A stretch of 64,000 nucleotides of DNA from an uncultured delta proteobacterium (GTDB lineage Bacteria > Desulfobacterota > Desulfobaccia > Desulfobaccales > 0-14-0-80-60-11). The notes below the pieces were generated by a model. That model was given only the letters and a program-made list of their open reading frames with translations, did no database searches and was not told the origin of the DNA. Shown here piece by piece: positions 1 to 64,000 of the stretch. A program made the position numbers and the translations under genes. The stretch's first letter is position 1, and each line of letters starts with the position of its first letter. The stretch covers positions 1,408,001-1,472,000 of the forward strand of contig CAWETI010000003.1 in assembly GCA_963812015.1 (NCBI GenBank). Reading direction: 5' to 3'.

Positions 1-540
1 GGGTTGCCGGCCCTGGCCCTGGGAGTGGACCCCAAGGCCCCGGACATCATGTCCCGGCCCCCGCGGCCCCCGGCGGAGGGGGTGTTCAGTCTCACCGTCT
101 CCGGCCTGATGGCGGCAATCTCCCTCTATCTCACCCTCATTCTCATTCCCCTGTTCGGCTATTATTATTACTGGAATCCCTGGGGGCTGAGCGATCCCGA
201 GATGGTCTTGACCGAGGCCCAGACCATGGTGTTCATCACCCTGGTGCTGGCGGAACTGGTGAACGCCTTCAACTGCCGCTCCGACCACCTGTCGCTGTTC
301 AAGGTCGGCGTCTTCAAGAACCGCTTCCTGATCCTGTCCGTGGTGGCCTCCCTGGTCATGATGGTCATGGTGATCGAATGGGAGCCGTTGTCGCGCCTGT
401 TCCATACCACGCCGCTGCGCTGGCAGGACTGGGGGGTGGCGGTGGGACTCAGCCTCACCTTGATTCCGGTCGTGGAGCTGACCAAGTGGCTCATCTGCAG
501 AAAGGGCCGGTGCGGCGAGCAATCGGCCCCGGCGGGGTGA
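1..540 (+). CDS. Cation-transporting P-type ATPase (Ca2+/cation type), C-terminal part, 5' truncated by window edge
   Basis: PALALGVDP..DIMSRPPRP, AQTMVF, ELVNAFNCRS and LFHTTPL are typical of the Cation_ATPase_C region. Confidence 0.9.
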   Translation, partial: GLPALALGVDPKAPDIMSRPPRPPAEGVFSLTVSGLMAAISLYLTLILIPLFGYYYYWNPWGLSDPEMVLTEAQTMVFITLVLAELVNAFNCRSDHLSLFKVGVFKNRFLILSVVASLVMMVMVIEWEPLSRLFHTTPLRWQDWGVAVGLSLTLIPVVELTKWLICRKGRCGEQSAPAG

Positions 541-736
541 GGCGCTCAAGCCCCGGGCGATCACGGTGGGAGGACTAGTTGATTTTTCTGGCCCGGACAA
601 GAGAGGCCCCCGGCGCAGTTGGCGCAGGGGGCCTTCTCAGATCACCAGGTTGCCGCAAAACAGCCTTAGGCGGGTTAGACTGTGGCGATGCCCTGGCGGA
701 CTCTCCCACAATCCTGCCGGGAAACGCGGCCAGTTC

Positions 737-1027
737 CTAATGATGAAATTTGGACTTCATGCTTTGCCAGGTTTTTTTCATCTCATCCAGGGCCCTTTCT
801 GAGCCTGCCTTGAGTGTCTCCCAGGTTTCGGCGCTGGCCGCCTTGATCTCATCGAGCTTCTGTTGGGCGGCTTCGTTCCGGGCCCGGAACTGGTCAATCT
901 GCTGATACAGGTGCACCTTGGCGCCGGCGCCGGCCTGGTCAGCCTTGGCCTTCAATTCGGTCAGCTTCGCAGTCCACTCCCGAATCTGGGCCTCCAGCTT
1001 CTCTTGATACGCTTCCTTTAATCCCAT
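737..1027 (-). CDS. Small coiled-coil stress-response-like protein (sll1863-like)
   Basis: MGLKEAYQEKLEAQIREW..AKADQAGA..WETLKAG pattern; GGAGG RBS upstream of ATG 1027. Confidence 0.75.
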   Translation of the reverse strand: MGLKEAYQEKLEAQIREWTAKLTELKAKADQAGAGAKVHLYQQIDQFRARNEAAQQKLDEIKAASAETWETLKAGSERALDEMKKTWQSMKSKFHH

Positions 1028-1674
1028 GGCCTTCAACCTCCTCACCAGGATGAGCCGGGTGCGGCAATGTTTCAGGTGAGCAGCAAAACCAACGCCAGGC
1101 CGAGACAGAAAAGCATCTTTTTCATGTAACTATCCTCGCCTATATAATGATCGCACTGCTTGGTTTTACTTACTTTGGGGCACACTGCCGCGCGGCCGCA
1201 CGGGGAGTTCTCTCCATTTCGGACCGCGTATGAGCATGACATCTCCTCAGCGAATAACCTCGGCGAAATTTGCCGCGAGGCCATTCCGATTGAGCCGGCG
1301 GGCGCTGAACAAACTGGGAAGAGAAAAAAACCGTGAACCGGGGATCAAGCGTGGTCTCGGCCCATGTGTCGAAAAAAATAAGCATAAAATTTAGAGAATC
1401 AAGGGTGATCATCATAACCCCCGATTAATTTACCTGACAGTTCCGTTAATCAAGTCAGGCTTTCGGCCCAGGGGCTGGGCGGGAAGTTCAAGGGCGTAGG
1501 TGGCATTTGGGCTTTACTGCTCAATTAAATTAAAATGAGAGGCCAGTTAAGAATTCGGCTCATTACTTTTCCATAATCTCTGCATACCTCAAATGCGTCA
1601 CTTATTAACGCAAAGATATGCGTAAATCGAACATTTGGTGTGCTATTCCAAAGTGATTAAATTATGGTTAAATT

Positions 1675-1842
1675 CTATTTAATGGAGTTCTTAACCAATA
1701 ATTCGAATGATGCAAAGATGGTTATAATTATTAATGCAAATCCTACTATAATTGCTGAAATCAATACACTGCCGAAATTACTAACGCATGCTTCCGGCAG
1801 GGAATGGCCAACCTGAATTCTCCTGACCTCTTGCAGGTTCAT
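1675..1842 (-). CDS. Small hypothetical membrane protein (55 aa)
   Basis: AGGAGG RBS before ATG 1842; one hydrophobic helix (VLISAIIVGFALIIITIFA). Confidence 0.4.
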   Translation of the reverse strand: MNLQEVRRIQVGHSLPEACVSNFGSVLISAIIVGFALIIITIFASFELLVKNSIK

Positions 1843-2057
1843 TGATACCCTCCTGTAAAATATGGTGGATTCCAGCACTTTTTTATAAAAATATTGATTA
1901 GACGCAGGGTGTGAAAAAATCAGAACTATTTCAGCGCTCCCCGCTTCCCCTAAATTGGATCTGGGGATTAATGCCGGGATTGCCATGATGAATGCGATCC
2001 CCGTTGCTTGTTTGTCGTGCCGGCTTTCCGCGCCCCGGCGGTCCTTTTTGAAATCCG

Positions 2058-2225
2058 TCACCCCTTACCTTTTTTAGAAGCAGGTCTTTTCGCCTGAGGT
2101 TTTTTAGACGCCTGGGTCTTTGATTGCATGGCCAAAGAGGCGGTGGAACCTGCAAAGAATATCAGCCCCGACAGGAGGGCGATGATTACGGTAAAGGTTC
2201 TCAGCATTCTGGACTCCAGTTCCAT
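2058..2225 (-). CDS. Small basic secreted protein, possibly truncated by an in-frame TGA
   Basis: Signal-peptide-like N-terminus then K/R/A-rich tail; the frame stays open and K/R-rich after the TGA until TAA at 1968. Confidence 0.35.
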   Translation of the reverse strand: MELESRMLRTFTVIIALLSGLIFFAGSTASLAMQSKTQASKKPQAKRPASKKGKG

Positions 2226-2529
2226 GAGGTGGCCTTTTGCTCTAGCCAATTTTGTCGTGGAAGGCAAAAAATAATTTTCATTTTTTACCTTTTTATGCCA
2301 CTTTTATGGGGAAAAACATCAGGGGAATACTTGAATCTGAGGGGGGGAGGTGCTGAATTACGTGGGCAAAATACCTAAACTGCCCCTTGGGAAAAGCCTG
2401 AGAGAAGAGGGTATCCTCGCCTTGCCGGGGCAGGCGGAGCCGCCCGGGCGGCCAAAAAAGTCTACCGCCTCAAAGGGTCAGACTTTCCCTTATTAATGTG
2501 GTAATATGCAGGCGCAAAAGGAGGTTGCC

Positions 2530-3036
2530 GTGAAAAGAGCATGCATTTCTCTGAAATCTGCCAGGTATCTCCTGGCTCTGGGGTTGGCGCTGCTGTTCCT
2601 GATGCCGGCCAACGGTTGGGGCGAGACCCTGAAAGTGACCCAGCCCAACCAGTCCCTCTATCCGGACCCGGATTTCGCCGGGACACCCGTCGCTTCGGTG
2701 CCCGTGGGGGCCGAGGTGAACGTGGAGCGCCAGGCCGGCGACTGGTACAAGGTGGAATACCAGGGAAAGACTGGCTGGATTAACCGCCAGGCCTTTCCCG
2801 CGCCCCAGGCCGGCTCCAAATTCAGTCTGTCCGGGATGTTAACCGGCACCCCGGTGAAGCAGACCAGCAGCGACGAAGTGGCGTTGGCCGGTAAGGGCTT
2901 CACGCCGGAGGTGGAGTCCGGTTATCGCTCCAAGCACCCGGAGATGAATTTCGCCCAGGTGGACAAAATTGAGAGCCTTAAAGTGGACCCGGCTACCCTG
3001 CAGGCCTTTATTAAGGAAGGAGACCTGAAACCATGA
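2530..3036 (+). CDS. Secreted SH3-domain protein
   Basis: Signal peptide; GDWYKVEYQGKTGWI bacterial SH3 motif; stop overlaps start of next gene. Confidence 0.8.
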   Translation: MKRACISLKSARYLLALGLALLFLMPANGWGETLKVTQPNQSLYPDPDFAGTPVASVPVGAEVNVERQAGDWYKVEYQGKTGWINRQAFPAPQAGSKFSLSGMLTGTPVKQTSSDEVALAGKGFTPEVESGYRSKHPEMNFAQVDKIESLKVDPATLQAFIKEGDLKP

Positions 3037-3890
3037 GACGCCTGGCCTGTTTGTTTTTGTTGGCCGCGGCGCCCTTGCTGATAGGGGGCTGCACCGCCAT
3101 GTCTGTGGCGCCGGTGGCTGCCATTGCCTACAAGGGCGCGACCAAGGCCTCGGAGGCCTCCCGGCCCATCAACGATTCCGAGGAATATTACGTGGGACGG
3201 GCGGTGGCCGCTCGCATTCTGGGCCAATATAAACTTGACCAGAACGCCAAACTCACCCAATACGTGAATGAAGTGGGGAACACCGTGGCCCGGAAGTCCT
3301 CCCGCCCCAACCCCTTCCGGGGCTACCACTTCGCGGTGCTGGACACCCAAGAGCTCAACGCCTTTGCCTGTCCCGGAGGGACTATCTTCATTACCCGGGG
3401 GCTGATCCAGACCTGCCAAAACGAAGATCAGCTGGCCGCGGTGCTGGCCCATGAGGTGGGCCATGTAGTGAACAAGGACGGCATCAACTCCATCAGCCAG
3501 GCCCGCTGGAGCCAGGTCTTCACCGCCATGGGCACGGAAGCGGTGAAGCAATACGGCGGGGTTGCCGGAAGCCTGGTGTCCTTGTTTGAAGGCTCCATCG
3601 ACGACGTCTGCAAGACCATCGTGGTCAACGGCTACAGCCGCCAGGCGGAAATGGCCGCGGATGCCGCCGCGGTGACGGAACTGCCCCGGGCGGGTTATAA
3701 CCCCAACGCCATGGTGGCCCTCCTCACCACCCTGGAGGCCAAAAGCAAGGGCGCTTCCGGCGGTATCTTCAAGACCCATCCGCCTACCAGTGAGCGCCTG
3801 GCCAAGGTCAAGGACCAGGTGGGCCAGACCCCGGCGGAATCTAAGGGCGAGAAACTTCGCGCCGAGCGGTTTAAGAAGATGGTATCTTAG
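3033..3890 (+). CDS. M48 family zinc metalloprotease, lipoprotein
   Basis: Lipobox IGGC; NAFACPGG, LAHEVGH (HExxH), YSRQAEMAAD, THPP. Confidence 0.92.
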   Translation: MRRLACLFLLAAAPLLIGGCTAMSVAPVAAIAYKGATKASEASRPINDSEEYYVGRAVAARILGQYKLDQNAKLTQYVNEVGNTVARKSSRPNPFRGYHFAVLDTQELNAFACPGGTIFITRGLIQTCQNEDQLAAVLAHEVGHVVNKDGINSISQARWSQVFTAMGTEAVKQYGGVAGSLVSLFEGSIDDVCKTIVVNGYSRQAEMAADAAAVTELPRAGYNPNAMVALLTTLEAKSKGASGGIFKTHPPTSERLAKVKDQVGQTPAESKGEKLRAERFKKMVS

Positions 3891-3934
3891 AGGCGGCTTC
3901 CCCGGCGGTTATGAAATTTGGTTAGCCAATCATT

Positions 3935-3963
3935 GTAGGGGCGGGTTTTAAACCCGCCCCTAC
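3935..3963. repeat. GTAG-type REP palindrome
   Basis: GTAGGGGCGGGTTT-t-AAACCCGCCCCTAC, perfect 14-bp arms between convergent genes. Confidence 0.8.
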
Positions 3964-4028
3964 GTTTTTTCCCACCCGCGATATGGGGTTGGGGGAGGAA
4001 GTCAGAGGGGAGGGCGGGGGGAATTGAC

Positions 4029-7000
4029 TTACGAAACATCCCCCGGCTCTCCCCTCAACTTTGCTTGGCGGCTCGCCTGGAGGTAGAAGATCACCGGCAC
4101 CACCACCAGGGAGAAGGCGGTGGAGGCGAAGAGCCCGAAGATGAAAGACCAGGCCAGGCCCGAGAAGATGGGGTCCAGGGTGATGACCCAGGAGCCGAAC
4201 ATCGCCGCCAGGGCCGTGAGCACGATGGGCCTGAACCGCACTGCCCCGGAGCGCAGCACCGCTTCTTCCAACGGCACCCCCCGGTCCAGGTGGTGATGGA
4301 TGAAGTCGATGAGGATGATGGAGTTGCGCACCACGATGCCGGCCAGGGCGATCATGCCGATCATGGCGGTGGCGGTGAAGTAGATGGGGTTGCCGAAGCC
4401 CTTCACCGGGGAGGTGAAGAGCAGGTTCAAGAGGGCGAACCCGGGCATCACCCCGATCATAGTCAAAGGTATGGCCACCATGATCACCAGGGGCATGGTG
4501 AACGACGACGTCTGGAGCACCAGCAGGATATAGATGCCCACCAGGGCCCCGGCAAAGGCGACCCCCAAATCCCTGAAGACCTGCACGGTTATCTTCCACT
4601 CCCCTTCCCCGGCATAGTTGACCCGGTAGCCCGGCGGCGGCGGGGCCTTGTCCGTCTCGCCCATCAGGTCGAGGATGGCGTTCACCGGGCTTTGCCCTGC
4701 CGTATCCCCGGTGACGAACACCACCCGCTCCAGGTTTTTCCGCATAATGGATTTGGGGGCCAGGTCCAGGTCGAACTGCCCCAGTTCCTGCAAGGGCACC
4801 ATGGTCCCCTGGGGATTCTTGAAGTAGAGCTGCCCCAGGCTCAGGGTGGAGGACCGCCAGGCCTCGGGCCCCCGCAGGAAGATCGACAGAGGCAGGCGCT
4901 CCGGGGCCACGTGGACCCGGCCCACCGCCTCACCGGCCTCGGCGATGGCCAGACCCCGGACGATCTGAGCCTGGTTCAAGCCGCTCAAGGCCGCCTTTTG
5001 CCGGTCCACCATGAAGCGAAAGCGGGGCTCCGCAGTCGAAACCGAGGTGTCCACGTCCACCACCCCCCGGGTCTTCAGGAAGAACGCCTTTACCCGATCG
5101 GCTTCATTAATAAGGCTGGCGTAGGAGGCCCCCGGCGGCCCGTAGACTTCCCCCACCAGGGTCTGGAGCACCGGCGGCCCCGGCGGCACTTCGGCGATCT
5201 TGAGGCGCACCTTGTATTTCCGGGCGATCTCCTCCATGGCCGGACGGACCCACAGAGTGACGGCATGGCTGGCCGCGGAGCGCCGCTCCTTATCCGCCAG
5301 GTTGACCCGAATCTGCCCCACCCACGGACCCTGCATGAGGTAGTAGTGGCGCACTAGGCCGTTGAAATCGATGGGTGCGCCCTCCCCGGCGAAGGTGACC
5401 ACGTGGTCAACCTCCGAGACCGTAGTCAGATAGCGCCCGAAATCCTTCAGGGCCTCTTGGGTCCTCTCCAGGGGGGCGTCATTGGGCAGGTCCGCCACCA
5501 CCAGAAAATCGTTTTTATTGTCGAACGGCAGCATTTTTAAGGGGACCAGGCCGAACACCGGCAAGAGCACCGAGATCACTAACAGCCCCACCACCCCCAG
5601 GAGAAAGAGGTGGCTCCGGCGGCGACTCTCCAACAGGGGGGTCATGATCCGGGTGTAGACCCGGTAGATCCAGGTCTCTTCCAACACAAAGGGTTTGGGC
5701 TCTTTGCCATACTCCTTCTTGAGGAAATGGTATGTGGCCCAGGGCGTGACGGTGAAGGCGATGGCCAGGCTCATGAGCATGGCCAGGGGTACGTTCAGGG
5801 GCATGGGGCGCATGTAGGGGCCCATCATGCCGGTGACGAAGTACATGGGGATGAAGCTGATGATCACCGTGAAGGTGGCCAGGATAGTGGGGGCCCGCAC
5901 TTCGTCCACCGCCACCAGGGTGGCCTCCAGGGGCGGATGCTCCCGCAGTTGAAAGTGGCGGTGGATATTCTCCACGTCGATGATGGGGTCGTCCACCAGC
6001 AGGCCCAGGGAGAGGATCAAGGCAAACAGGGTCACCCGGTTGATGGTATAGCCGAAAAGCATGTTGCCGGTAAGGGTAATGGCCAAAGTCAGAGGCACCG
6101 CCAGGGCCACGATGAGGGCCTCCCGCCACCCCAGGAACAGGGTCAGGAGCACGGTGATGGACAGCACCGCAATGAGGAGCTCGCGCATGAGCTCGTTGAC
6201 CTTATCGTTGGCGGTGGCGCCGTAGTCCCGGGTCACCTTCACCCGGATGTCCGGGGGGATGACCTCTTTTTGCAGGGCAGTGATCTTGTCCAGGATGCCC
6301 TGGGCCACCGTCACCGCGTTGGTGCCGGTGCGCTTGGCCACGGCCATGGTCACCGCGGGGTAGAACTGGCCGCGCTCGTAGCCCGGAAGGAGCTTGTCGG
6401 CAGGGCCGAAGGCGATGGTGCTAAGCTCCACCGGTTCTTCCGGCCCGTCCACGACCTCGGCCACGTCCTTGAGATAGACCGGCTTGCCCTGGTTGAGGCC
6501 CACCAGCAGGTTGGCCACTTCATCGGCGGACTTGAGAAACGGCCCGGCCTCCACCAAGTATTCCCGGTCTTGCCGGGAGAAATGGCCCGCCGGCAGATTG
6601 ACATTACTGACCTCAATGGCCTGGGCCAGGGCGGCCAGGTCCAGGCCGTGGCCCGCCATCCGGGCCGGGTCGGCCAACACCCGCACCTGGCGTTTGCGGC
6701 CTGCCACCACATAGGAGCGGCCCGTGTCGGGAATGCTCTGGAGGCGATGGAGCAGCTCATCCGCCACCCGGCGCAGCTCGTAGTCGTCGGCCCGGTTGCT
6801 GTACAAGGTCAGGGTGACGATGGGCACGTCGTTGATGCTCATGGGCTTGACCACCCAGCCGGCCACGCCGGAGGGCACCTGGTCGATGTTGGAGAAGACC
6901 TTGTTATAGACCTTAAAGAGGCTGGTCTCGAGGTTTTCCCCCACCTTGAACTTGGCGGTGACGATGGCAAAGCCGTCCCGGGCCTGGGAATAGAGGTCTT

Positions 7001-7268
7001 CTAAGCCCTCCATCTCCCAGAGTTTTTTCTCCAGATTGATCACCACCAGGTTTTCTACTTCTTGCGGCGAGGCCCCGGGGAAGCGGATGAGGATGTCCAC
7101 CATGGGGACCTTGATCTGGGGGTCTTCTTCGCGAGGGGTATAGAGCAGCGCCATCACCCCGGCCAGCAGGCTCACCAGGATGATAATGGTGGGAAGCTTG
7201 GACAGCAGAAAGACCTTGACCAGGCGGGCGGTGGGGCCGAGATGGAGGTCTTGGGGCGATTGGGTCAT
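4029..7268 (-). CDS. RND efflux permease (AcrB/AcrD/AcrF family)
   Basis: 1079 aa; GLLVDDPIIDVENI, GIVVRNSIILIDF, RFRPIVLT motifs. Confidence 0.95.
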   Translation of the reverse strand: MTQSPQDLHLGPTARLVKVFLLSKLPTIIILVSLLAGVMALLYTPREEDPQIKVPMVDILIRFPGASPQEVENLVVINLEKKLWEMEGLEDLYSQARDGFAIVTAKFKVGENLETSLFKVYNKVFSNIDQVPSGVAGWVVKPMSINDVPIVTLTLYSNRADDYELRRVADELLHRLQSIPDTGRSYVVAGRKRQVRVLADPARMAGHGLDLAALAQAIEVSNVNLPAGHFSRQDREYLVEAGPFLKSADEVANLLVGLNQGKPVYLKDVAEVVDGPEEPVELSTIAFGPADKLLPGYERGQFYPAVTMAVAKRTGTNAVTVAQGILDKITALQKEVIPPDIRVKVTRDYGATANDKVNELMRELLIAVLSITVLLTLFLGWREALIVALAVPLTLAITLTGNMLFGYTINRVTLFALILSLGLLVDDPIIDVENIHRHFQLREHPPLEATLVAVDEVRAPTILATFTVIISFIPMYFVTGMMGPYMRPMPLNVPLAMLMSLAIAFTVTPWATYHFLKKEYGKEPKPFVLEETWIYRVYTRIMTPLLESRRRSHLFLLGVVGLLVISVLLPVFGLVPLKMLPFDNKNDFLVVADLPNDAPLERTQEALKDFGRYLTTVSEVDHVVTFAGEGAPIDFNGLVRHYYLMQGPWVGQIRVNLADKERRSAASHAVTLWVRPAMEEIARKYKVRLKIAEVPPGPPVLQTLVGEVYGPPGASYASLINEADRVKAFFLKTRGVVDVDTSVSTAEPRFRFMVDRQKAALSGLNQAQIVRGLAIAEAGEAVGRVHVAPERLPLSIFLRGPEAWRSSTLSLGQLYFKNPQGTMVPLQELGQFDLDLAPKSIMRKNLERVVFVTGDTAGQSPVNAILDLMGETDKAPPPPGYRVNYAGEGEWKITVQVFRDLGVAFAGALVGIYILLVLQTSSFTMPLVIMVAIPLTMIGVMPGFALLNLLFTSPVKGFGNPIYFTATAMIGMIALAGIVVRNSIILIDFIHHHLDRGVPLEEAVLRSGAVRFRPIVLTALAAMFGSWVITLDPIFSGLAWSFIFGLFASTAFSLVVVPVIFYLQASRQAKLRGEPGDVS

Positions 7269-7280
7269 GATGGCTATAGG

Positions 7281-7521
7281 CAGTGAGCAGTTAGCGATTA
7301 GCCGTTAGCAGTTAGTAAAATTCAGTAGCCATAGGGCGTGCTGTGCACGCCGATTTTTCTCGTTCCCAAGCTGCGCTTGGGAACGGGCCTGGGTGCCAAG
7401 CTTCGCTTGGCCTCAAAGCGAAGCTTTGAGGCTATTGAGGCTTCCAAACCGAGCTTGGAAACTAGGCAATGGTGACACAGGCGTCCCGCCTGTGCCGGCG
7501 CAGGCTAAAACCTGCGCTACC
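7281..7521. repeat. Mosaic of heptamer tandem repeats and several REP-like hairpins
   Basis: CAGTTAG-like x5 (7281-7315); CGTTCCCAAGC-tgc-GCTTGGGAACG (7361-7385); further hairpins; CACAGGCGTCCCGCCTGTG / GCGCAGG..CCTGCGC (7471-7521). Confidence 0.7.
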
Positions 7522-7572
7522 AAAAGGACTATTCCCCAGCCAAATTATGGCGACCACAGGCCGCCCTATTGA

Positions 7573-8586
7573 CTATTCCGGGAGCACAATGCGATCCCCA
7601 GCCTTAAGCCCCGCCAGGACTTCCACCTGCTCGCCCACCTTGCGACCCAGTTTTACCTGGCGCAGTTCCGAGGTTTGATCCCTCGCCACCCGCACCATGG
7701 TGAGCTGACCCACGGTTTTGACCGCCGCCTGGGGGATCAGGATGCCCCGGCTGGAATCCAGAGGCAGCGACAACCGGGCGAACATCCCCGGCATCAGGCC
7801 CGGGTGGTTCAGCATGGCGGTGCGCACCTTGAAGGTGCGGCTGCCCGCGGCGCTGATGGGAAAGATTTCGGCGATGGGAAGCCTCGCCTCGAACTTCACC
7901 GCGGGCACGCTGACCAGGGTGGCCTCTCCCAGCTTCACCTGCTCCCGGTAGTTGTCGTTGACCTCGCCCTCCACCTGGAGGAGGTCCGGGTTGTACAGGG
8001 ACGCCAGGGCCTGCCCGGGCTGGGCCAAGTCCCCCACCGCCACCTGGCGCTCCGCCACCACCCCGGCCGCCGGCGCCTTTACCACGGTGTAGCCCTTCAG
8101 GGTGGCGGCCTCGGAAACCATGGCCTGGGCCGTCTTAAAGCGGGCCTCCATGGCCCCGAACTCCTGGGGGCTCACCGCGCCTTCCTTGAACAGGAACTGG
8201 TAACGTTTATAGTCGGCGGCGGCCTGCTGCAATTGCGCCTGGGCCTGGTCCAGCCGGGCCTGGAACTCCGCCGCCGACAGGGTCACCAGGGGGGCACCCG
8301 GCTTGACTCGGGAGCCGGCCTCCACCCAGATCTTCGCCACCCGGCCGGGGACCTGGGACGACACCTGGGCCAGGCTCGGGGAAATCACCGTCCCTAGGAC
8401 CTCCAACTCCCGGGGAATCTCGGTCTCCTGGACCACCAGAACCCGGCCCTGGGGCGGCAGGCCTGCCAGGGGCGCCAGCCCCGGGGCGATCTTGCCGAAA
8501 TGTAGCAGCCCCGCCAGCCAGGCCATGAACAGCACTCCCCCCACCACCAGGGCGCTCAGTCCGATGATTTTTCTTTTGTCTGCCAT
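7573..8586 (-). CDS. RND efflux periplasmic adaptor (membrane fusion protein)
   Basis: N-terminal TM; VSSQVPGRV..V..GSRVKPG lipoyl-like motif; PGMFAR; GLKAGDRIV. Confidence 0.93.
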   Translation of the reverse strand: MADKRKIIGLSALVVGGVLFMAWLAGLLHFGKIAPGLAPLAGLPPQGRVLVVQETEIPRELEVLGTVISPSLAQVSSQVPGRVAKIWVEAGSRVKPGAPLVTLSAAEFQARLDQAQAQLQQAAADYKRYQFLFKEGAVSPQEFGAMEARFKTAQAMVSEAATLKGYTVVKAPAAGVVAERQVAVGDLAQPGQALASLYNPDLLQVEGEVNDNYREQVKLGEATLVSVPAVKFEARLPIAEIFPISAAGSRTFKVRTAMLNHPGLMPGMFARLSLPLDSSRGILIPQAAVKTVGQLTMVRVARDQTSELRQVKLGRKVGEQVEVLAGLKAGDRIVLPE

Positions 8587-8605
8587 GGTGCTCCACCAAG
8601 CGACT

Positions 8606-8740
8606 TTTTGAGGGAGGGGGATAGGGGCGAAAGCCCCTACCCCTTCCCCCAAACCCCCATCCCCAACCCCGTACAGGGGGATGGGAGGGGAGTTTGAGGG
8701 GAGGGCGGGGGAATTGACTTGCCCCGGCCCTCCCCTCAAA
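8606..8740. repeat. Dispersed C/G-tract palindromic element, copy A
   Basis: 8633-8740 nearly identical to 15631-15738; internal inverted repeats. Confidence 0.8.
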
Positions 8741-10108
8741 TCATTGCTTCTCCGCCTTCCCACCCTCCGCCACCGGGCCGGAGATGGTCCCCAGGGCCAG
8801 GTCCAGGCCCGCCTGGGCCAGGTAGGTGTCGAACAGGGCCGCCACCTGGCTCAGTTCGGCGTTTTTGGTGGCGTCTTCGGCGTTGAGCAGATCCACCAGG
8901 ATGGTGAGGCCTGATTCGTACCTTAGGCGGATGAGCCTCAGGCTCTCCCGGGCCTGAGCCACCGCGACTTTCGCTACCTGGAGGCGCTCATGGGCCGTCT
9001 TCAGGGTGAGGATGGTCTCGGTCACCTGGTGCCGGATCCGGTCCTCCAGATCCCGCTGCAGGTCCCGGGCCTGGGTCTCTTTGGCCCGGGTCTCCCTCAC
9101 TTTGGCCAGGTCGGCCAGGCCGTTGAACAGGTTAAAGTTGAGCAGGGCCATCACCGTATAGCTGTCGGCGCTAGTGCCGAAGAGGCGCCGCTGGTCCACG
9201 TCATACTCCGCCACCACGTGCAGCCGGGGCAGGTAGCTGAAGCGGGCCTTGCTGTACTCTTGCTGGGCCACCCGGGCCGTGAGCTCCAGCTGTTTGAGGT
9301 CGGGACGCCGTTCCTGGGCTGTGCGCTGGAGGTCATTCAAATTGGGCGGCGGCGGGGGTGGTTCCTTGGGGGCCGGGGCCAGAGGGCGCTCCCCCGCCTC
9401 CGGCAGGCCCACCACCGTGGATAAGGCGCTCTGGGCGATCTTCACCTGGCTGGCCGCGGTCATTTCCTCCTGGGTGATTTTGGCCAGGTGCACTTGGGCG
9501 GATAAGACGTCAGAGTGGACCACCGTGCCGGCCTTAAAGCGGGTTTGGGCGATTTTCAGGTGCTCGGCGGCGGTATGGCGGGCCTGCTGCACCACCGCCA
9601 GCCGCGCCTGGGCCAGTTGCAACCCGAAATAGGCCTGGGTCACCTGGAACAACAACTGCTGCCGGGAACTCAATACGTAAGCCGCGGCCATCTCCCGGCC
9701 CAACTGGGCCTGCTTATAGCCCAGATAGGCTTCTCCGGCCTGGAACAGGGGTTGGCGCATTACCAGACCGGTGCGAAAGTCGCCGAAGGCGTTGGGGTAG
9801 TTCAGGTTATTGAGGAGAAAATCCTGGCCGGTGAAGACCCGCTGGTTCAATTTATTCATGAAGACCTGAGTGGGATTATTGGAATAGTTGTAGGTCTCCT
9901 GGAAGTTAACCGTGGGCAGGAATCGGGCCCGGGCCTTGGCCAGGTCCGCTTCTGCGGTTTCCACGGTCATGCCCGCGGCCGCCAGGGCCGGGTTGTGCTT
10001 CAGGGCCAGGAGCATGGCCTCGCTCAGGCTCAAGGGTGGACCCGCGGCCAGGGCCGTCATCCCCCAACCGAAACAAACCCACATCAGGATAATCGCCCTC
10101 AGCCCCAT
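8741..10108 (-). CDS. TolC family outer membrane efflux protein
   Basis: Signal peptide; LSLSEAMLLALKHNP, ARARFLP, RYESGLT..DLLNAE two-repeat OEP pattern; first gene of RND operon. Confidence 0.92.
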   Translation of the reverse strand: MGLRAIILMWVCFGWGMTALAAGPPLSLSEAMLLALKHNPALAAAGMTVETAEADLAKARARFLPTVNFQETYNYSNNPTQVFMNKLNQRVFTGQDFLLNNLNYPNAFGDFRTGLVMRQPLFQAGEAYLGYKQAQLGREMAAAYVLSSRQQLLFQVTQAYFGLQLAQARLAVVQQARHTAAEHLKIAQTRFKAGTVVHSDVLSAQVHLAKITQEEMTAASQVKIAQSALSTVVGLPEAGERPLAPAPKEPPPPPPNLNDLQRTAQERRPDLKQLELTARVAQQEYSKARFSYLPRLHVVAEYDVDQRRLFGTSADSYTVMALLNFNLFNGLADLAKVRETRAKETQARDLQRDLEDRIRHQVTETILTLKTAHERLQVAKVAVAQARESLRLIRLRYESGLTILVDLLNAEDATKNAELSQVAALFDTYLAQAGLDLALGTISGPVAEGGKAEKQ

Positions 10109-10343
10109 GCCGGTCCCTCGCCCCCAAATTCTTCCGGCCATTATAATGGTCCTCACCCCCGGTGGCAACCTGATTGGCGTTGAAGAGAAAATAAGTTCAA
10201 AATGTTCTTAAGAGGAGAAGTCGGCTTTGAGGAAAAAATAACCGCTATGAAATTGCCGGGATGAAGATTAGTTTACACCTTAGAGGGCCTGTGGTAAGGA
10301 TGAAAAAGGCAGAAGCGCCCGATTTTATCCAGGAGAGTGAACC

Positions 10344-11237
10344 ATGCGGACCTTTCAGGAGATCAAGGATAATTACCGCTTCTCGGAACTGGAGATTGAG
10401 ATTTTAAAAGGCCTGTTGCCCGTGGTTTCGCCCCACGTCGAGTTGATCGTGTCGGACTTTTACAACCTGTTCCTGCAAATCCATGACACCGCCAAGTTTC
10501 TGGAAGATGAGACCAAGCTGACCTGGCTTCGGGCCCAGCATCAGAATTGGCTGCTGGCCCTGTTTCAGGGGCCCTACGACGAGCGCTACTTTCAGCGCCT
10601 GCAGCGTATCGGCCACGCCCACGTGTGCATCGGCCTGTCGGCCCACTTTGTCTACGTGGGGATGAACCTGGTTCGCCAGCGCCTCCACCAGATCATCGAG
10701 ACCGAGGTGGACCTCCGGCAGCGGGAGGACGCCTTCCGGGCGGTGGAAAAGATCCTGGACCTGAACCTGGACATCATTGCCCGGACCTACCATGAAGAAG
10801 AGATCCGCCGGGTCTTCCTCTCCCAAAAGCTGGATTCGGCGTTGATCAGGTTTTCCCAGCGTTTTACCTTCGGCCTCAACATCCTCCTGGTGGTGGGTCT
10901 CCTGGGCCTGTCTCTGGGGGCGGTGGGCCTCATCGTCCAGGACGTGGTCCACATCTTCCAGGGAAATCTCTCCCATGGCCTGGTGAGCGCCATGGGCTCC
11001 GTGCTGATCCTGTGGGTGGTCATCGAGTTGCTGGACATGGAGATCGACCGCCTCCGGGGTGGCGCCTTCAAGCTCCAACTCTTTGTGGGGTTGGCCCTGG
11101 TGGCCTTTATCCGCAAGGTGCTGGTGACCTCCCTGGCGTCCCATGACCTGTGGAGCGAAGCCCTCTACCTGGCCGGCATCCTGGTGTGCGGGGTGATCTT
11201 CTGGCTGGTGTCCCGGGCGGAAGGGGCCAACAAGTAA
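10344..11237 (+). CDS. Protoglobin (sensor globin) domain fused to PsiE-like membrane domain
   Basis: IVSDFY..WLLALFQGPYDERYFQRLQRIGHAHVCIGL globin; C-terminal 4 TM segments with LVAFIRKVLV. Confidence 0.8.
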   Translation: MRTFQEIKDNYRFSELEIEILKGLLPVVSPHVELIVSDFYNLFLQIHDTAKFLEDETKLTWLRAQHQNWLLALFQGPYDERYFQRLQRIGHAHVCIGLSAHFVYVGMNLVRQRLHQIIETEVDLRQREDAFRAVEKILDLNLDIIARTYHEEEIRRVFLSQKLDSALIRFSQRFTFGLNILLVVGLLGLSLGAVGLIVQDVVHIFQGNLSHGLVSAMGSVLILWVVIELLDMEIDRLRGGAFKLQLFVGLALVAFIRKVLVTSLASHDLWSEALYLAGILVCGVIFWLVSRAEGANK

Positions 11238-11299
11238 GGCCGTTTTCTTGCAGCACCCCGATGTGCGCCCAAAGCGGGAAAACGCGTAAAGGCCATGTT

Positions 11300-12463
11300 T
11301 CAGCCCGGGCCGGGTTCCGGGGTTGACGGGGCGGCAGGGGCTTCGGGCGGGGCGGCGGGGGGAAATTCGTCCACCATTTCCGGCCGATCGGTGAAGCGGT
11401 GCGGCAGCCGGATGGTCACGGTGGTGCCCCGGCCCACCTTGCTGGCCAGGGTGATGACGCCCCGGTGTTCGTCCACGATCTGGCGCACGAACACCATCCC
11501 CAAGCCGGTGCCGCCGATCTTGGTGGTATAAAACGGCACAAAGACCTTCTCCACCACGTCCTGGGGCATCCCTCGGCCGGTATCCTGGATGATCAACACC
11601 GCAAATTGTTGTTCCATGACGGTGCGCACCAGCACGGTCCCTCCCCGGGGGGTGGCCTCCACGGCGTTGCGCACCAGATGGGCCAGGGCCACCTTCAGCA
11701 GGTGCTTGTTGTATCGCCCCATCAACGGCTCATCGCAGAGTTCCGCCACCAGGGCGATGTTCTTGGCCCGGAGTTCCGGCAGGAGAAGTTGCAGTGTGGC
11801 GCGGACGATGGCGTTCAAGTCCTCCTGGGCAAAAAACGAGGTCTTTCTCTGGGCCAGGTTCTCGAAGCGCTCCACCATCTGCTCGATGCGCCGGGCCTCC
11901 TCGGCGATGGCCGTGGCCCAGGCGCGGCTGGGGTCGTCTTCGTCCGTCTTCCGCAAGAGGCGGTGGCTGAAGCCGCCGATGACGTGCAGGGGATTGCGGA
12001 TACCGTGAGCCATCCCCAGAGCCATCTCCGACATGGTGCGCTCCATCACCAGGGCTTCCATTTCCCGGTTGAGGGCCAGGATTTCATGGCTGGTTTCTTC
12101 CAGATGGTGATGATCCGCCTCCATCCGGCGGTACAGCCGCTGAATCCGGTGGAAGAACAGGGTGATGGCCGCAATGGTCACGTAAACGACGGTATCGAAA
12201 CCGCCGAAAATCCGCTGCAACAGCGCCAGGTTGGGAAGATTCCAGTAAGTGATGAGATCATGCAGGGAATGGGAAATCAGGTGGGTGACGGAGAAAATTA
12301 AAAAAGCGATGGCCAGCCAGTTAAGAAAGAGCCACAGGGCATTTTCCGGGTCCTGATCCACCAGTCGGCGGCTCAGGCGCAGGGAGAGGATATTCAAAAT
12401 AAGGACGATCAGAGCGCACAGGTATTCCACGATCCAGACGGGAGCCAGGGGCAGGGAAATCAT
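11300..12463 (-). CDS. Membrane-bound sensor histidine kinase
   Basis: MAHGIRNPL H-box; NAVEA N-box; DTGRGM G1; FYTTK F; GTGLGM G2; 3 N-terminal TMs. Confidence 0.93.
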   Translation of the reverse strand: MISLPLAPVWIVEYLCALIVLILNILSLRLSRRLVDQDPENALWLFLNWLAIAFLIFSVTHLISHSLHDLITYWNLPNLALLQRIFGGFDTVVYVTIAAITLFFHRIQRLYRRMEADHHHLEETSHEILALNREMEALVMERTMSEMALGMAHGIRNPLHVIGGFSHRLLRKTDEDDPSRAWATAIAEEARRIEQMVERFENLAQRKTSFFAQEDLNAIVRATLQLLLPELRAKNIALVAELCDEPLMGRYNKHLLKVALAHLVRNAVEATPRGGTVLVRTVMEQQFAVLIIQDTGRGMPQDVVEKVFVPFYTTKIGGTGLGMVFVRQIVDEHRGVITLASKVGRGTTVTIRLPHRFTDRPEMVDEFPPAAPPEAPAAPSTPEPGPG

Positions 12464-12925
12464 CTACTCAGCTCCCGGTTTGCGGACCAGAGCCTTCAGT
12501 CCCAGGTAAAACATGAAAAAGGCCGGCACTAACAGGATGAAGTGATCGAACTTGGTGATATAGACCAGCCAGGTTTGGAAATCATACATGACGAGCCGCC
12601 GGCCCCAGCCCTGCCCCAGGATGATGGGATTTTCCAGGGTCCAGTCGGCCCAGTGGCCGATAAAGGCGTCCAGGTTCCAGAAGGCTAGAATCGCCCAGGC
12701 CCACGCCAGGAGCCGAAAGCCACGAAAACTTTGCAGATTGGCGTGGAATATTTCATAGATGAAAAAGAGCATGGACAGGCAGAAAAGCAAGTGGGCGGTT
12801 TCGTGGACATAGGAGCCTTCGGTGCCGAATTGGTACCAGGTGACCCATTGGGCCAGAACATACTTGGGCGAGAGGAAGACGAGGACGAAAAGCGCAGGGC
12901 AAACCTTCCATAACTGACGCCGCAT
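12464..12925 (-). CDS. Hypothetical membrane protein, abutting the kinase gene
   Basis: Several TM helices with His residues (HETAH, GHWAD, FDH); stop directly adjacent to kinase ATG. Confidence 0.7.
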   Translation of the reverse strand: MRRQLWKVCPALFVLVFLSPKYVLAQWVTWYQFGTEGSYVHETAHLLFCLSMLFFIYEIFHANLQSFRGFRLLAWAWAILAFWNLDAFIGHWADWTLENPIILGQGWGRRLVMYDFQTWLVYITKFDHFILLVPAFFMFYLGLKALVRKPGAE

Positions 12926-13081
12926 GGGATCAGGCCTCACTTAATCATATTGTGCGCATATTCGGGGGAATTGTCAATCAGAGGCCGATAATTAGTTGCG
13001 AGGCGAAGGTCTAGATCAGGGGAGCGGCAGCCGTATCCCGGTTTCGCCTGCGGTCGGAACCTGAGCCGGCGGCCCCAAGGC

Positions 13082-13975
13082 TTATCCCTGAAACCCCAAG
13101 GAGCGGAGGGCTTTGGGATCTTTGCGCCAGTTTTTCCAGACCTTGACCCAGAGTTCCAAAAATACCTTGGCTCCCAGGAGGTGCTCCATTTTGACCCGGG
13201 CCTCGACGCCGATGGCCTTCAGCATGCGTCCCTGCTTGCCGATGAGGATGCCTTTCTGGGAGTCCCGCTCCACAAAAATCACCGCCCGGATCCTGACCAG
13301 ATGGGGGCGGCGGCTTTCATCGAACTCCTCCACCTGCACCGCCACGGAGTGGGGAATCTCTTCGCTGGTGTGGTGCAGCACCCGTTCCCGGATGAGTTCG
13401 GTTACCAGGAAGCGCTCGGTGGAATCGGTGTCCTGGTCCGGGGGATAGAGGGGCGGCGACCTCGGCAGGCGTTTGAGGATCTCGGCCACCAGTTCCGTCA
13501 GCCCCTCGCCAACCAGGGCGCTCACCGGGATGATGGGCGAGGTGGGAAACAGCTCGTGGTAAGCGCTGATGAGGGGCAGAAGCCGGGGTTTGGCCACGGT
13601 GTCGATCTTGTTGATCGCCACGATCAGGGGCCGCTCCAGTCGCCTCAGGTGGGGCAGGAGGACCCGGTCGTCCGGGGCCGGGGGCCGGGGCTCCACCAGC
13701 CACACCACCACGTCGGCTTCAGCAAGGGCCGTGAGGGCCGCCTGGACCAGGGTGGCATTGAGCGCCCCTTTGGGCTCCAGCACCCCCGGGGTATCCAGGA
13801 ACAGGAGCTGGGCTGCCGGCAGGTTGACGATGCCCAGGAGGCGGTGCCGGGTGGTCTGGGGCTTGGGGGAGGTGATGGCCAGCTTGTCCCCCACCAGCCG
13901 GTTCAGGAGGGTGGACTTGCCCACGTTGGGTACGCCGATGAGCGCAATATAGCCGCATTTGTAGTCTTCAGGCAT
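13082..13975 (-). CDS. era: GTPase Era
   Basis: GVPNVGKSTLLN, KPQTTR, DTPG, NKID; KH domain with GILIGKQG, LELWVKV. Confidence 0.97.
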   Translation of the reverse strand: MPEDYKCGYIALIGVPNVGKSTLLNRLVGDKLAITSPKPQTTRHRLLGIVNLPAAQLLFLDTPGVLEPKGALNATLVQAALTALAEADVVVWLVEPRPPAPDDRVLLPHLRRLERPLIVAINKIDTVAKPRLLPLISAYHELFPTSPIIPVSALVGEGLTELVAEILKRLPRSPPLYPPDQDTDSTERFLVTELIRERVLHHTSEEIPHSVAVQVEEFDESRRPHLVRIRAVIFVERDSQKGILIGKQGRMLKAIGVEARVKMEHLLGAKVFLELWVKVWKNWRKDPKALRSLGFQG

Positions 13976-14140
13976 ACGATTAATATATCAATATGTTCCA
14001 CCTTTTGCAGCTATCTTCGCCAAAGAAAAGCCAGGGCGGGCCCGGACCCCGCCCGGAATTCGGTCCGCTGGGGCTGAGACATGAGGTCCGCCGGGGCCGC
14101 CGGTCCTTACCGGGTCCCCATACTCTTACCCCGGCGCGGT

Positions 14141-14578
14141 TCACTCTGGAGGCGCGCCGGCTCGCTGGGCCTTGGCCTCAACCTTGGTGGTGAATTTCCC
14201 GGCATCGATGACGAAGCGCTCGTGGTATCCCTGGGAAATCAGGTCCGCCCCGTCGTCGGCTTCCAGAAAAAAGGTGAGTTTCCGCCCTTCCACCTTCTCC
14301 AGGAGGCCCCGGACCGTGACCACCAGCCCGGGAGGGGTGGCGGCGGTGTGGCTCAGGTTCACGTGGATGCCCACGGTCTGTTCCCGGGGCCAGTCGAGAT
14401 AGGGGTTGAGCGCCTGGATGCAGGCCCATTCGAAGAGCCCCACCATGTACCCGGTGGCCAATACCCGGGGCATCGCCTGAAATTCCGGGGACTCGGGGTA
14501 GAGATAAGGCACCGTCTTGGTTTCCGGCACCTGAAACTGAAATTCGAATTTCAGACCGGGCTGTAAGGAGTCTTTCAT
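14141..14578 (-). CDS. Fluoroacetyl-CoA thioesterase (FlK)-like hotdog thioesterase
   Basis: VLATGYMVGLFEWAC, TVGIHVNLSHTAATPPG, GYHERFVI. Confidence 0.88.
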   Translation of the reverse strand: MKDSLQPGLKFEFQFQVPETKTVPYLYPESPEFQAMPRVLATGYMVGLFEWACIQALNPYLDWPREQTVGIHVNLSHTAATPPGLVVTVRGLLEKVEGRKLTFFLEADDGADLISQGYHERFVIDAGKFTTKVEAKAQRAGAPPE

Positions 14579-14678
14579 AACCTGTCTCCCAAAAATTTCT
14601 TTTGCTTGCCTGTTAATTTCTGCTAAAAAAGATAATAAGTAAAATTAAATAATCTTATTTAATTGATTAGGATAATTT

Positions 14679-15575
14679 ATGGAATGGCAGCAACTCCTGG
14701 GCTTTTACCAGGTGGTGAAACTGGGGAGTTTCACCCGGGCGGCGGAGGCCACCTTTCGGACTCAGTCGGCCTTGAGTCAGCAGGTCAAGGCCCTGGAGGA
14801 CGAACTGGGAAGCCAACTCCTGGAGCGCCTGGGCAAGCGCCGCCTCAAGCTGACCCCCCCGGGGGAAAAGCTCTTTGCCTTTGCTCAGGGGCTCATGGCC
14901 CAATGGGACCGTCTCGTGGAAGATCTGCGGGCCCTGGATGGCCGGGCCCAGGGACCCTTGAGCCTGGCGGCGCCCTTCACCACCCTCTATCACCTTTTGC
15001 CCGAGGCCATTCTGACTTACCTCAAGGAGTATCCTCAGGTGGAGCTGACCCTGCTGGACCGCGCCCAGGCCGACGTCTTTGCCCTGGTGAAAGCAGGCGA
15101 CGTCGATTTCGGCCTGGCCCTGGAATCCCTGGTCCCCAAGGACCTGGCGGCCCGGCGCTGGCAGCCGGTGGACCCGGTCCTGCTGGCGCCTTTGGGCCAT
15201 CCCCTGACCCGGGTGCGGCGAGTCACCTGGCGCCAGATCGCCCGGTATCCTTTGATTGTGCCGCCCCGGAGCCACGAGTTGGGAGGCCGGCGCCGTCTGG
15301 AAGAGCAGTTCCAGAAATTGGGCCTTGCCTTTCGCATCATCCTGGAATCATCCAACGTGGAATTGAGCGCCCACTACGTGGAAACCGGCCTGGGCCTGGC
15401 CTTCGCCACCCTGGCCCGGGGCCTGTCGCCCTGGCGCAACCTGGCCTTTATTCCCCTCAACCATTATTTCAAATCGGATCATCTGGCCCTGGTGCTGCGC
15501 CGGGACAAGGCCCTGACCCCCTACAAGGAGGCCTTTATTAATCTCCTGTTTGGCGATACAATCATTCCCCAGTAA
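14679..15575 (+). CDS. LysR family transcriptional regulator
   Basis: SFTRAAE..TQSALSQQVKALEDELG..LTPPGE HTH; divergent from thioesterase across an AT-rich spacer. Confidence 0.95.
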   Translation: MEWQQLLGFYQVVKLGSFTRAAEATFRTQSALSQQVKALEDELGSQLLERLGKRRLKLTPPGEKLFAFAQGLMAQWDRLVEDLRALDGRAQGPLSLAAPFTTLYHLLPEAILTYLKEYPQVELTLLDRAQADVFALVKAGDVDFGLALESLVPKDLAARRWQPVDPVLLAPLGHPLTRVRRVTWRQIARYPLIVPPRSHELGGRRRLEEQFQKLGLAFRIILESSNVELSAHYVETGLGLAFATLARGLSPWRNLAFIPLNHYFKSDHLALVLRRDKALTPYKEAFINLLFGDTIIPQ

Positions 15576-15596
15576 AACGGTTTTCGGTTTTCGGTG

Positions 15597-15739
15597 TTGG
15601 GGGAAGGGGCTATGGGCTTTTTCGTAAGTGGCCCCTACCCCTTACCCCCAAACCCCCATCCCCAACCCCTTACAGGGGGTAGGGAGGGGAGTTTGAGGGG
15701 AGGGCGGGGGAAATGACTTCCCCCGGCCCTCCCCTCAAG
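15597..15739. repeat. Dispersed C/G-tract palindromic element, copy B
   Basis: Matches 8633-8740. Confidence 0.8.
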
Positions 15740-15759
15740 ATTAACCAAAGGACAACAGC

Positions 15760-17682
15760 ATGAAACGCCGCATCTATCTCAGCATGAAGTCGTTGGCGGA
15801 GGCCCGGGAGCTCTGGTTGGCCCGGTTTGATCTCGAGGCCATGGCCCAGGCCGAAGAAATCGCCGTGGCGGAGGCTCGGGGCCGGGTGACTGCCGGGCCG
15901 GTGATGGCGAAGCGCTCCTCCCCCGGGGCCCACCAGGCGGCCATGGACGGGTTCGCGGTGGCCGCGGCCGGAACCTTCGGGGCCACGCCGGACCATCCCA
16001 GGCGGATGGCCCTGGGGCAAGAGGCCTTTCCCATCAACACCGGCCATCTCATGCCCCCGGGGACCGATGCGGTGATCATGGTGGAGCAGGTCCCGGACCC
16101 GGAGGCCGACCCCATCACGGTGGAGGGACCCACCTTCCCCTGGCAGCACGTGCGCCGGGTGGGCGAAGATCTGGTAAGGGGGGAAATGGTGCTCCCTGAA
16201 GGGGTGGAGATAACTCCTTGGGCCCAGGGAGCCTTGCTGGCCGCGGGGGTCACCCGGGTGTCGGTGCGCCGCCGGCCCCGGGTAGCCATCATCCCCACCG
16301 GCACCGAGCTGGTGCCGGTGGCGGACCTGGACCGGGAACTGCCCCCCGGCAAGCTGCCGGAGTTCAATTCCGTCATCCTGGCGGGCCTGGTGGCCGAAGC
16401 CGGGGGGCAGCCCAGCGTGAGGCCCATCGTCCCCGATGACCCCGAGGTTCTGGCCGGGGCGTTAAAGGAAGCCGTGGCCGACGCCGATATGGTGCTCATC
16501 AATGCCGGGTCTTCGGCGGGCACCGAGGATTACACCTACCAGGCCATCGATTCCCTGGGAGAAGTGCTGGTGCACGGGGTCTCCATGATGCCGGGCAAAC
16601 CCACGGTATTGGGGGTGGTGGCGGGCAAACCGGTCATCGGCAACCCGGGCTATCCCGTGTCTGCGGTGTTATCCTTCGAGCAGTTCGCGGCGCCCCTCAT
16701 TGCGGGCCTGGCGGGCCGGCGTCTGGTTCCCCGGCCCACCCTGATGGTGCACCCGGCCCAAAACCTGCCGTCCAAGCCCGGCCTGACGGAATTCATCCGG
16801 GTAACCCTGGGCCGGGTGGGCGACAAGGTCATGGCCACCCCACTGCCCCGGGGGGCCGGGACCATCACTTCCCTGGTGCGGGCCGACGGCATGCTCGTCG
16901 TGCCGGCCTTGAGCGAGGGCCTGGAGGAGGACCGGCCGGTCAGCGCCGAGCTGCTGGTGACCCCGGAGGACCTGGAAGGCACCCTGGTGGTGCTGGGCAG
17001 CCATGACAACACCATTGACCTTTTGGCCACCCTGCTGCGCCGCCGGGATCACCGCCTGCGCCTGTCCTCCGGGCACGTGGGGAGCCTGGGAGGCCTGATG
17101 GCCCTGCGCCAGGGCCGGGCCCACCTGGGGGGCAGCCACATGCTGGACCCCGACACCAACACCTACAACGTACCCTTCATCCAGCGCTATCTGGCGGGCG
17201 TGCCCCTGAAGCTCATCAACCTGGCCTGGCGGGAACAGGGCCTGATGGTGGCACCCGGCAATCCCAAGCAGATCAAGGCCATCGGGGACCTGACCCGGGC
17301 CGGGGTGCGGTTCATCAACCGCCAGCGGGGGGCCGGCACCCGGCTCCTGCTGGATTACCTCATCAAGGAAGCCGGGCTTATAGCCGATCAGATTCAAGGC
17401 TACGAGCGGGAGGAGTACACCCACATGGCCGTGGCGGTGAATGTCTTTTCCGGCACCGCCGATGTAGGCCTGGGGATTCTGGCCGCGGCCCGGGCCTTGG
17501 GGCTGGATTTTATCCCCCTGTTGCCGGAGCGCTATGACCTGGTGGTCCCGGAGACCACTTTTGTCGACTCCCGCTTTCAGACCCTCCTGGCGGTGATCCG
17601 CTCCCGGGAATTCCAGGAGGCCGCGGCCGCCCTGGGAGGCTACGACTTGAAGGATTGCGGCGCCATCCTCTGGGAGCAATAA
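15760..17682 (+). CDS. moeA: Molybdopterin molybdenumtransferase MoeA fused to periplasmic-binding-protein (LysR substrate-binding-like) domain
   Basis: AAMDGFAV, INTG..P.GTDAVIMVE, PGKPT, GNPGYPVS; C-terminal GSHD, REQGL, FINRQRGAGTR. Confidence 0.92.
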   Translation: MKRRIYLSMKSLAEARELWLARFDLEAMAQAEEIAVAEARGRVTAGPVMAKRSSPGAHQAAMDGFAVAAAGTFGATPDHPRRMALGQEAFPINTGHLMPPGTDAVIMVEQVPDPEADPITVEGPTFPWQHVRRVGEDLVRGEMVLPEGVEITPWAQGALLAAGVTRVSVRRRPRVAIIPTGTELVPVADLDRELPPGKLPEFNSVILAGLVAEAGGQPSVRPIVPDDPEVLAGALKEAVADADMVLINAGSSAGTEDYTYQAIDSLGEVLVHGVSMMPGKPTVLGVVAGKPVIGNPGYPVSAVLSFEQFAAPLIAGLAGRRLVPRPTLMVHPAQNLPSKPGLTEFIRVTLGRVGDKVMATPLPRGAGTITSLVRADGMLVVPALSEGLEEDRPVSAELLVTPEDLEGTLVVLGSHDNTIDLLATLLRRRDHRLRLSSGHVGSLGGLMALRQGRAHLGGSHMLDPDTNTYNVPFIQRYLAGVPLKLINLAWREQGLMVAPGNPKQIKAIGDLTRAGVRFINRQRGAGTRLLLDYLIKEAGLIADQIQGYEREEYTHMAVAVNVFSGTADVGLGILAAARALGLDFIPLLPERYDLVVPETTFVDSRFQTLLAVIRSREFQEAAAALGGYDLKDCGAILWEQ

Positions 17683-17779
17683 CCTTTTGGGGAGAGACAC
17701 GATAAAGATGGCTGCCTGATTAAGGTGAATCCCCCTAGGCTGACTCTTGAGAGACTGCCTGCGATTTGAGGTTGTGCTC

Positions 17780-18304
17780 ATGCAGAAGATTCTGAGAACC
17801 TTGAAACACGAATTGCTTGAAATCATACCCCCAACAATTTTTTTCTTTGTGGCTTTTAATGTGATCACCTTTACTAAAGGGCTTATGCTGGAGCAATACG
17901 GCATTAAGTTTTCCGGCTTCATCGCTTCCACCCTAGGGGCGTTAATCGTGGCCAAGGTCGTCCTGATCGCGGATAAGATTCCCTTTATAAATAAATACCC
18001 TGATAAACCCCTAATTTATAACGTAGTGTGGAAAACTGTTATCTACGTATTGGTCGCTCTGGTCGTCAGGTTTCTGGAATACCTTATTCCCCTCTGGTGG
18101 CAGTATCGGAACTTGAGCCTGGCTGCCGAGCAGCTCTGGGGGAAAATTATCTGGCCGCATTTCTGGGTGATACACATCTGGCTGGTGTGCCTGTTTTTTG
18201 TCTACGTGTCGTTCCGGGAACTTGCCCGCAGTCTGGGTGAGGCACAATTTTTCAAGATGTTCTTTGGCATCCGGATGTCAACGAATAATGTCCGGACTGA
18301 ATAG
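17780..18304 (+). CDS. Hypothetical membrane protein, lower GC than neighbours
   Basis: 174-aa ORF with about 4 TM helices (PPTIFFFVAF, ALIVAKVVLIAD, WPHFW..IWL). Confidence 0.75.
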   Translation: MQKILRTLKHELLEIIPPTIFFFVAFNVITFTKGLMLEQYGIKFSGFIASTLGALIVAKVVLIADKIPFINKYPDKPLIYNVVWKTVIYVLVALVVRFLEYLIPLWWQYRNLSLAAEQLWGKIIWPHFWVIHIWLVCLFFVYVSFRELARSLGEAQFFKMFFGIRMSTNNVRTE

Positions 18305-18311
18305 CGTTTCG

Positions 18312-18420
18312 GGCCTGACCACCCGGTATAAAGCGTTTCTCCAATTTGATCGGCGGCGTCCTCATGCTGATTATCGGGGTATTGCTCATCGTCAACCCCG
18401 GTTGGCTGATGTTCGGCTGA
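18312..18420 (+). pseudogene. 3' remnant of a membrane protein gene
   Basis: Removing one A at about 18330 gives GLTTRYKRFSNLIGGVLMLIIGVLLIVNPGWLMFG-stop with host-like codons; no 5' part present. Confidence 0.5.
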
Positions 18421-18585
18421 GCCGGTCTCCGGAAATCATGCTATTGTCACAGCTGCGCATGACCGCCGCGGTCCAGTGCCCGGACTGAAGGCAGGATAAT
18501 TCCGGGCCGGTGGGGTGGCTTATCAGGGAGAGAGCGTTTATCATAAACCAATGCCACCCGAAAATCTTGACAAGGAGGGTTGTCC

Positions 18586-19158
18586 ATGGAGTTGAAGGGA
18601 TCCCAAACCGAAAAAAACCTGCTGATCGCCTTTGCCGGGGAGTCCCAGGCCCGGAACCGTTATACCTACTATGCCGGTGAAGCCAAGAAGGCGGGGTATG
18701 AGTATATTGCCGCCATTTTCCTGGAGACCGCCGAAAATGAGAAAGAGCACGCTAAGGTCTTTTTCAAGCACCTGGGGGAAGGCACCGCCGAGATCGTGGC
18801 CGGTTATCCCTTTCACCTGGGGGACACCTTGAGTAATTTACTGGCCGCGGCCGAGGGCGAAAATTACGAATGGACCACCCTGTATCAGAATTTTGGCGAC
18901 GTGGCGGCCCAAGAGAGATTTAAGGAGATCGCCGCCTCTTTCCGGGAGATCGCTAAGGTGGAGCACTTCCACGAGTCCCGGTACCGGGACCTGGCGGAGC
19001 ATGTCAAGAACGGCACCATGTTCAAGCGCTCCGAGCCCGTGACCTGGCACTGCCGCAATTGCGGCTATCTGGTCGAGGGCAAGGATGCCCCGGAGACCTG
19101 CCCATCCTGCAAGCATCCCCGGGCCTATTACGAGGTGCTGGCGGACAATTATCGCTAA
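18586..19158 (+). CDS. rbr: Rubrerythrin
   Basis: AFAGESQARNRY, ENEKEHA, GENYE, EHFHE di-iron motifs; CRNC..CPSC rubredoxin domain; AAGGAGG RBS. Confidence 0.96.
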   Translation: MELKGSQTEKNLLIAFAGESQARNRYTYYAGEAKKAGYEYIAAIFLETAENEKEHAKVFFKHLGEGTAEIVAGYPFHLGDTLSNLLAAAEGENYEWTTLYQNFGDVAAQERFKEIAASFREIAKVEHFHESRYRDLAEHVKNGTMFKRSEPVTWHCRNCGYLVEGKDAPETCPSCKHPRAYYEVLADNYR

Positions 19159-19162
19159 TGGC

Positions 19163-19195
19163 TGGCCCGGCCCCGGTGCCCCGGGCCACTTTTTT
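19163..19195 (+). terminator. Intrinsic terminator after rbr
   Basis: TGGCCCGG..CCGGGCCA stem followed by a T6 tract. Confidence 0.65.
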
Positions 19196-19297
19196 ATCGA
19201 CAATTGGCGGTAATTTCCCCAAAATTTCCTCTACCGGCCCTCATGGGAAAGAAAGACGGGGTAGGGGCCCTAGGGTGGTTCCTCCCAGGAAAGGTGA

Positions 19298-19897
19298 ATG
19301 ATGTACCAGGTTCTGGTCTTGGTGGTCCTGGCCTATCTGTTGGGCTCTATCCCCGCGGGGCTGCTGGTGGCCTGGGCCCTGGGAGAGCCGGACCCCCGCC
19401 GGCAAGGCAGCGGCAATCTGGGGACCGCCAATGTCTATCGCCTGTTGGGCCGTAAGGCCGGGGCTCTCACCTTACTGGGCGATATGGCCAAGGGGGCCCT
19501 GCCGGTGGCCCTGGCGCGGCTGACGCTCAGCCCCCTGGGAACCTGGCAGGATGCGGGCGTAGCCCTGGTGGCGGCCGCCGCGGTTGCCGGCCATGTCTTC
19601 CCGGTGTACCTGAAGTTCAAGGGCGGCAAAGCCGTGGCCACCACCTTCGGCGTCGTGGCCGTGCTGGCCCCCTGGGCCGCCCTCAATCTGGCGGCGGTCT
19701 ATATCCTAGCCCTGACCCAGACCCGAATCTTCTCGGTCAGCGCCCTGATCTGCGCCTGGCTGTTGCCGGTGGCCGTGGGGCTGTTTACCGATTCCAAGGC
19801 TTATCTGCTCCTGGCCGGGGCCCTCTCGGGTCTCATCCTGGTCTGTCACCGGGATAACCTGGAACGTTTCTTTAAGGGAGAAGAACCGCGTCTTTAA
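19298..19897 (+). CDS. plsY: Glycerol-3-phosphate acyltransferase PlsY
   Basis: YLLGSIP, GSGNLGTANV.R, D.AKG, GHVFPV..FKGGKAVAT, HRDNLER. Confidence 0.95.
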   Translation: MMYQVLVLVVLAYLLGSIPAGLLVAWALGEPDPRRQGSGNLGTANVYRLLGRKAGALTLLGDMAKGALPVALARLTLSPLGTWQDAGVALVAAAAVAGHVFPVYLKFKGGKAVATTFGVVAVLAPWAALNLAAVYILALTQTRIFSVSALICAWLLPVAVGLFTDSKAYLLLAGALSGLILVCHRDNLERFFKGEEPRL

Positions 19898-19974
19898 CCG
19901 GCGCAACTCCGGGGCGCCTTAGGGGCTGTTCCGGCCAGGCCCAAACCGCAATTCACACTGAATGGAGAAGGAAC

Positions 19975-20631
19975 ATGCAGATCAGGGATTGGATGACTAA
20001 AGACCCCGTCACCATTACCGAAGACACCTCGATGATTAAGGCCATTCATCTCATGAAGGAGCGCCGTTTCCGGCGGATTCCGGTGGTGAGCCAGGGGAAA
20101 CTGGTGGGCATGGTGACCGACCGGGACCTGAAAGAGGCCTCTCCCTCCAAGGCCACCACCCTGGATGTCCATGAGCTTTACTATCTTTTGGCCGAACTCC
20201 ATGTCAGCGAGATCATGAGCCGCGATCCCCTCAGCGTCTCCCCGGATGACACGGTGGAACACGCGGCCCAGATCATGCTGGAGCATACCATCTCGGGCTT
20301 GCCGGTGGTGGATGGGAGCGGTGCGGTGGTGGGGATCATCACCCAATCCGATGTGTTCCGGGCCTTCATGCAGATTACCGGCGTCCTCCAGGGTGGCGTG
20401 CAGTTCGCCCTGCGCCTGGAGGACCGTCCCGGCCTCATCAAGGATGTGGTGGACCTCCTGCGGGCCCGGGGGGCCCGGTTCGTCAGCCTGCTCTCTTCCT
20501 ATGCCAAGTCAAAGGAAGGCTATCGGGATGTGTACCTCCGGGTTAAGAACCTGCCACCGGAAGCGGTAGCCGCGGCCAAAGAAGAACTGGCCTCCCGCTT
20601 CGAATTACTCTACGTCATTCCGGAAAGGTAG
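19975..20631 (+). CDS. CBS and ACT domain protein (AcuB-like)
   Basis: Two CBS repeats (GMVTDRDL, GIITQSD), ASPSKATTL, ACT domain EDRPG. Confidence 0.9.
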   Translation: MQIRDWMTKDPVTITEDTSMIKAIHLMKERRFRRIPVVSQGKLVGMVTDRDLKEASPSKATTLDVHELYYLLAELHVSEIMSRDPLSVSPDDTVEHAAQIMLEHTISGLPVVDGSGAVVGIITQSDVFRAFMQITGVLQGGVQFALRLEDRPGLIKDVVDLLRARGARFVSLLSSYAKSKEGYRDVYLRVKNLPPEAVAAAKEELASRFELLYVIPER

Positions 20632-20834
20632 GGGGTGAACCACCGGCGCTCCACCTGAGGCGCCGTCCGGTGGGCGTTACTGATTGTTGCGGTACCTAAA
20701 GCGAGGGGGTCGGGGTGCGCCCCGCCCCTCTGGTGTTCCTCTGCCCGCCCGGCAAAACTCATCGAGATTATGACGACCCCGGCGACTCCTTTTCGGCCCG
20801 CGCCGGCCAGCCCCGTGACCTTTGGCCCCATTAC

Positions 20835-21095
20835 CTTGGTGCCCGGATGCAAGGGCGGGCGTTTCAGCAGGTGCTGGCGGCGCGGGAGGCCCGGCTGCTG
20901 GAAGCCCTGAGCAGGCCGCACTCCCTGGAGGAGCTGACGGCCCAGCGCCTCATCTATGGCAAAGTCAAGGAACCCCGGTTCGTCTATGACCACATGGAAG
21001 GCTGGATGGTGGCCCAGCACCTGGACCGCCTCCTCCGCCGGGGCCTGATCGACCGCACCCCGGCAGGGTTTCAGCGGCTGGGCTCACCCGGATAA
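20835..21095 (+). pseudogene. Possible C-terminal remnant of a hydrolase (MBL-fold-like winged-helix tail)
   Basis: REARLLEALSRPHSLEEL..IYG..MVAQHLDRL has coding-like codon usage but no convincing N-terminus. Confidence 0.35.
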
Positions 21096-21249
21096 TGCCT
21101 CCGGCCACCCAGAAGTTGCTGGCATCGGCTTTTCAGTCTGTGCTTGGCCTGGGCTCGACTCCTGGCTATTTTCAGGACTGGTTTGAAGGTTCCGCCTGTT
21201 TCATGTCGTGGATTTAATGGTCAAACGAGGCAAACCTGGCGTTCGCTTT

Positions 21250-21288
21250 AAAAAAAATCCCAGACCGCCCAAGTTGAGCGATCTGGGA
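21250..21288 (-). terminator. Intrinsic terminator after repeat lipoprotein
   Basis: TCCCAGATCGCTC..GGGCGGTCTGGGA stem plus T8 on the minus strand. Confidence 0.75.
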
Positions 21289-21307
21289 GCTTGCCGCGCT
21301 AGGAGAA

Positions 21308-22222
21308 CTACTCCTGCGGTTTTGGCTTGCCAGGGGTAGTTGTTTCAGGCTTACGGCCGCCAGGGGCAGCGGCTGCGGAAGAAGGAGTTGTTCCCGGTTT
21401 GCGAACGTCAGGACCGGTTACTCCAGGTTTACGACCGCCGGGAGTAGCGGCTTCCTGAGGACGGCCGCCAGGGCCGGTGGCTCCGGGAGGGCGAACGCCA
21501 GAAGCAGAGGTTCCCGGTTTACGGACGTCAGGACCAGTGGCTCCCGGAGGCCGGGCGCCAGGACCGGTTACCCCAGGTTTACGGACGCCGGGAGCGGCGG
21601 TTTCCTGAGGACGAGCGCCAGGGCCAGTGGCTCCGGGAGGACGGCCGCTAGGACTGGTGCCCCCAGGGGGACGGACGCCAGGAGCAGCGGTTTCATGAGG
21701 ACGGACGCCAGGCCCGGTGGCTCCGGGAGGACGAACCCCAGGACCGGTTACCCCAGGGGGACGAACGCCGTGGAATCCTTGATTCCATCCTTCACCCTGG
21801 CCACGATGGTATCTATTATAAAAATTCTGGTCATAATGCTGACCCGCTTGGTGTGTGCGCCAATAGGGATACTGTCGCTGAAAATTTTGCCAGTAATGAG
21901 GATTTTGTTGATACCACGTATTCCACCTTGGCGCATACCAGTTAGTGGGTCTAACAATATAGGTGGGAGGATAAGCGTAATACGGGGCCCATCCATATCT
22001 ATTGCCGAAATTGTTATACAACATTCCATTCAAAAACCAATCACCGTTATAAAAGACCCATGGCGTATTGGGGCCAACCCAGGGTGTGGCGTAAAGGTTC
22101 TGGGGCGGGGGGGCATATCCCTGACCATAAGGGTCCTGACCATAGGGGGCTGGAGACATTGGGGCGGTCGCGCATCCAGCCAGCAAAATTGCCATCACAA
22201 GGATAAAACTCAACTTTTTCAT
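21308..22222 (-). CDS. Lipoprotein with Y/W/N/Q-rich domain and Pro/Gly decapeptide repeat tail
   Basis: MKKLSFILVMAILLAGC lipobox; GGAG RBS; 13 tandem GVRPPGxTGP-like units. Confidence 0.8.
   Translation of the reverse strand: MKKLSFILVMAILLAGCATAPMSPAPYGQDPYGQGYAPPPQNLYATPWVGPNTPWVFYNGDWFLNGMLYNNFGNRYGWAPYYAYPPTYIVRPTNWYAPRWNTWYQQNPHYWQNFQRQYPYWRTHQAGQHYDQNFYNRYHRGQGEGWNQGFHGVRPPGVTGPGVRPPGATGPGVRPHETAAPGVRPPGGTSPSGRPPGATGPGARPQETAAPGVRKPGVTGPGARPPGATGPDVRKPGTSASGVRPPGATGPGGRPQEAATPGGRKPGVTGPDVRKPGTTPSSAAAAPGGRKPETTTPGKPKPQE
21380..21769 (-). repeat. Coding tandem repeat, 30-nt unit x13
   Basis: Units such as ggcgtccgtcctcatgaaaccgctgctcct and ggggttcgtcctcccggagccaccgggcct. Confidence 0.9.
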
Positions 22223-22814
22223 ACCTATCTCCACGCGTATTTTTTTCCGATGATGCCGGGGCACGCCTTATAGCCTTAAACGGTTTCCTTCCTCTGCCCC
22301 TAACGCCAAAGCTTTGTCCCTCTTAACACGTTAGATGAATCTCGACAATATATGTTAGGCGCCTTTCTCACCCGGGGGTGTTTAGGTGTAACCCACTATA
22401 AACTTTTATCATTTCAATTAAAATGCTCCTTGCTTAACTTTATCTCATTTCTGCTGTCTAAAAATTCAAATGGCTCTCCTCTGCGTGCTTGGGCTAGCCC
22501 AGGTCGGCATGGCGGTGGCAATCTCAGCGGCAGCCCATCCAGGGGCTGAGTCTGGCAGCTTCCAAGCAAAATTTATCCAACCCGGGCAGTGGATAGACGC
22601 ACTGGACAAGCTGGTGCAGCAAGCACGCTGCATCCTGTATCTCAGGACTCTCATGAACGAAGCTCAAAGTATCAAGAGCGGGCCCGGAGGGGGGGCGCCT
22701 TACCCCTCAGACCCACCGTGAGATTCCAGTTTCCCGACCCAGCCCGGAGGCTGGGATATACGCAAGTAAAATCAGGCCTGATGTTTTCTTACTCTCACCA
22801 GGAGGATTATTCCG

Positions 22815-24008
22815 ATGGGTAAATGGAGCGCAAGCATCACCTTGGCAGGATTGGCGCTGGGGAGTCTGTTGCTGAGGGGATCACCGGCTGGAGCGCAGTC
22901 CGTCTACGACCCCCATATGGATCAGCGGGAGGCCTACCAACAGCAACGTATCCAGCAGGGGATTGACAACGGTTCCTTGACTTCCGGCGAAGCCGGGCGC
23001 CTGGAAAATGAACAAGCTCGCATCCAGGCCACCGAGGACCGGATGAAGGCGGACGGCAACCTGTCTCCCAGGGAGCGGGAACGGCTCAGCCAGATGCAGA
23101 ACCGGGCCAGCCAAGATATTAACCGCCTGGAGAATAATAACCGCACCGCAGGCGGGGGAGGCAATTACCCCTACGGCTGGAGTGGGCATACCAATTCCGG
23201 CTGGGGTGGACAGAACTACGGCGGCAGGGGTGACAATACCTATGATCCCAGGATCGATCGCCGGGAAGCCTACCAACAGCAACGCATCCAGCAGGGCATT
23301 AACAACGGTTCCTTGACTCCCGGGGAAGCCCGTTACCTGAAAAGGGAACAGGGTCGCATCGATCGGGCCGAGGACCGGATGAAGGCTGACGGCAACCTGT
23401 CTCCCCAGGAGCGGCTACGACTCAGCCAGATGCAGAACCGGGCCGGCCAAGATATTAACCGCCTGGAAAATAATAACCGGACCACCGCGGGTTATAGCGG
23501 CAACCAGGCCGGGTGGCGGGGCAATAACGGCGCGTGGCGGGGAAATAACCCCGGTGGCGGCGCAACCGCGACCAGCGGGACCCCCACAGCCGGCAATAAC
23601 CAAGGCTGGCGTAACGGCAGTGGCAACGGCACCGCGGCGAGCGGCACCACCACCGCAAGTAATGCCACCGGTACTCCCCAAGGTTGGCAGGGTCCTGGTA
23701 GGGGGGCGGCGTCGACTGGAAATGCCAATTATCGTAACGGGCAGCCGGGATCGTACCAGCAACCAGGCGCCCAAGCAGGGCAGGGCGGGCAGCAATATCA
23801 GCGACCCTCCATCCAGGGGACCCAGTCTCAGATGAGGACCAACCAACCGGCCCCTGGGCAGGGGCAGTATCGGCAAGCTCGTGCGCAGATGCCCCAAACC
23901 CAGATGAGGCCGAATGGCAATATGATGGCTCGGCAACCGTTCGGGCTGGGCCGGATGGTGAATCGCGCCAGCTTCTCCGTTCCTAGAGCCGCGCTTCGGA
24001 GGCGGTAA
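22815..24008 (+). CDS. Secreted protein with duplicated 81-aa helical domain and G/N/Q-rich tail
   Basis: Signal peptide; YDP..D.REAYQQQRIQQGI.NGSLT.GEA.. at 22905-23147 and 23241-23483; AGGAGG RBS. Confidence 0.8.
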   Translation: MGKWSASITLAGLALGSLLLRGSPAGAQSVYDPHMDQREAYQQQRIQQGIDNGSLTSGEAGRLENEQARIQATEDRMKADGNLSPRERERLSQMQNRASQDINRLENNNRTAGGGGNYPYGWSGHTNSGWGGQNYGGRGDNTYDPRIDRREAYQQQRIQQGINNGSLTPGEARYLKREQGRIDRAEDRMKADGNLSPQERLRLSQMQNRAGQDINRLENNNRTTAGYSGNQAGWRGNNGAWRGNNPGGGATATSGTPTAGNNQGWRNGSGNGTAASGTTTASNATGTPQGWQGPGRGAASTGNANYRNGQPGSYQQPGAQAGQGGQQYQRPSIQGTQSQMRTNQPAPGQGQYRQARAQMPQTQMRPNGNMMARQPFGLGRMVNRASFSVPRAALRRR

Positions 24009-24218
24009 CCTCGCCGGCTAAGATGGTAGAGGAGGGCAGGGAGGCCCAGGTTCTCCCGCTCTCCTCCGCCACACCTTCATTAACTTCCCGAGCCTGTCGG
24101 GCTGATTAATTTTTCCCGCCTCCCACTCATCAAACTCAGATTGAAAAATTCCACCGAACCCTTGGCGGCATGAATGTGGCTGGGCTCAGCCTGGCCCCCG
24201 GACCGCCACAACCATTTT

Positions 24219-24346
24219 AAGCCATTTCAAAACCTGCTTTTTTGTCATCCTGAACGGCGTGAAGGATCTCAATTTATTAAAAAGACGAGATTATTCGCTA
24301 CGCTCAGAATGACAATTCTCTATCAATCCAGGTTTCGAAATGGCTT
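24219..24346. repeat. MITE/REP-like element with 18-bp terminal inverted repeats
   Basis: AAGCCATTTCAAAACCTG / CAGGTTTCGAAATGGCTT (17/18); internal TTGTCATCCTGA..TCAGAATGACAA palindrome. Confidence 0.7.
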
Positions 24347-24427
24347 GTTGCACAGCCCAAGAGGGGATTTCCCGCTCACTCGCCAACCTACGCATTGCTC
24401 TTCATGTGCGGGATATTGCCAGAAGAG

Positions 24428-24457
24428 AAAAAGGCAGGGGCTCATCACCCCTGCCTT
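24428..24457 (-). terminator. Intrinsic terminator after dxs
   Basis: AAGGCAGGGG..CCCCTGCCTT stem followed by T tract on the minus strand. Confidence 0.65.
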
Positions 24458-24489
24458 GGTGGTCTTTTACCAAAAACCGAAAACCGTCT

Positions 24490-26442
24490 TTAATTAAACG
24501 TGCCCCAGACCACCTTCTTGGGCTGGGACGGCTGCTCCAGGACGGCGAGGGCGCTTTTCAGGATGCCGGGGGCATCCAGCCCGTACTGTTTCCGAAGAAT
24601 AGCCTGAGTGCCGTGTTCCACGAAGACGTCGGGAATCCCCAGGCGTTTCACCGAAATCCCGAAGAGGTCATGGTCGGCCAGGAGTTCCAGCACGGCGCTG
24701 CCGAAGCCGCCGGCCAGGACGTTCTCTTCCACCGTCAGGACCCGGCCGTGTTTGGCCGCCAGGCTCAGGATCAGGGATTCATCCAGGGGTTTGACGAAGC
24801 GGGCGTTGACCACGGTGGCGGTGAAGCCCTGCTGTTCCAACTCCTGGGCCGCGGCCAGGGCCGGGTAAACAGAGGCTCCCAGGGCCAGAATGAGCAAGTC
24901 CTTCCCTTCCCGCAGCACCTCGGCCTGGCCGATGGGAACCTTGCGCAGGGTGGAGGAAAAGCCTACGCCCACGCCCCGCCCCCGGGGGTACCGGAGGGCG
25001 ACGGGACCCGGGTGCTCCACCGCAGTGAAGAGCATATCCCGCAATTCATTTTCATCTTTGGGGGCCATCAACACCAAATTGGGCAGGTGGCGCATATATG
25101 ACAGGTCGAAGAGCCCCTGGTGGGTTTCGCCGTCTTCGCCCACGACGCCGGCCCGATCCAGGGCAAAGACCACCGGCAACTCCTGCATGCAGACATCGTG
25201 GAGCACCTGGTCATAGGCCCGCTGCATAAAGGTGGAGTAGATGGTGGCCACCGGCCGCATCCCCCCCACTGCCAATCCCGCGGCGAAGGTTACGGCGTGC
25301 TGTTCACAGATGCCCACGTCAAAGAAGCGGCTCGGGAACTCCTGGTGGAAGTCCACCAATCCGGTGCCGTCGGGCATGGCCGCGGTTATGGCCACAATTT
25401 TGGGGTTCTCCCGGGCCAGGCGCACCAGGGTGTCGCCGAAGACCTGGGTGTAGGTCGGCACCTCACTCACGCTCTTCTTGGGCTCACCGGTATCGGGATC
25501 GAACTTGCCCAGGCCGTGAAATCCGGTGGGGTCGGTCTCGGCGGGGCGGTAGCCCTTGCCCTTGGTGGTGAGCACGTGCACCAGGATCGGCCCCTGCAGG
25601 TTCTTGACGTTGTTGAAGGTCTCGATCAGGTGATCCAGACGGTGGCCGTTCACCGGACCCAGGTAGGTGAATTTGAGGGCCTCGAACAGCATGCCCGGAG
25701 TGATAAAGGCCTTGAAGGATTCTTCGCTGCGCTTGGCCCAGGTCACCAGATCATCGCCGATGGCCGGGAAGGAGCGCAGGAGATTCTCCACCTGCTTTTT
25801 CAGAAAGACCATGGTAGGCCGGGTGAGTTTACGGCTGAAAAAAGAGGACAGGGCGCCCACATTGGGAGCTATGGACATGCCGTTGTCATTCAGGACCACG
25901 ATGAGGTTCTTATTCAGATCCCCCGCGTTGTTCAGACCTTCAAAGGCGATCCCGGCGGTCATGGAGCCGTCGCCGATCACTGCGACTACCCGGTGACGTT
26001 CCCGCTTCAAGCATTGGGCGCTGGCTATCCCTAAGGCCGCGGAGATGGAGGTGGAACTGTGCCCCGTGTCGAAGGCATCGTAGCAGCTCTCGCCCCGCTT
26101 GGGAAAACCGCTGAGGCCGCCGTGCTGCCGCAGGGTATGAAACCGGTCACAGCGTCCGGTGAGCAACTTGTGGGCATACGCCTGGTGCCCAACGTCCCAC
26201 ACGAACTTGTCCCGGGGGCAGTCAAAGACGTAATGCAGGGCGATGGCGAGTTCCACCACTCCCAGGCTGGGGGCCAGGTGCCCGCCGGTTTTGGCCACGG
26301 TGGAGATGATTTTCTCCCGGATCTCCTGGGCCAGGTGCGGCAGGAATTCCGGTGGCAGTTTCTTTAACTCCTGGGGATTATTAATGGTATCCAGCAAACG
26401 ACGGGCCGCAGTCTCCGTCCGGTTGCCCTGGCGGTTGTCCAT
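24490..26442 (-). CDS. dxs: 1-deoxy-D-xylulose-5-phosphate synthase
   Basis: [52 protein letters not shown]. Confidence 0.98.
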
Positions 26443-26555
26443 GTGCGCCTAACCTCTCACCACTGGGTTATGTAAGGTTACTCTTTACCTGCGATAATTT
26501 CAACTGATTCAGCGTTTTTGCGCGTTAATCGGCTCATCAAAGCGGCCAGACGCAC

Positions 26556-27446
26556 TTATGAGCGCCGGACCAGGAGATAGCGGGCCAGTTCCCGCAAAGG
26601 TTCGGCCCGTTCCTGAAAAGCTGCCAGGGCGGCGATGGCGGTTTCCACCAGGTTTTGGGCCCACTTCCGGGTGGCCTCCAGTCCCAGCACCGCAGGGTAC
26701 GTGGCTTTCTGGCGCTTTGCATCCATGCCCGGGGCCTTGCCCATCTCGGCAGCTTCACCTTCTACATCTAATAGATCGTCGGTAATCTGAAACGTTAGCC
26801 CAAATTTTTCGCCGTAATCGGTGAGGGAGGTCACGTCGGCCCGACTGCCGCCCCCTATCAGGGCCCCGGACCGCACCGCCGCAGTGAGCAAAGCCCCCGT
26901 CTTGTGGCGGTGGATGGTCTCCAGTTCCTTCAAGGAGACCCGGCGACCTTCCGCCAGCAGGTCCAGCATCTGGCCTCCCACCATGCCCTGAAAACCAGCC
27001 GCGGCCGCAACCTCGCGCATCACCTCCAGCAAGACCCCCTCCCGGCCTTCATACCGGGAGGCTGCCGCGGCCATGGTGTGGAAGGCCTCGGTGAGCAGGC
27101 CGTCTCCCGCCAGGATGGCGGTGGCCTCGTCAAACTGCTTGTGGCAGGTGGGCCGGCCCCGGCGCAGATCATCATCGTCCATGGCCGGCAGATCGTCATG
27201 GATCAGGGAGTAGGTGTGGATCATTTCCAGGGCGCAGGCCACGGGCAGGGCTTCCCCCGGGTCGCCCCCCACCGCCTCCGCCGCGGCCAGGCACAAAATG
27301 GGCCGCAGCCTCTTGCCGCCCACGAACAGGCTGTAGTGCATGGCCTCGGTCACCCGGAAGGCCGGCCCCCTCACCTTCGGCAGATACGCTTCCAGGGCCC
27401 GATTGACCAGTCCCCCCCGTTCCTCCAGGTAGGCCTTCAGATCCAC
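26556..27446 (-). CDS. ispA: Farnesyl diphosphate synthase / polyprenyl synthetase
   Basis: GGKRLRP, SLIHDDLPAMDDDDLRRGRPT (FARM), FQITDDLLD (SARM); GTG start 27446; xseB-ispA-dxs synteny. Confidence 0.95.
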   Translation of the reverse strand: MDLKAYLEERGGLVNRALEAYLPKVRGPAFRVTEAMHYSLFVGGKRLRPILCLAAAEAVGGDPGEALPVACALEMIHTYSLIHDDLPAMDDDDLRRGRPTCHKQFDEATAILAGDGLLTEAFHTMAAAASRYEGREGVLLEVMREVAAAAGFQGMVGGQMLDLLAEGRRVSLKELETIHRHKTGALLTAAVRSGALIGGGSRADVTSLTDYGEKFGLTFQITDDLLDVEGEAAEMGKAPGMDAKRQKATYPAVLGLEATRKWAQNLVETAIAALAAFQERAEPLRELARYLLVRRS

Positions 27447-27499
27447 GTTATTCCTCTGTTTGCGAAAATCAAGCTGCAAGCAACCAAGTGCCGAATATT

Positions 27500-27577
27500 T
27501 ACCCCCCCTTTGAAAAAGGGGGGAAAGGGGGGATTTATAGCAACCCCCTAAATCCCCCTTTAAAAAAGGGGGACTTA
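27500..27577. repeat. CCCCCTTT..AAAGGGGG palindromic repeat doublet
   Basis: Same family as 36588-36676. Confidence 0.7.
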
Positions 27578-27636
27578 AAAGACCTGCCATTCAAGAAATG
27601 GCTCGCTTTATACCATTACCATGATCGATCGCGACA

Positions 27637-27894
27637 CTATGAGGCGCCACTATTTTCGTCTTCAGGGAACGGCCGGGTAAAAAACCGCCCGGCGTCATCC
27701 TTGAGCAGGAGTTCCACCCGCTTTTCCACTTCGTCCAACTTCTTATGACATAACCGCACCAACTGCACCCCTTCTTCGAAGGCGCGCATGGCCTCCTCCA
27801 GGGGCAGGTCGCCGTGCTCCAGAGAATCCAGCACTTCCTCCAGGCGCTTCAGCCCCGCCTCGAAACTCAACTCCTGCTGTTTGCCCTTGGCCAT
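27637..27894 (-). CDS. xseB: Exodeoxyribonuclease VII small subunit
   Basis: SFEAGLKRLEEV..LE.GDLPLEEAM..FEEGVQL..C..KL. Confidence 0.95.
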   Translation of the reverse strand: MAKGKQQELSFEAGLKRLEEVLDSLEHGDLPLEEAMRAFEEGVQLVRLCHKKLDEVEKRVELLLKDDAGRFFTRPFPEDENSGAS

Positions 27895-27958
27895 GGTTTT
27901 TCTCTTTGTGGCGATTGAGAAAGGGAGCCAGGGGCCGACGGCCCCCCTCCCCAAAATT

Positions 27959-29299
27959 TTATTCCCCCGCTACCTCCCTCACTTCGCAATCCAGGCGGCC
28001 CCGGGCCACCCGGACCCGGATGGCCGCGCCGGCGGGCACCAGGGTGGCGTCCCGGATGAGCGTTTCCCGGGGGAGCAGGGTGGCCACGGCGTAACCCCGC
28101 TTCAGGATAGCCAGGGGATTGAGCTGCTCCAGTTGGCTCTGGCCATACTCCAGGTGCCTACGGTGTTCCGTCTGGCGCCGGCGGAAGTTCTGGCCCAACA
28201 TCTGGGCCGCGTGTTCCAGCCGTTGCCGGGCTGATCCCAAAGTCCGCCGGGGACTCAGGAGAAAGAGGCGGGAGGTGGCCAACCGCAAGCCCTGCTCCTG
28301 CTGGGTGACGGTGCGCCGGACCCGGCGTAGCAGCACCTCGCCTTTTTCATCAATTTTAAGGCGCAAATCCACCAGGGCGCGGCGCACATCCGGCAGCCGC
28401 CGGGCCATCAAGCCCAGGTGCTGCTGGGCCATATCCCGGCGTCGGGCCAGCGTTCGGGCCAGGGTGGCGCCCAGGCGGTGCAGTCGGCGATTCAGTTCGG
28501 CCTTATCCGGCGCCACCAGCTCCACTGCGGCGCTGGGGGTGGGAGCCCGCATATCGGCGACAAAATCGGCAATGGTGAAATCCACTTCGTGGCCCACCGC
28601 CGAAACCACCGGGATGGGGCAGCGGTGGATGGCCCGGGCCACCACCTCCTCGTTGAAAGGCCACAAATCTTCCAGGGAACCGCCGCCCCGGGCCAGGACG
28701 ATGACCGAAAGCCCAGGGTAGGCGCCCAGGTCGTCCAGGGCTTGAGAAATTTCGCCGGCAGCCTCAGCCCCCTGGACCTTCACCGGGTAAATCAGCACCT
28801 CGACCTGGGGAAAGCGCTGTCCCAACAGCCGCAGGAAATCCCGCACCGCCGCCCCGGTGGGGGAGGTGATGAGGCCGATCTTTTTGGGCAGGAACGGCAA
28901 CGGTTTTTTCAACTCCGGGGCAAACAGCCCTTCGGCTTGAAGCCGGGTCTTCAGGACTTCGAAGGCCTGGGCCAGGGCCCCCTGCCCCAGGGGCTCCAGA
29001 TAATCCAGGATGAGCTGGTATTCCCCCCGGGGCTCATACACCGTGAGGCGTCCCCGGCACAGGAACTGGCTGCCTTCCTGGGGTTTGCAACGCATATGCT
29101 GGTGCGTGCCCTTGAAGAGCACGGCCCGGAGTTGGGCCCCGGCATCCTTGAGGGTGAAGTAGTAGTGGCCGCTCAGGGGCTGCCGGAGATTGGAAACCTC
29201 AGCGCTCACCCAGACCAGGGAGAAATAGGTCTCCAGCCGGTCCCGGATATCCCGGGTGAGGGCGCTCACCGTATAGATGTGGGGCAATTCCTGGTTCAT
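27959..29299 (-). CDS. xseA: Exodeoxyribonuclease VII large subunit
   Basis: SGHYYFTLKD, ITSPTGAAVRD, ARGGGSLEDLWPFN, GHEVDFTIADFVAD.RAPTPSAA, LKRGYA. Confidence 0.97.
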   Translation of the reverse strand: MNQELPHIYTVSALTRDIRDRLETYFSLVWVSAEVSNLRQPLSGHYYFTLKDAGAQLRAVLFKGTHQHMRCKPQEGSQFLCRGRLTVYEPRGEYQLILDYLEPLGQGALAQAFEVLKTRLQAEGLFAPELKKPLPFLPKKIGLITSPTGAAVRDFLRLLGQRFPQVEVLIYPVKVQGAEAAGEISQALDDLGAYPGLSVIVLARGGGSLEDLWPFNEEVVARAIHRCPIPVVSAVGHEVDFTIADFVADMRAPTPSAAVELVAPDKAELNRRLHRLGATLARTLARRRDMAQQHLGLMARRLPDVRRALVDLRLKIDEKGEVLLRRVRRTVTQQEQGLRLATSRLFLLSPRRTLGSARQRLEHAAQMLGQNFRRRQTEHRRHLEYGQSQLEQLNPLAILKRGYAVATLLPRETLIRDATLVPAGAAIRVRVARGRLDCEVREVAGE

Positions 29300-29425
29300 A
29301 AAAGTTAATTTAATAATAATATCATATTTAGGGGTGCGCCGGAGGAATATTTTGTGACGTCAGGGGCACGGGTTTATGCGAAAAAACCTGGGCGTACTGC
29401 GGAGGGACGGCACGGGGAGGCAATC

Positions 29426-30694
29426 CTAGTTGCCCGGCGTAACCCGCCCGGCGTACAGGGCCAGGCCCAGCCAGGCCCAGTTGTTGGCGTAGTAGTGGTC
29501 CGGGGCCTCGAAGTAAGCCCGGGGGCCGTCTTCACGGTAGAAGGAGAGGATTTTTAGGGCCATCTCCCGGGCGAAGTCCTGGTCGCCGGCGGCCAGGGCC
29601 CCGGCCAGGACCCCGGCGTAGAGCACCGGGCTTTCATAGTCCACCGCCGGGGAGCCGTCAAAGTTATAGACCGCGGCCAGCCGTCCCTGGGCCTGCCACC
29701 GGCCCTTGAAGAACGGCAGGAATTTGTCCTTGAGGAGCGCCACCGCCCGGGGTTCCTTAAACCAGAGGGCGTCCAGGGCCACCCGGAAGGGGACCCGCAC
29801 CGCCTCCCAGCCGAAACGGGTGTCTCGGCCCGGCGCCGGTGCGATGCGGCCGGCGGCGTCCACCCGGCACCAGTCGGGAAACAGGCCCACGCCTTTCAGG
29901 TCTCCCAGTTGCCGGCAGACCTTTTCCAAAAACGGATAGGTGGATTGGTGCAGGTGGCGCCAAGCGCTGGCCGGGGCACAACCTTCACCCCCACCCCGAC
30001 CCTCCCCCCTCAAGGGTGAGGGAGACTGGATGTTCCCTGCGGCTTCCCCCCCCTTACCCCGCATCGCCTTGGGATCAAAGTGGGCGAACAAGCGATACGC
30101 GGCCGGGGAAAAGTACGAGGGGTTGACCAGGTAGGGCGGCTGAAGCTCATGCCAGTTGCCCGGGGTGAGAAGGAGCTCGCCGTCGGGGAGGGCCACCACT
30201 TCCTTGGCCAGGATGGCATCCTGGACCCGGCTGGCTTCCTCCCGGTAGGCCGGTAGACCCGGCGGGGCCCGCCACCCCAAACGGTCCGCCAGGACCAGGG
30301 CCAGGGCGTAATCCAGATTGGCATCCGCGGCGCTGTTGGCATCCAGCACCCCCCAGGCGCCGTCCGGCCGCCGGCCCCAGCGCCAGGCGAGCAGACTATC
30401 CCCAGGCCCGGCGGCCCGGGAGAGATGTTGGTAAGTCCATGCATAGACTTGGTTGAATACGGGTTCATCCCCGGCCCACACGGCCCTCAGCAGGGCGTAG
30501 GCCTGGGCCTCGGAGATGGTGCCGCCGCCCTGCTCCGGGATGATGACCTGGCCGTCGGGCTTGATGAAGTAGCGGCGGTAGCTCTGCCAGGAGGCGGTGA
30601 GCACCCGCGTCAGGCGAGCCGGAGACGGGTCCTGGTGGCAGGCGAGGCTGAGCCCGGCGAGGAGGACGAACAGCAGAAGGTGAATTTTTCTCAT
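29426..30694 (-). CDS. Glycoside hydrolase family 8 (endoglucanase-like) lipoprotein
   Basis: Lipobox SLAC; TISEAQAYALL, LAWRW, NSAADANLDYA, NPSYF, FGWEAVRVP. Confidence 0.88.
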   Translation of the reverse strand: MRKIHLLLFVLLAGLSLACHQDPSPARLTRVLTASWQSYRRYFIKPDGQVIIPEQGGGTISEAQAYALLRAVWAGDEPVFNQVYAWTYQHLSRAAGPGDSLLAWRWGRRPDGAWGVLDANSAADANLDYALALVLADRLGWRAPPGLPAYREEASRVQDAILAKEVVALPDGELLLTPGNWHELQPPYLVNPSYFSPAAYRLFAHFDPKAMRGKGGEAAGNIQSPSPLRGEGRGGGEGCAPASAWRHLHQSTYPFLEKVCRQLGDLKGVGLFPDWCRVDAAGRIAPAPGRDTRFGWEAVRVPFRVALDALWFKEPRAVALLKDKFLPFFKGRWQAQGRLAAVYNFDGSPAVDYESPVLYAGVLAGALAAGDQDFAREMALKILSFYREDGPRAYFEAPDHYYANNWAWLGLALYAGRVTPGN

Positions 30695-31244
30695 GATCAT
30701 CACCGGCCCGGGAAGCGCTTTTGAACCGCAGGCTTCAGGCTGCGCCGGCACAACCGCAAAGATTGTGGCGCCGCGCCCCGTTGCCGCTGCCTGCAGGCCT
30801 TTTTCGAACCTTGTCACTAATCAGGACCGCATGCAAGGATAAATCTGTGATGGTCAACCACAGGAGTAGGTGGTGGACGGCAACGCGGGCCCAGGCGAGG
30901 GACGCACCAAGAATCCTATCTCAATGCCTCTTTCATCTCCGTTAACCTTTGACCGGCTCCCTCCCTCTCAAACGACCCTCTGAGAAGCCCCATGTTGAAC
31001 AGTGAGGGCGGCCCCCTTGTCTATTCTCTTCACCTCAGGGGAAGCACCAAGGGCGAGCGGGGAGAAGATTTTTCCAGGGCAATGTGAGTCAGGGAGACAG
31101 CACCACGAGAGGCAGCAGTAGGAGCGGACCCTTCAAAGCGAGTCCGAGTCTCAAGACCGGGGCTCAAAATCGGCAGGCGGGCACAGAAGATGCACAGGCA
31201 ATAAAAAAGAGGTTAACGCCATATCGCTAACCCCTTGAAATCTA

Positions 31245-31320
31245 TGGTGGAGCTGAGGGGACTTGAACCCCTGACCCCTTGAATGCCATTCAAGTGCTCT
31301 TCCAGCTGAGCTACAGCCCC
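31245..31320 (-). tRNA. tRNA-Ala (GGC)
   Basis: GGGGCTGTAGCTCAGCTGGAAGAGCACTTGAATGGCATTCAAGGGGTCAGGGGTTCAAGTCCCCTCAGCTCCACCA; 76 nt, G3-U70 pair, CCA encoded. Confidence 0.97.
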
Positions 31321-31827
31321 ACGTGCAAATAAATAGGTAACAAAACCGTGGCGGCCTGTCAAGTCCCGGAGCCGCAAATTTCTCTAGCCGCAAGCAAGAT
31401 GCTGTGTCCGGCGGGAATTTGCCACCTGAGTCCGCGCCTGTGGGTGCGCCGGCAACCGGGGCGAAGGGGGCTGGCCCGGCTCCAACCTGCGGCCACCGCC
31501 GACCCTTTAGGCCACGTGGCTGCTCAATAAGTGGCCAGGCATCTCGCTGGTGCAAGAATAAGCTGAAATCTGCGGCTACAAATAGGAGTATTGTGATCGC
31601 AACTCGGTAATAAACGGGGCCAACAGGCCGTATCCCACCCTGGCCCGGCAACGCCGGCTTTGATGCGGCAATACCATGTTTAACGGAAATTCTGGTATAA
31701 TGCATCCCAAAACGGACCGGGCCGCCACCGGGGGGCGCGGCAACGTGGCGGGGAGGATGACCGGCCCCGCCTTCCGTGGATAACGCCCCGCCCGGGGACG
31801 GAAAGGACAGGGACCTCAAACATAGCC

Positions 31828-33027
31828 GTGCGGCTCAACCAAAATCGGCCCATCGAAGCTCAGCTGCCGGCCTCAGCGGCACTTCCGGCCAGACGCCTGA
31901 ACGTGCTCCATCTTCTGGCGACCATGTCGGTGGGGGGGGCGGAGGACTTGGTGGCCGCCATTGTCCGGGGCCTTGACCCACAACGGTTCGCGGTGGCGGT
32001 GGCCACCCTGGGCCCCCCCGGTCCCGTGGGGCGGGAACTCCGGGCCCGGGGCTATGAGGTGGTCAGCCTGGGGCTGGATATCAAACGTGCCCCCGCCGGG
32101 CGGGTGGTGGGCGCGGTGCGGCGTCTGCTCCAAGCCCGCCGCCCGGACATCCTCCACACCCACCTTTACCACCCCAACTTCTATGGCCGCCTGGGGGCGC
32201 TGGGGCTGGGGCTGCCGGCGGTGGTGGCCGCAGTGCATAATTCCTATACCCGAGTCAAGTTTCATCGACGCGTGTGGAACTTTCTGCTGGCCTGGGCCAC
32301 GGACCGGATTCTGGTAGGGAGCGCCCAGGTGTGGCAAGACGTGCGCCGCTACGACGGGGTGCCCACCTCCCGCCTGGTGCTTATGCCTTATGGCATTCCC
32401 CTGGCCGAACTGGACACTCCCTTGAGCCGGGAGGAGGCCCGGGAGCGCTTCGGGGTGTCCGGCGGTTTGGTCATTGGCGCCGTGGGCCGCCTCGAAGCGC
32501 AAAAAGGCCATACCCACCTTCTGGCGGCACTGCCGGAACTGCGCCGGGAGATCCCTGACCTGGTGGTGCTCCTGGTGGGGGAAGGCCGGGAACAGGAGGC
32601 GCTCCGTCGCCAGGTCCGGGACCTGGCTCTGGAGAACACGGTGCGATTTCTCGGCACCCGGCGGGACCTGGCCGAAATTTTTCGCGCCCTGGACGTTTTC
32701 GTGCACCCCTCCCTGTGGGAAGGCCTGCCCTTGGCCCTGTTGAAAGCCATGGGCGCGGGGCTGCCCGTGGTGGCCACCCGGGTCAGCGGCTCCCGGGAGG
32801 CTGTCGAGGACGGCGTCAACGGTTATTTGGTGGAACCCGGCGACCCCGAGGCCCTGGCCCGGGCCATACTGGATCTCCATCGCCATCCGGAGGCCCGGCG
32901 GCGTTTGGGGGACGCGGCCCGGGGCACCGTGGCGAAGCGGTATTCCCTGGAGGCCATGCTGCGCCGGCTGGAAGAGCTGTACCTGGATCTCTGCTCCCAG
33001 CAGCATCTCAGAAAGTCACTAGATTAA
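31828..33027 (+). CDS. Glycosyltransferase family 4
   Basis: GGAE, VGRLEAQKG, PSLWEGLPLALLKAM, PVVAT. Confidence 0.92.
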   Translation: MRLNQNRPIEAQLPASAALPARRLNVLHLLATMSVGGAEDLVAAIVRGLDPQRFAVAVATLGPPGPVGRELRARGYEVVSLGLDIKRAPAGRVVGAVRRLLQARRPDILHTHLYHPNFYGRLGALGLGLPAVVAAVHNSYTRVKFHRRVWNFLLAWATDRILVGSAQVWQDVRRYDGVPTSRLVLMPYGIPLAELDTPLSREEARERFGVSGGLVIGAVGRLEAQKGHTHLLAALPELRREIPDLVVLLVGEGREQEALRRQVRDLALENTVRFLGTRRDLAEIFRALDVFVHPSLWEGLPLALLKAMGAGLPVVATRVSGSREAVEDGVNGYLVEPGDPEALARAILDLHRHPEARRRLGDAARGTVAKRYSLEAMLRRLEELYLDLCSQQHLRKSLD

Positions 33028-33040
33028 TGCCCTTATAAAA

Positions 33041-34183
33041 ATGAAGAAAACTTCGCCAAAATCTTTTGCCATCCTGCATACCGAGGCCTCCCTGGGCTGG
33101 GGCGGCCAGGAGCGTCGCGTCCTCGTGGAGGCTCTGGCCATGCGCCAGCGCGGCCACCGGCTGGCCTTCGCCTGTGACCCCCGGGGGGAGTTATGCCGGC
33201 GGGCCCGGCAGCAGAAATTTCCCGTGACCCCGCTGACCTTCGGGGGGCGACACAACCTCGGGGCCTGGATCGGGCTGCGCCGCCTCCTGGTCGCCGGTGA
33301 CTTTGACATTTTGAACACGCACAGCTCCCTGGATTCCTGGGTGGGGACCCTGGCCTGGCGAAGCTTGCCGACCCGGCCCCTGCTGGTGCGGACCCGGCAT
33401 CTGTCCACCCGGGTGAAAAACAACTGGCCCACCCGCTGGCTCTACCAGACCCCGGCGGCCATCATCACCACCGGCCAGGTCACCAAGGACTTGCTGATCC
33501 AGCGCCTGGGGGTGCCGGCCCGCCGGATTTTTTCCATCCCCACCGGGGTGGAACTGGCGGAGTTTGCTCCCCAGGAAAAAAACTGGGAGTTGTTGGACCA
33601 AATGCAGATTCCCGCCGAGGCCTTCATTTTCGGCAGCGTGGCGGTGCTACGCTCCTGGAAGGGCCACCTCTATCTTTTGGAGGCCTTCCATGAGCTTATT
33701 CAGGGCGGCGCCCGGGCCTTTCTCCTTCTGGTGGGGGAGGGCCCCTACCGGGTGGTGATCGAAGAGAAAATCGTCGAGTTGGGGTTGCGGCAGCGGGTGC
33801 GTCTGGCGGGCTTCCGGGACCGCGTGGCGCCGTGGTTTGCCCTGATGGACGTGTTTGTCCTGGCGTCTTATGCCAACGAAGGGGTGCCCCAGTCCCTCCT
33901 CCAGGCCCTGGCCATGGCCCGGCCGGCAGTGGGAACCACGGTGGGCGGCATTCCGGAGGTGATCGTCGAGGGCGACACCGGCCTGCTGGCGCCCCCCCGG
34001 GACCCCGGGGCCCTGGCCCAGGCCATGGGGCGGCTGCTGGCGGACCCGGATTTGCGCCGGGAATTGGGGCGCCGGGGGCGGGAGCTGGTGGTGGAACGGT
34101 TTTCCCTGGACCAGATGGCCGCCGAAATTGAAGCGGTGTACGAGGTGTTGGGCCGGGGCGGGGAAGGGGAGGGCGGGGGATGA
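33041..34183 (+). CDS. Glycosyltransferase family 4 (LPS core-like)
   Basis: HTEAS.GWGGQE, NTHSS.DSW, RTRH, LRSWKG, EGVPQSLLQA. Confidence 0.92.
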   Translation: MKKTSPKSFAILHTEASLGWGGQERRVLVEALAMRQRGHRLAFACDPRGELCRRARQQKFPVTPLTFGGRHNLGAWIGLRRLLVAGDFDILNTHSSLDSWVGTLAWRSLPTRPLLVRTRHLSTRVKNNWPTRWLYQTPAAIITTGQVTKDLLIQRLGVPARRIFSIPTGVELAEFAPQEKNWELLDQMQIPAEAFIFGSVAVLRSWKGHLYLLEAFHELIQGGARAFLLLVGEGPYRVVIEEKIVELGLRQRVRLAGFRDRVAPWFALMDVFVLASYANEGVPQSLLQALAMARPAVGTTVGGIPEVIVEGDTGLLAPPRDPGALAQAMGRLLADPDLRRELGRRGRELVVERFSLDQMAAEIEAVYEVLGRGGEGEGGG

Positions 34184-34265
34184 AATCCGTCCAGGAGCCC
34201 CGAAGGAGCGCTAACGGTCACCGGTCACCCTTGCCCTTGCATCCCCGGGCCGCGGTCCCGGCGAT

Positions 34266-35036
34266 ATGAATTTCTCCCTGGCTTACCATTGGTTGATCCT
34301 GGCCGGCCTGGCGCTGTTGGGGCTCTGGGCGGCCTCCCTGGTGGCGGTGCGCCTCTGGACCAGACACCAGGTGATCAAGGCCTTGATGCGGCAGGAGGGG
34401 GAGCCGGACCAAATCAGCATCAGCCTGCCAGTCTCCCGGCCCGAAGACCTGGCGGCCCTGGACCTGATTCGCAGTTACCGCCGCCGCTACCTGCTGAAAT
34501 GGTGGCCGGGCACCATCATCTCCTTTAAGGCCATCAACGACATGTCCATGGAGTTGATCAAGGAGATCGCCCGGGTCTACCATCCCGACGACGACCGGCC
34601 GGAACTCAAGGCTTCCCTGTCCGACCTGGTGGCGCTCCACAACCGGGTGGGCACCCGCCTGGCCGCCTGGCTGGAGACCATGCCCATGCGGCCTTTTAAG
34701 GATGTGGAGTTGGCGACGGTGTTGCGGTATCACGAGATGTATCAAAGCCTCAAGGGCCATTGGGGCTATGCCTTCATCAAGCGCCATCATCTGGACCAGG
34801 TGGCCCGATGGGGCTGGACCGCGGTGAATTTTGCCAATCCCTGGCATTGGGGCCGCAAGGCGGCCTACCACGGCGGCAAAGAGGTGGCGGCCAGGCTCCT
34901 CATGGCCCGGGTTGCCGACCTGGTGGGCGAAGAGGCGGTGCGGATCTACGGCCGGCGGCGGCCGGTGGCCAAGGGCAAAGGCCGGGCCCGGGCCGCCGCG
35001 GACCGGGAAGACGCGGCCCCTGTGAGTCATTCTTGA
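34266..35036 (+). CDS. Hypothetical protein with N-terminal membrane anchor
   Basis: 256-aa ORF with host-like codon usage, in operon orientation. Confidence 0.7.
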   Translation: MNFSLAYHWLILAGLALLGLWAASLVAVRLWTRHQVIKALMRQEGEPDQISISLPVSRPEDLAALDLIRSYRRRYLLKWWPGTIISFKAINDMSMELIKEIARVYHPDDDRPELKASLSDLVALHNRVGTRLAAWLETMPMRPFKDVELATVLRYHEMYQSLKGHWGYAFIKRHHLDQVARWGWTAVNFANPWHWGRKAAYHGGKEVAARLLMARVADLVGEEAVRIYGRRRPVAKGKGRARAAADREDAAPVSHS

Positions 35037-35095
35037 CGGCCCCGATCGGAGCGACGCCCCAGGGGCCACCCAATAACCGATTGCACCGAGGAACC

Positions 35096-35925
35096 ATGAC
35101 GTATTGCGGCGACTGGCTGGTGCGGAGTCTGGCAGCCCTCTGGTACCGCCTGGATAGGCGCCACCGGCGGATCACTCTGGCCAACCTGGAGTTCGCCTAT
35201 GGTGCGGCCCTCAGTCCTGCATCCAGGGAGCGCCTGGCCCGGCAAGTCTTCGCCCATTTCGTGCGCTTCGCCTGGGAAATCCTCGAACTGCTCCTGGCCC
35301 CCCTGGCAGTTATTCGCCGGAAGGTGGTCATCCTGGGGGAGGAGCACATGGAGGCCGCCCTGGCCCAGGGGCGGGGCGCCATCGCCATGGCCGCCCATGC
35401 CGGCAACTGGGAGTACACCGTCATGGGCTACGGACTGCAATGTCGACCGGGGGTGGTGGTGGGTCGGGAGCTGGACCAGCCCTGGGCGGCCCGGTTGGCC
35501 AGGTATCTCAGGCAGCGGGGCGGCAACTTCATGGTGGGTAAACAGAAGGGCATGAAGGGGATTATGGGACACCTGCGGCAGAACCGGCCGGTGGGGATCG
35601 TCATCGACCAGAACACCACCACCGCGGGGGGGTGTTGGTGGACTTTTTCGGCCATCCGGCCCGGACCACCCCGGTGGCGGCCCTCCTGGCCCGCCGGGGG
35701 GTGCCCGTCCTGCCCACCCTGTCCCGGCGTCTGCCGGACGGCCGCCACCTCATGGTGATCTTGCCACCCCTGCCCCTGACGAAAACCTCTGATCCCCAGG
35801 CCGACATCCAGCGCCACCTTGAACTTCAGAGCCAGACCATCGAAGCCTGGGTGCGGGCCGAACCCTCACAGTGGCTCTGGCTCCACCGGCGCTGGAAAAA
35901 CCAGTTTCCGGAGATTTATTCGTAA
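35096..35925 (+). pseudogene. Lipid A lauroyl/lysophospholipid acyltransferase (LpxL/HtrB family), frameshifted at a G7 run
   Basis: AHAGNWE (HxxxxE) and DQN in the first frame; VDFFG..TT..AALL and P.QWLWLHRRWK in the second; one extra G at 35626-35632 joins them. Confidence 0.85.
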
Positions 35926-36013
35926 AGCTATCAGCTATCAGCTGTCAGCCTTCAGCAAAAGCCAGGAAGATCGAAGACCGGGGACGAAAAACGAAAAACG
36001 AAAAACGGGAAAC
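35926..36013. repeat. Short heptamer tandem repeats
   Basis: AGCTATC-like x4 followed by ACGAAAA x3. Confidence 0.6.
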
Positions 36014-36034
36014 AATAGCTCTCGGGGGGAGAAA

Positions 36035-36469
36035 ATGACCAAAGTTGATGAAACCTTCCTATCGGCATTCAAGGAGCGGGTGGCCGCCCAGGAGATTAGC
36101 CGGTTTTGGCAAATGGAACTGGAAGAGGTGGGCCCCGGCTGGGCCAAGGTATCCATGGTCTGCCGGCCCGAAATGGCCAACATCTTGGGGATGGTCCACG
36201 GCTCGGCCATCTTCGCCCTCATCGACGAGGCCTTCCAGGCCGCGGTGAACGGCCACGGCACGCTGGCGGTAGCCCTCAACATGAACCTCACCTTCCATGC
36301 CGCGCCCAAAATGGGGGAGCGCCTCACCGCCATGACGCGGGAGCTCCACGCCGGCCGCCGCACCGCCACCTACTTCATCGAGGTGACCGATCCCAAAGGC
36401 GGCCTCATCGCCTCCTGCCAGGCCCTGGCCTACCGCAAGGATACGCCGTTGGAGTTCGCCCAGGTGTGA
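36035..36469 (+). CDS. PaaI family hotdog thioesterase
   Basis: N.LGMVHGSAIFALIDEAF..AVN, AVAL, GRRTATY. Confidence 0.88.
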   Translation: MTKVDETFLSAFKERVAAQEISRFWQMELEEVGPGWAKVSMVCRPEMANILGMVHGSAIFALIDEAFQAAVNGHGTLAVALNMNLTFHAAPKMGERLTAMTRELHAGRRTATYFIEVTDPKGGLIASCQALAYRKDTPLEFAQV

Positions 36470-36587
36470 TGAGAAGGTTTGGCCGTGCAGGCATTTATCT
36501 GCGGGATTCCGGCGGAAGCTGAGAACCTGCGCCCCCGCCTGGTTATAGCGTTTGCCAAAAATTTCTTCTGATTGCCGGTTTTTTTAA

Positions 36588-36676
36588 ATCCCCCTAAATC
36601 CCCCTTTTTCAAAGGGGGACTTTCAAAGGAATTTCGCTACGTTCCCCCCTTTTTCAAAGGGGGGGAGGGGGGATTT
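36588..36676. repeat. CCCCCTTT..AAAGGGGG palindromic repeat doublet
   Basis: CCCCCTAAATCCCCCTTTTTCAAAGGGGGACTT..CCCCCCTTTTTCAAAGGGGGGGAGGGGGGATTT. Confidence 0.7.
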
Positions 36677-36727
36677 GGGTTCTTGGAGCATGTGTCATAA
36701 CGGAAAAAACTTTTGGCATTTCCTCTA

Positions 36728-37942
36728 TCAGCCGGCGGCAGGGGTGTCGGGGGGGATGAACCCTTTCATGAGGAGATAGGAGAGGCCGATAATCAGGACC
36801 GTAATGGCCGTGGTGACAAAAAAGCCGCCCTCAAAGCCGATGCGGTCGATCACCGGCCCCAGTCCCACGGCGCTGACCATCATACCCAGGTAGATGGCGG
36901 AGTTATAGCCCCCCATGGCCAGACCCCGGAATTCCGGGGGGACGGTTTCCACGCTGAAGGCCGCCACCGAAGTAAAGGCCAGGCCCATGCTCACTCCCAT
37001 AGCAACCGCACTGAGCATGAAATGGAGCGGCTGCCGGGAGAGCCCGTAGCCGGCCATGGACGCGGCCAGGCCCAAGAGCCCCCATACCACCAGAAGGCTG
37101 CGGTGTCGCACCCGGTCGCTCAGGTGACCGAAAGGCAGGCGGGAGACGGCGTTCATCACCCCCTGGATGGCGTAGACCAGCCCGATCTGCCCGTAAGTTA
37201 ACCCCTGGTTGTGAGCATGTAACGGCAGGAAGGTAATAAAGACGCCCAAGCCGAAGCAGCCGCCGCCGGTGGCCAGCCAGGAGCCCAGCAAGGGCTGGTT
37301 GTGCCGGATTTCCCGTAGGGTGGCCCGGTTGATGGCGGGTCTGGGAGGGGGCGCCGGCAAGACGTGGCGCGCCCGGGGCAGCAAAAAGAGATTAACCCAA
37401 TAGAATAAGAAGATACTGAGGCCGGACAGGACAAAGACCATGGGAAAGCCCCAGGCCTCCGCCACAAAGCCCCCGGCTCCCGGCCCCAGGCTCATGCCGA
37501 CATAGAGCGCTGTGGTGTACCAGCCGTAGGACCGGCCCAGGTGGGTGGGAGGGGAGAACCCGGCCACATAAGCCATCATGGTGGGGCCAAACGCGGCCAA
37601 CCCGGCGCCGGAAAACAGGTAGATCCAGATGAGTTGGTGAGGCGTATGGCTGACGGCCAGGAGGAAGGAAGACGCCGCCAGCATCAGCAGGCCCAAACCG
37701 GCCAGGCGCTTCATGCCCAGACGGCCCGAGACCAGCCCCAGGGGCAGGGACAGGGTCCCGGCGGCAAGCAGGAAGGCGCCGTTGATGAGGCCCACCATCA
37801 CGGTATCGGCCCCCAGGGACCGGGCATAGAGGGGCACCACGGGAAAGCGCATGTAGGTGCCGAAGTAACAGCCCAGGACCACCGCGCAGCAGATCAACAG
37901 CAGGACGGGGTAGCTGGGAATGCGGGCCGGTTCAAGGTTCAT
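36728..37942 (-). CDS. MFS transporter
   Basis: About 12 TMs; GLVSGRLG and GHLSDRV loop motifs; RGLAMGGY. Confidence 0.92.
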   Translation of the reverse strand: MNLEPARIPSYPVLLLICCAVVLGCYFGTYMRFPVVPLYARSLGADTVMVGLINGAFLLAAGTLSLPLGLVSGRLGMKRLAGLGLLMLAASSFLLAVSHTPHQLIWIYLFSGAGLAAFGPTMMAYVAGFSPPTHLGRSYGWYTTALYVGMSLGPGAGGFVAEAWGFPMVFVLSGLSIFLFYWVNLFLLPRARHVLPAPPPRPAINRATLREIRHNQPLLGSWLATGGGCFGLGVFITFLPLHAHNQGLTYGQIGLVYAIQGVMNAVSRLPFGHLSDRVRHRSLLVVWGLLGLAASMAGYGLSRQPLHFMLSAVAMGVSMGLAFTSVAAFSVETVPPEFRGLAMGGYNSAIYLGMMVSAVGLGPVIDRIGFEGGFFVTTAITVLIIGLSYLLMKGFIPPDTPAAG

Positions 37943-38088
37943 GGGGGGGCAGCGGCAGGGGCCGGCAGGGTTCCCAGGGCCAAGGCCGCGGGGGAGGGCA
38001 GGTCAGGCCCCGGGTCCGGAACCGGCAGGAAACTGGCCGGTTAACGACCGGGGCCTAACGCCGCCTGTCCGAACCAAGGCGGCCGGCA

Positions 38089-38691
38089 TCAGGTCCGCTT
38101 CAATTCGGACACCTTGGTCCTGAGGCGCCGCACCAGTTCGGCGTATGAAGATTCATGGATGATCCGGCTGAACTGCGAGCGGTAGTTGCTCACCAGGCTG
38201 ACGCCCTCGATCACCACGTCGTAGACCTTCCACGTGCCGCCCTCCTGGAGGAGGCGGTAGTTCAAGGGAATCCGGTCATTGGGTTTGATCACCATGGTGC
38301 GCACTTCGGCGTTATTGTCGGTGAGAATCTCGCCGGTGTAGTCAATTTTCACCCGCTGGGCGTACTTCTCGATCTTATCGGAGTAGGAAGCCTCCAGCAG
38401 TTCCGAGAACAGGCGCACAAACTCATCTTGTTGGCCGCTGCTGAGGCCCCCCCAGGCGGTTCCCAGGGACCGTTTGGCCATCTCCCGGTAATCGAAATGG
38501 GGATCCACGACGTGCTTGACCATCTGGCGCCGTTGTTCTCCGGCGTAGGAGGGATTCTGGAGAATATCCAGGGCCTTTTCAATGACTTGCCTGACAATCT
38601 CGGTGGGCGGACCCGCCCAGGCCCCGGTAGCCCCCACCACCAGTTGCAAGGCTAACCCAAGGATGACGCTTCTTATCAGCAAAGCACTCAT
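38089..38691 (-). CDS. mlaC: MlaC/Ttg2D periplasmic phospholipid-binding protein
   Basis: FDYREMAKRSLG, WKVYDVVIEGVSLVSNYRSQF. Confidence 0.92.
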   Translation of the reverse strand: MSALLIRSVILGLALQLVVGATGAWAGPPTEIVRQVIEKALDILQNPSYAGEQRRQMVKHVVDPHFDYREMAKRSLGTAWGGLSSGQQDEFVRLFSELLEASYSDKIEKYAQRVKIDYTGEILTDNNAEVRTMVIKPNDRIPLNYRLLQEGGTWKVYDVVIEGVSLVSNYRSQFSRIIHESSYAELVRRLRTKVSELKRT

Positions 38692-38916
38692 GAGGCAACT
38701 CCTTTACCCTTAGAGCTGGAAAACTTTTTGCCGGGACCCGGTGATCGCGGCAGCCCCGGCCCCCCTTTCTCAAGGGGAATGATCAAGCCTGCCGCATTCC
38801 CTGCTCCAGGGGATCTTTTCTTAGTCATAATCAAAATAAGATCAAAAATCGACAAGTCAAAGGTCGCGAATCCCCGGAAACTTACCCGGGGCGGTTTTTG
38901 CGATAATTACCGGGCC

Positions 38917-39357
38917 TCACACCTTGCCATGGATGTAACTGCCGATCAATTCTTCCAGGTCGATGCCGGCTTCGGTGTTGATGATGGTTCCACCGTGTGG
39001 CACGAGTTTTTCCGAACTCCCGGGGGACAACTTGACGAATTTATCCCCGATGATTCCCTTGGTGCGGATGGAGGCGATGGCATCGTCATGAATCTTCAGG
39101 CCGTTATGCAACTTGATGCCGACCCGGGCCTGGTACTGGGGGGTGAGCCCGATGGACATCACCCGGCCCACTTCCACCCCGGCCACTTCCACCGCGGCCC
39201 CGGTTTTGAGTCCGGAGGCGCCATCAAAATTGGCAAAGATCTGGTAGCCCTCGCCGTAAATTTCCATCTTGCCCAAGTTAATTGACAGATAAGCCAGGCA
39301 AGCCAGGCCTATCAACACGAAGACACCTACGGTCAGCTCCAGATTGGCTCTTCTCAT
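38917..39357 (-). CDS. mlaD: MlaD (MCE domain) protein
   Basis: ELTVGVFV, GLKTGAAVEVAGVEVGRV, IRTKGIIGDKFV.LSPG. Confidence 0.94.
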   Translation of the reverse strand: MRRANLELTVGVFVLIGLACLAYLSINLGKMEIYGEGYQIFANFDGASGLKTGAAVEVAGVEVGRVMSIGLTPQYQARVGIKLHNGLKIHDDAIASIRTKGIIGDKFVKLSPGSSEKLVPHGGTIINTEAGIDLEELIGSYIHGKV

Positions 39358-39365
39358 AAGATTGT

Positions 39366-40109
39366 CTAGGCCTCCAGAAAGTCGACTTCCCCCCGGATGA
39401 AACTCTGGACCACCGGGTCCGGATGGCTTTGAATCTCCTCGGGGGTGCCCGCCGCAATGATGCGGCCCTTGTAGAGCATCGCCACCTGATGAGCCACATG
39501 GAAGACTTCGGGAATGTCGTGGCTCACCATCAAAGCCGTATAGCCGCTCTCCTGATGGGTCTTGGTGATGAGATGGAAGACGGTGTTGGTCATGGGCGGG
39601 TCCAGCCCGGTGACCGGCTCATCATAGAACATGATCTCCGGCTCCTGAATCATGGCCCGGGCCAGGGCCACCCGCTTTTTCATGCCGCCGCTCAGTTCGT
39701 CGGGAAACTTGTCCTCCACCTCAGAAGTCAGGGACATCTGGGTCAGGCGCTCCCGCACCCGCTTAGCGATCTCGGCTTCCGACAGCCGGGTTTTTTCCCG
39801 CAGCGGAAAGGCAATATTTTCAAAGACGCTGAGTGAGTCAAACAGGGCGCCGCCTTGAAAGAGCACCGCGATGCGCCGTTTGAATTCCCGCAGGCTGGAG
39901 CCCCTCAGCAAGGAGATGTCCTGGCCGTCCACGAGGATTTGGCCGGAGTCGGGTTTAATGAGGCCGATGATATGCTTCAAGAGCACGCTTTTGCCCACCC
40001 CGCTCTTGCCGATTACCACCGTAATCTGGCCGGAGGGCAGCTCCAGATTGATGCCGTCCAGGACCTTGTGGCCCCTAAAAGATTTGACCAGGTCGATGAT
40101 CTTAATCAT
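39366..40109 (-). CDS. mlaF: MlaF ABC transporter ATPase
   Basis: GKSGVGKSVLLK, FQGGALFDSL, LSGGMKKRVALARA, YDEP. Confidence 0.93.
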   Translation of the reverse strand: MIKIIDLVKSFRGHKVLDGINLELPSGQITVVIGKSGVGKSVLLKHIIGLIKPDSGQILVDGQDISLLRGSSLREFKRRIAVLFQGGALFDSLSVFENIAFPLREKTRLSEAEIAKRVRERLTQMSLTSEVEDKFPDELSGGMKKRVALARAMIQEPEIMFYDEPVTGLDPPMTNTVFHLITKTHQESGYTALMVSHDIPEVFHVAHQVAMLYKGRIIAAGTPEEIQSHPDPVVQSFIRGEVDFLEA

Positions 40110-40112
40110 GGG

Positions 40113-40883
40113 TTACATGAAAAAAGACGTGAGCACGTAGTCCCACGCCAGGACCAGCACCGCCGACAGGACCACGGTCTGGTTGGTGGCCTTGCTCACG
40201 CCCTCGGCCCCGTGTTCGGTGTGATACCCCTTGTAGCAGGCCACCAGGATGATGGTGAGCCCGAACACCAGGGACTTGACGATGCCGCCGTGGATATCCA
40301 GGGGCACCACGCTCTGTCTCATGCTGGCGAAATAAGCCCCGGAGCTGACCCCCAAAAGGATAACGCCGACGAGATAGCCGCCGAGGATGCCCACCACGTC
40401 GAAGATGGCGGTGAGCAAGGGCACCCCGATGACGCCGGCCAGCAGTTTGGGCATCACCACGTATTGGATCGGGTTGACGGCCATGGTGTCCATGGCGTCC
40501 AACTGTTCGGTGATCCGCATGATGCCGATCTCGGCGGTGACTGCGGACCCGGCCCGGGCCGAGACCATGATGCCGGTGAGCACCGGACCCATCTCCCGAA
40601 TCAGGCCCAGGGCCACCACCGACCCCAACGCCCCTTCGGAGCCATACTGCTTCAGGGTGTAATAGCCTTGCAGGGCCATGACCATGCCGGTAAAGGCGCC
40701 GGTGAGCATCACGATCAGGGTGGATTTGACCCCGATCTTATGAATTTCCTGCAAGAGCCGCCGGAACCGGAAGGGCGGGAGAAAGGCCAGACCCAAGCTC
40801 TCCAGGAGGAAGAGCATCATGCCCCCGGCTTCTTGCACCAGATTTAATGACCGTTGGCCCAGCTGACGAACGAGGTTGGCCAT
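40113..40883 (-). CDS. mlaE: MlaE ABC transporter permease
   Basis: REMGPVL, RAGSAVTAEIGIMRITEQLDA, GAEGVSKAT. Confidence 0.95.
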   Translation of the reverse strand: MANLVRQLGQRSLNLVQEAGGMMLFLLESLGLAFLPPFRFRRLLQEIHKIGVKSTLIVMLTGAFTGMVMALQGYYTLKQYGSEGALGSVVALGLIREMGPVLTGIMVSARAGSAVTAEIGIMRITEQLDAMDTMAVNPIQYVVMPKLLAGVIGVPLLTAIFDVVGILGGYLVGVILLGVSSGAYFASMRQSVVPLDIHGGIVKSLVFGLTIILVACYKGYHTEHGAEGVSKATNQTVVLSAVLVLAWDYVLTSFFM

Positions 40884-41104
40884 GTGGTATCCCGATAAAA
40901 AGTTAAAATATACATTTAAATGAAAACCGGCCAAAAAGCAAGGGGGAAAGGGCCTGCGCCGGTGCGGCAAATGGGGAGAACCACAATCTGAGCGCATTCC
41001 TTCACGCACGGCCTCCCGATTCCGCCCCTCCTGGCGGGGGAACCTCAGCCCATAACTCTGCCCCGATACCCTTTTCGGAAAATCCCGCCAGAAGGATAAA
41101 ATCA

Positions 41105-41133
41105 TTGACGGCCCGAACAACTCTGATTAACAT
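41105..41133 (+). promoter_or_regulatory. Putative sigma70 promoter of gap-pgk-tpiA
   Basis: TTGACG-17 nt-TAACAT. Confidence 0.55.
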
Positions 41134-41192
41134 TAAGCCGTGAATAGTAAGCGTTCAGGCCCATTAGCCGGCGTGCGGGAACTGGAGGGGCA

Positions 41193-42209
41193 ATGGCGGT
41201 CAGGGTAGCCATTAATGGCTTCGGGCGTATCGGCCGGTGTCTTACCCGTCTCATGGCCACCACCGATAAGGACCTGGAACTCGTGGCCATCAACTCCCGG
41301 GCCGACCTAGCCAGGGATATCCACCTCTTTAAATATGATTCGGTCCACGGCCGGTTCACGGGCACCGTTGCGGCCCATGGAGAAAACCTTATCCTTAACG
41401 ACCGCGAGGTGCGGGTCACCCGGATTACGGAGCCGGAAGGCCTCCCCTGGAAGGAGTTGGGGGTGGAAATCGTCCTGGAATCCACCGGGGCCTTTCGGGA
41501 CCGGGCTTCCAATGAAGGGCATCTGAAGGCCGGGGCGAAACGAGTCATCCTGGGGGCGCCCGGGAAAAAGCTCGACGCCACCTTTGTCTATGGGGTGAAT
41601 CATTGGGACTTCGACCCGGCCTGCCACCGGATCATCTCCAATGCCTCCTGCACCACCAACTGTCTGGCGCCGGTGGTCAAGGTGCTGCATGATACCTTCG
41701 GCCTCGAATACGGTCTGATGACCACCTGTCATTCTTATACCATGGATCAACGCCTCCTGGATGGCTCCCATAGCGACCTCAGACGGGCCCGGGCCGCCTG
41801 TCTGTCCATGGTGCCCACCTCCACCGGCGCCGCCCGGGCGGTCACCGAGGTCTTGCCGGCCCTGGCCGGCCGTCTGGACGGTCTCTCCGTGAGGGTCCCC
41901 ACCCCCAATGTGTCCCTGGTGGACCTGGTGGCTACGGTGACCCGGCCCACCACCAAAGAGGAAGTGAACCAGGCCTTCGTGGCGGCCCAGGCAGGGTCCC
42001 TGGAGGGGGTTCTGGCCGTGTCCTTCGAGCCTTTGGTGTCCACGGACTACAACGGCTCCGGCTTTTCCGCCGTGGTGGATGCCGAACTCACCAACGTCAT
42101 GGGCGGAACCCTGGTAAAGGTGATGGCCTGGTACGATAACGAGATGGGTTTTGCCAATCGGATGCTGGACCTGGCGTTGCATGTTGGCCGCCATAAGGTT
42201 AATCTGTAA
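41193..42209 (+). CDS. gap: Glyceraldehyde-3-phosphate dehydrogenase, type I
   Basis: INGFGRIGR, SNASCTTNCLAP, PTSTGAA, WYDNE. Confidence 0.98.
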   Translation: MAVRVAINGFGRIGRCLTRLMATTDKDLELVAINSRADLARDIHLFKYDSVHGRFTGTVAAHGENLILNDREVRVTRITEPEGLPWKELGVEIVLESTGAFRDRASNEGHLKAGAKRVILGAPGKKLDATFVYGVNHWDFDPACHRIISNASCTTNCLAPVVKVLHDTFGLEYGLMTTCHSYTMDQRLLDGSHSDLRRARAACLSMVPTSTGAARAVTEVLPALAGRLDGLSVRVPTPNVSLVDLVATVTRPTTKEEVNQAFVAAQAGSLEGVLAVSFEPLVSTDYNGSGFSAVVDAELTNVMGGTLVKVMAWYDNEMGFANRMLDLALHVGRHKVNL

Positions 42210-42225
42210 GCAATAGGAGCTCCCA

Positions 42226-43428
42226 GTGAAATATATCGATGAAATTGACATCAAGGGCAAGACCCTCTTTATCCGGGTAGATTTTAACGTCCCTCTGGAT
42301 CAGAACCGCAACATCACGGACGACACCCGCATCCGGGCCGTGTTGCCCACCATCAATTATTGCCTGGAAGCCGATGCCAAGGTCATCCTGGCTTCTCATC
42401 TGGGGCGGCCCAAAGGTCAGCGGATGGAGGAGTTCTCCCTGGCGCCGGTGGCCCGGCGGCTGGCGTACCGGTTGCACAAGAAGGTGGGGCTGGCGCCGAA
42501 TTGCGTCGGTCCCGAAACGGATAAGGCTAAGGCAGAAATGAACCCCGGGGATGTGCTCCTCCTGGACAACCTGCGCTATCATCCCGAGGAAGAGAAAAAT
42601 GACCAGGATTTTGCCCGGGAATTGATGAAAGGCATCGACGTCTACGTGGACGACGCCTTCGCGGTGGCCCACCGGGCCCATGCCTCGGTGGAAGCGGTCA
42701 CCCATTTCGCCCCCATCTGCGTCGGCGGATTCCTGATGCGGGATGAGGTGCATTACTTTCACCGGGCCATGGAAGACCCGGCCCGCCCCCTGGCGGCCCT
42801 CATCGGCGGCGCCAAGATCTCCGGCAAGCTTACGGCTCTCAAGAATCTTTTGCAGCACGTCGACAAGATGATCATCGGCGGGGCCATGGCCAACACCTTT
42901 CTTAAAGCCATGGGCTATGAAGTGGGGAAATCCCTGGTGGAGGACAGCCTGTTGGAGGCCGCCAAGGAGACTATGGCCGAGGCCTTGCAAAGGAACGTCA
43001 AATTCTATCTGCCGGTGGACTGCGTGGTGGCCGACCGGCTGGACAAGCAGGCCGAAACCAAGATCATTCCGGTACAGGAAGTGCCCCGGGACTGGCTCAT
43101 CACCGACATCGGGCCCGCCACCGTGACCCTCTTCGGCGAGGCCCTGCAGAACGCCAAGACCATTGTCTGGAACGGGCCCATGGGGGCCTTCGAATACGAC
43201 GCCTTCAGCCGGGGCACCATGGCCATGGTGCAGAAGGTGGCGGATTCCTATGCCCTGACCATCGTGGGCGGCGGCGACACCGATGTGGCCCTGCATAAGG
43301 CCGGGGACTTCCAGAAATTCTCCTATGTCTCCACCGGCGGCGGCGCCTTCATCGAACTGCTGGAAGGCAAGAAGTTGCCCGGCATCCAGGCCCTGGAAGA
43401 ATGGTCCCGGAGGCATCCGGATGCCTAA
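42226..43428 (+). CDS. pgk: Phosphoglycerate kinase
   Basis: RVDFNVP, SHLGRP, WNGPMG.FE, GGGDT, STGGGA. Confidence 0.98.
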
Positions 43429-44173
43429 CCGCCAGCCCTTTATCGCCGGAAACTGGAAGATGCACAAGACCCTGGTCGAGGCCAGGGCTCTGGCCGCAGC
43501 TATCCGGGACGGGGTGGCTCCGGGCCGGCGGGCCGAGGTGGCCCTGGCCCCGCCCTATACCGCCCTGGCCGCGGTGGCCGATGCCCTGGCCGGGTCCGAC
43601 ATCCGTCTGGCCGCCCAGGACACCTTCTGGGAGAGGCAGGGCGCCTACACCGGGGCCATCTCCTCCATGATGCTGGCCGATGTGGGCTGCCACTACGTCA
43701 TCGTCGGGCATTCGGAGCGGCGCCTGCACTTCGGCGAGACCAATCACACGGTCAACCTGAAGCTTAAGGCGGTCCTGGCCGCGGGGCTCAAGGTCATCCT
43801 GTGCGTGGGCGAAACCAAAGAAGAACGGGAATCGGGCCTCACCATCCACCGGGTGGGGGAGCAGCTCCGGGAGGGACTGGCGGCTGTGGACGCCGCGCCG
43901 GACCAACTGGTCATCGCCTACGAACCGGTGTGGGCCATCGGTACGGGCCTCACCGCCACCCCGGCCCAGGCCCAGGAAGTGCATTTTTTTATCAGGCAGG
44001 AACTGTCCCGCCTCCTGGGCGCTGGTGATCCCTACCGCATTCAGTACGGCGGCAGCGTCACCCTGGACAACGCCGCCACCCTCCTGGCCCAGCCGGATAT
44101 CGACGGCGCCCTGGTGGGCGGGGCCTCTCTGAAGCCCGAGTTGTTCTTGCCGATTATCCATGCGGCGGGGTAG
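43421..44173 (+). CDS. tpiA: Triosephosphate isomerase
   Basis: [35 protein letters not shown]. Confidence 0.98.
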
Positions 44174-44333
44174 CGCCCCGGGGGATTTCCGCCTATCGGC
44201 CATCGGGCTGCCTGGATAAACCTGACGCATGATTCGGCAATGATAAGGGAGGGCTCCGTGGTCCCGGGAATCGGCTGGCTGGCCTGATAAATGCCGGATT
44301 CCGGCATCGTCAGGGGTGAGGCGGCGAAAATGC

Positions 44334-44362
44334 TTGCGCCCGGACGGGGTTTTTTCTATATT
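44334..44362 (+). promoter_or_regulatory. Putative sigma70 promoter of secG-tRNA-Leu
   Basis: TTGCGC-17 nt-TATATT. Confidence 0.45.
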
Positions 44363-44373
44363 ATACAGTTGAT

Positions 44374-44700
44374 ATGACTACCATCGTCGTTATTATCCAT
44401 GTGATCGTGTCCCTGGCCCTGATCTTTATCGTGCTCTTGCAGCACGGCAAGGGCGCCGGCATCGGCGCGGCTTTCGGCGGCTCCAGCCAGACGGTCTTCG
44501 GCTCCACCGGGGCCGCGCCGTTCCTGGCCAAAATCACCGCGGTGGTCGCCATTCTCTTTATGTGCACTTCCCTCGGCCTGACCTTCATGGGCCGGCAGCA
44601 GGCCCCTTCGGTGATGCAGGGGGTGGGAAAACCGGGAGCCAGCCAACCGGCCCCGGCCACCCCGGCCCCGCCGGCTCCTGCCGCACCGCAAAGCAAATGA
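44374..44700 (+). CDS. secG: Preprotein translocase subunit SecG
   Basis: VLLQHGKGAGIGAAFGGSSQTVFGS; tpiA-secG-tRNA-Leu synteny. Confidence 0.96.
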   Translation: MTTIVVIIHVIVSLALIFIVLLQHGKGAGIGAAFGGSSQTVFGSTGAAPFLAKITAVVAILFMCTSLGLTFMGRQQAPSVMQGVGKPGASQPAPATPAPPAPAAPQSK

Positions 44701-44710
44701 CCATCCATGT

Positions 44711-44797
44711 GCCGAAGTGGTGGAACCTGGTAGACACGCCATCTTGAGGGGGTGGTGGGGAATACCCGTGCGGGTTCAAATCCCGCCTTCGGCACCA
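44711..44797 (+). tRNA. tRNA-Leu (GAG)
   Basis: GCCGAAGTGGTGGAA..GGTAGACACGCCATCTTGAGGGGGTGG..GGGTTCAAATCCCGCCTTCGGCACCA; long variable arm. Confidence 0.97.
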
Positions 44798-44858
44798 GTT
44801 CTTTAATTAAGGCGTAATCTCAAGAGGTTACGCCTTTGGTTTTGAGGTTCCGCCCCCC

Positions 44859-44947
44859 TTTGTCACGAATTTGTCACGGTTTTTTGTGGGCTGATGGGGC
44901 ATTTATCGTGATTACTCCACCCGTGACACCCGTGACAACAGTCACGG
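44859..44947. repeat. Putative integrase arm-type binding sites
   Basis: TTTGTCACG at 44859 and 44870; inverted CGTGACA at 44922 and 44931; GTCACG at 44941. Confidence 0.6.
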
Positions 44948-44952
44948 ATTGC

Positions 44953-46134
44953 CTATTCACTCTCACCCCTTACCAGGCTGAAAGTCTGTCCTGGACTGGC
45001 CTTCGGCCCCCGCAAGGTTTTTACCAAGTCTTTTTTCCCTTCCCCCGGGATCCAGTGACCGTAAATATCTACCGTGATCGAGATGGAGCTATGCCCTAAC
45101 TGTTTTTGCACATAGGCGGGCGAGTAGTGGTCCATCAGCAGCATGGAGGCGTAAGTATGCCGGAGATCGTGGGGATTGTGAATCCGGAGCCGGGCGGCCT
45201 TACATCCTTGCTGCATGGCCCGCTGGACCATGCGCTGGGTGATCCCTGGGAAGAGGTAGGGGCTCGGCAACCTGCCATCGGCTAGGCTCTCTTTCCGCAT
45301 CTTTTTGATGTAGACCTCCAGCTTGCCCACCAGGGTTTCATCCAGATCAATCAGCCTTTTGCCACTTTTCGGCGGCCCAAAGCGGCCCGCCCGGGTGGTC
45401 TCAGTCACATAATATTGACCGTTATGAGCGTCCAGGTTCTCCACAGTCATTGCCAAGGCTTCCCCTAAACGCAGACCGGCCATTGCCATCACTTCCAAGA
45501 TCAGGGGATAAGGTTCAAGAAGTTTATCCCAGGCGGCCTTTAGAAAATTTTCCAGGTCTTGCCGGGATAAGGGATCCGGCTCGTTGCGGACCCTCTTTTT
45601 CTTGGAAGGCAGGAGCCGCTTGAGCAGTCCATGAGCCGGGTTAACCTCGGTATAGCCCAACTCGTTGCCTTCGGTGAAAATACCGGAAATCACAGCATGC
45701 ACTACTTCCACGGTTTTTGGCGATCGGATTTTAAGCAGGTCGGCTAGAAGCCGCTTCACCTGGGCCTTATCCACTTGCTCCAGTAGCAGCTTTTCCAGGG
45801 GTCGCAGAAATTCCCGGACAATGCATTCATACCGCTCCTTAGTGCCGGGGCGCCACCGGGCAGCATTGAGTTCATACCATTCTTGGGCCAGCATCCCAAA
45901 GGTCATATCTGTCGCTTCTCTCATAAGAGTCAGGCCCAAACTGGCTGCCAGATTTTCGGCTGCTTTAACCGCCTTCTTAAAATTGTCTTCCCCTTTACCA
46001 ATAGCCTTCTTCTTCCTATGGCTCGCCCTCCTTAAGATTACCTCCCAACTCCCAAATTCATTGAGGCTGACGAAAATCCCTTCTGAAATTTGATAGATGG
46101 GGCCATGCTTGCCTTCCCTCTGCGGGTAACTCAC
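44953..46134 (-). CDS. int: Tyrosine recombinase / phage integrase
   Basis: GLRLGEA (R), PKSGK (K), HDLRHTYA (HxxR), LGHSSISIT.DIYGH (H, Y). Confidence 0.96.
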   Translation of the reverse strand: MSYPQREGKHGPIYQISEGIFVSLNEFGSWEVILRRASHRKKKAIGKGEDNFKKAVKAAENLAASLGLTLMREATDMTFGMLAQEWYELNAARWRPGTKERYECIVREFLRPLEKLLLEQVDKAQVKRLLADLLKIRSPKTVEVVHAVISGIFTEGNELGYTEVNPAHGLLKRLLPSKKKRVRNEPDPLSRQDLENFLKAAWDKLLEPYPLILEVMAMAGLRLGEALAMTVENLDAHNGQYYVTETTRAGRFGPPKSGKRLIDLDETLVGKLEVYIKKMRKESLADGRLPSPYLFPGITQRMVQRAMQQGCKAARLRIHNPHDLRHTYASMLLMDHYSPAYVQKQLGHSSISITVDIYGHWIPGEGKKDLVKTLRGPKASPGQTFSLVRGESE

Positions 46135-46135
46135 T

Positions 46136-46393
46136 CTACACCTCCTTCATAACCTGGTCCCATATGGCATTCAGGTCAGTGGAGGTGCCGTTGCGGAACT
46201 GCTTTACCCAGACATCAAACTCGCTTCTCCTCACCCGGATACAGCGGCCGATCCGGTAATGAGGCATGTTAAAATCATGTAGCCATTTTTTCAAGGTATT
46301 TCTGGAAACAGAAGCATAGACCGCCAATCCCGAAAGAGAAAAGTATTCAGGCGAAAAAGTTGATAAGTTCTTAATGGAGATAAAATCGGTCAT
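46136..46393 (-). CDS. Excisionase-like helix-turn-helix protein
   Basis: YFSLSGLAVYASVSRNTLKKWL..MPHYRIGRCIRVRRSEFDVWV; abuts the integrase start. Confidence 0.85.
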   Translation of the reverse strand: MTDFISIKNLSTFSPEYFSLSGLAVYASVSRNTLKKWLHDFNMPHYRIGRCIRVRRSEFDVWVKQFRNGTSTDLNAIWDQVMKEV

Positions 46394-46545
46394 CTCTTAT
46401 AGTTGCTTATCTAATGCTTCCGGACCATGCCCAAGGGCCACAGAACTGGGGACATTAAGGAAAATCCATTTTCACACCATCGCCCAACCCCAGCTCACAA
46501 ACTGACAATAAATTGCCCGTTTTCTACTGAGCCTCATTTTTCCTT

Positions 46546-48465
46546 CTACTTAAAAAAAGTGCCCCAGGGCCGGCCGGTCACTGGGTTGATTCCCCTCTCC
46601 TCCGCCACCGGCCGCGGCCGTTCGGGCTCTGGCTTCGGCAACACCTTTACCCCGCCCCAGCATTCCGGGTCGGCCATGGCCAGGGCGTAGATGATAGTAT
46701 CCAGGTAATGGTTAGCCTGCCGCCCCTGCTGGGCCCAGAGCCAACGGCCCCTTTTGTCCCGCTCCTTGGCCTCGGCGGTGAGCTGCCTGACAAAGTCCTC
46801 CCCAGTGTCGGCGTGGAAGTGGACCCGGCCCGACTCCACCCGGGACCAGAAGGCGTCCTTTAAGGCATTGGTGTCCAGGGACCAGAGCCGTATGCCGCCG
46901 GGAATAGGCCGGCCTTGGCCCGGCATACGGTCGATGAGGCTCATCACCATCTTGCGGCCCCCCGCCAGGGCCCGGGAGGCGCCCTTGGTCCCGAAGACCC
47001 GACCCCGGCCCCGCAGCCGCAGCCATTCATATGCCTGTTCCGTAAGGCTGGCGTCGCCCGCCTCCCCTTCACCACCGCCGGTGTCGAGGGCTCCGCGCCA
47101 CACCGGATAGGCTAGGGAACCGTCCCGAGTGCGGTAGACGTCCTGGAAAAGCCAGATCTCCAGTTCGGTGAAGTCCGAGAGCCAACCGTAGCGGATGAGA
47201 TGCTGATTGACGGCCCCGCTCGCGGTCTGCTCCCAGGCCCAGATGGAGCACCACAAACCCCGGCGCTGGTTATCGATTCCCGCGGTCAGGGCCAGGGTAT
47301 TGTCTGGGACCTCCAGGGCCGGCCGCGCGGTACACAATTCCAGGAGGGCTGAGGCTTCCCGCGGCTTCACCACCTCTTTCCAGGGCAGGCCCAGCCATAG
47401 ATTGACAAAGGTCTTGTACTGCTCCCGGTCCTCTTTGACCTCCCAATATTTGGCGGCGATCTCGGCCAGAGTGGCAAAAGGCGAATTCAGAGCGTTCCAA
47501 TGATAGCCGACATGCGAGGTTAGTGGGGGCAGCCCCTGCCCCTGCGGGTCCCAACCTTCCGGCAGCCAGTTTCCCCGAGTCAACATTCCCGGCAGCTTGC
47601 CTTGCTCAATCTCCGCCTGGCAATGGATGCATTCATAAACTGCCGGCCGCTCCAGCTTGACATAATCGGGGTGCCGCTTGTCCTTGGGCCACTCCAGCCG
47701 TTTCTCGCCCCGGTGCTTTACCTGCCAGAAATCCAGTACCTGGTAACCGCCACACTCGGAGCAGGGCATCCAATAGCGGCGACGGTCGGAACGCTGATAA
47801 TCGGTATTGATGAAGCCCTCGGGGACGGTCGGGGTACAGGCCGTAACGATCTTGCGGTTCCAGAAGGTGCGCCCCCGCATCTCTGCCATCTGCGTAGGCG
47901 AACCCTGGCCCTCCACGTCAGCGGGATACTTGTCCGTCTCATCCTCAAAAATATAGCGGGCCTCGAATTCACCCAGGTCGGCAGCGCTGCCCGCAGTGGC
48001 GAAGATGATCTCCAGGTTGTTCAGGATGATGGACTTCTTTTGCAGATCGTCGGGGTTGTCAGTCAGGTGCTCGGCGAGTTTTGGACTCTCCTTGATCATC
48101 CGCTGGATACGCCGGCAGGCCCGCTTCACGGACTTTTCCGTCGGCCCCACCCATAGGACCGGCCCCGGATCTTGGCAGATGACATAGCCCAGCATATTGA
48201 GCAGGATTTCGGTTTTGACCGAACGGGCCGAAGCCATCAGGGTGATCCGCTCCACCTGCGGATCGGTGAAGGCATCCATGGGTCCGCAGGCGAATGGTGC
48301 CAGGCGGTTGCTCCAGCGCCCGGGGATGGAGGCGTCTTTGGGAAATTCCCGGTAGCGCTCGGCCCACTGGCTCACCGTCAGATCCTCCGGCAGGGCCAGG
48401 GCGGCGCGCTCAAGGGGCCACCAGTTAATATGAGGCAAAAAGGTCTCGACTGATTCGTGGTTCAT
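46546..48465 (-). CDS. Terminase large subunit, lambda GpA family
   Basis: PGRW..PMDAF, ASARSVKTE P-loop, DETDKYP Walker B, CTPT, CxxC..CxxC, NLWLGLPW, TAGIDNQ, LDTGG, NHYLDTIIYA. Confidence 0.93.
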   Translation of the reverse strand: MNHESVETFLPHINWWPLERAALALPEDLTVSQWAERYREFPKDASIPGRWSNRLAPFACGPMDAFTDPQVERITLMASARSVKTEILLNMLGYVICQDPGPVLWVGPTEKSVKRACRRIQRMIKESPKLAEHLTDNPDDLQKKSIILNNLEIIFATAGSAADLGEFEARYIFEDETDKYPADVEGQGSPTQMAEMRGRTFWNRKIVTACTPTVPEGFINTDYQRSDRRRYWMPCSECGGYQVLDFWQVKHRGEKRLEWPKDKRHPDYVKLERPAVYECIHCQAEIEQGKLPGMLTRGNWLPEGWDPQGQGLPPLTSHVGYHWNALNSPFATLAEIAAKYWEVKEDREQYKTFVNLWLGLPWKEVVKPREASALLELCTARPALEVPDNTLALTAGIDNQRRGLWCSIWAWEQTASGAVNQHLIRYGWLSDFTELEIWLFQDVYRTRDGSLAYPVWRGALDTGGGEGEAGDASLTEQAYEWLRLRGRGRVFGTKGASRALAGGRKMVMSLIDRMPGQGRPIPGGIRLWSLDTNALKDAFWSRVESGRVHFHADTGEDFVRQLTAEAKERDKRGRWLWAQQGRQANHYLDTIIYALAMADPECWGGVKVLPKPEPERPRPVAEERGINPVTGRPWGTFFK

Positions 48466-48480
48466 TGTTGGTCTTTCACT

Positions 48481-49221
48481 TCATAAAGGCTTTATAACGT
48501 CCTGGGGCAAAATGGGGTCTTCGCTGGCCGCCTGTGTCCCGAACTTCTCCGGCAGCGGCCGGCAGATATTCTCCAGGTGCTCCCGGGCCACCCGGCTGAT
48601 GACCGCCTCTATTTCGCGCTCATTCGTGCAATAAATGAGCAGCGGCGGCAATAACCGAGCGAAGCCGAGCATAGAGACCTTGAAGGCCATGGCTCGGGCC
48701 GCAAATAACGCCTCTACCTCGCCCCGCTCCACCAACTCCCCCAATCGGGCCCGATATTCCAATTGCCGGACCAGGGCCTGATATTTTTTGCCTTCTTTGT
48801 CCCAAAAATCCTTGCCGCTTTCTTCCGGCAAATTCCACTGTCTCTGTTCTTGCTCCCCGGGGCGCCCTGGACCACGCACCCCCTGCTGCCTATCCCGCCA
48901 GGCCCGGATCTGGATCAGGTCGTAGCGCCCACCGGATAGGGAGGGCATTCCTTGTTTGTAAGCCCAGCGCTGGACCGTCCGCAAAGACTTCTTGAAATGC
49001 CCGGCCACCTTTTCCAAACTATCGACGATGCTATCGCTCGTCGCCTCCGGTTTTTCCTCGGGCTTACCTCTCAATTTTTTTTCTAATAATTCAAAAGACT
49101 TTACCTCTCCAGGGGTTAGGATCTCACCCCCTTGGATTTTTTTCAAAATATCCTGGTAGGCCTTAGCGGTGGCCTTCGGGCCCAGATTTAATAACTTTTC
49201 AGTATCCAGACCTTCAGTCAT
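48481..49221 (-). CDS. Terminase small subunit, Nu1-like
   Basis: VAGHFKKSLRTVQRW..QGMP..YDL winged HTH like lambda Nu1; LEYRARLGELVER coiled coil; directly upstream of terL. Confidence 0.8.
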   Translation of the reverse strand: MTEGLDTEKLLNLGPKATAKAYQDILKKIQGGEILTPGEVKSFELLEKKLRGKPEEKPEATSDSIVDSLEKVAGHFKKSLRTVQRWAYKQGMPSLSGGRYDLIQIRAWRDRQQGVRGPGRPGEQEQRQWNLPEESGKDFWDKEGKKYQALVRQLEYRARLGELVERGEVEALFAARAMAFKVSMLGFARLLPPLLIYCTNEREIEAVISRVAREHLENICRPLPEKFGTQAASEDPILPQDVIKPL

Positions 49222-49222
49222 T

Positions 49223-50458
49223 TTAGGCGCAGACCTCAATCAGCTTCGGCTCAAGGCCCATCTGGGCCAGGCGCTCCAGGGTGACGGCGACGTATTCGGG
49301 GGCGATTTCCATCCCGTAACAAACCCGCCTGAGTTGCTCTGCGGCAACCATTGCCGTGCCAGATCCAAGGAAGGGATCATAAATTATCTCACCCTCCTGG
49401 GAACTGTTTTTGATAGCCCTGGCGATTAACTCCACCGGCTTCATGGTGGGATGAAATTCGGATTTTAGAGGCTTATCCACCTCCCACAATGAATTCTCGC
49501 CGGCGCCTCCATAGAACCTATGCCCCGCCCCCTCCACCCAGACGTAGATAATCGGCTCATGCTTGTAGTTGTAGTCTGAACGTCCCAGGACGTGATTATT
49601 CTTTGCCCAGATCAAGATGTGGTGCAGAGGGAAACCGGAATCTTTAAGTGCCAGGAGGAGGAAGAGGAGGAGATCCCCGCCTTGGGGTCCGGTCACATAA
49701 TAACAGGCCCCCGGCCTGGCGTGGCTGCGTGCAGCCGTGAATGCTGCCCTCCAAAAGGCTGACATTTCCTCCGGGTTTTGATGATCACATGCAATGGGAG
49801 TCTGAATACGGTTGCCTTTGTCAATCGCATTCAGGAACTTATTTTTTGCGGCGTAAGAAACTCCATAAGGGGGATCGGTCACGAGAAGGTCATACTTGTC
49901 ATTATCAAACAATTTGTCAGAGTGAAGGCAATCCTCGCAAGCTACCCGATGCCGCCCCACCCGCCATATCTGCCCTAAAGCCGTACCCCACTTTTCTTGA
50001 AGCTCCCCTGCCTTGTCAATCTCCGGGCCGGGGTCCTCTGGCACAGGCTCGCCGCCGGCGCCTTCCAGCTTTAAAATATCGGTCAACTCATCCAGATCAA
50101 ATCCTGTTAAATCCATATCAAAATTCATTTCCTGCAGCGCTTTGAGTTCGAGTCCTCAAATCTCTGGAAACCATTCAGACTCGGACACCTTGTTATCAGC
50201 AATCCGGGCAGCCCGGGCCTGTTCGGGGCTTAAGTAATCAGCCACCACCACCGGCACGGTCTTGAGGCCCAGCGTTTGGGCCGCCATTAACCGCCCATGG
50301 CCCTTAATGATCACCATATCCGCATCCACTACAATCGGCTGATCCCATTGAAACTCTGCTATCTGGTCGGCCAGCTTTTTGACCTGGCCCTCCGGGTGCG
50401 CCTTAGCATTTTGGGCGTAAGGAGAGATCTTCTCAATCGGGATCTGTTCAATTTTCAT
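49223..50458 (-). pseudogene. ParB-N domain / beta-class N6-N4 DNA methyltransferase fusion interrupted by one in-frame TGA (50156-50158)
   Basis: PYAQNAKAH..PIVVD..GHGRLMAA..RIADNK (ParB), then EWFPEI*GLELKALQEMNFDMDLTGF in the same frame; DPPY, HPTMKP, DPFLGSGT. Confidence 0.85.
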
Positions 50459-50554
50459 ACAATTTTCCTTTCCCTAAAATTTGCTTGTCGTTAATAACGT
50501 TAATGTGAGCTAACGACATTCGGCGACACCCGAAAAAAATGTCTTGCTTGGAAA

Positions 50555-50602
50555 AGCAGAGCGCCTCCGTACCCTTGTTAAATTTTGCCCCAGGAAGGAC
50601 CC
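50555..50602 (-). other. Putative cos packaging site (cosQ/cosN-like)
   Basis: Minus strand GGGTCCT-TCC..AGGGTACG-GAGGCG resembles lambda GGGTCCT-TTCC..AGGTTACG-GGGCGG; upstream of the terS/terL module. Confidence 0.6.
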
Positions 50603-50656
50603 GCTGAGGCCGCCAACCTTGACCGGCTCCATTTCCACGCCCCACACGCTCTCGCT

Positions 50657-51679
50657 TCATGTTGCACCTCCATACTCAGCAAGGCCGGCCTGTACCCACG
50701 CCCTGAGTTTCATGCCGCCTTTAAACATTTCGCCGGGGTCCTTACCGCCAATGGGGGGCCAGCGCCGCGCCTGAGGATAGTGGTCTATCCACCAGTGCCA
50801 GGCCTCCCATGCGCCGGCCCGGTCAGCATCCAAACTAACCAGGATCAACCGGCTGTGCTGCAAGAGATTCGCCGCTTCCCGGTCCGGCCTGGCCTGGGCA
50901 TTTCCCAGGGCCGCCAGGTTCGCCAGGTCGCCGGCCTCTTGCTGCAAGAGTAGGGCGTCAAGCTCCGATTCCACCAGAACGGTCACGGGCTCCCGCTCGC
51001 CTATCAGCATCGCTTTGGTGCTTGCCCCCCGCACGATGTAGTAACGGGGCTCGCCTTCAGGCCGCCGGATTCGCACCCGTTGCACTTGGCCGCCTTGAAA
51101 GAGGGGAATCGTTAACCCTTTCGGAAGCCACAACTTCTTAGGCCTGCCGTTGTCCTTCAGGACCTCCGCCAAGCCCCAGGCCGGCGCTGCCTCCCACCGA
51201 TCATCCGGGATATAGCCCAGGTAAAACTTTTTGATGGTATCGGGGTTAAGCCCTTTCTCCTTACTTAGGAATTCCACCACTACCTTGCCCGATGCTGCCC
51301 AAAGATGGTAAATGGCGTCCTCCACCAGCCGGCGGGCTTGCCGTTGCCATAGATCATCGGGAGAGCAGCAGGTCCGGGGCTCCCAGGTGGGTTTGCTCAC
51401 TGGCTTATCGCCCGCCAAGGGCGACCGGGGCTCCCGGCCCAGGCATTCGCAGGCTACCCGGTAGCTCATGCGCCGATAATCCTTGAGGTATTGAATTGCA
51501 TCGCCAGCGCGCCCGCACTGCCGACACCAGTATTTGCCCACATCGCCTTGATTGGGCCAGCAGCGGAACCGATCCCGGCCCCCACACCAGGGACACGGCC
51601 CGCAATACTCGCCGCCGTGTGTACACCCGACACGTTTAGTAAGAAATCCATCTGCTTGAATTAACTCAATAATTGTCAT
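50657..51679 (-). CDS. Primase: zinc-ribbon plus TOPRIM domain
   Basis: GPCPWCGGRDRF..WCRQC; VESELDA, LDADRAG, KDPGE. Confidence 0.88.
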   Translation of the reverse strand: MTIIELIQADGFLTKRVGCTHGGEYCGPCPWCGGRDRFRCWPNQGDVGKYWCRQCGRAGDAIQYLKDYRRMSYRVACECLGREPRSPLAGDKPVSKPTWEPRTCCSPDDLWQRQARRLVEDAIYHLWAASGKVVVEFLSKEKGLNPDTIKKFYLGYIPDDRWEAAPAWGLAEVLKDNGRPKKLWLPKGLTIPLFQGGQVQRVRIRRPEGEPRYYIVRGASTKAMLIGEREPVTVLVESELDALLLQQEAGDLANLAALGNAQARPDREAANLLQHSRLILVSLDADRAGAWEAWHWWIDHYPQARRWPPIGGKDPGEMFKGGMKLRAWVQAGLAEYGGAT

Positions 51680-51695
51680 AGCTAACCATTTTTAG

Positions 51696-51786
51696 TGTAC
51701 CGATGTAGCGCTTTACCCATTATTCTCCCTAGGAAACCTGTGTTTTTGGTTTTAGACTTTTATGGGGGTTTGGGTACATCGGTACA
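51696..51786. other. Putative replication origin (12-bp inverted repeats flanking a T-rich spacer)
   Basis: TGTACCGATGTA (51696-51707) and TACATCGGTACA (51775-51786). Confidence 0.5.
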
Positions 51787-53328
51787 TTATTGTCCGTTAT
51801 TTGTTAATCCTAATCCTTTATAATATTTACCAATTTTGTCTCTATCCTTGTAAAAGCGCTGATGTATCGTTTGGGCAAATTTCTTTTCCCCAACGGGCTT
51901 GAACCCATCCTCTTTACAAAAATCAATATATGCTTCACGTAATTCCCCAGCGCGAGCAATCTTCCCTTCACCAATTACGCAGCACTCCTCTAAAAATTGT
52001 TCAATCGAATCTTCCGACCGGCGGTATTCTTTGGTGGAGCTTAAGACAGAAGAGGGGGGGGCCAGTCCTTTTTCAAGCCATTCGTAATAGCCAGCCACCA
52101 ACCAGGCCATTATTCCCATCGCCTCCTCTTTTAATTCGGCAGCGAGGTGAGGATTTCTGAGCCGCTGGTTATCTCCTTTGGGATCATCTACGAAGCTAAT
52201 GGGAAATTCGACCAGATGCAGGCGATCCCATAGCGCCGCATCCGCAGGATTAACCACTGGTCTGAAATTGGTAATCAGCAGCAGGGTATGTGAGGGGGCA
52301 AAAGTAATTTCTCGCCGGTCATAGGGTCCGCGGCCCACCAGGGTATCACCGCCACAAAGCCATTTCACCTTACCCGCATTGAGCTTACGTCCCTCATCCG
52401 TCTCCGAAGCCCAGACCAGGCGCTTACCTCTGAAAGCCATGATTTCGGGTGAAGGGGCTCCGGGTGATCTTGGATATTTTTGCGCTAAGAGAATTTCTGC
52501 TTGAATTGGGCCAGCCAAAGGCCCCATGCAAAACCCCAAAGTTTCAAGCGCGGTACCCTTGCCCGACCGTCCGCCTGGCCCCCACCAAATAGCGAGCTTG
52601 TGGTCAATTACCCGCCCCGGAAGTGCAGACCCTAAAAGCCTTTTGTTATAGCCAATCTTTTCACTATCGCCAGCCATAATATCTTTCCAAAATTGCTCCC
52701 ATTTATGGCATGGAGCCCCAAAACCCTTCCATGCCACCGGGGCGACGTTTTTGATAAAATCCTCTGGCTTACCAGGGCGAAAATTGCCTGTTGGAAGATC
52801 GAGTATGCCATTTGTAAAGGGCAATAAGTCAGGATTGGAATCCCACTCATTCCCCCGGATCCCTAAGCTATCCGCTCCCGCTGCCGCCTGGATCAAGACA
52901 TCTTGCAGATAGCGCCGTCGGTGCAAACTGGACACTTGCTTTTCGACCAGGTGTTCAACCCATTCCGCCTTTTTAACTTCTTTATTGTCTCCAAATTTAA
53001 GAGCATTCATTTTGCGCTGATACCAGCGCTGCCCCAGCTCGATAAGCGGTTCCGTCAGATCACTAGCCATAGCGAGCTGCTCATCCCGGTCACAGGTGAG
53101 CCAATAATGTGAGCCATCGGGGAATTGGTACCAGAGTTCACTGGCATGGTCTTTTACAAGCCGGCCGCGCTGGATATGTCTGAAAAGCTTTGCGGCCCCA
53201 TTCTCGCCGGCTGCGCACCATTCGAGAAGCAGGTCATCACCCAAGGTCATAAAGCCAGCCTGCTCGGCCGCAACCTTGGCCCGGCCCTGGACCTGGTATT
53301 CTGATACCTGCTCAGTTTCGAAGGTCAT
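51787..53328 (-). CDS. P4-family / D5-like SF3 helicase
   Basis: D5_N-like WDSNPDLLPFTNGILDL; Walker A GPGGRSGKGT; LVWASE; LITN; WDRL; C-terminal winged helix. Confidence 0.92.
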   Translation of the reverse strand: MTFETEQVSEYQVQGRAKVAAEQAGFMTLGDDLLLEWCAAGENGAAKLFRHIQRGRLVKDHASELWYQFPDGSHYWLTCDRDEQLAMASDLTEPLIELGQRWYQRKMNALKFGDNKEVKKAEWVEHLVEKQVSSLHRRRYLQDVLIQAAAGADSLGIRGNEWDSNPDLLPFTNGILDLPTGNFRPGKPEDFIKNVAPVAWKGFGAPCHKWEQFWKDIMAGDSEKIGYNKRLLGSALPGRVIDHKLAIWWGPGGRSGKGTALETLGFCMGPLAGPIQAEILLAQKYPRSPGAPSPEIMAFRGKRLVWASETDEGRKLNAGKVKWLCGGDTLVGRGPYDRREITFAPSHTLLLITNFRPVVNPADAALWDRLHLVEFPISFVDDPKGDNQRLRNPHLAAELKEEAMGIMAWLVAGYYEWLEKGLAPPSSVLSSTKEYRRSEDSIEQFLEECCVIGEGKIARAGELREAYIDFCKEDGFKPVGEKKFAQTIHQRFYKDRDKIGKYYKGLGLTNNGQ

Positions 53329-53442
53329 AGCAAAGCCTATAAAGGATCAACCTTAATTTTGCCGGCTTCCGTAAAGGTTGAGCTGTTCAACCTCTGTGTC
53401 GGGATCGTAAATTTTCTTTGTCAGGGCGATACTCCTGAAGAT

Positions 53443-53471
53443 AAAAAAACTGCCCCGTTCCTGTGGGGCAG
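53443..53471 (-). terminator. Intrinsic terminator upstream of the helicase gene
   Basis: CTGCCCC-acaggaac-GGGGCAG-T7 on the minus strand. Confidence 0.7.
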
Positions 53472-53557
53472 CTTAGTGAAGCAAATGAGCTCAAGCAATT
53501 GAGCAATGTGACCTTTGCGAAAGCAACATAATGGAGCTTAAGCAAAGGTCATATTGC

Positions 53558-54352
53558 TTAACCAAACGGGGGTAATTTCTCCTCTTTTAATCTCCGCTTG
53601 ATCGTGTCGAGCGAGGTAAAGTGTTTCTTCCCCGGCGCACACACATACTTCTTATCTAATATCTCCTGAATCTGAACTGCCGCTCCATGTTTAGACTTAC
53701 CATTAATCGAAATTAATCTATAAGTTTCTAAGATTCTTCGTTTATTTTCGCCAGTCCCCATCCCCCGCCTTATAGCTTTACACCTCTTTTGCTCATAATC
53801 AAAGTAATTGCCTTCTGCGCATAGGTGTATCATTATTTGACCGCCGATTGCGAATAACTTAAGAGTTGCGATCTCAATTTTAGTTAAAAACGTAATAGAA
53901 ATGGATTTATCTCCTAATATTTCTGGCATAAATTGATAAATATTCCATAATGCCCAGAGATGATCTCGAATCATTACTGGATCAATTGTCGTAGGGTCAT
54001 AATTTGGAGATAGCATTTCCTGATATGATGCGATTAGAAAATCTTCATCATAAAGCAATCGGGCTTTTTGCTCAAGAAGTTGGATTTCTTCGTCAGTGTA
54101 ATCTGCTTCATTTATAGCAATATTCCTCGCGTCATTTGATGAATTGATTTTTGCAAACTTATTTAATTCCATTTCAAAGTTACTATTTTCTTTATACCAA
54201 AATCCTTCCAGAATGCTGGAATAAGCGGTGATAAATTCATCAATTAAGATTAATTTTACTTTCCAAAGTTGACCTAATACGATTTTTCCATCCTCTTCTG
54301 TTTTCTCCGACTGCTGAGAGAAAAAGTGTCTTAATTTTTCATAGTCAAACAT
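53558..54352 (-). CDS. AT-rich hypothetical protein, possible C-terminal HTH
   Basis: 264-aa ORF; GGAG RBS; SKHGAAVQIQEIL..SLDTIKRRL tail. Confidence 0.65.
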   Translation of the reverse strand: MFDYEKLRHFFSQQSEKTEEDGKIVLGQLWKVKLILIDEFITAYSSILEGFWYKENSNFEMELNKFAKINSSNDARNIAINEADYTDEEIQLLEQKARLLYDEDFLIASYQEMLSPNYDPTTIDPVMIRDHLWALWNIYQFMPEILGDKSISITFLTKIEIATLKLFAIGGQIMIHLCAEGNYFDYEQKRCKAIRRGMGTGENKRRILETYRLISINGKSKHGAAVQIQEILDKKYVCAPGKKHFTSLDTIKRRLKEEKLPPFG

Positions 54353-54544
54353 GACCGCTCCCGTAACGCCCGCTGATGGTTTTGCATGCTGGCAAGTGTC
54401 TGGTGCAGATTGTGAATCCTGATGCGTTCCGCAGCCTGGCTTTTGCCAGGGTCTTATAAAACACCCGCGCCCTGAAGTTCCTGCATTATTTTAATTTACC
54501 ATGAATACCAACTACAATCGACAAAACTGCTCGGCCATCTTGGC

Positions 54545-56620
54545 TCATGAATATTTGAATCCTTCACCCTCAAGACGTTTATTAATTTTCAGGAGCTTGG
54601 CACTCTGGTACTCAGTTGGAATCCTCTTTGGCAAATTGGCAGCTATATCCATCAGGCGATCCTCTTCCGGTGAAATGAGCCTTTGACCAAGCCCCCAGGA
54701 TCTCAATTGCAACCAGTAATCAGCTCCAAGATTCACTACCTGAGCCTGCGCCTCTATGCCTGAATCAATGACTTGCAGCGTTCTTCCAGCACGTCGGACC
54801 ATTCGGTCCTCCTCTTCATCAACCAGCTCTGAATAGAAATCGGGCAGAATGGCAACATTCAAGGCTTCAGCCCTTTGCCAGCATAGTTCCTTCTTACACC
54901 ATTCGGTCACATTTTGAATACCTGCAGGGGAATTTACAATAATCTCAAATACGGATCGGGCCAGCAGAACGATCTGTTCTTCAACAGGCTGGCTTATTGA
55001 CTGGCGTTGCCAGATGGATCGAAAGTCCAAAACCTTTCCTCTGGCTTTCGTTTCTATCAAAGAGACAAGCTTGGCTATTGTAAATGCTACGATTTGTGCA
55101 CGATAGCCCCCCAAGTACCAAGGCTGGGAGGAGACCAGCTTTTCTGTGCGCCTGAAAAGGATCGCTCGCCCAACAGCTCGCTTGAAGTAATCTTCGTTGA
55201 TAGCTTCGTTACTCTTCTCCCATTCCAAAGAAATATAGCTCGCAAAGGCCATGAAGTTTTTCTGGGCACCGCGGCTGACCATGTGAGGCAGTTTGCGCCA
55301 CGCATTTTCATATTTTGCAAGGTCTGTTTTTGTGAAAACCTGCTCGCGTGGGTTCATGGCTTGAAAGCGCTTTATTTCTGCAGGCGACATTGCTGCGTAG
55401 CTGTTCTGGTATTGGCCGCGAGTGCGTTCATAAAACCAGTGAGTTTCGTGCTGCAGACCGCTCCTGGCAGGTGCCCCTATTCGACGTGAGAACTGCTCTA
55501 TCCTGCGATGAAACTCGTGATTGGAAAAGAAGTCAGCGTCACTGACTCGGTTCTGGCTGTTCGCATAGCGTGAAATCAGAGGGATTATCTGACCGGATAC
55601 TTCTGGACTGATTATCGAAAGCTTCATCGGAACGAGAGTGCAGTCGAGCTGGGCTCTGTCTCTGCGCCTTGCTGCAGCCAGGGAGGCCGTGGTCTGTCCA
55701 CCATTTACGATTTGGAAATCGGTAGCCTGGAGCACATGTAATCCACCCGGCCCATCCTCTATGACAGCATCTGAGCAGGTAGCAGCAATGCCATTGTTAT
55801 ACGCAAAAAACATGTGAGGTTCGTTAAGGATAGTGGTCCTTATTCCTTTGTTGATCCGACCTCTCGTGCTGAGAAAGGACCTGACGTTGCCCTCAAGCAG
55901 ACGGCTCCCAAAAGTGTCATAAATGGATGCCAGAATATTTCCAGGTATGGCGCTCAGGTATGCTCGATATTGTTCAGTATTTATGCTGGCAGCTAGGCAG
56001 GGCAGTCCTCCCGCCAGGAACTCCTCAAAATTTATTATCAGCTCATCCCGTCCGGCTTTGGAGATGAACACACGGTAGAACCGTGATATATCCCAGATGT
56101 GAAACTCGGTCGGAATATGCTTTATATCTGCCTCAGGCCAGTCTCTTATGCGTGAGCTCAGCTGTGCATCCGTTAAAAGATAGAACCTCAGCCGGGTAAC
56201 GCTTGACAGTTGATCATGAATATTCATGGCCAATCCATGTCCCGGCGTGCTCTCTTCGATAACATGGACCAGCCGTCCATCTGCTGCATCCTCGAAGAAA
56301 GCCTGAAGCCTTCCGAAAAGTGACTTGGCCTGAGTCTGGGTAAGAGTCGGAATCCCTCCGTTTTCGCCAACAATGGGCTCGGCAACAAATAGGCGGATAG
56401 ATCCGTCGGCCTCATCAAAAGCATATCCATCAACAGCTATGGCCCGGTTCCTGGACCCGGTCCCCCTGTAGTAACAGGGTTGAAAATCAAAAACTTCTTC
56501 GGAATCTTCAAGCAGATGTGCACTGTACTCGACGAATGCGGAGTGGTGAAAGTTCATATCAGCTGAAGCCCATACGGCCACATGCCCCAAAAAGTCCTTC
56601 CTGTATTCTTCAAGATCCAT
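54545..56620 (-). CDS. AIPR family protein (MzaE-like)
   Basis: LLEGNVRSFL, FFAYNNGI, QIVNGGQTT, NSQN, WFYERTRGQY. Confidence 0.93.
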   Translation of the reverse strand: MDLEEYRKDFLGHVAVWASADMNFHHSAFVEYSAHLLEDSEEVFDFQPCYYRGTGSRNRAIAVDGYAFDEADGSIRLFVAEPIVGENGGIPTLTQTQAKSLFGRLQAFFEDAADGRLVHVIEESTPGHGLAMNIHDQLSSVTRLRFYLLTDAQLSSRIRDWPEADIKHIPTEFHIWDISRFYRVFISKAGRDELIINFEEFLAGGLPCLAASINTEQYRAYLSAIPGNILASIYDTFGSRLLEGNVRSFLSTRGRINKGIRTTILNEPHMFFAYNNGIAATCSDAVIEDGPGGLHVLQATDFQIVNGGQTTASLAAARRRDRAQLDCTLVPMKLSIISPEVSGQIIPLISRYANSQNRVSDADFFSNHEFHRRIEQFSRRIGAPARSGLQHETHWFYERTRGQYQNSYAAMSPAEIKRFQAMNPREQVFTKTDLAKYENAWRKLPHMVSRGAQKNFMAFASYISLEWEKSNEAINEDYFKRAVGRAILFRRTEKLVSSQPWYLGGYRAQIVAFTIAKLVSLIETKARGKVLDFRSIWQRQSISQPVEEQIVLLARSVFEIIVNSPAGIQNVTEWCKKELCWQRAEALNVAILPDFYSELVDEEEDRMVRRAGRTLQVIDSGIEAQAQVVNLGADYWLQLRSWGLGQRLISPEEDRLMDIAANLPKRIPTEYQSAKLLKINKRLEGEGFKYS

Positions 56621-57567
56621 CAGATTTCCTCCAGAGATCCAACTTTAAATTCTTGGCATACTGATAGATCAATCTCGTAGCTTATATTTACGACGCCTGA
56701 CGGGACATCGGAGCGCCTGATCCGGGGGAAACCCTCTTCAACTTTGAAGAGTTGTATCCCCTGCAATCGAAAGAATATCTGTTCGTATTCCGGGCGGTCT
56801 ACATAGCCTGCTGCAGAAAGTCTGGTTTCAAAAGCCGGTAGAATGTTTTCAGATTCAAGTATGTCTCTTAAATCTCTGACCAGTCCGGCGGGTGCGAACC
56901 GGTCTTCGGTCTCTTCTGATGCGCGTGCAAGGGTGAAAACAGAGAGAACCAGCCGGGTTTCAGCTGAATTGAGCTGCTCAACGGATGATATTCTGGCCTT
57001 GGACGAGCCGGGCCGTACAGTCTTAACCTCAACATTGAGTTCAGGGAAGACGAAGTCATGTGGGGCGTCGAATGGCCCCTCCCATCCTGTTAGGGACAGG
57101 CTTCCGCCCCACCGGGGTATTGCTGTGTCTTTCAGGAAGAGCAGCTCTCCAACCAGACCCCTGAGTTCAGCATCAGAGAGGAGATCGCTGTGTGGCTCAT
57201 CCATAAGCCTTTTCCAGCGAGCAAGTCTTGAAAGCAGGAAAGCGGGGGCAGACTGTTCGGAGGCTTGGCGGCTCGATTCCACCAGATCCTCACAGAGCAC
57301 AGCAAAATGAGAGAGAAACTCGTACTTCTTGAGCGCTATCGTTAGATACCATCTGGAATCAGATCGCTGGCTCCGGCTGACAGAGACTGCCGCATAATCA
57401 GGAGGCAGCGGCGGCTTTTCCTTGCTGATCAGGGTGATACCGGGTTCATTGGTATTCAGAACTATTGCATAAAGGTCCAGTGGATGAGTATCATCTACTC
57501 GGCGAAAGGCCGGGCGCTCAGAGACGGTCGCGAGTTCTTGCCACAGCGCTTGAAGTTGCAAGACCAT
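56620..57567 (-). CDS. PD-(D/E)XK motif protein (DUF4420, MzaD-like)
   Basis: RGLVGEL, WEGP..HDF, VEVKT, ISSVEQL, FPRI; TGATG coupling to AIPR. Confidence 0.88.
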   Translation of the reverse strand: MVLQLQALWQELATVSERPAFRRVDDTHPLDLYAIVLNTNEPGITLISKEKPPLPPDYAAVSVSRSQRSDSRWYLTIALKKYEFLSHFAVLCEDLVESSRQASEQSAPAFLLSRLARWKRLMDEPHSDLLSDAELRGLVGELLFLKDTAIPRWGGSLSLTGWEGPFDAPHDFVFPELNVEVKTVRPGSSKARISSVEQLNSAETRLVLSVFTLARASEETEDRFAPAGLVRDLRDILESENILPAFETRLSAAGYVDRPEYEQIFFRLQGIQLFKVEEGFPRIRRSDVPSGVVNISYEIDLSVCQEFKVGSLEEI

Positions 57568-60238
57568 TCTCCTCTATGTCTTCCTCATCATCGGCTTCAG
57601 ATTCAAACATGGAACGCCATTCAACCAGATTTACCCTGTACCTGACCCGGCCTGCAATGCCACTATCATCGAACTTCGGAAAGCTCAGCCCGAGAGCAAT
57701 GAGAGGATCCCCTCCGGAATCGTAAGGCTCTCCATCAAGATATGCGTTCACCACATGGATCAGCAGCAGGGGACGATAGCGGATACTGCGATACATTTTA
57801 TCCGGTACACTTTTTCCGGGGTTCTCGGCCTTGTATTTTTCCTCCATCATCCTGACCTGTTCAGGATCAATCCCCTCCCTTTCAACCCCGCGGGAGCCGA
57901 CTCGAGCCCTTGCGCCAGAGACGATAATAGCCTTCGATTGGTTGTTAATTTCAACAGCCCTTCGCTGAGGTCTTATCCTTACCCCCAAAAAGTCGATTTC
58001 GGGTTCTCCTCCATTGGGGATCGCCACATCCCATTCAGCCAGCCTTGGCTCGGGTGTCCGGTCAAGAAAGTCCGCAAGATCAGCACCCTGAAATAACATA
58101 TTAGAAGGATGACTGTCATACCTCCTGAGAAGCTTTGCGATCAGTGCTTTCGGCACCTTGCGCCAGAGCGAATTACCAAGTGAGGAAGTTTCCTTGGCGA
58201 TGCGAGTAACTGACAGATCATCCAGGAAGTCTTTAACCGCCAGCACGTTAGCACGGAGTGAGTCTCTGGAAAACCGGATTCGAGGGGTTTCAATTCCCGT
58301 CTCACTGACAGAGACAAATTTTTCGATTGTTTTCGCCAGTCGCATCTTATTCCGCGCTGTAACAATAAGGCTGTCTGGAGAAAGGCGAACCTTCAGGCCA
58401 AAATCCCTGGGTGTTCTGTCCATAGCACGCATTTTCTTGCACTCATCTCTGAGTTCCTCACTGGCAAGGGAGATATGTGAATACCACTGTGCTGCATCAT
58501 CGGTGATCCAGAGCCTTATGAGATCCTCATATCCATCCCGGTAGCCAAACCAGCGTCCCATTTGCAGGAGTGTGTCATACATCTGAGAATTGCGATAAAA
58601 ATAGCTGGTGGAAAGACCCTCAAGGGTGAGACCACGAGAGAGACTATTTCCCCCAACCGCAATGACACGGAGCCCTGTCTGTGAATGAAGCCTGTAGTCA
58701 AGACTTGCTGCCCCGGTGCGCTGGTTTACCGCCTTTACGACAACCGGGAGAGCGCCCTTAGGCAGACCTTTCTGAACACTTGGCCAGCTAAATCCCGCAC
58801 TCTGATACTCGCGCTCCCATGTGCGCCTGAGTTCGGAGATGCTTTCAATCCTCAGCGCCTCACCTGTTGGAAGCTGGCTGTAGTTTCTAATATCCTGCTG
58901 AATTCTGCGAAGTTCCAGATCGATGAGTCTTTCAACCTGATCTTGAACGTTGGTGAACTGGCTGACATTAACGAGCATTGACCTGTGGCTTGGTCCCGCA
59001 CCCCGCAGATCCCGAATTGTTGTGGCAATGATAAACGTTCGGATTGCCTCGTGAAGGCTTTCCGGGAGATCTTCAACAATGAGCGAAGACTTGTGCTTTG
59101 GCGGGAAGGATGCTTCTGCATCCCTGATTGGTCTCAGCAGTCTGCTGTCTTCGTCGAAGACGACAGATGGACCTGTATAGTTGCTGGGGGCGTCAAGGCA
59201 GTAGATAAAATCGCGTGGAAAAAGGTCGTGTCCGAGCATATCATCTTCAGTATCAGGATCAACGAAGATGTTTGCAAAGGGAGTTGCTGTGAATCCGACA
59301 TAGCTTGTCCTCGTGAAAAGATGCAGGATCGAGCGGATTCTTTCATTGATGGCTGTCGGATCATTATCCTGTGAGTTGGTATTGATTGATGCGTTGTCCG
59401 CTTCATCGTCTATAAGCAAAAGAGGGGAATCTATCCTGCCGCTGCTATCAGCATTGAAGTTTCGGAGCCAGTTTTCGAGATTTTCGAGTATTCGCTTATT
59501 CTTTTTGACCACAACCAGAACCGGCTCTATGAAGACATTTAGCCTGAAGTTCAGAGCATTCAAGATCTCTTTGTTGAAATCCCTTTGACGTGAAGTGAAG
59601 ACCCCTGCAGACCGTCTTGAATCGATCAGGCCAACACCCACTACCCGACGACTATGTTTTTGCTTGAGAATGTTAGAGCTGTCCAGGCCCACAAAACCCT
59701 CGTCGAGCCGCTCCTGTGTCTGACGCCGGAGATTTTCCAGGGTGCCCGTAAGCAGGATTATGAGTTTATATCCAGCATCGGCAGCCTTGGAGCAGAGCGC
59801 TGTGTACGTTGCTGTTTTCCCGGACTGGACATTACCGACTACAAGCCCGCGCCGTTTCCAGGAATTTCCCAACTCGGGATTCCCGAGTTGATCCAGTATG
59901 TTATCCGTTACGCGGTCAAGGGTAGATACCACCTGCGGCGGCCATGAACGTCGCCTTAGGTACATAGAGTACCGGTCCCAGTAGAAAAAATTTATTGCAG
60001 GTTTTCTGGCGCTTAGCCATGGAACATGATCCTGTTCTACGAGAGCCGTGCCTATCTCCATCGTAATGGTAAGGCGGGCATGAAGACTCCTGATCAGATG
60101 TTCAAAGTCATCATCTGGGAGGGGGAACGCCGTTCGAAGCTTCGATGCCATCTCAAACACTTCATCTTCCGTAGGGACTCGGTCACCTGGTAACGAGACT
60201 AGAACAGCGTTTTCCAGCAGTTTGAAATTTTGGTTCAT
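57518..60238 (-). CDS. SF2-like ATPase with Z1 domain (MzaC-like)
   Basis: GNVQSGKT, IDDEADNAS, GFTATP, HRSMLVNVS, SRGLTLEGL, DTLLQMGRWFGYR. Confidence 0.93.
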   Translation of the reverse strand: MNQNFKLLENAVLVSLPGDRVPTEDEVFEMASKLRTAFPLPDDDFEHLIRSLHARLTITMEIGTALVEQDHVPWLSARKPAINFFYWDRYSMYLRRRSWPPQVVSTLDRVTDNILDQLGNPELGNSWKRRGLVVGNVQSGKTATYTALCSKAADAGYKLIILLTGTLENLRRQTQERLDEGFVGLDSSNILKQKHSRRVVGVGLIDSRRSAGVFTSRQRDFNKEILNALNFRLNVFIEPVLVVVKKNKRILENLENWLRNFNADSSGRIDSPLLLIDDEADNASINTNSQDNDPTAINERIRSILHLFTRTSYVGFTATPFANIFVDPDTEDDMLGHDLFPRDFIYCLDAPSNYTGPSVVFDEDSRLLRPIRDAEASFPPKHKSSLIVEDLPESLHEAIRTFIIATTIRDLRGAGPSHRSMLVNVSQFTNVQDQVERLIDLELRRIQQDIRNYSQLPTGEALRIESISELRRTWEREYQSAGFSWPSVQKGLPKGALPVVVKAVNQRTGAASLDYRLHSQTGLRVIAVGGNSLSRGLTLEGLSTSYFYRNSQMYDTLLQMGRWFGYRDGYEDLIRLWITDDAAQWYSHISLASEELRDECKKMRAMDRTPRDFGLKVRLSPDSLIVTARNKMRLAKTIEKFVSVSETGIETPRIRFSRDSLRANVLAVKDFLDDLSVTRIAKETSSLGNSLWRKVPKALIAKLLRRYDSHPSNMLFQGADLADFLDRTPEPRLAEWDVAIPNGGEPEIDFLGVRIRPQRRAVEINNQSKAIIVSGARARVGSRGVEREGIDPEQVRMMEEKYKAENPGKSVPDKMYRSIRYRPLLLIHVVNAYLDGEPYDSGGDPLIALGLSFPKFDDSGIAGRVRYRVNLVEWRSMFESEADDEEDIEENGLATSSAVARTRDRL

Positions 60239-61707
60239 TATTTTAGCCTTTCCAGAATGCTTCTGGTCTGTTCCGGGAAAAATACAAAGGGCTCCATGCT
60301 TGGGATTGCCTGTAAGAGTCTTTCGGCAGCTTCTGGATCCCCCGAAAGAGATTCAAACATAGAAGAGATTATCGTGGCAAGCATCTCTGCCTCCCCGTTT
60401 CCTTCTGTTCGGTTCTCAACGTGTCTATCAGCAGCCATATCGGCATAGACAGCAGCGAAGGGAAACGACACCTCCAGCGAATCCAGGAGACTGTCAAGAA
60501 GTGAAAGCTCCTCGTTTGTGATCTCAGCTTTCAGGGTTTGCAGCAGGGGATGATCTCGGTTTATGCGGTAAAGGATTCCCTGTCGGCTGTCGATACGGTC
60601 CCATACATGAGTTATAGAATCCTGGGTGACCCTCCTGCCGCGGAAAGTATAGACCTGACGGCTTGTTTCGCCAATTCTTTCGATAATCCGCCGGAGGCCC
60701 TGACGGACCGCTTCGGGTGGAGAGGCCGTAGACTTTTTGATGTCCAATGTCCAGAAATGGTCCAGAGAATTAGGTATCTCGACCATAACACGGGCAAGCT
60801 TTGTAAGTTCTTCCTGCCTCGAGAGTCTGAACCATGTGCCCCAGGTAATAAGCCGACGATTCCGGTAAATATAGAATCCCTGATTTCTGCGCAGTCCTTC
60901 CTCCCCGCCGGCAATTCTTCTCTGTTCCTGGCTAAGCTTTGATAAGTGAGGAAGGATGTATGGAAGCACACGGACTCTGCTGCCTTCTACTTCCAGAACT
61001 TCTTCTGGAAGTTTCTGAGTCGCTTTATGGGAAATCAAAAATGGATCCAGCGCTTCGACCCTGTTATTGTTAATATAAATTTCAATACGGGGTCGGGTTC
61101 CCTCCGCGGAAAGGTACCTGTGAAACACAAGAGCAAGGTGATCGCGAGCCCGGTCAACGAGCTCGCCCAGTCTTCTCTCCAGGTTTGAGTAGCCAGCCTG
61201 TAATTTATCAAGTTCCTCCCAGATTATGAGCGTTCCTTGCCCCATCTCCATCAGCTCAGCTACGTGGGGTTTGGCTTGTGCTTCATGGTCGGAGAGGACC
61301 AGGAGCACCCACTCATTCCGCTGCGCTACAAAATCAAGATCCCAACAGCCTGCACTAAGATAGCCATCTTTTAAAGAAATCACAGTTAGCTTGCGGCATT
61401 GTGACAGAGAAGCGGTCTTAAGGCCCAAACCAAAACGCCCAAGATCTTCAGGATCCCGCTCAGATGAGGGATGGCGGCTGCCGTGGCGCATTGCATACAC
61501 CAGTTCATAACGTTCCATGCCAGATCCATTGTCGAGGAGAGCTACATAAGGATCTCCGAAGGGCCGAAAATCAAGTCTGATTTCGCGTGCTCCAGCAGAG
61601 ATGCTGTTATCGATCAAATCGGCTATAGCGGTCTCAAAGGAATAACCAACAGCCCTAAGCGACTCCAGCAAGGTGGACGCAACCGGAGGCAGTATAATTT
61701 CATCCAT
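60238..61707 (-). CDS. MORC/MutL-like GHKL ATPase (MzaB-like)
   Basis: DLIDNSISA, DNGSGM, DLGRFGLGLKTAS, QGFYIYRNRRLI, LDIKKS; TAATG coupling to Z1. Confidence 0.92.
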   Translation of the reverse strand: MDEIILPPVASTLLESLRAVGYSFETAIADLIDNSISAGAREIRLDFRPFGDPYVALLDNGSGMERYELVYAMRHGSRHPSSERDPEDLGRFGLGLKTASLSQCRKLTVISLKDGYLSAGCWDLDFVAQRNEWVLLVLSDHEAQAKPHVAELMEMGQGTLIIWEELDKLQAGYSNLERRLGELVDRARDHLALVFHRYLSAEGTRPRIEIYINNNRVEALDPFLISHKATQKLPEEVLEVEGSRVRVLPYILPHLSKLSQEQRRIAGGEEGLRRNQGFYIYRNRRLITWGTWFRLSRQEELTKLARVMVEIPNSLDHFWTLDIKKSTASPPEAVRQGLRRIIERIGETSRQVYTFRGRRVTQDSITHVWDRIDSRQGILYRINRDHPLLQTLKAEITNEELSLLDSLLDSLEVSFPFAAVYADMAADRHVENRTEGNGEAEMLATIISSMFESLSGDPEAAERLLQAIPSMEPFVFFPEQTRSILERLK

Positions 61708-62074
61708 ACAGAAACCGACTCGCCAATGGCGGAAGAATTTTGCCGGCTTACAAGCCGCTAAGAGACAGCAAACTCGACGTTAGCACAAACTATTTCATGC
61801 ATGCAAGGTTTGACTAAACTGCTGTCATCGCGGAAACAACCCTTCGGGTTCGGAGCAGTCCAGAAATCGGGATCTCGCCTGCGGCGGGGACGGCAATTCG
61901 GGTTACGGATTGCGAAGGGCAGGAGAATTGGGAATTGCTGATAGAGAGTCGGGGAGAGCCACACCCCCAAGGGCCGAGAAAAGCAGGATTCCAAAGGATC
62001 ATGCTCTGTCCGGTATGCAAACCGAGAAATATGAAGTCGTTTTTGGTTAACATCCATGTCTAAAATGGTCCATA

Positions 62075-62488
62075 CTAATTTTCGCAGAGCAGGTTCGAGA
62101 GTTTCCGCCCCAGAGAGTCCAGATCAGAAAGGTCGCACTCCCAGATAACAAAGACACGCCATCCCTGGTCTTTGAGCTCGACGGTTGCCTTTTCATGAAC
62201 GTTGATGTTCTGTTCAAACTTCTTCATCCAGAAGTCGACTCTGCTTTTAGGGGTGTATGCAAATCGGCATCCAGGGTGCCTGTGCCAGAAGCAGCCGTGA
62301 ACGAATATCACTGTCTTGAACTTTGGCAGGACGATGTCAGGGGTACCGGGAAGGGATTTAACATGAAGTCTGAAGCGGTACCCCATTCTGTGCAGCAAAC
62401 TTCTCACAACCTTCTCGGGACGTGTGTCCTTTGATCGGATCCGGGACATGTTCCAGCTTCTTTTCTCTTTAGACAGTGGGTCCGTCAT
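62075..62488 (-). CDS. vsr: Very short patch repair endonuclease
   Basis: RSWNMSRIRSKDTRPE, LPGTPDIV, FVHGCFWHRH, WEC. Confidence 0.96.
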   Translation of the reverse strand: MTDPLSKEKRSWNMSRIRSKDTRPEKVVRSLLHRMGYRFRLHVKSLPGTPDIVLPKFKTVIFVHGCFWHRHPGCRFAYTPKSRVDFWMKKFEQNINVHEKATVELKDQGWRVFVIWECDLSDLDSLGRKLSNLLCEN

Positions 62489-62688
62489 AAGAAGATCTTT
62501 CCTCAATCCGTTGTAAGAAATCCTCCGCTCTCAAGCTGTTCGATGACCTCATAGACCACCGATCGGATCCGGGACATGTTCCAGCTTTTTTTCTCGTGAG
62601 ACAGTGACTCCGTCATAAGCAGATCTTTCCTCGACCCGTTGTAACAAGATCCTTTGCTTTCAATCCTTGCGATGAGCTCATAGACCAC
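62433..62688. repeat. Diverged tandem duplication (128 + 129 bp) across the dcm/vsr junction
   Basis: GATCGGATCCGGGACATGTTCCAGCTT starts at both 62433 and 62561; both units end in CATAGACCAC. Confidence 0.92.
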
Positions 62689-64000
62689 TTTGGCAATCTG
62701 CAAGGCCAGAAAAGGAGGGACCGCATTTCCCACCTGCTGGTACTGGGCCGTTCTTGGGCCTTCAAAAAAGTAGTTGTCCGGAAAGGTCTGAAGCCGGGCT
62801 GCCTCTCTGACACTCAGGCTACGGCATTGTCTGGGATCAGGATGTATGAAGTAGTGCCCGTCCTTTGCCATGTGACATGTAATTGTGCTCGCCGGCATGT
62901 TTAAAAGCTGCACCCGGAACCGATCAGCAAAAAGTCCCCACCCGGATCTAGCGGCCTCTGATGCATTCGCATGCTTTGGCATAAGCTCATCGGGAAAATC
63001 CATGAGGCGAGGGGACCGATTAAAGGTCTTGCCAAAACAGGCTACAAAAAGGTACCGGTGAAGATCGCTTCGCATGTGCTGGCGCGATGAGTGGTTGCAT
63101 ACGCCCTTAAGCTGCTCATCGTGGTACCAGATCTCCATCCACCCTGGCTTTTTGCTGTGGAGCATGAACTGTCCACCAGTGAGCGGGGCCTCATTCACAT
63201 TGCTACATGCCGAAAGAATCTCGGCGCGCAGTTCGGGACCTATCTTCGCATCATTAATCCAGTTTGACCGGGATATCGACTTCACGGCATCGACCCAGGC
63301 TTCGGTACTGTCCTCTCCCCTTGAAAGAGCGCTCCTGAGAGTGGGCAGATCCCCTATGACGTCCCAGGCGCTGACGTGCTTTTCACTCTCACAAAGGGGT
63401 TCAGGGGCGGCCCCGATGTCATTTCTCACCCCGATCAGTATGACGCGGTGGCGTGTCTGGGGAACTCCATACTTCTCCGCCTGCACGATGTACGGCACAA
63501 CATCTTTTGACGCGAAGGGAATATCAGTGTTTTCTGTGAGAGGGAAAATGCGGTATTTCAACCTTTTTGAAATTCGCCGTTGGATTGTCGGGTTGTCATC
63601 AAATGCCTTTCCTGGCTCCTGGAGATCTTGCAGAATTTTGCGGAAGATGCTCTCCCCGTTCAGCCTGCATGTGAGAATTCCTTTAACATTCTCCATGACA
63701 AAAACCGGTGGTCTGTGAACAGCGATAACGCGAAGGTACTCCTTGTACAGGAAATGCCTTGGATCCTTCTCGAATTGCTCCGGATTGGATCCACGCATTC
63801 GTGATCTTCCCACAGTCGAATAGGCCTGACAGGGAGGACCACCAATAAGCACCCACCGGTCGGCCCCTCCTACTGCAGCCCGTATTCGTCTGTCGACATG
63901 CCTTGATCCCAGGTCCTGATGGCCAAGTTCTGCATGCCAGGCCAAAGAAGAGGCTGACTTGCTTTCCCTGGAAAAAGCATTGAAAAGATCTTCTCGAGAG
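62503..64000 (-). CDS. dcm: DNA (cytosine-5) methyltransferase, 5' end outside the window
   Basis: GGPPCQAYS (IV), ENVKG (VI), QTRHRV (VIII), RSLSVREAARLQTFPD (IX), YQQVGNAVPP (X). Confidence 0.95.
   Translation of the reverse strand, partial: SREDLFNAFSRESKSASSLAWHAELGHQDLGSRHVDRRIRAAVGGADRWVLIGGPPCQAYSTVGRSRMRGSNPEQFEKDPRHFLYKEYLRVIAVHRPPVFVMENVKGILTCRLNGESIFRKILQDLQEPGKAFDDNPTIQRRISKRLKYRIFPLTENTDIPFASKDVVPYIVQAEKYGVPQTRHRVILIGVRNDIGAAPEPLCESEKHVSAWDVIGDLPTLRSALSRGEDSTEAWVDAVKSISRSNWINDAKIGPELRAEILSACSNVNEAPLTGGQFMLHSKKPGWMEIWYHDEQLKGVCNHSSRQHMRSDLHRYLFVACFGKTFNRSPRLMDFPDELMPKHANASEAARSGWGLFADRFRVQLLNMPASTITCHMAKDGHYFIHPDPRQCRSLSVREAARLQTFPDNYFFEGPRTAQYQQVGNAVPPFLALQIAKVVYELIARIESKGSCYNGSRKDLLMTESLSHEKKSWNMSRIRSVVYEVIEQLESGGFLTTD

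Follow-up and report, generated by a model that had tools for sequence, protein, structure and literature searches.

A tRNA-Leu island of an uncultured deltaproteobacterium with its own cos site and complete lambda-type terminase, a probable helper-dependent phage satellite

How would a mobile element be transmitted that owns a DNA-packaging motor and a cos site but no shell to fill? To our knowledge, described satellites either borrow the TerL of a helper (PICI, PICMI, VEIME, tycheposon) or encode TerL along with a capsid and a portal of their own (cf-PICI), and we found no description of an island of the present kind in the literature. We analyzed it in a 64,000-nucleotide stretch of DNA (the window) and in the sequence beyond. 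The island is probably a helper-dependent phage satellite carrying its own complete cos-cutting terminase.

Bounds and gene content of the island

The integration target is a tRNA-Leu(GAG) gene (44711..44797, + strand; ARAGORN, Rfam), the sole match of our Rfam scan. Its attL (64 bp; 44777..44840, + strand) is identical at 62 of 64 bp to attR, which lies outside the window (G000:C3:1494558-1494621, window-equivalent 86558-86621). The island thus measures 41,781 bp (~41.8 kb) from att to att, and not the ~19 kb of the sequence-only reading. Both element ends were seen for this copy only, and no empty att site occurred among the loci examined.

The core is a unidirectional 9.4-kb module, as had been proposed: all nine ORFs lie on the - strand within 44953-54352 (9,400 bp), in the reading order orphan, D5/SF3 helicase, origin, primase, cos, ParB-methylase, terS, terL, xis and int. 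The intact tyrosine integrase (393 aa; 44953..46134, - strand; PF00589, phrog_1) is directed outward towards attL, and its relatives at 57-77% identity sit at tRNA-Leu in other islands. The adjoining excisionase-like HTH_17 protein (xis, 85 aa; 46136..46393, - strand; Pfam and PHROG matches) is closest to xis genes from islands at tRNA-Leu rather than to the HTH gene that phages carry 3' of terL. Apart from this match, Pfam and PHROG revealed no AlpA or Stl family member and no repressor among the core ORFs. Promoter and terminator scans gave counts equal to those of shuffled sequences (10 vs 7.6 and 14 vs 12.9, respectively), and RNA run X5 yielded contigs over the module, which are no measure of transcription.

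Between terL and xis, in the slot of gpW/portal in phages, there is a spacer of 152 bp (46394..46545, - strand; ~150 bp had been claimed), alignable with the metagenome contig L053. No portal, capsid or tail genes were found between the att sites, nor were lysis genes or the repressor switch that, with head and tail genes, characterize a lambdoid prophage. The expectation that shell genes would not appear beyond 64000 held, with 0/19 ORFs from 62.5 kb to attR matching PHROG head or tail families, and no capsid morphogenesis gene was present in the core or cargo ORFs scanned. The genome, which is 99.86% complete, contains no PF05136 match, and searches with a portal profile and with eight structural references from phages found nothing in it; the helper-type portal family, absent here, occurs in only 2 of 83 genomes of the order, which counts against the satellite reading.

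Beyond the core lie Mza-like defence genes (AIPR, DUF4420, Z1 and a MORC ATPase) with Vsr and a C5 methylase (54545..64000, - strand; PADLOC MzaE/D/C/B, Pfam). The C5 methylase ends at window-equivalent 64272, and host-like cargo runs on from the defence genes to attR. The cargo varies, judging from the sole independent contig that extends past the orphan: this 4,524-bp contig of sediment run X2 covers primase, D5 and orphan and then enters 490 letters unlike the window. Runs X3 and X5 gave no coverage of the cargo, which was not taken as evidence. Of the proposal that the element spreads a defence cassette, the Mza-like cassette itself is present, but it is not a constant part of the element.

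Terminase and cos site

The claim of a complete lambda-type terminase is borne out. The TerL protein is of the lambda gpA type (639 aa; 46546..48465, - strand; Pfam, PHROG), with complete ATPase (PF05876, E 7e-64) and nuclease (PF20454, E 1e-46) domains. In the alignment, E176 and D398 correspond to E179 and D401 of lambda, and the Walker and nuclease residues are invariant in 12/12 rows of its clade. The Nu1-type terS (48481..49239, - strand; phrog_57, E 1e-17) has an N-terminal extension and a likely start at ATG 49221. The dN/dS of terL, a check that had been called for, is 0.129 against L053 at a dS of 0.47 (0.078 in the nuclease domain), and that of terS is 0.15-0.19; ratios of 0.13-0.19 for the two genes show purifying selection.

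The C-terminus of TerL forms an NPxTG-like tail, in which N627, P628, T630, P633 and G635 are invariant in 12 clade rows, in contrast to the linker, where 17/26 positions vary. A similar tail is present in 13/18 TerLs of portal-bearing phages. The available part of PMC9026076 describes docking of the lambda TerL to the portal via a C-terminal domain. Modelling the complex of TerL residues 381-639 and a pair of G015 portal chains (36-405) scored 0.00 and bears neither way.

Upstream of terS, ParB and methylase are one gene: a ParB-N6/N4 methylase fusion (49223..50458, - strand; ParB_N and N6/N4 methylase families), broken here by an in-frame TGA at 50156-50158. Its counterpart in G009 is a single 411-aa ORF, and its dN/dS is 0.05-0.11. 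The codon reads Leu in all covering contigs of X2, X3 and X5, run X1 has no coverage of it, and the TGA may be either a mutation or an assembly error.

The cos site (50520..50606, - strand), aligned with lambda J02459 and 15 related sites, consists of a cosQ heptamer (50602-50596) followed by a cosN-like element and a T-rich tract. A profile made from 14 relatives, with the window and lambda excluded, had a single significant match in the 3.96-Mb genome, at 50520-50606 (E 6e-13), which places the proposed site beyond chance. Its sequence makes it a genuine homologue both of lambda cosQ/cosN and of the related phages' site. A 70-aa ORF over cos, lacking a family match in Pfam or PHROG, was taken as spurious.

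Variable positions number 48/285 in the ATPase domain and 54/283 in the nuclease domain, an equal conservation such as a working motor requires, and G009, L069 and X2 all keep cos, TerS and TerL in a single block. Both observations argue against a satellite whose terminase mainly interferes or transduces, whether by cutting or blocking the helper cos, by soaking up proheads or by mobilizing flanking DNA through in situ packaging, with the helper terminase able to package the island itself. We consider such a role unlikely, even though the island cosQ/cosN are close enough to helper sites that a helper TerL could cut them, the sibling islands L110 and L177 persist without TerL, and the island bears defence cargo.

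Backbone, relatives and prophage readings

The primase (340 aa, Zn ribbon and TOPRIM-like; 50657..51679, - strand; Pfam, PHROG) is 47-70% identical to primases of terminase-free islands, and the D5/SF3 helicase (513 aa; 51787..53328, - strand; D5_N/Pox_D5) found no matches in IMG/VR. The spacer between them holds the candidate origin (51693..51789, no strand assigned), with 15-nt inverted arms separated by 67 nt around an A-rich core. In 4/4 related islands examined (L110, L106, L112 and L115), inverted arms of other sequence occupy the same place; this conserved anatomy goes beyond chance and suggests the origin function. The left edge of the core is a conserved orphan protein (264 aa; 53558..54352, - strand; no Pfam family), possibly a regulator, which is 36% identical to its positional counterpart in L110 and has ~90% DNA identity in X2; an Atlas search returned unnamed clusters only.

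The backbone is satellite-like: L110 shares the window order of orphan, D5, primase and cos, with a ~94-aa TerS and no TerL, and two further islands share six other genes, namely the att-bounded L062 (16.3 kb), which has TerS and TerL without portal or capsid, and L177 (15.7 kb), which has a 135-aa TerS and no TerL. As read from these sequences, the slot after cos in sibling islands holds either a short HTH-only TerS or a full TerS and TerL.

The terL-xis junction is not unique to the window. The independent contig L053 has the same terL-xis-int-att arrangement (80% over terL-xis-int, 93% at tRNA-Leu/att), with the integrase interrupted by a stop. Run X2 provides high-identity pieces over int, terL, terS and methylase, and one of its contigs bridges xis to the terL end. 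Downstream terL context in the clade comes only from the window, L053 and X2, the last in short contigs. The TerL clade comprises 17 rows (support 99), and in the tree the TerLs of such islands nest among phage TerLs at at least two separate places. No clade member occurred among 24 + 24 IMG/VR loci (best 64-65%), no further close TerL in a phylum sample of 401 genomes, and 0/5 of G101-G105 were positive with terL. A one-clade test of the portal-less rows gave a p-AU of 0.0004, only suggestive for a group that was named after the tree was seen and included rows without known context.

Three candidates were set aside. L068 (89% DNA identity to terL), seemingly followed by a second integrase type, was not counted (PHROG 0 matches in three frames, tblastn E 3.5e-4). 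L016 (from G046; terL piece, excisionase, integrase and tRNA-Glu) is a remnant only, its terL being 5'-truncated, frameshifted and unstable in tree position. Among the 11.8-kb Ralstonia records with a GpA TerL, the one examined turned out to be a normal phage fragment with a portal.

A freshly broken prophage, the alternative offered originally, is weakened because terL and terS are under purifying selection and sibling satellites exist. A broader version, in which a defective prophage lineage lost its structural block and is now vertical or decaying, mobilised at most by accident, deserves more attention. The cos-ParB/methylase-terS-terL series is indeed a phage late-region block, and genes are broken in several copies, with frameshifts in 2/15 cluster members listed, a truncated terL in L016 and pieces in L018 and L023. 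Bobay is said to have found in 2014 that purifying selection also acts in defective prophages kept by hosts. However, the terL dN/dS of 0.13 is measured between two copies with a common deletion junction, the replication genes are nearer those of terminase-free islands (55-70%) than the fused primase-helicases of phages (31-36%), and the flank in X2 differs. The spread is also patchy: of the 83 genomes of the order, a single further one has terS at 90%, and unrelated islands occupy the same tRNA site in others. An outward int, as in prophages (available sections of PMC10111431), fits this version, and defective prophages can serve as proto-hitchers according to the accessible text of PMC11389934; we nevertheless hold it improbable.

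That the element is a full phage, with att just after terL-xis-int and head and tail genes at the other prophage end, an arm that the window copy lost to cargo, is very improbable: the far element end does lie beyond the contigs of L053, L068, L069 and X2, but the IMG/VR loci hold no clade TerL, the attR end of the window copy has host-like genes only, portal follows terL within 0.5-3.5 kb in all 22 portal-bearing relatives (22/24 IMG/VR loci), and L062 is complete without shell genes.

Relation to described satellites

A satellite with its own terminase remains the probable reading, and its nearest counterparts are the Gram-negative cos PICIs (EcCICFT073 type, Rpp-cos). From the portions of PMC9026076 and PMC10085698 at hand, these share with the island the tRNA/att bounds, integrase, a putative HTH regulator/xis, primase-helicase and origin, lambda-like cosQ/cosN, unidirectional core and defence cargo, as well as the lack of tail and lysis genes; L110 and L177 follow the Rpp layout of cos and short TerS. 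A comparison by hand of SatelliteFinder components recovered the PICI core traits of integrase, primase-replicase module and terS; for the core regulator related to alpA, merR or stl, the HTH_17/excisionase match is the only candidate. Unlike these PICIs, the island has a full-length TerS, a complete TerL and a ParB-methylase, no capsid-morphogenesis gene, and 41.8 kb att-to-att against a 9.5-kb median. In the same portion of PMC10085698, terL is the marker that separates cf-PICI from PICI, and the complete GpA-type terL departs from the PICI trait of having none. The xis-int pair, downstream of terL and outward, breaks the Gram-negative order Integration-Bro-Replication-Late with int inward (PMC10111431, available sections).

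Like a cf-PICI, the island owns terS and terL beside integrase and primase module; unlike it, the island has no capsid, portal, protease or head-tail genes and a GpA-type terminase, and would need helper proheads and tails. In elongated PICIs, the late zone 3' of the replication genes holds clusters captured from helper-like phages, as here; the section on them in PMC10111431 names no type with TerS and TerL only, and terminase terms were not found in one supplement. A new satellite class, as had been suggested, is plausible, although its border with PICIs that have captured late genes of their helpers is gradual.

Temperate lambdoid phages from the same group of hosts (G015:C26 and IMG/VR loci L028-L050) are the likely donors and helpers. 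They share cos, Nu1/GpA terminase (GpA-type terL at 54-64%) and the C-terminal tail with the island, but their late region goes on as terL-HTH-gpW-portal-protease-capsid, and their primase and helicase are fused. The closest portal-bearing phages are 54-70% identical in TerL. Among 62 TerL relatives, 10/18 contigs of at least 30 kb are 38-44 kb, although these may not be complete phages.

In the satellite reading, a primase/D5 island would have acquired its cos-ParB/methylase-terS-terL block by capture from a phage of this kind. Int and Xis would excise the 41.8-kb island from tRNA-Leu, and primase and D5 helicase would replicate it from the origin between them. By analogy with lambda, TerS may bind the island's own cos and TerL cut there, and the TerL tail may dock on the portal of proheads from a lambdoid phage, either incoming or co-resident, whose terminase belongs to the same family. 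The helper would provide tails and lysis; prohead and tail borrowing are inferred. Cargo would bring the unit to about one helper genome, and without a capsid-shrinking gene monomers would be packaged. An own TerL would free the island from a compatible helper TerS-TerL pair, which the HTH-only siblings, like Rpp PICIs, must recruit.

It is about an even question whether this amounts to a general strategy of owning the terminase and borrowing the capsid, in which cos-TerS-TerL blocks are repeatedly captured from lambdoid helpers, the portal-docking tail is kept, and cargo grows to one helper-genome length, giving 30 kb of defence and host genes per particle. The post-cos slot, which holds a short, Rpp-like TerS in some islands of the family and a full terminase in others, would then trace a natural series leading from PICI to cf-PICI. 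Motor and cos in the absence of a shell is the combination missing among described satellites, and such elements are today probably filed as defective prophages. With them, helper range could be tested as a matter of TerL tail-portal contact rather than TerS-TerL pairing, and a phage-sized element of this kind could carry large sets of defence genes among uncultured bacteria of sediment and peat.

Architecture of the island and its terminase

The core of the island comprises nine minus-strand ORFs, all co-oriented, which run from 54352 to 44953 in the window (9,400 bp by the ORF list) and end 156 bp from tRNA-Leu(GAG). Pfam and PHROG searches bore out the names given to these ORFs by the sequence-only reading. 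That reading had also left the second att copy to be sought beyond the window; it was found at G000:C3:1494558-1494621, with 62/64 identities to the tRNA 3' end plus 43 bp, and because the repeat recurs there, the island is 41,781 bp long. The GC content is 53.5% in the core, 49.6% in the cargo and 58% in the chromosome. The cargo within the window consists of genes like MzaB/C/D/E of the Mza defence cassette, together with Vsr; no MzaA was present among the matches listed for the window's defence genes. From 62.5 kb to attR, the cargo holds 19 ORFs, including a C5 methylase, a small integrase, an aminotransferase, MlaC, sensor kinases, an MFS transporter, DUF72, MucR and unknowns. A 128-bp tandem duplication (62433-62688, 86%) repeats the Vsr start at the C5 methylase end. 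A 196-aa tyrosine recombinase with only the catalytic domain (window-equivalent 64623-65213, L001:2623-3213) lies between the defence cassette and host-like cargo, and may mark a nested insertion.

Our analyses revealed that the island TerL has both GpA domains whole, and that its D398 aligns with lambda D401, a residue with a functional role. E176 occupies the position of lambda E179, which supplies the catalytic carboxylate (PMC6379665). Both residues, and the other TerL motif residues, are invariant in 12/12 full-length rows of the TerL clade. The dN/dS of terL, proposed earlier as a check, is 0.129 (332 codons, against the related locus L053) and 0.134 (165 codons, against L069), with 0.19 and 0.15 for terS, 0.05 and 0.08 for the methylase and 0.11 for ParB (Nei-Gojobori; dS 0.37-0.56 over the genes compared). 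The terminase looks functional. The island ParB-methylase has a stop that its relatives lack, which counts against this. The TerL tail motif is conserved while the preceding linker is variable, and most portal-bearing relatives have the same tail.

In record J02459 the lambda cosQ heptamer was confirmed to lie 30 bases ahead of the left end. Related phages whose upstream DNA is long enough have a single copy, about 120-140 bp in front of the terS match, and it is absent at four distant or unrelated terS matches. The window cos aligns with the related phage sites through the cosN-like stretch and a T-rich tract, and a profile built from 14 relatives has it as the sole significant match in the genome (E 6e-13; the next, E 2). 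Between the helicase and primase genes lie 15-nt inverted arms. Four related islands (L106, L110, L112 and L115) have arms in the same place with a different sequence, and since the layout is conserved while the sequence has changed, this spacer fits a candidate origin.

Absence of shell genes and recurrence of the module

The sequence-only reading had noted the lack of capsid and portal genes, which held to the far end of the island, as 0/19 ORFs from 62.5 kb to attR match a PHROG head or tail family. In the whole G000 genome (99.86% complete), no match was found to PF05136, to eight phage structural references (tblastn) or to a profile of 20 related portals, a search that a helper of another capsid family could escape. 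The genome has a single terL match. It also carries a second integrase and primase/D5 island at a tRNA (G000:C3:1126500-1137500), with a restriction-modification-like cargo gene and without a terminase. The two small contigs C4 and C5 repeat one gene block, in agreement with the 5.7% contamination figure.

A protein search yielded 170 TerL relatives, with 19 members in the top cluster; the 15 listed comprise 11 full-length in-frame proteins, including the island's own, two frameshifted and two short. The TerL clade (17 rows, support 99, with P0137 as sister) is nested among phage TerLs, and close relatives carry the source names of Desulfobaccales and other Deltaproteobacteria MAGs, which probably places the host of the island there too. 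Three of 23 metagenome loci fall in the clade: L053, L069, which spans methylase-terS-terL, and the error-ridden L068. The terL-xis-int-att junction is not unique, for L053 repeats it at tRNA-Leu with an alignable spacer, its integrase having one stop. Genome G009 has cos-ParB/methylase-terS at 87% to the island, with different upstream DNA. Four sequencing runs were compared with the island, of which X1 is probably its source and not independent. X2, another sediment run, has pieces throughout the core, a contig that joins xis with the end of terL, with 53 letters on its shorter side, and one departing from the window sequence right after the orphan, the 264-aa protein at the core's left edge; X3 and X5 have short pieces covering int to ParB. 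No clade member was present among 24 + 24 IMG/VR loci, two sets with mostly shared contigs, and in 22/24 IMG/VR relatives a portal follows terL, the other two being too short. The module is real, recurrent and under selection.

Three other loci were observed. A decayed relative at tRNA-Leu (L105:4791-13301, G010) has an internally deleted integrase 87-91% to the island's, no terminase, and 88 bp resembling the attR-proximal end about 8.4 kb from the integrase. Besides a ParB 76% to the island's and a Mom-like modification gene, L121:1094-4519 (IMG/VR) holds terL (TerL cluster P0007, 17 members) and a terS of the long form (59%). In L018:1947-5254 (G065), near tRNA-His, terS precedes an 879-aa ORF in which the ATPase half of TerL is joined to a ParB domain, with no portal match in the 1.9 kb downstream.

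Sibling islands and the satellite reading

Primase/D5 islands lacking a terminase occur commonly in the order (L106, L110, L112, L115-L118), and so do terminase-free xis-int modules at tRNA-Leu (L107-L109, L113, L114). The att-bounded L110:3493-18897 (G102; 15.3 kb, tRNA-Glu) reads int-orphan-D5-primase-cos-short TerS-protease (S49)-tape measure, without TerL; it also holds a fragment of tail-tip protein J. L062:4710-21098 (16.3 kb, perfect 48-bp repeat) has cos, TerS, TerL and a tape-measure gene, without portal or capsid, and its TerL, 61% to the island's, lies on another branch of the tree. L177:920-16668 (15.7 kb, 62-bp repeat) has six genes in common with L062, an HTH-only TerS and no TerL. 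Both att-bounded, L062 and L177 sit at tRNA-Phe and tRNA-Arg, each with cos and a tape-measure-like gene and without capsid. These layouts indicate that a complete terminase and a short TerS, like the Rpp of PICIs, swap in one slot, and that TerL was captured at least twice in the island family. This alternation is the strongest reason for preferring satellites over phage debris. L062 and L177 form a probable satellite family bearing tape-measure genes, and L112:2978-8012 (G012), a PICI-like island with D5 and primase, encodes a major capsid protein of HK97 type (PF05065).

The island is set apart from known satellites by their descriptions, and in the features tested it matches none of the described families. 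In PICIs terS belongs to the core and terL does not, whereas the island has both; cf-PICI markers are terL with portal and head genes (both PMC10085698, PMC13612085), whereas the island has terL without them. For VEIMEs, tycheposons and EPIPs the descriptions give terS alone (PMC9618062, 10.1101/2020.12.28.424599, PMC12822802), to which the island adds terL. Archaeal satellites with a capsid protein or packaging ATPase are a loose parallel (10.1101/2025.02.15.638363). No shell-less satellite with TerS and TerL was found in the mostly open-access literature searched. The novelty is tempered by the proposal that PICIs capture helper late-gene clusters (PMC10111431), likely the route by which the island got its terminase. 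Terminases or cos sites have been treated as signs of phage mobilisation, and defective prophages discussed as proto-hitchers (PMC11389934). On balance, a terminase-owning satellite is the most likely reading of these sequences, held with moderate confidence.

A possible route of packaging

The upper limit of lambda packaging is near 105% of genome length. Particles with 78% also exist (PMC4513876). Given such limits, an element that has cos but no gene for shrinking the capsid should be near helper length or packaged as multimers. The 41.8-kb island is within the 38-44 kb mode of its relatives' long, possibly incomplete contigs (10/18), and the 15-16 kb siblings reach 46-49 kb in three copies. 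As described in PMC9026076, lambda TerS anchors TerL at cos and the TerL C-terminal domain docks on the portal, while Rpp PICIs need helper TerS to recruit helper TerL. Every DNA-acting packaging part is present in the island, and the shell parts are absent. Its TerS-TerL would act at its own cos, docking by the TerL tail on a helper portal, and the island would travel at about helper genome length, its 15-16 kb siblings possibly as multimers.
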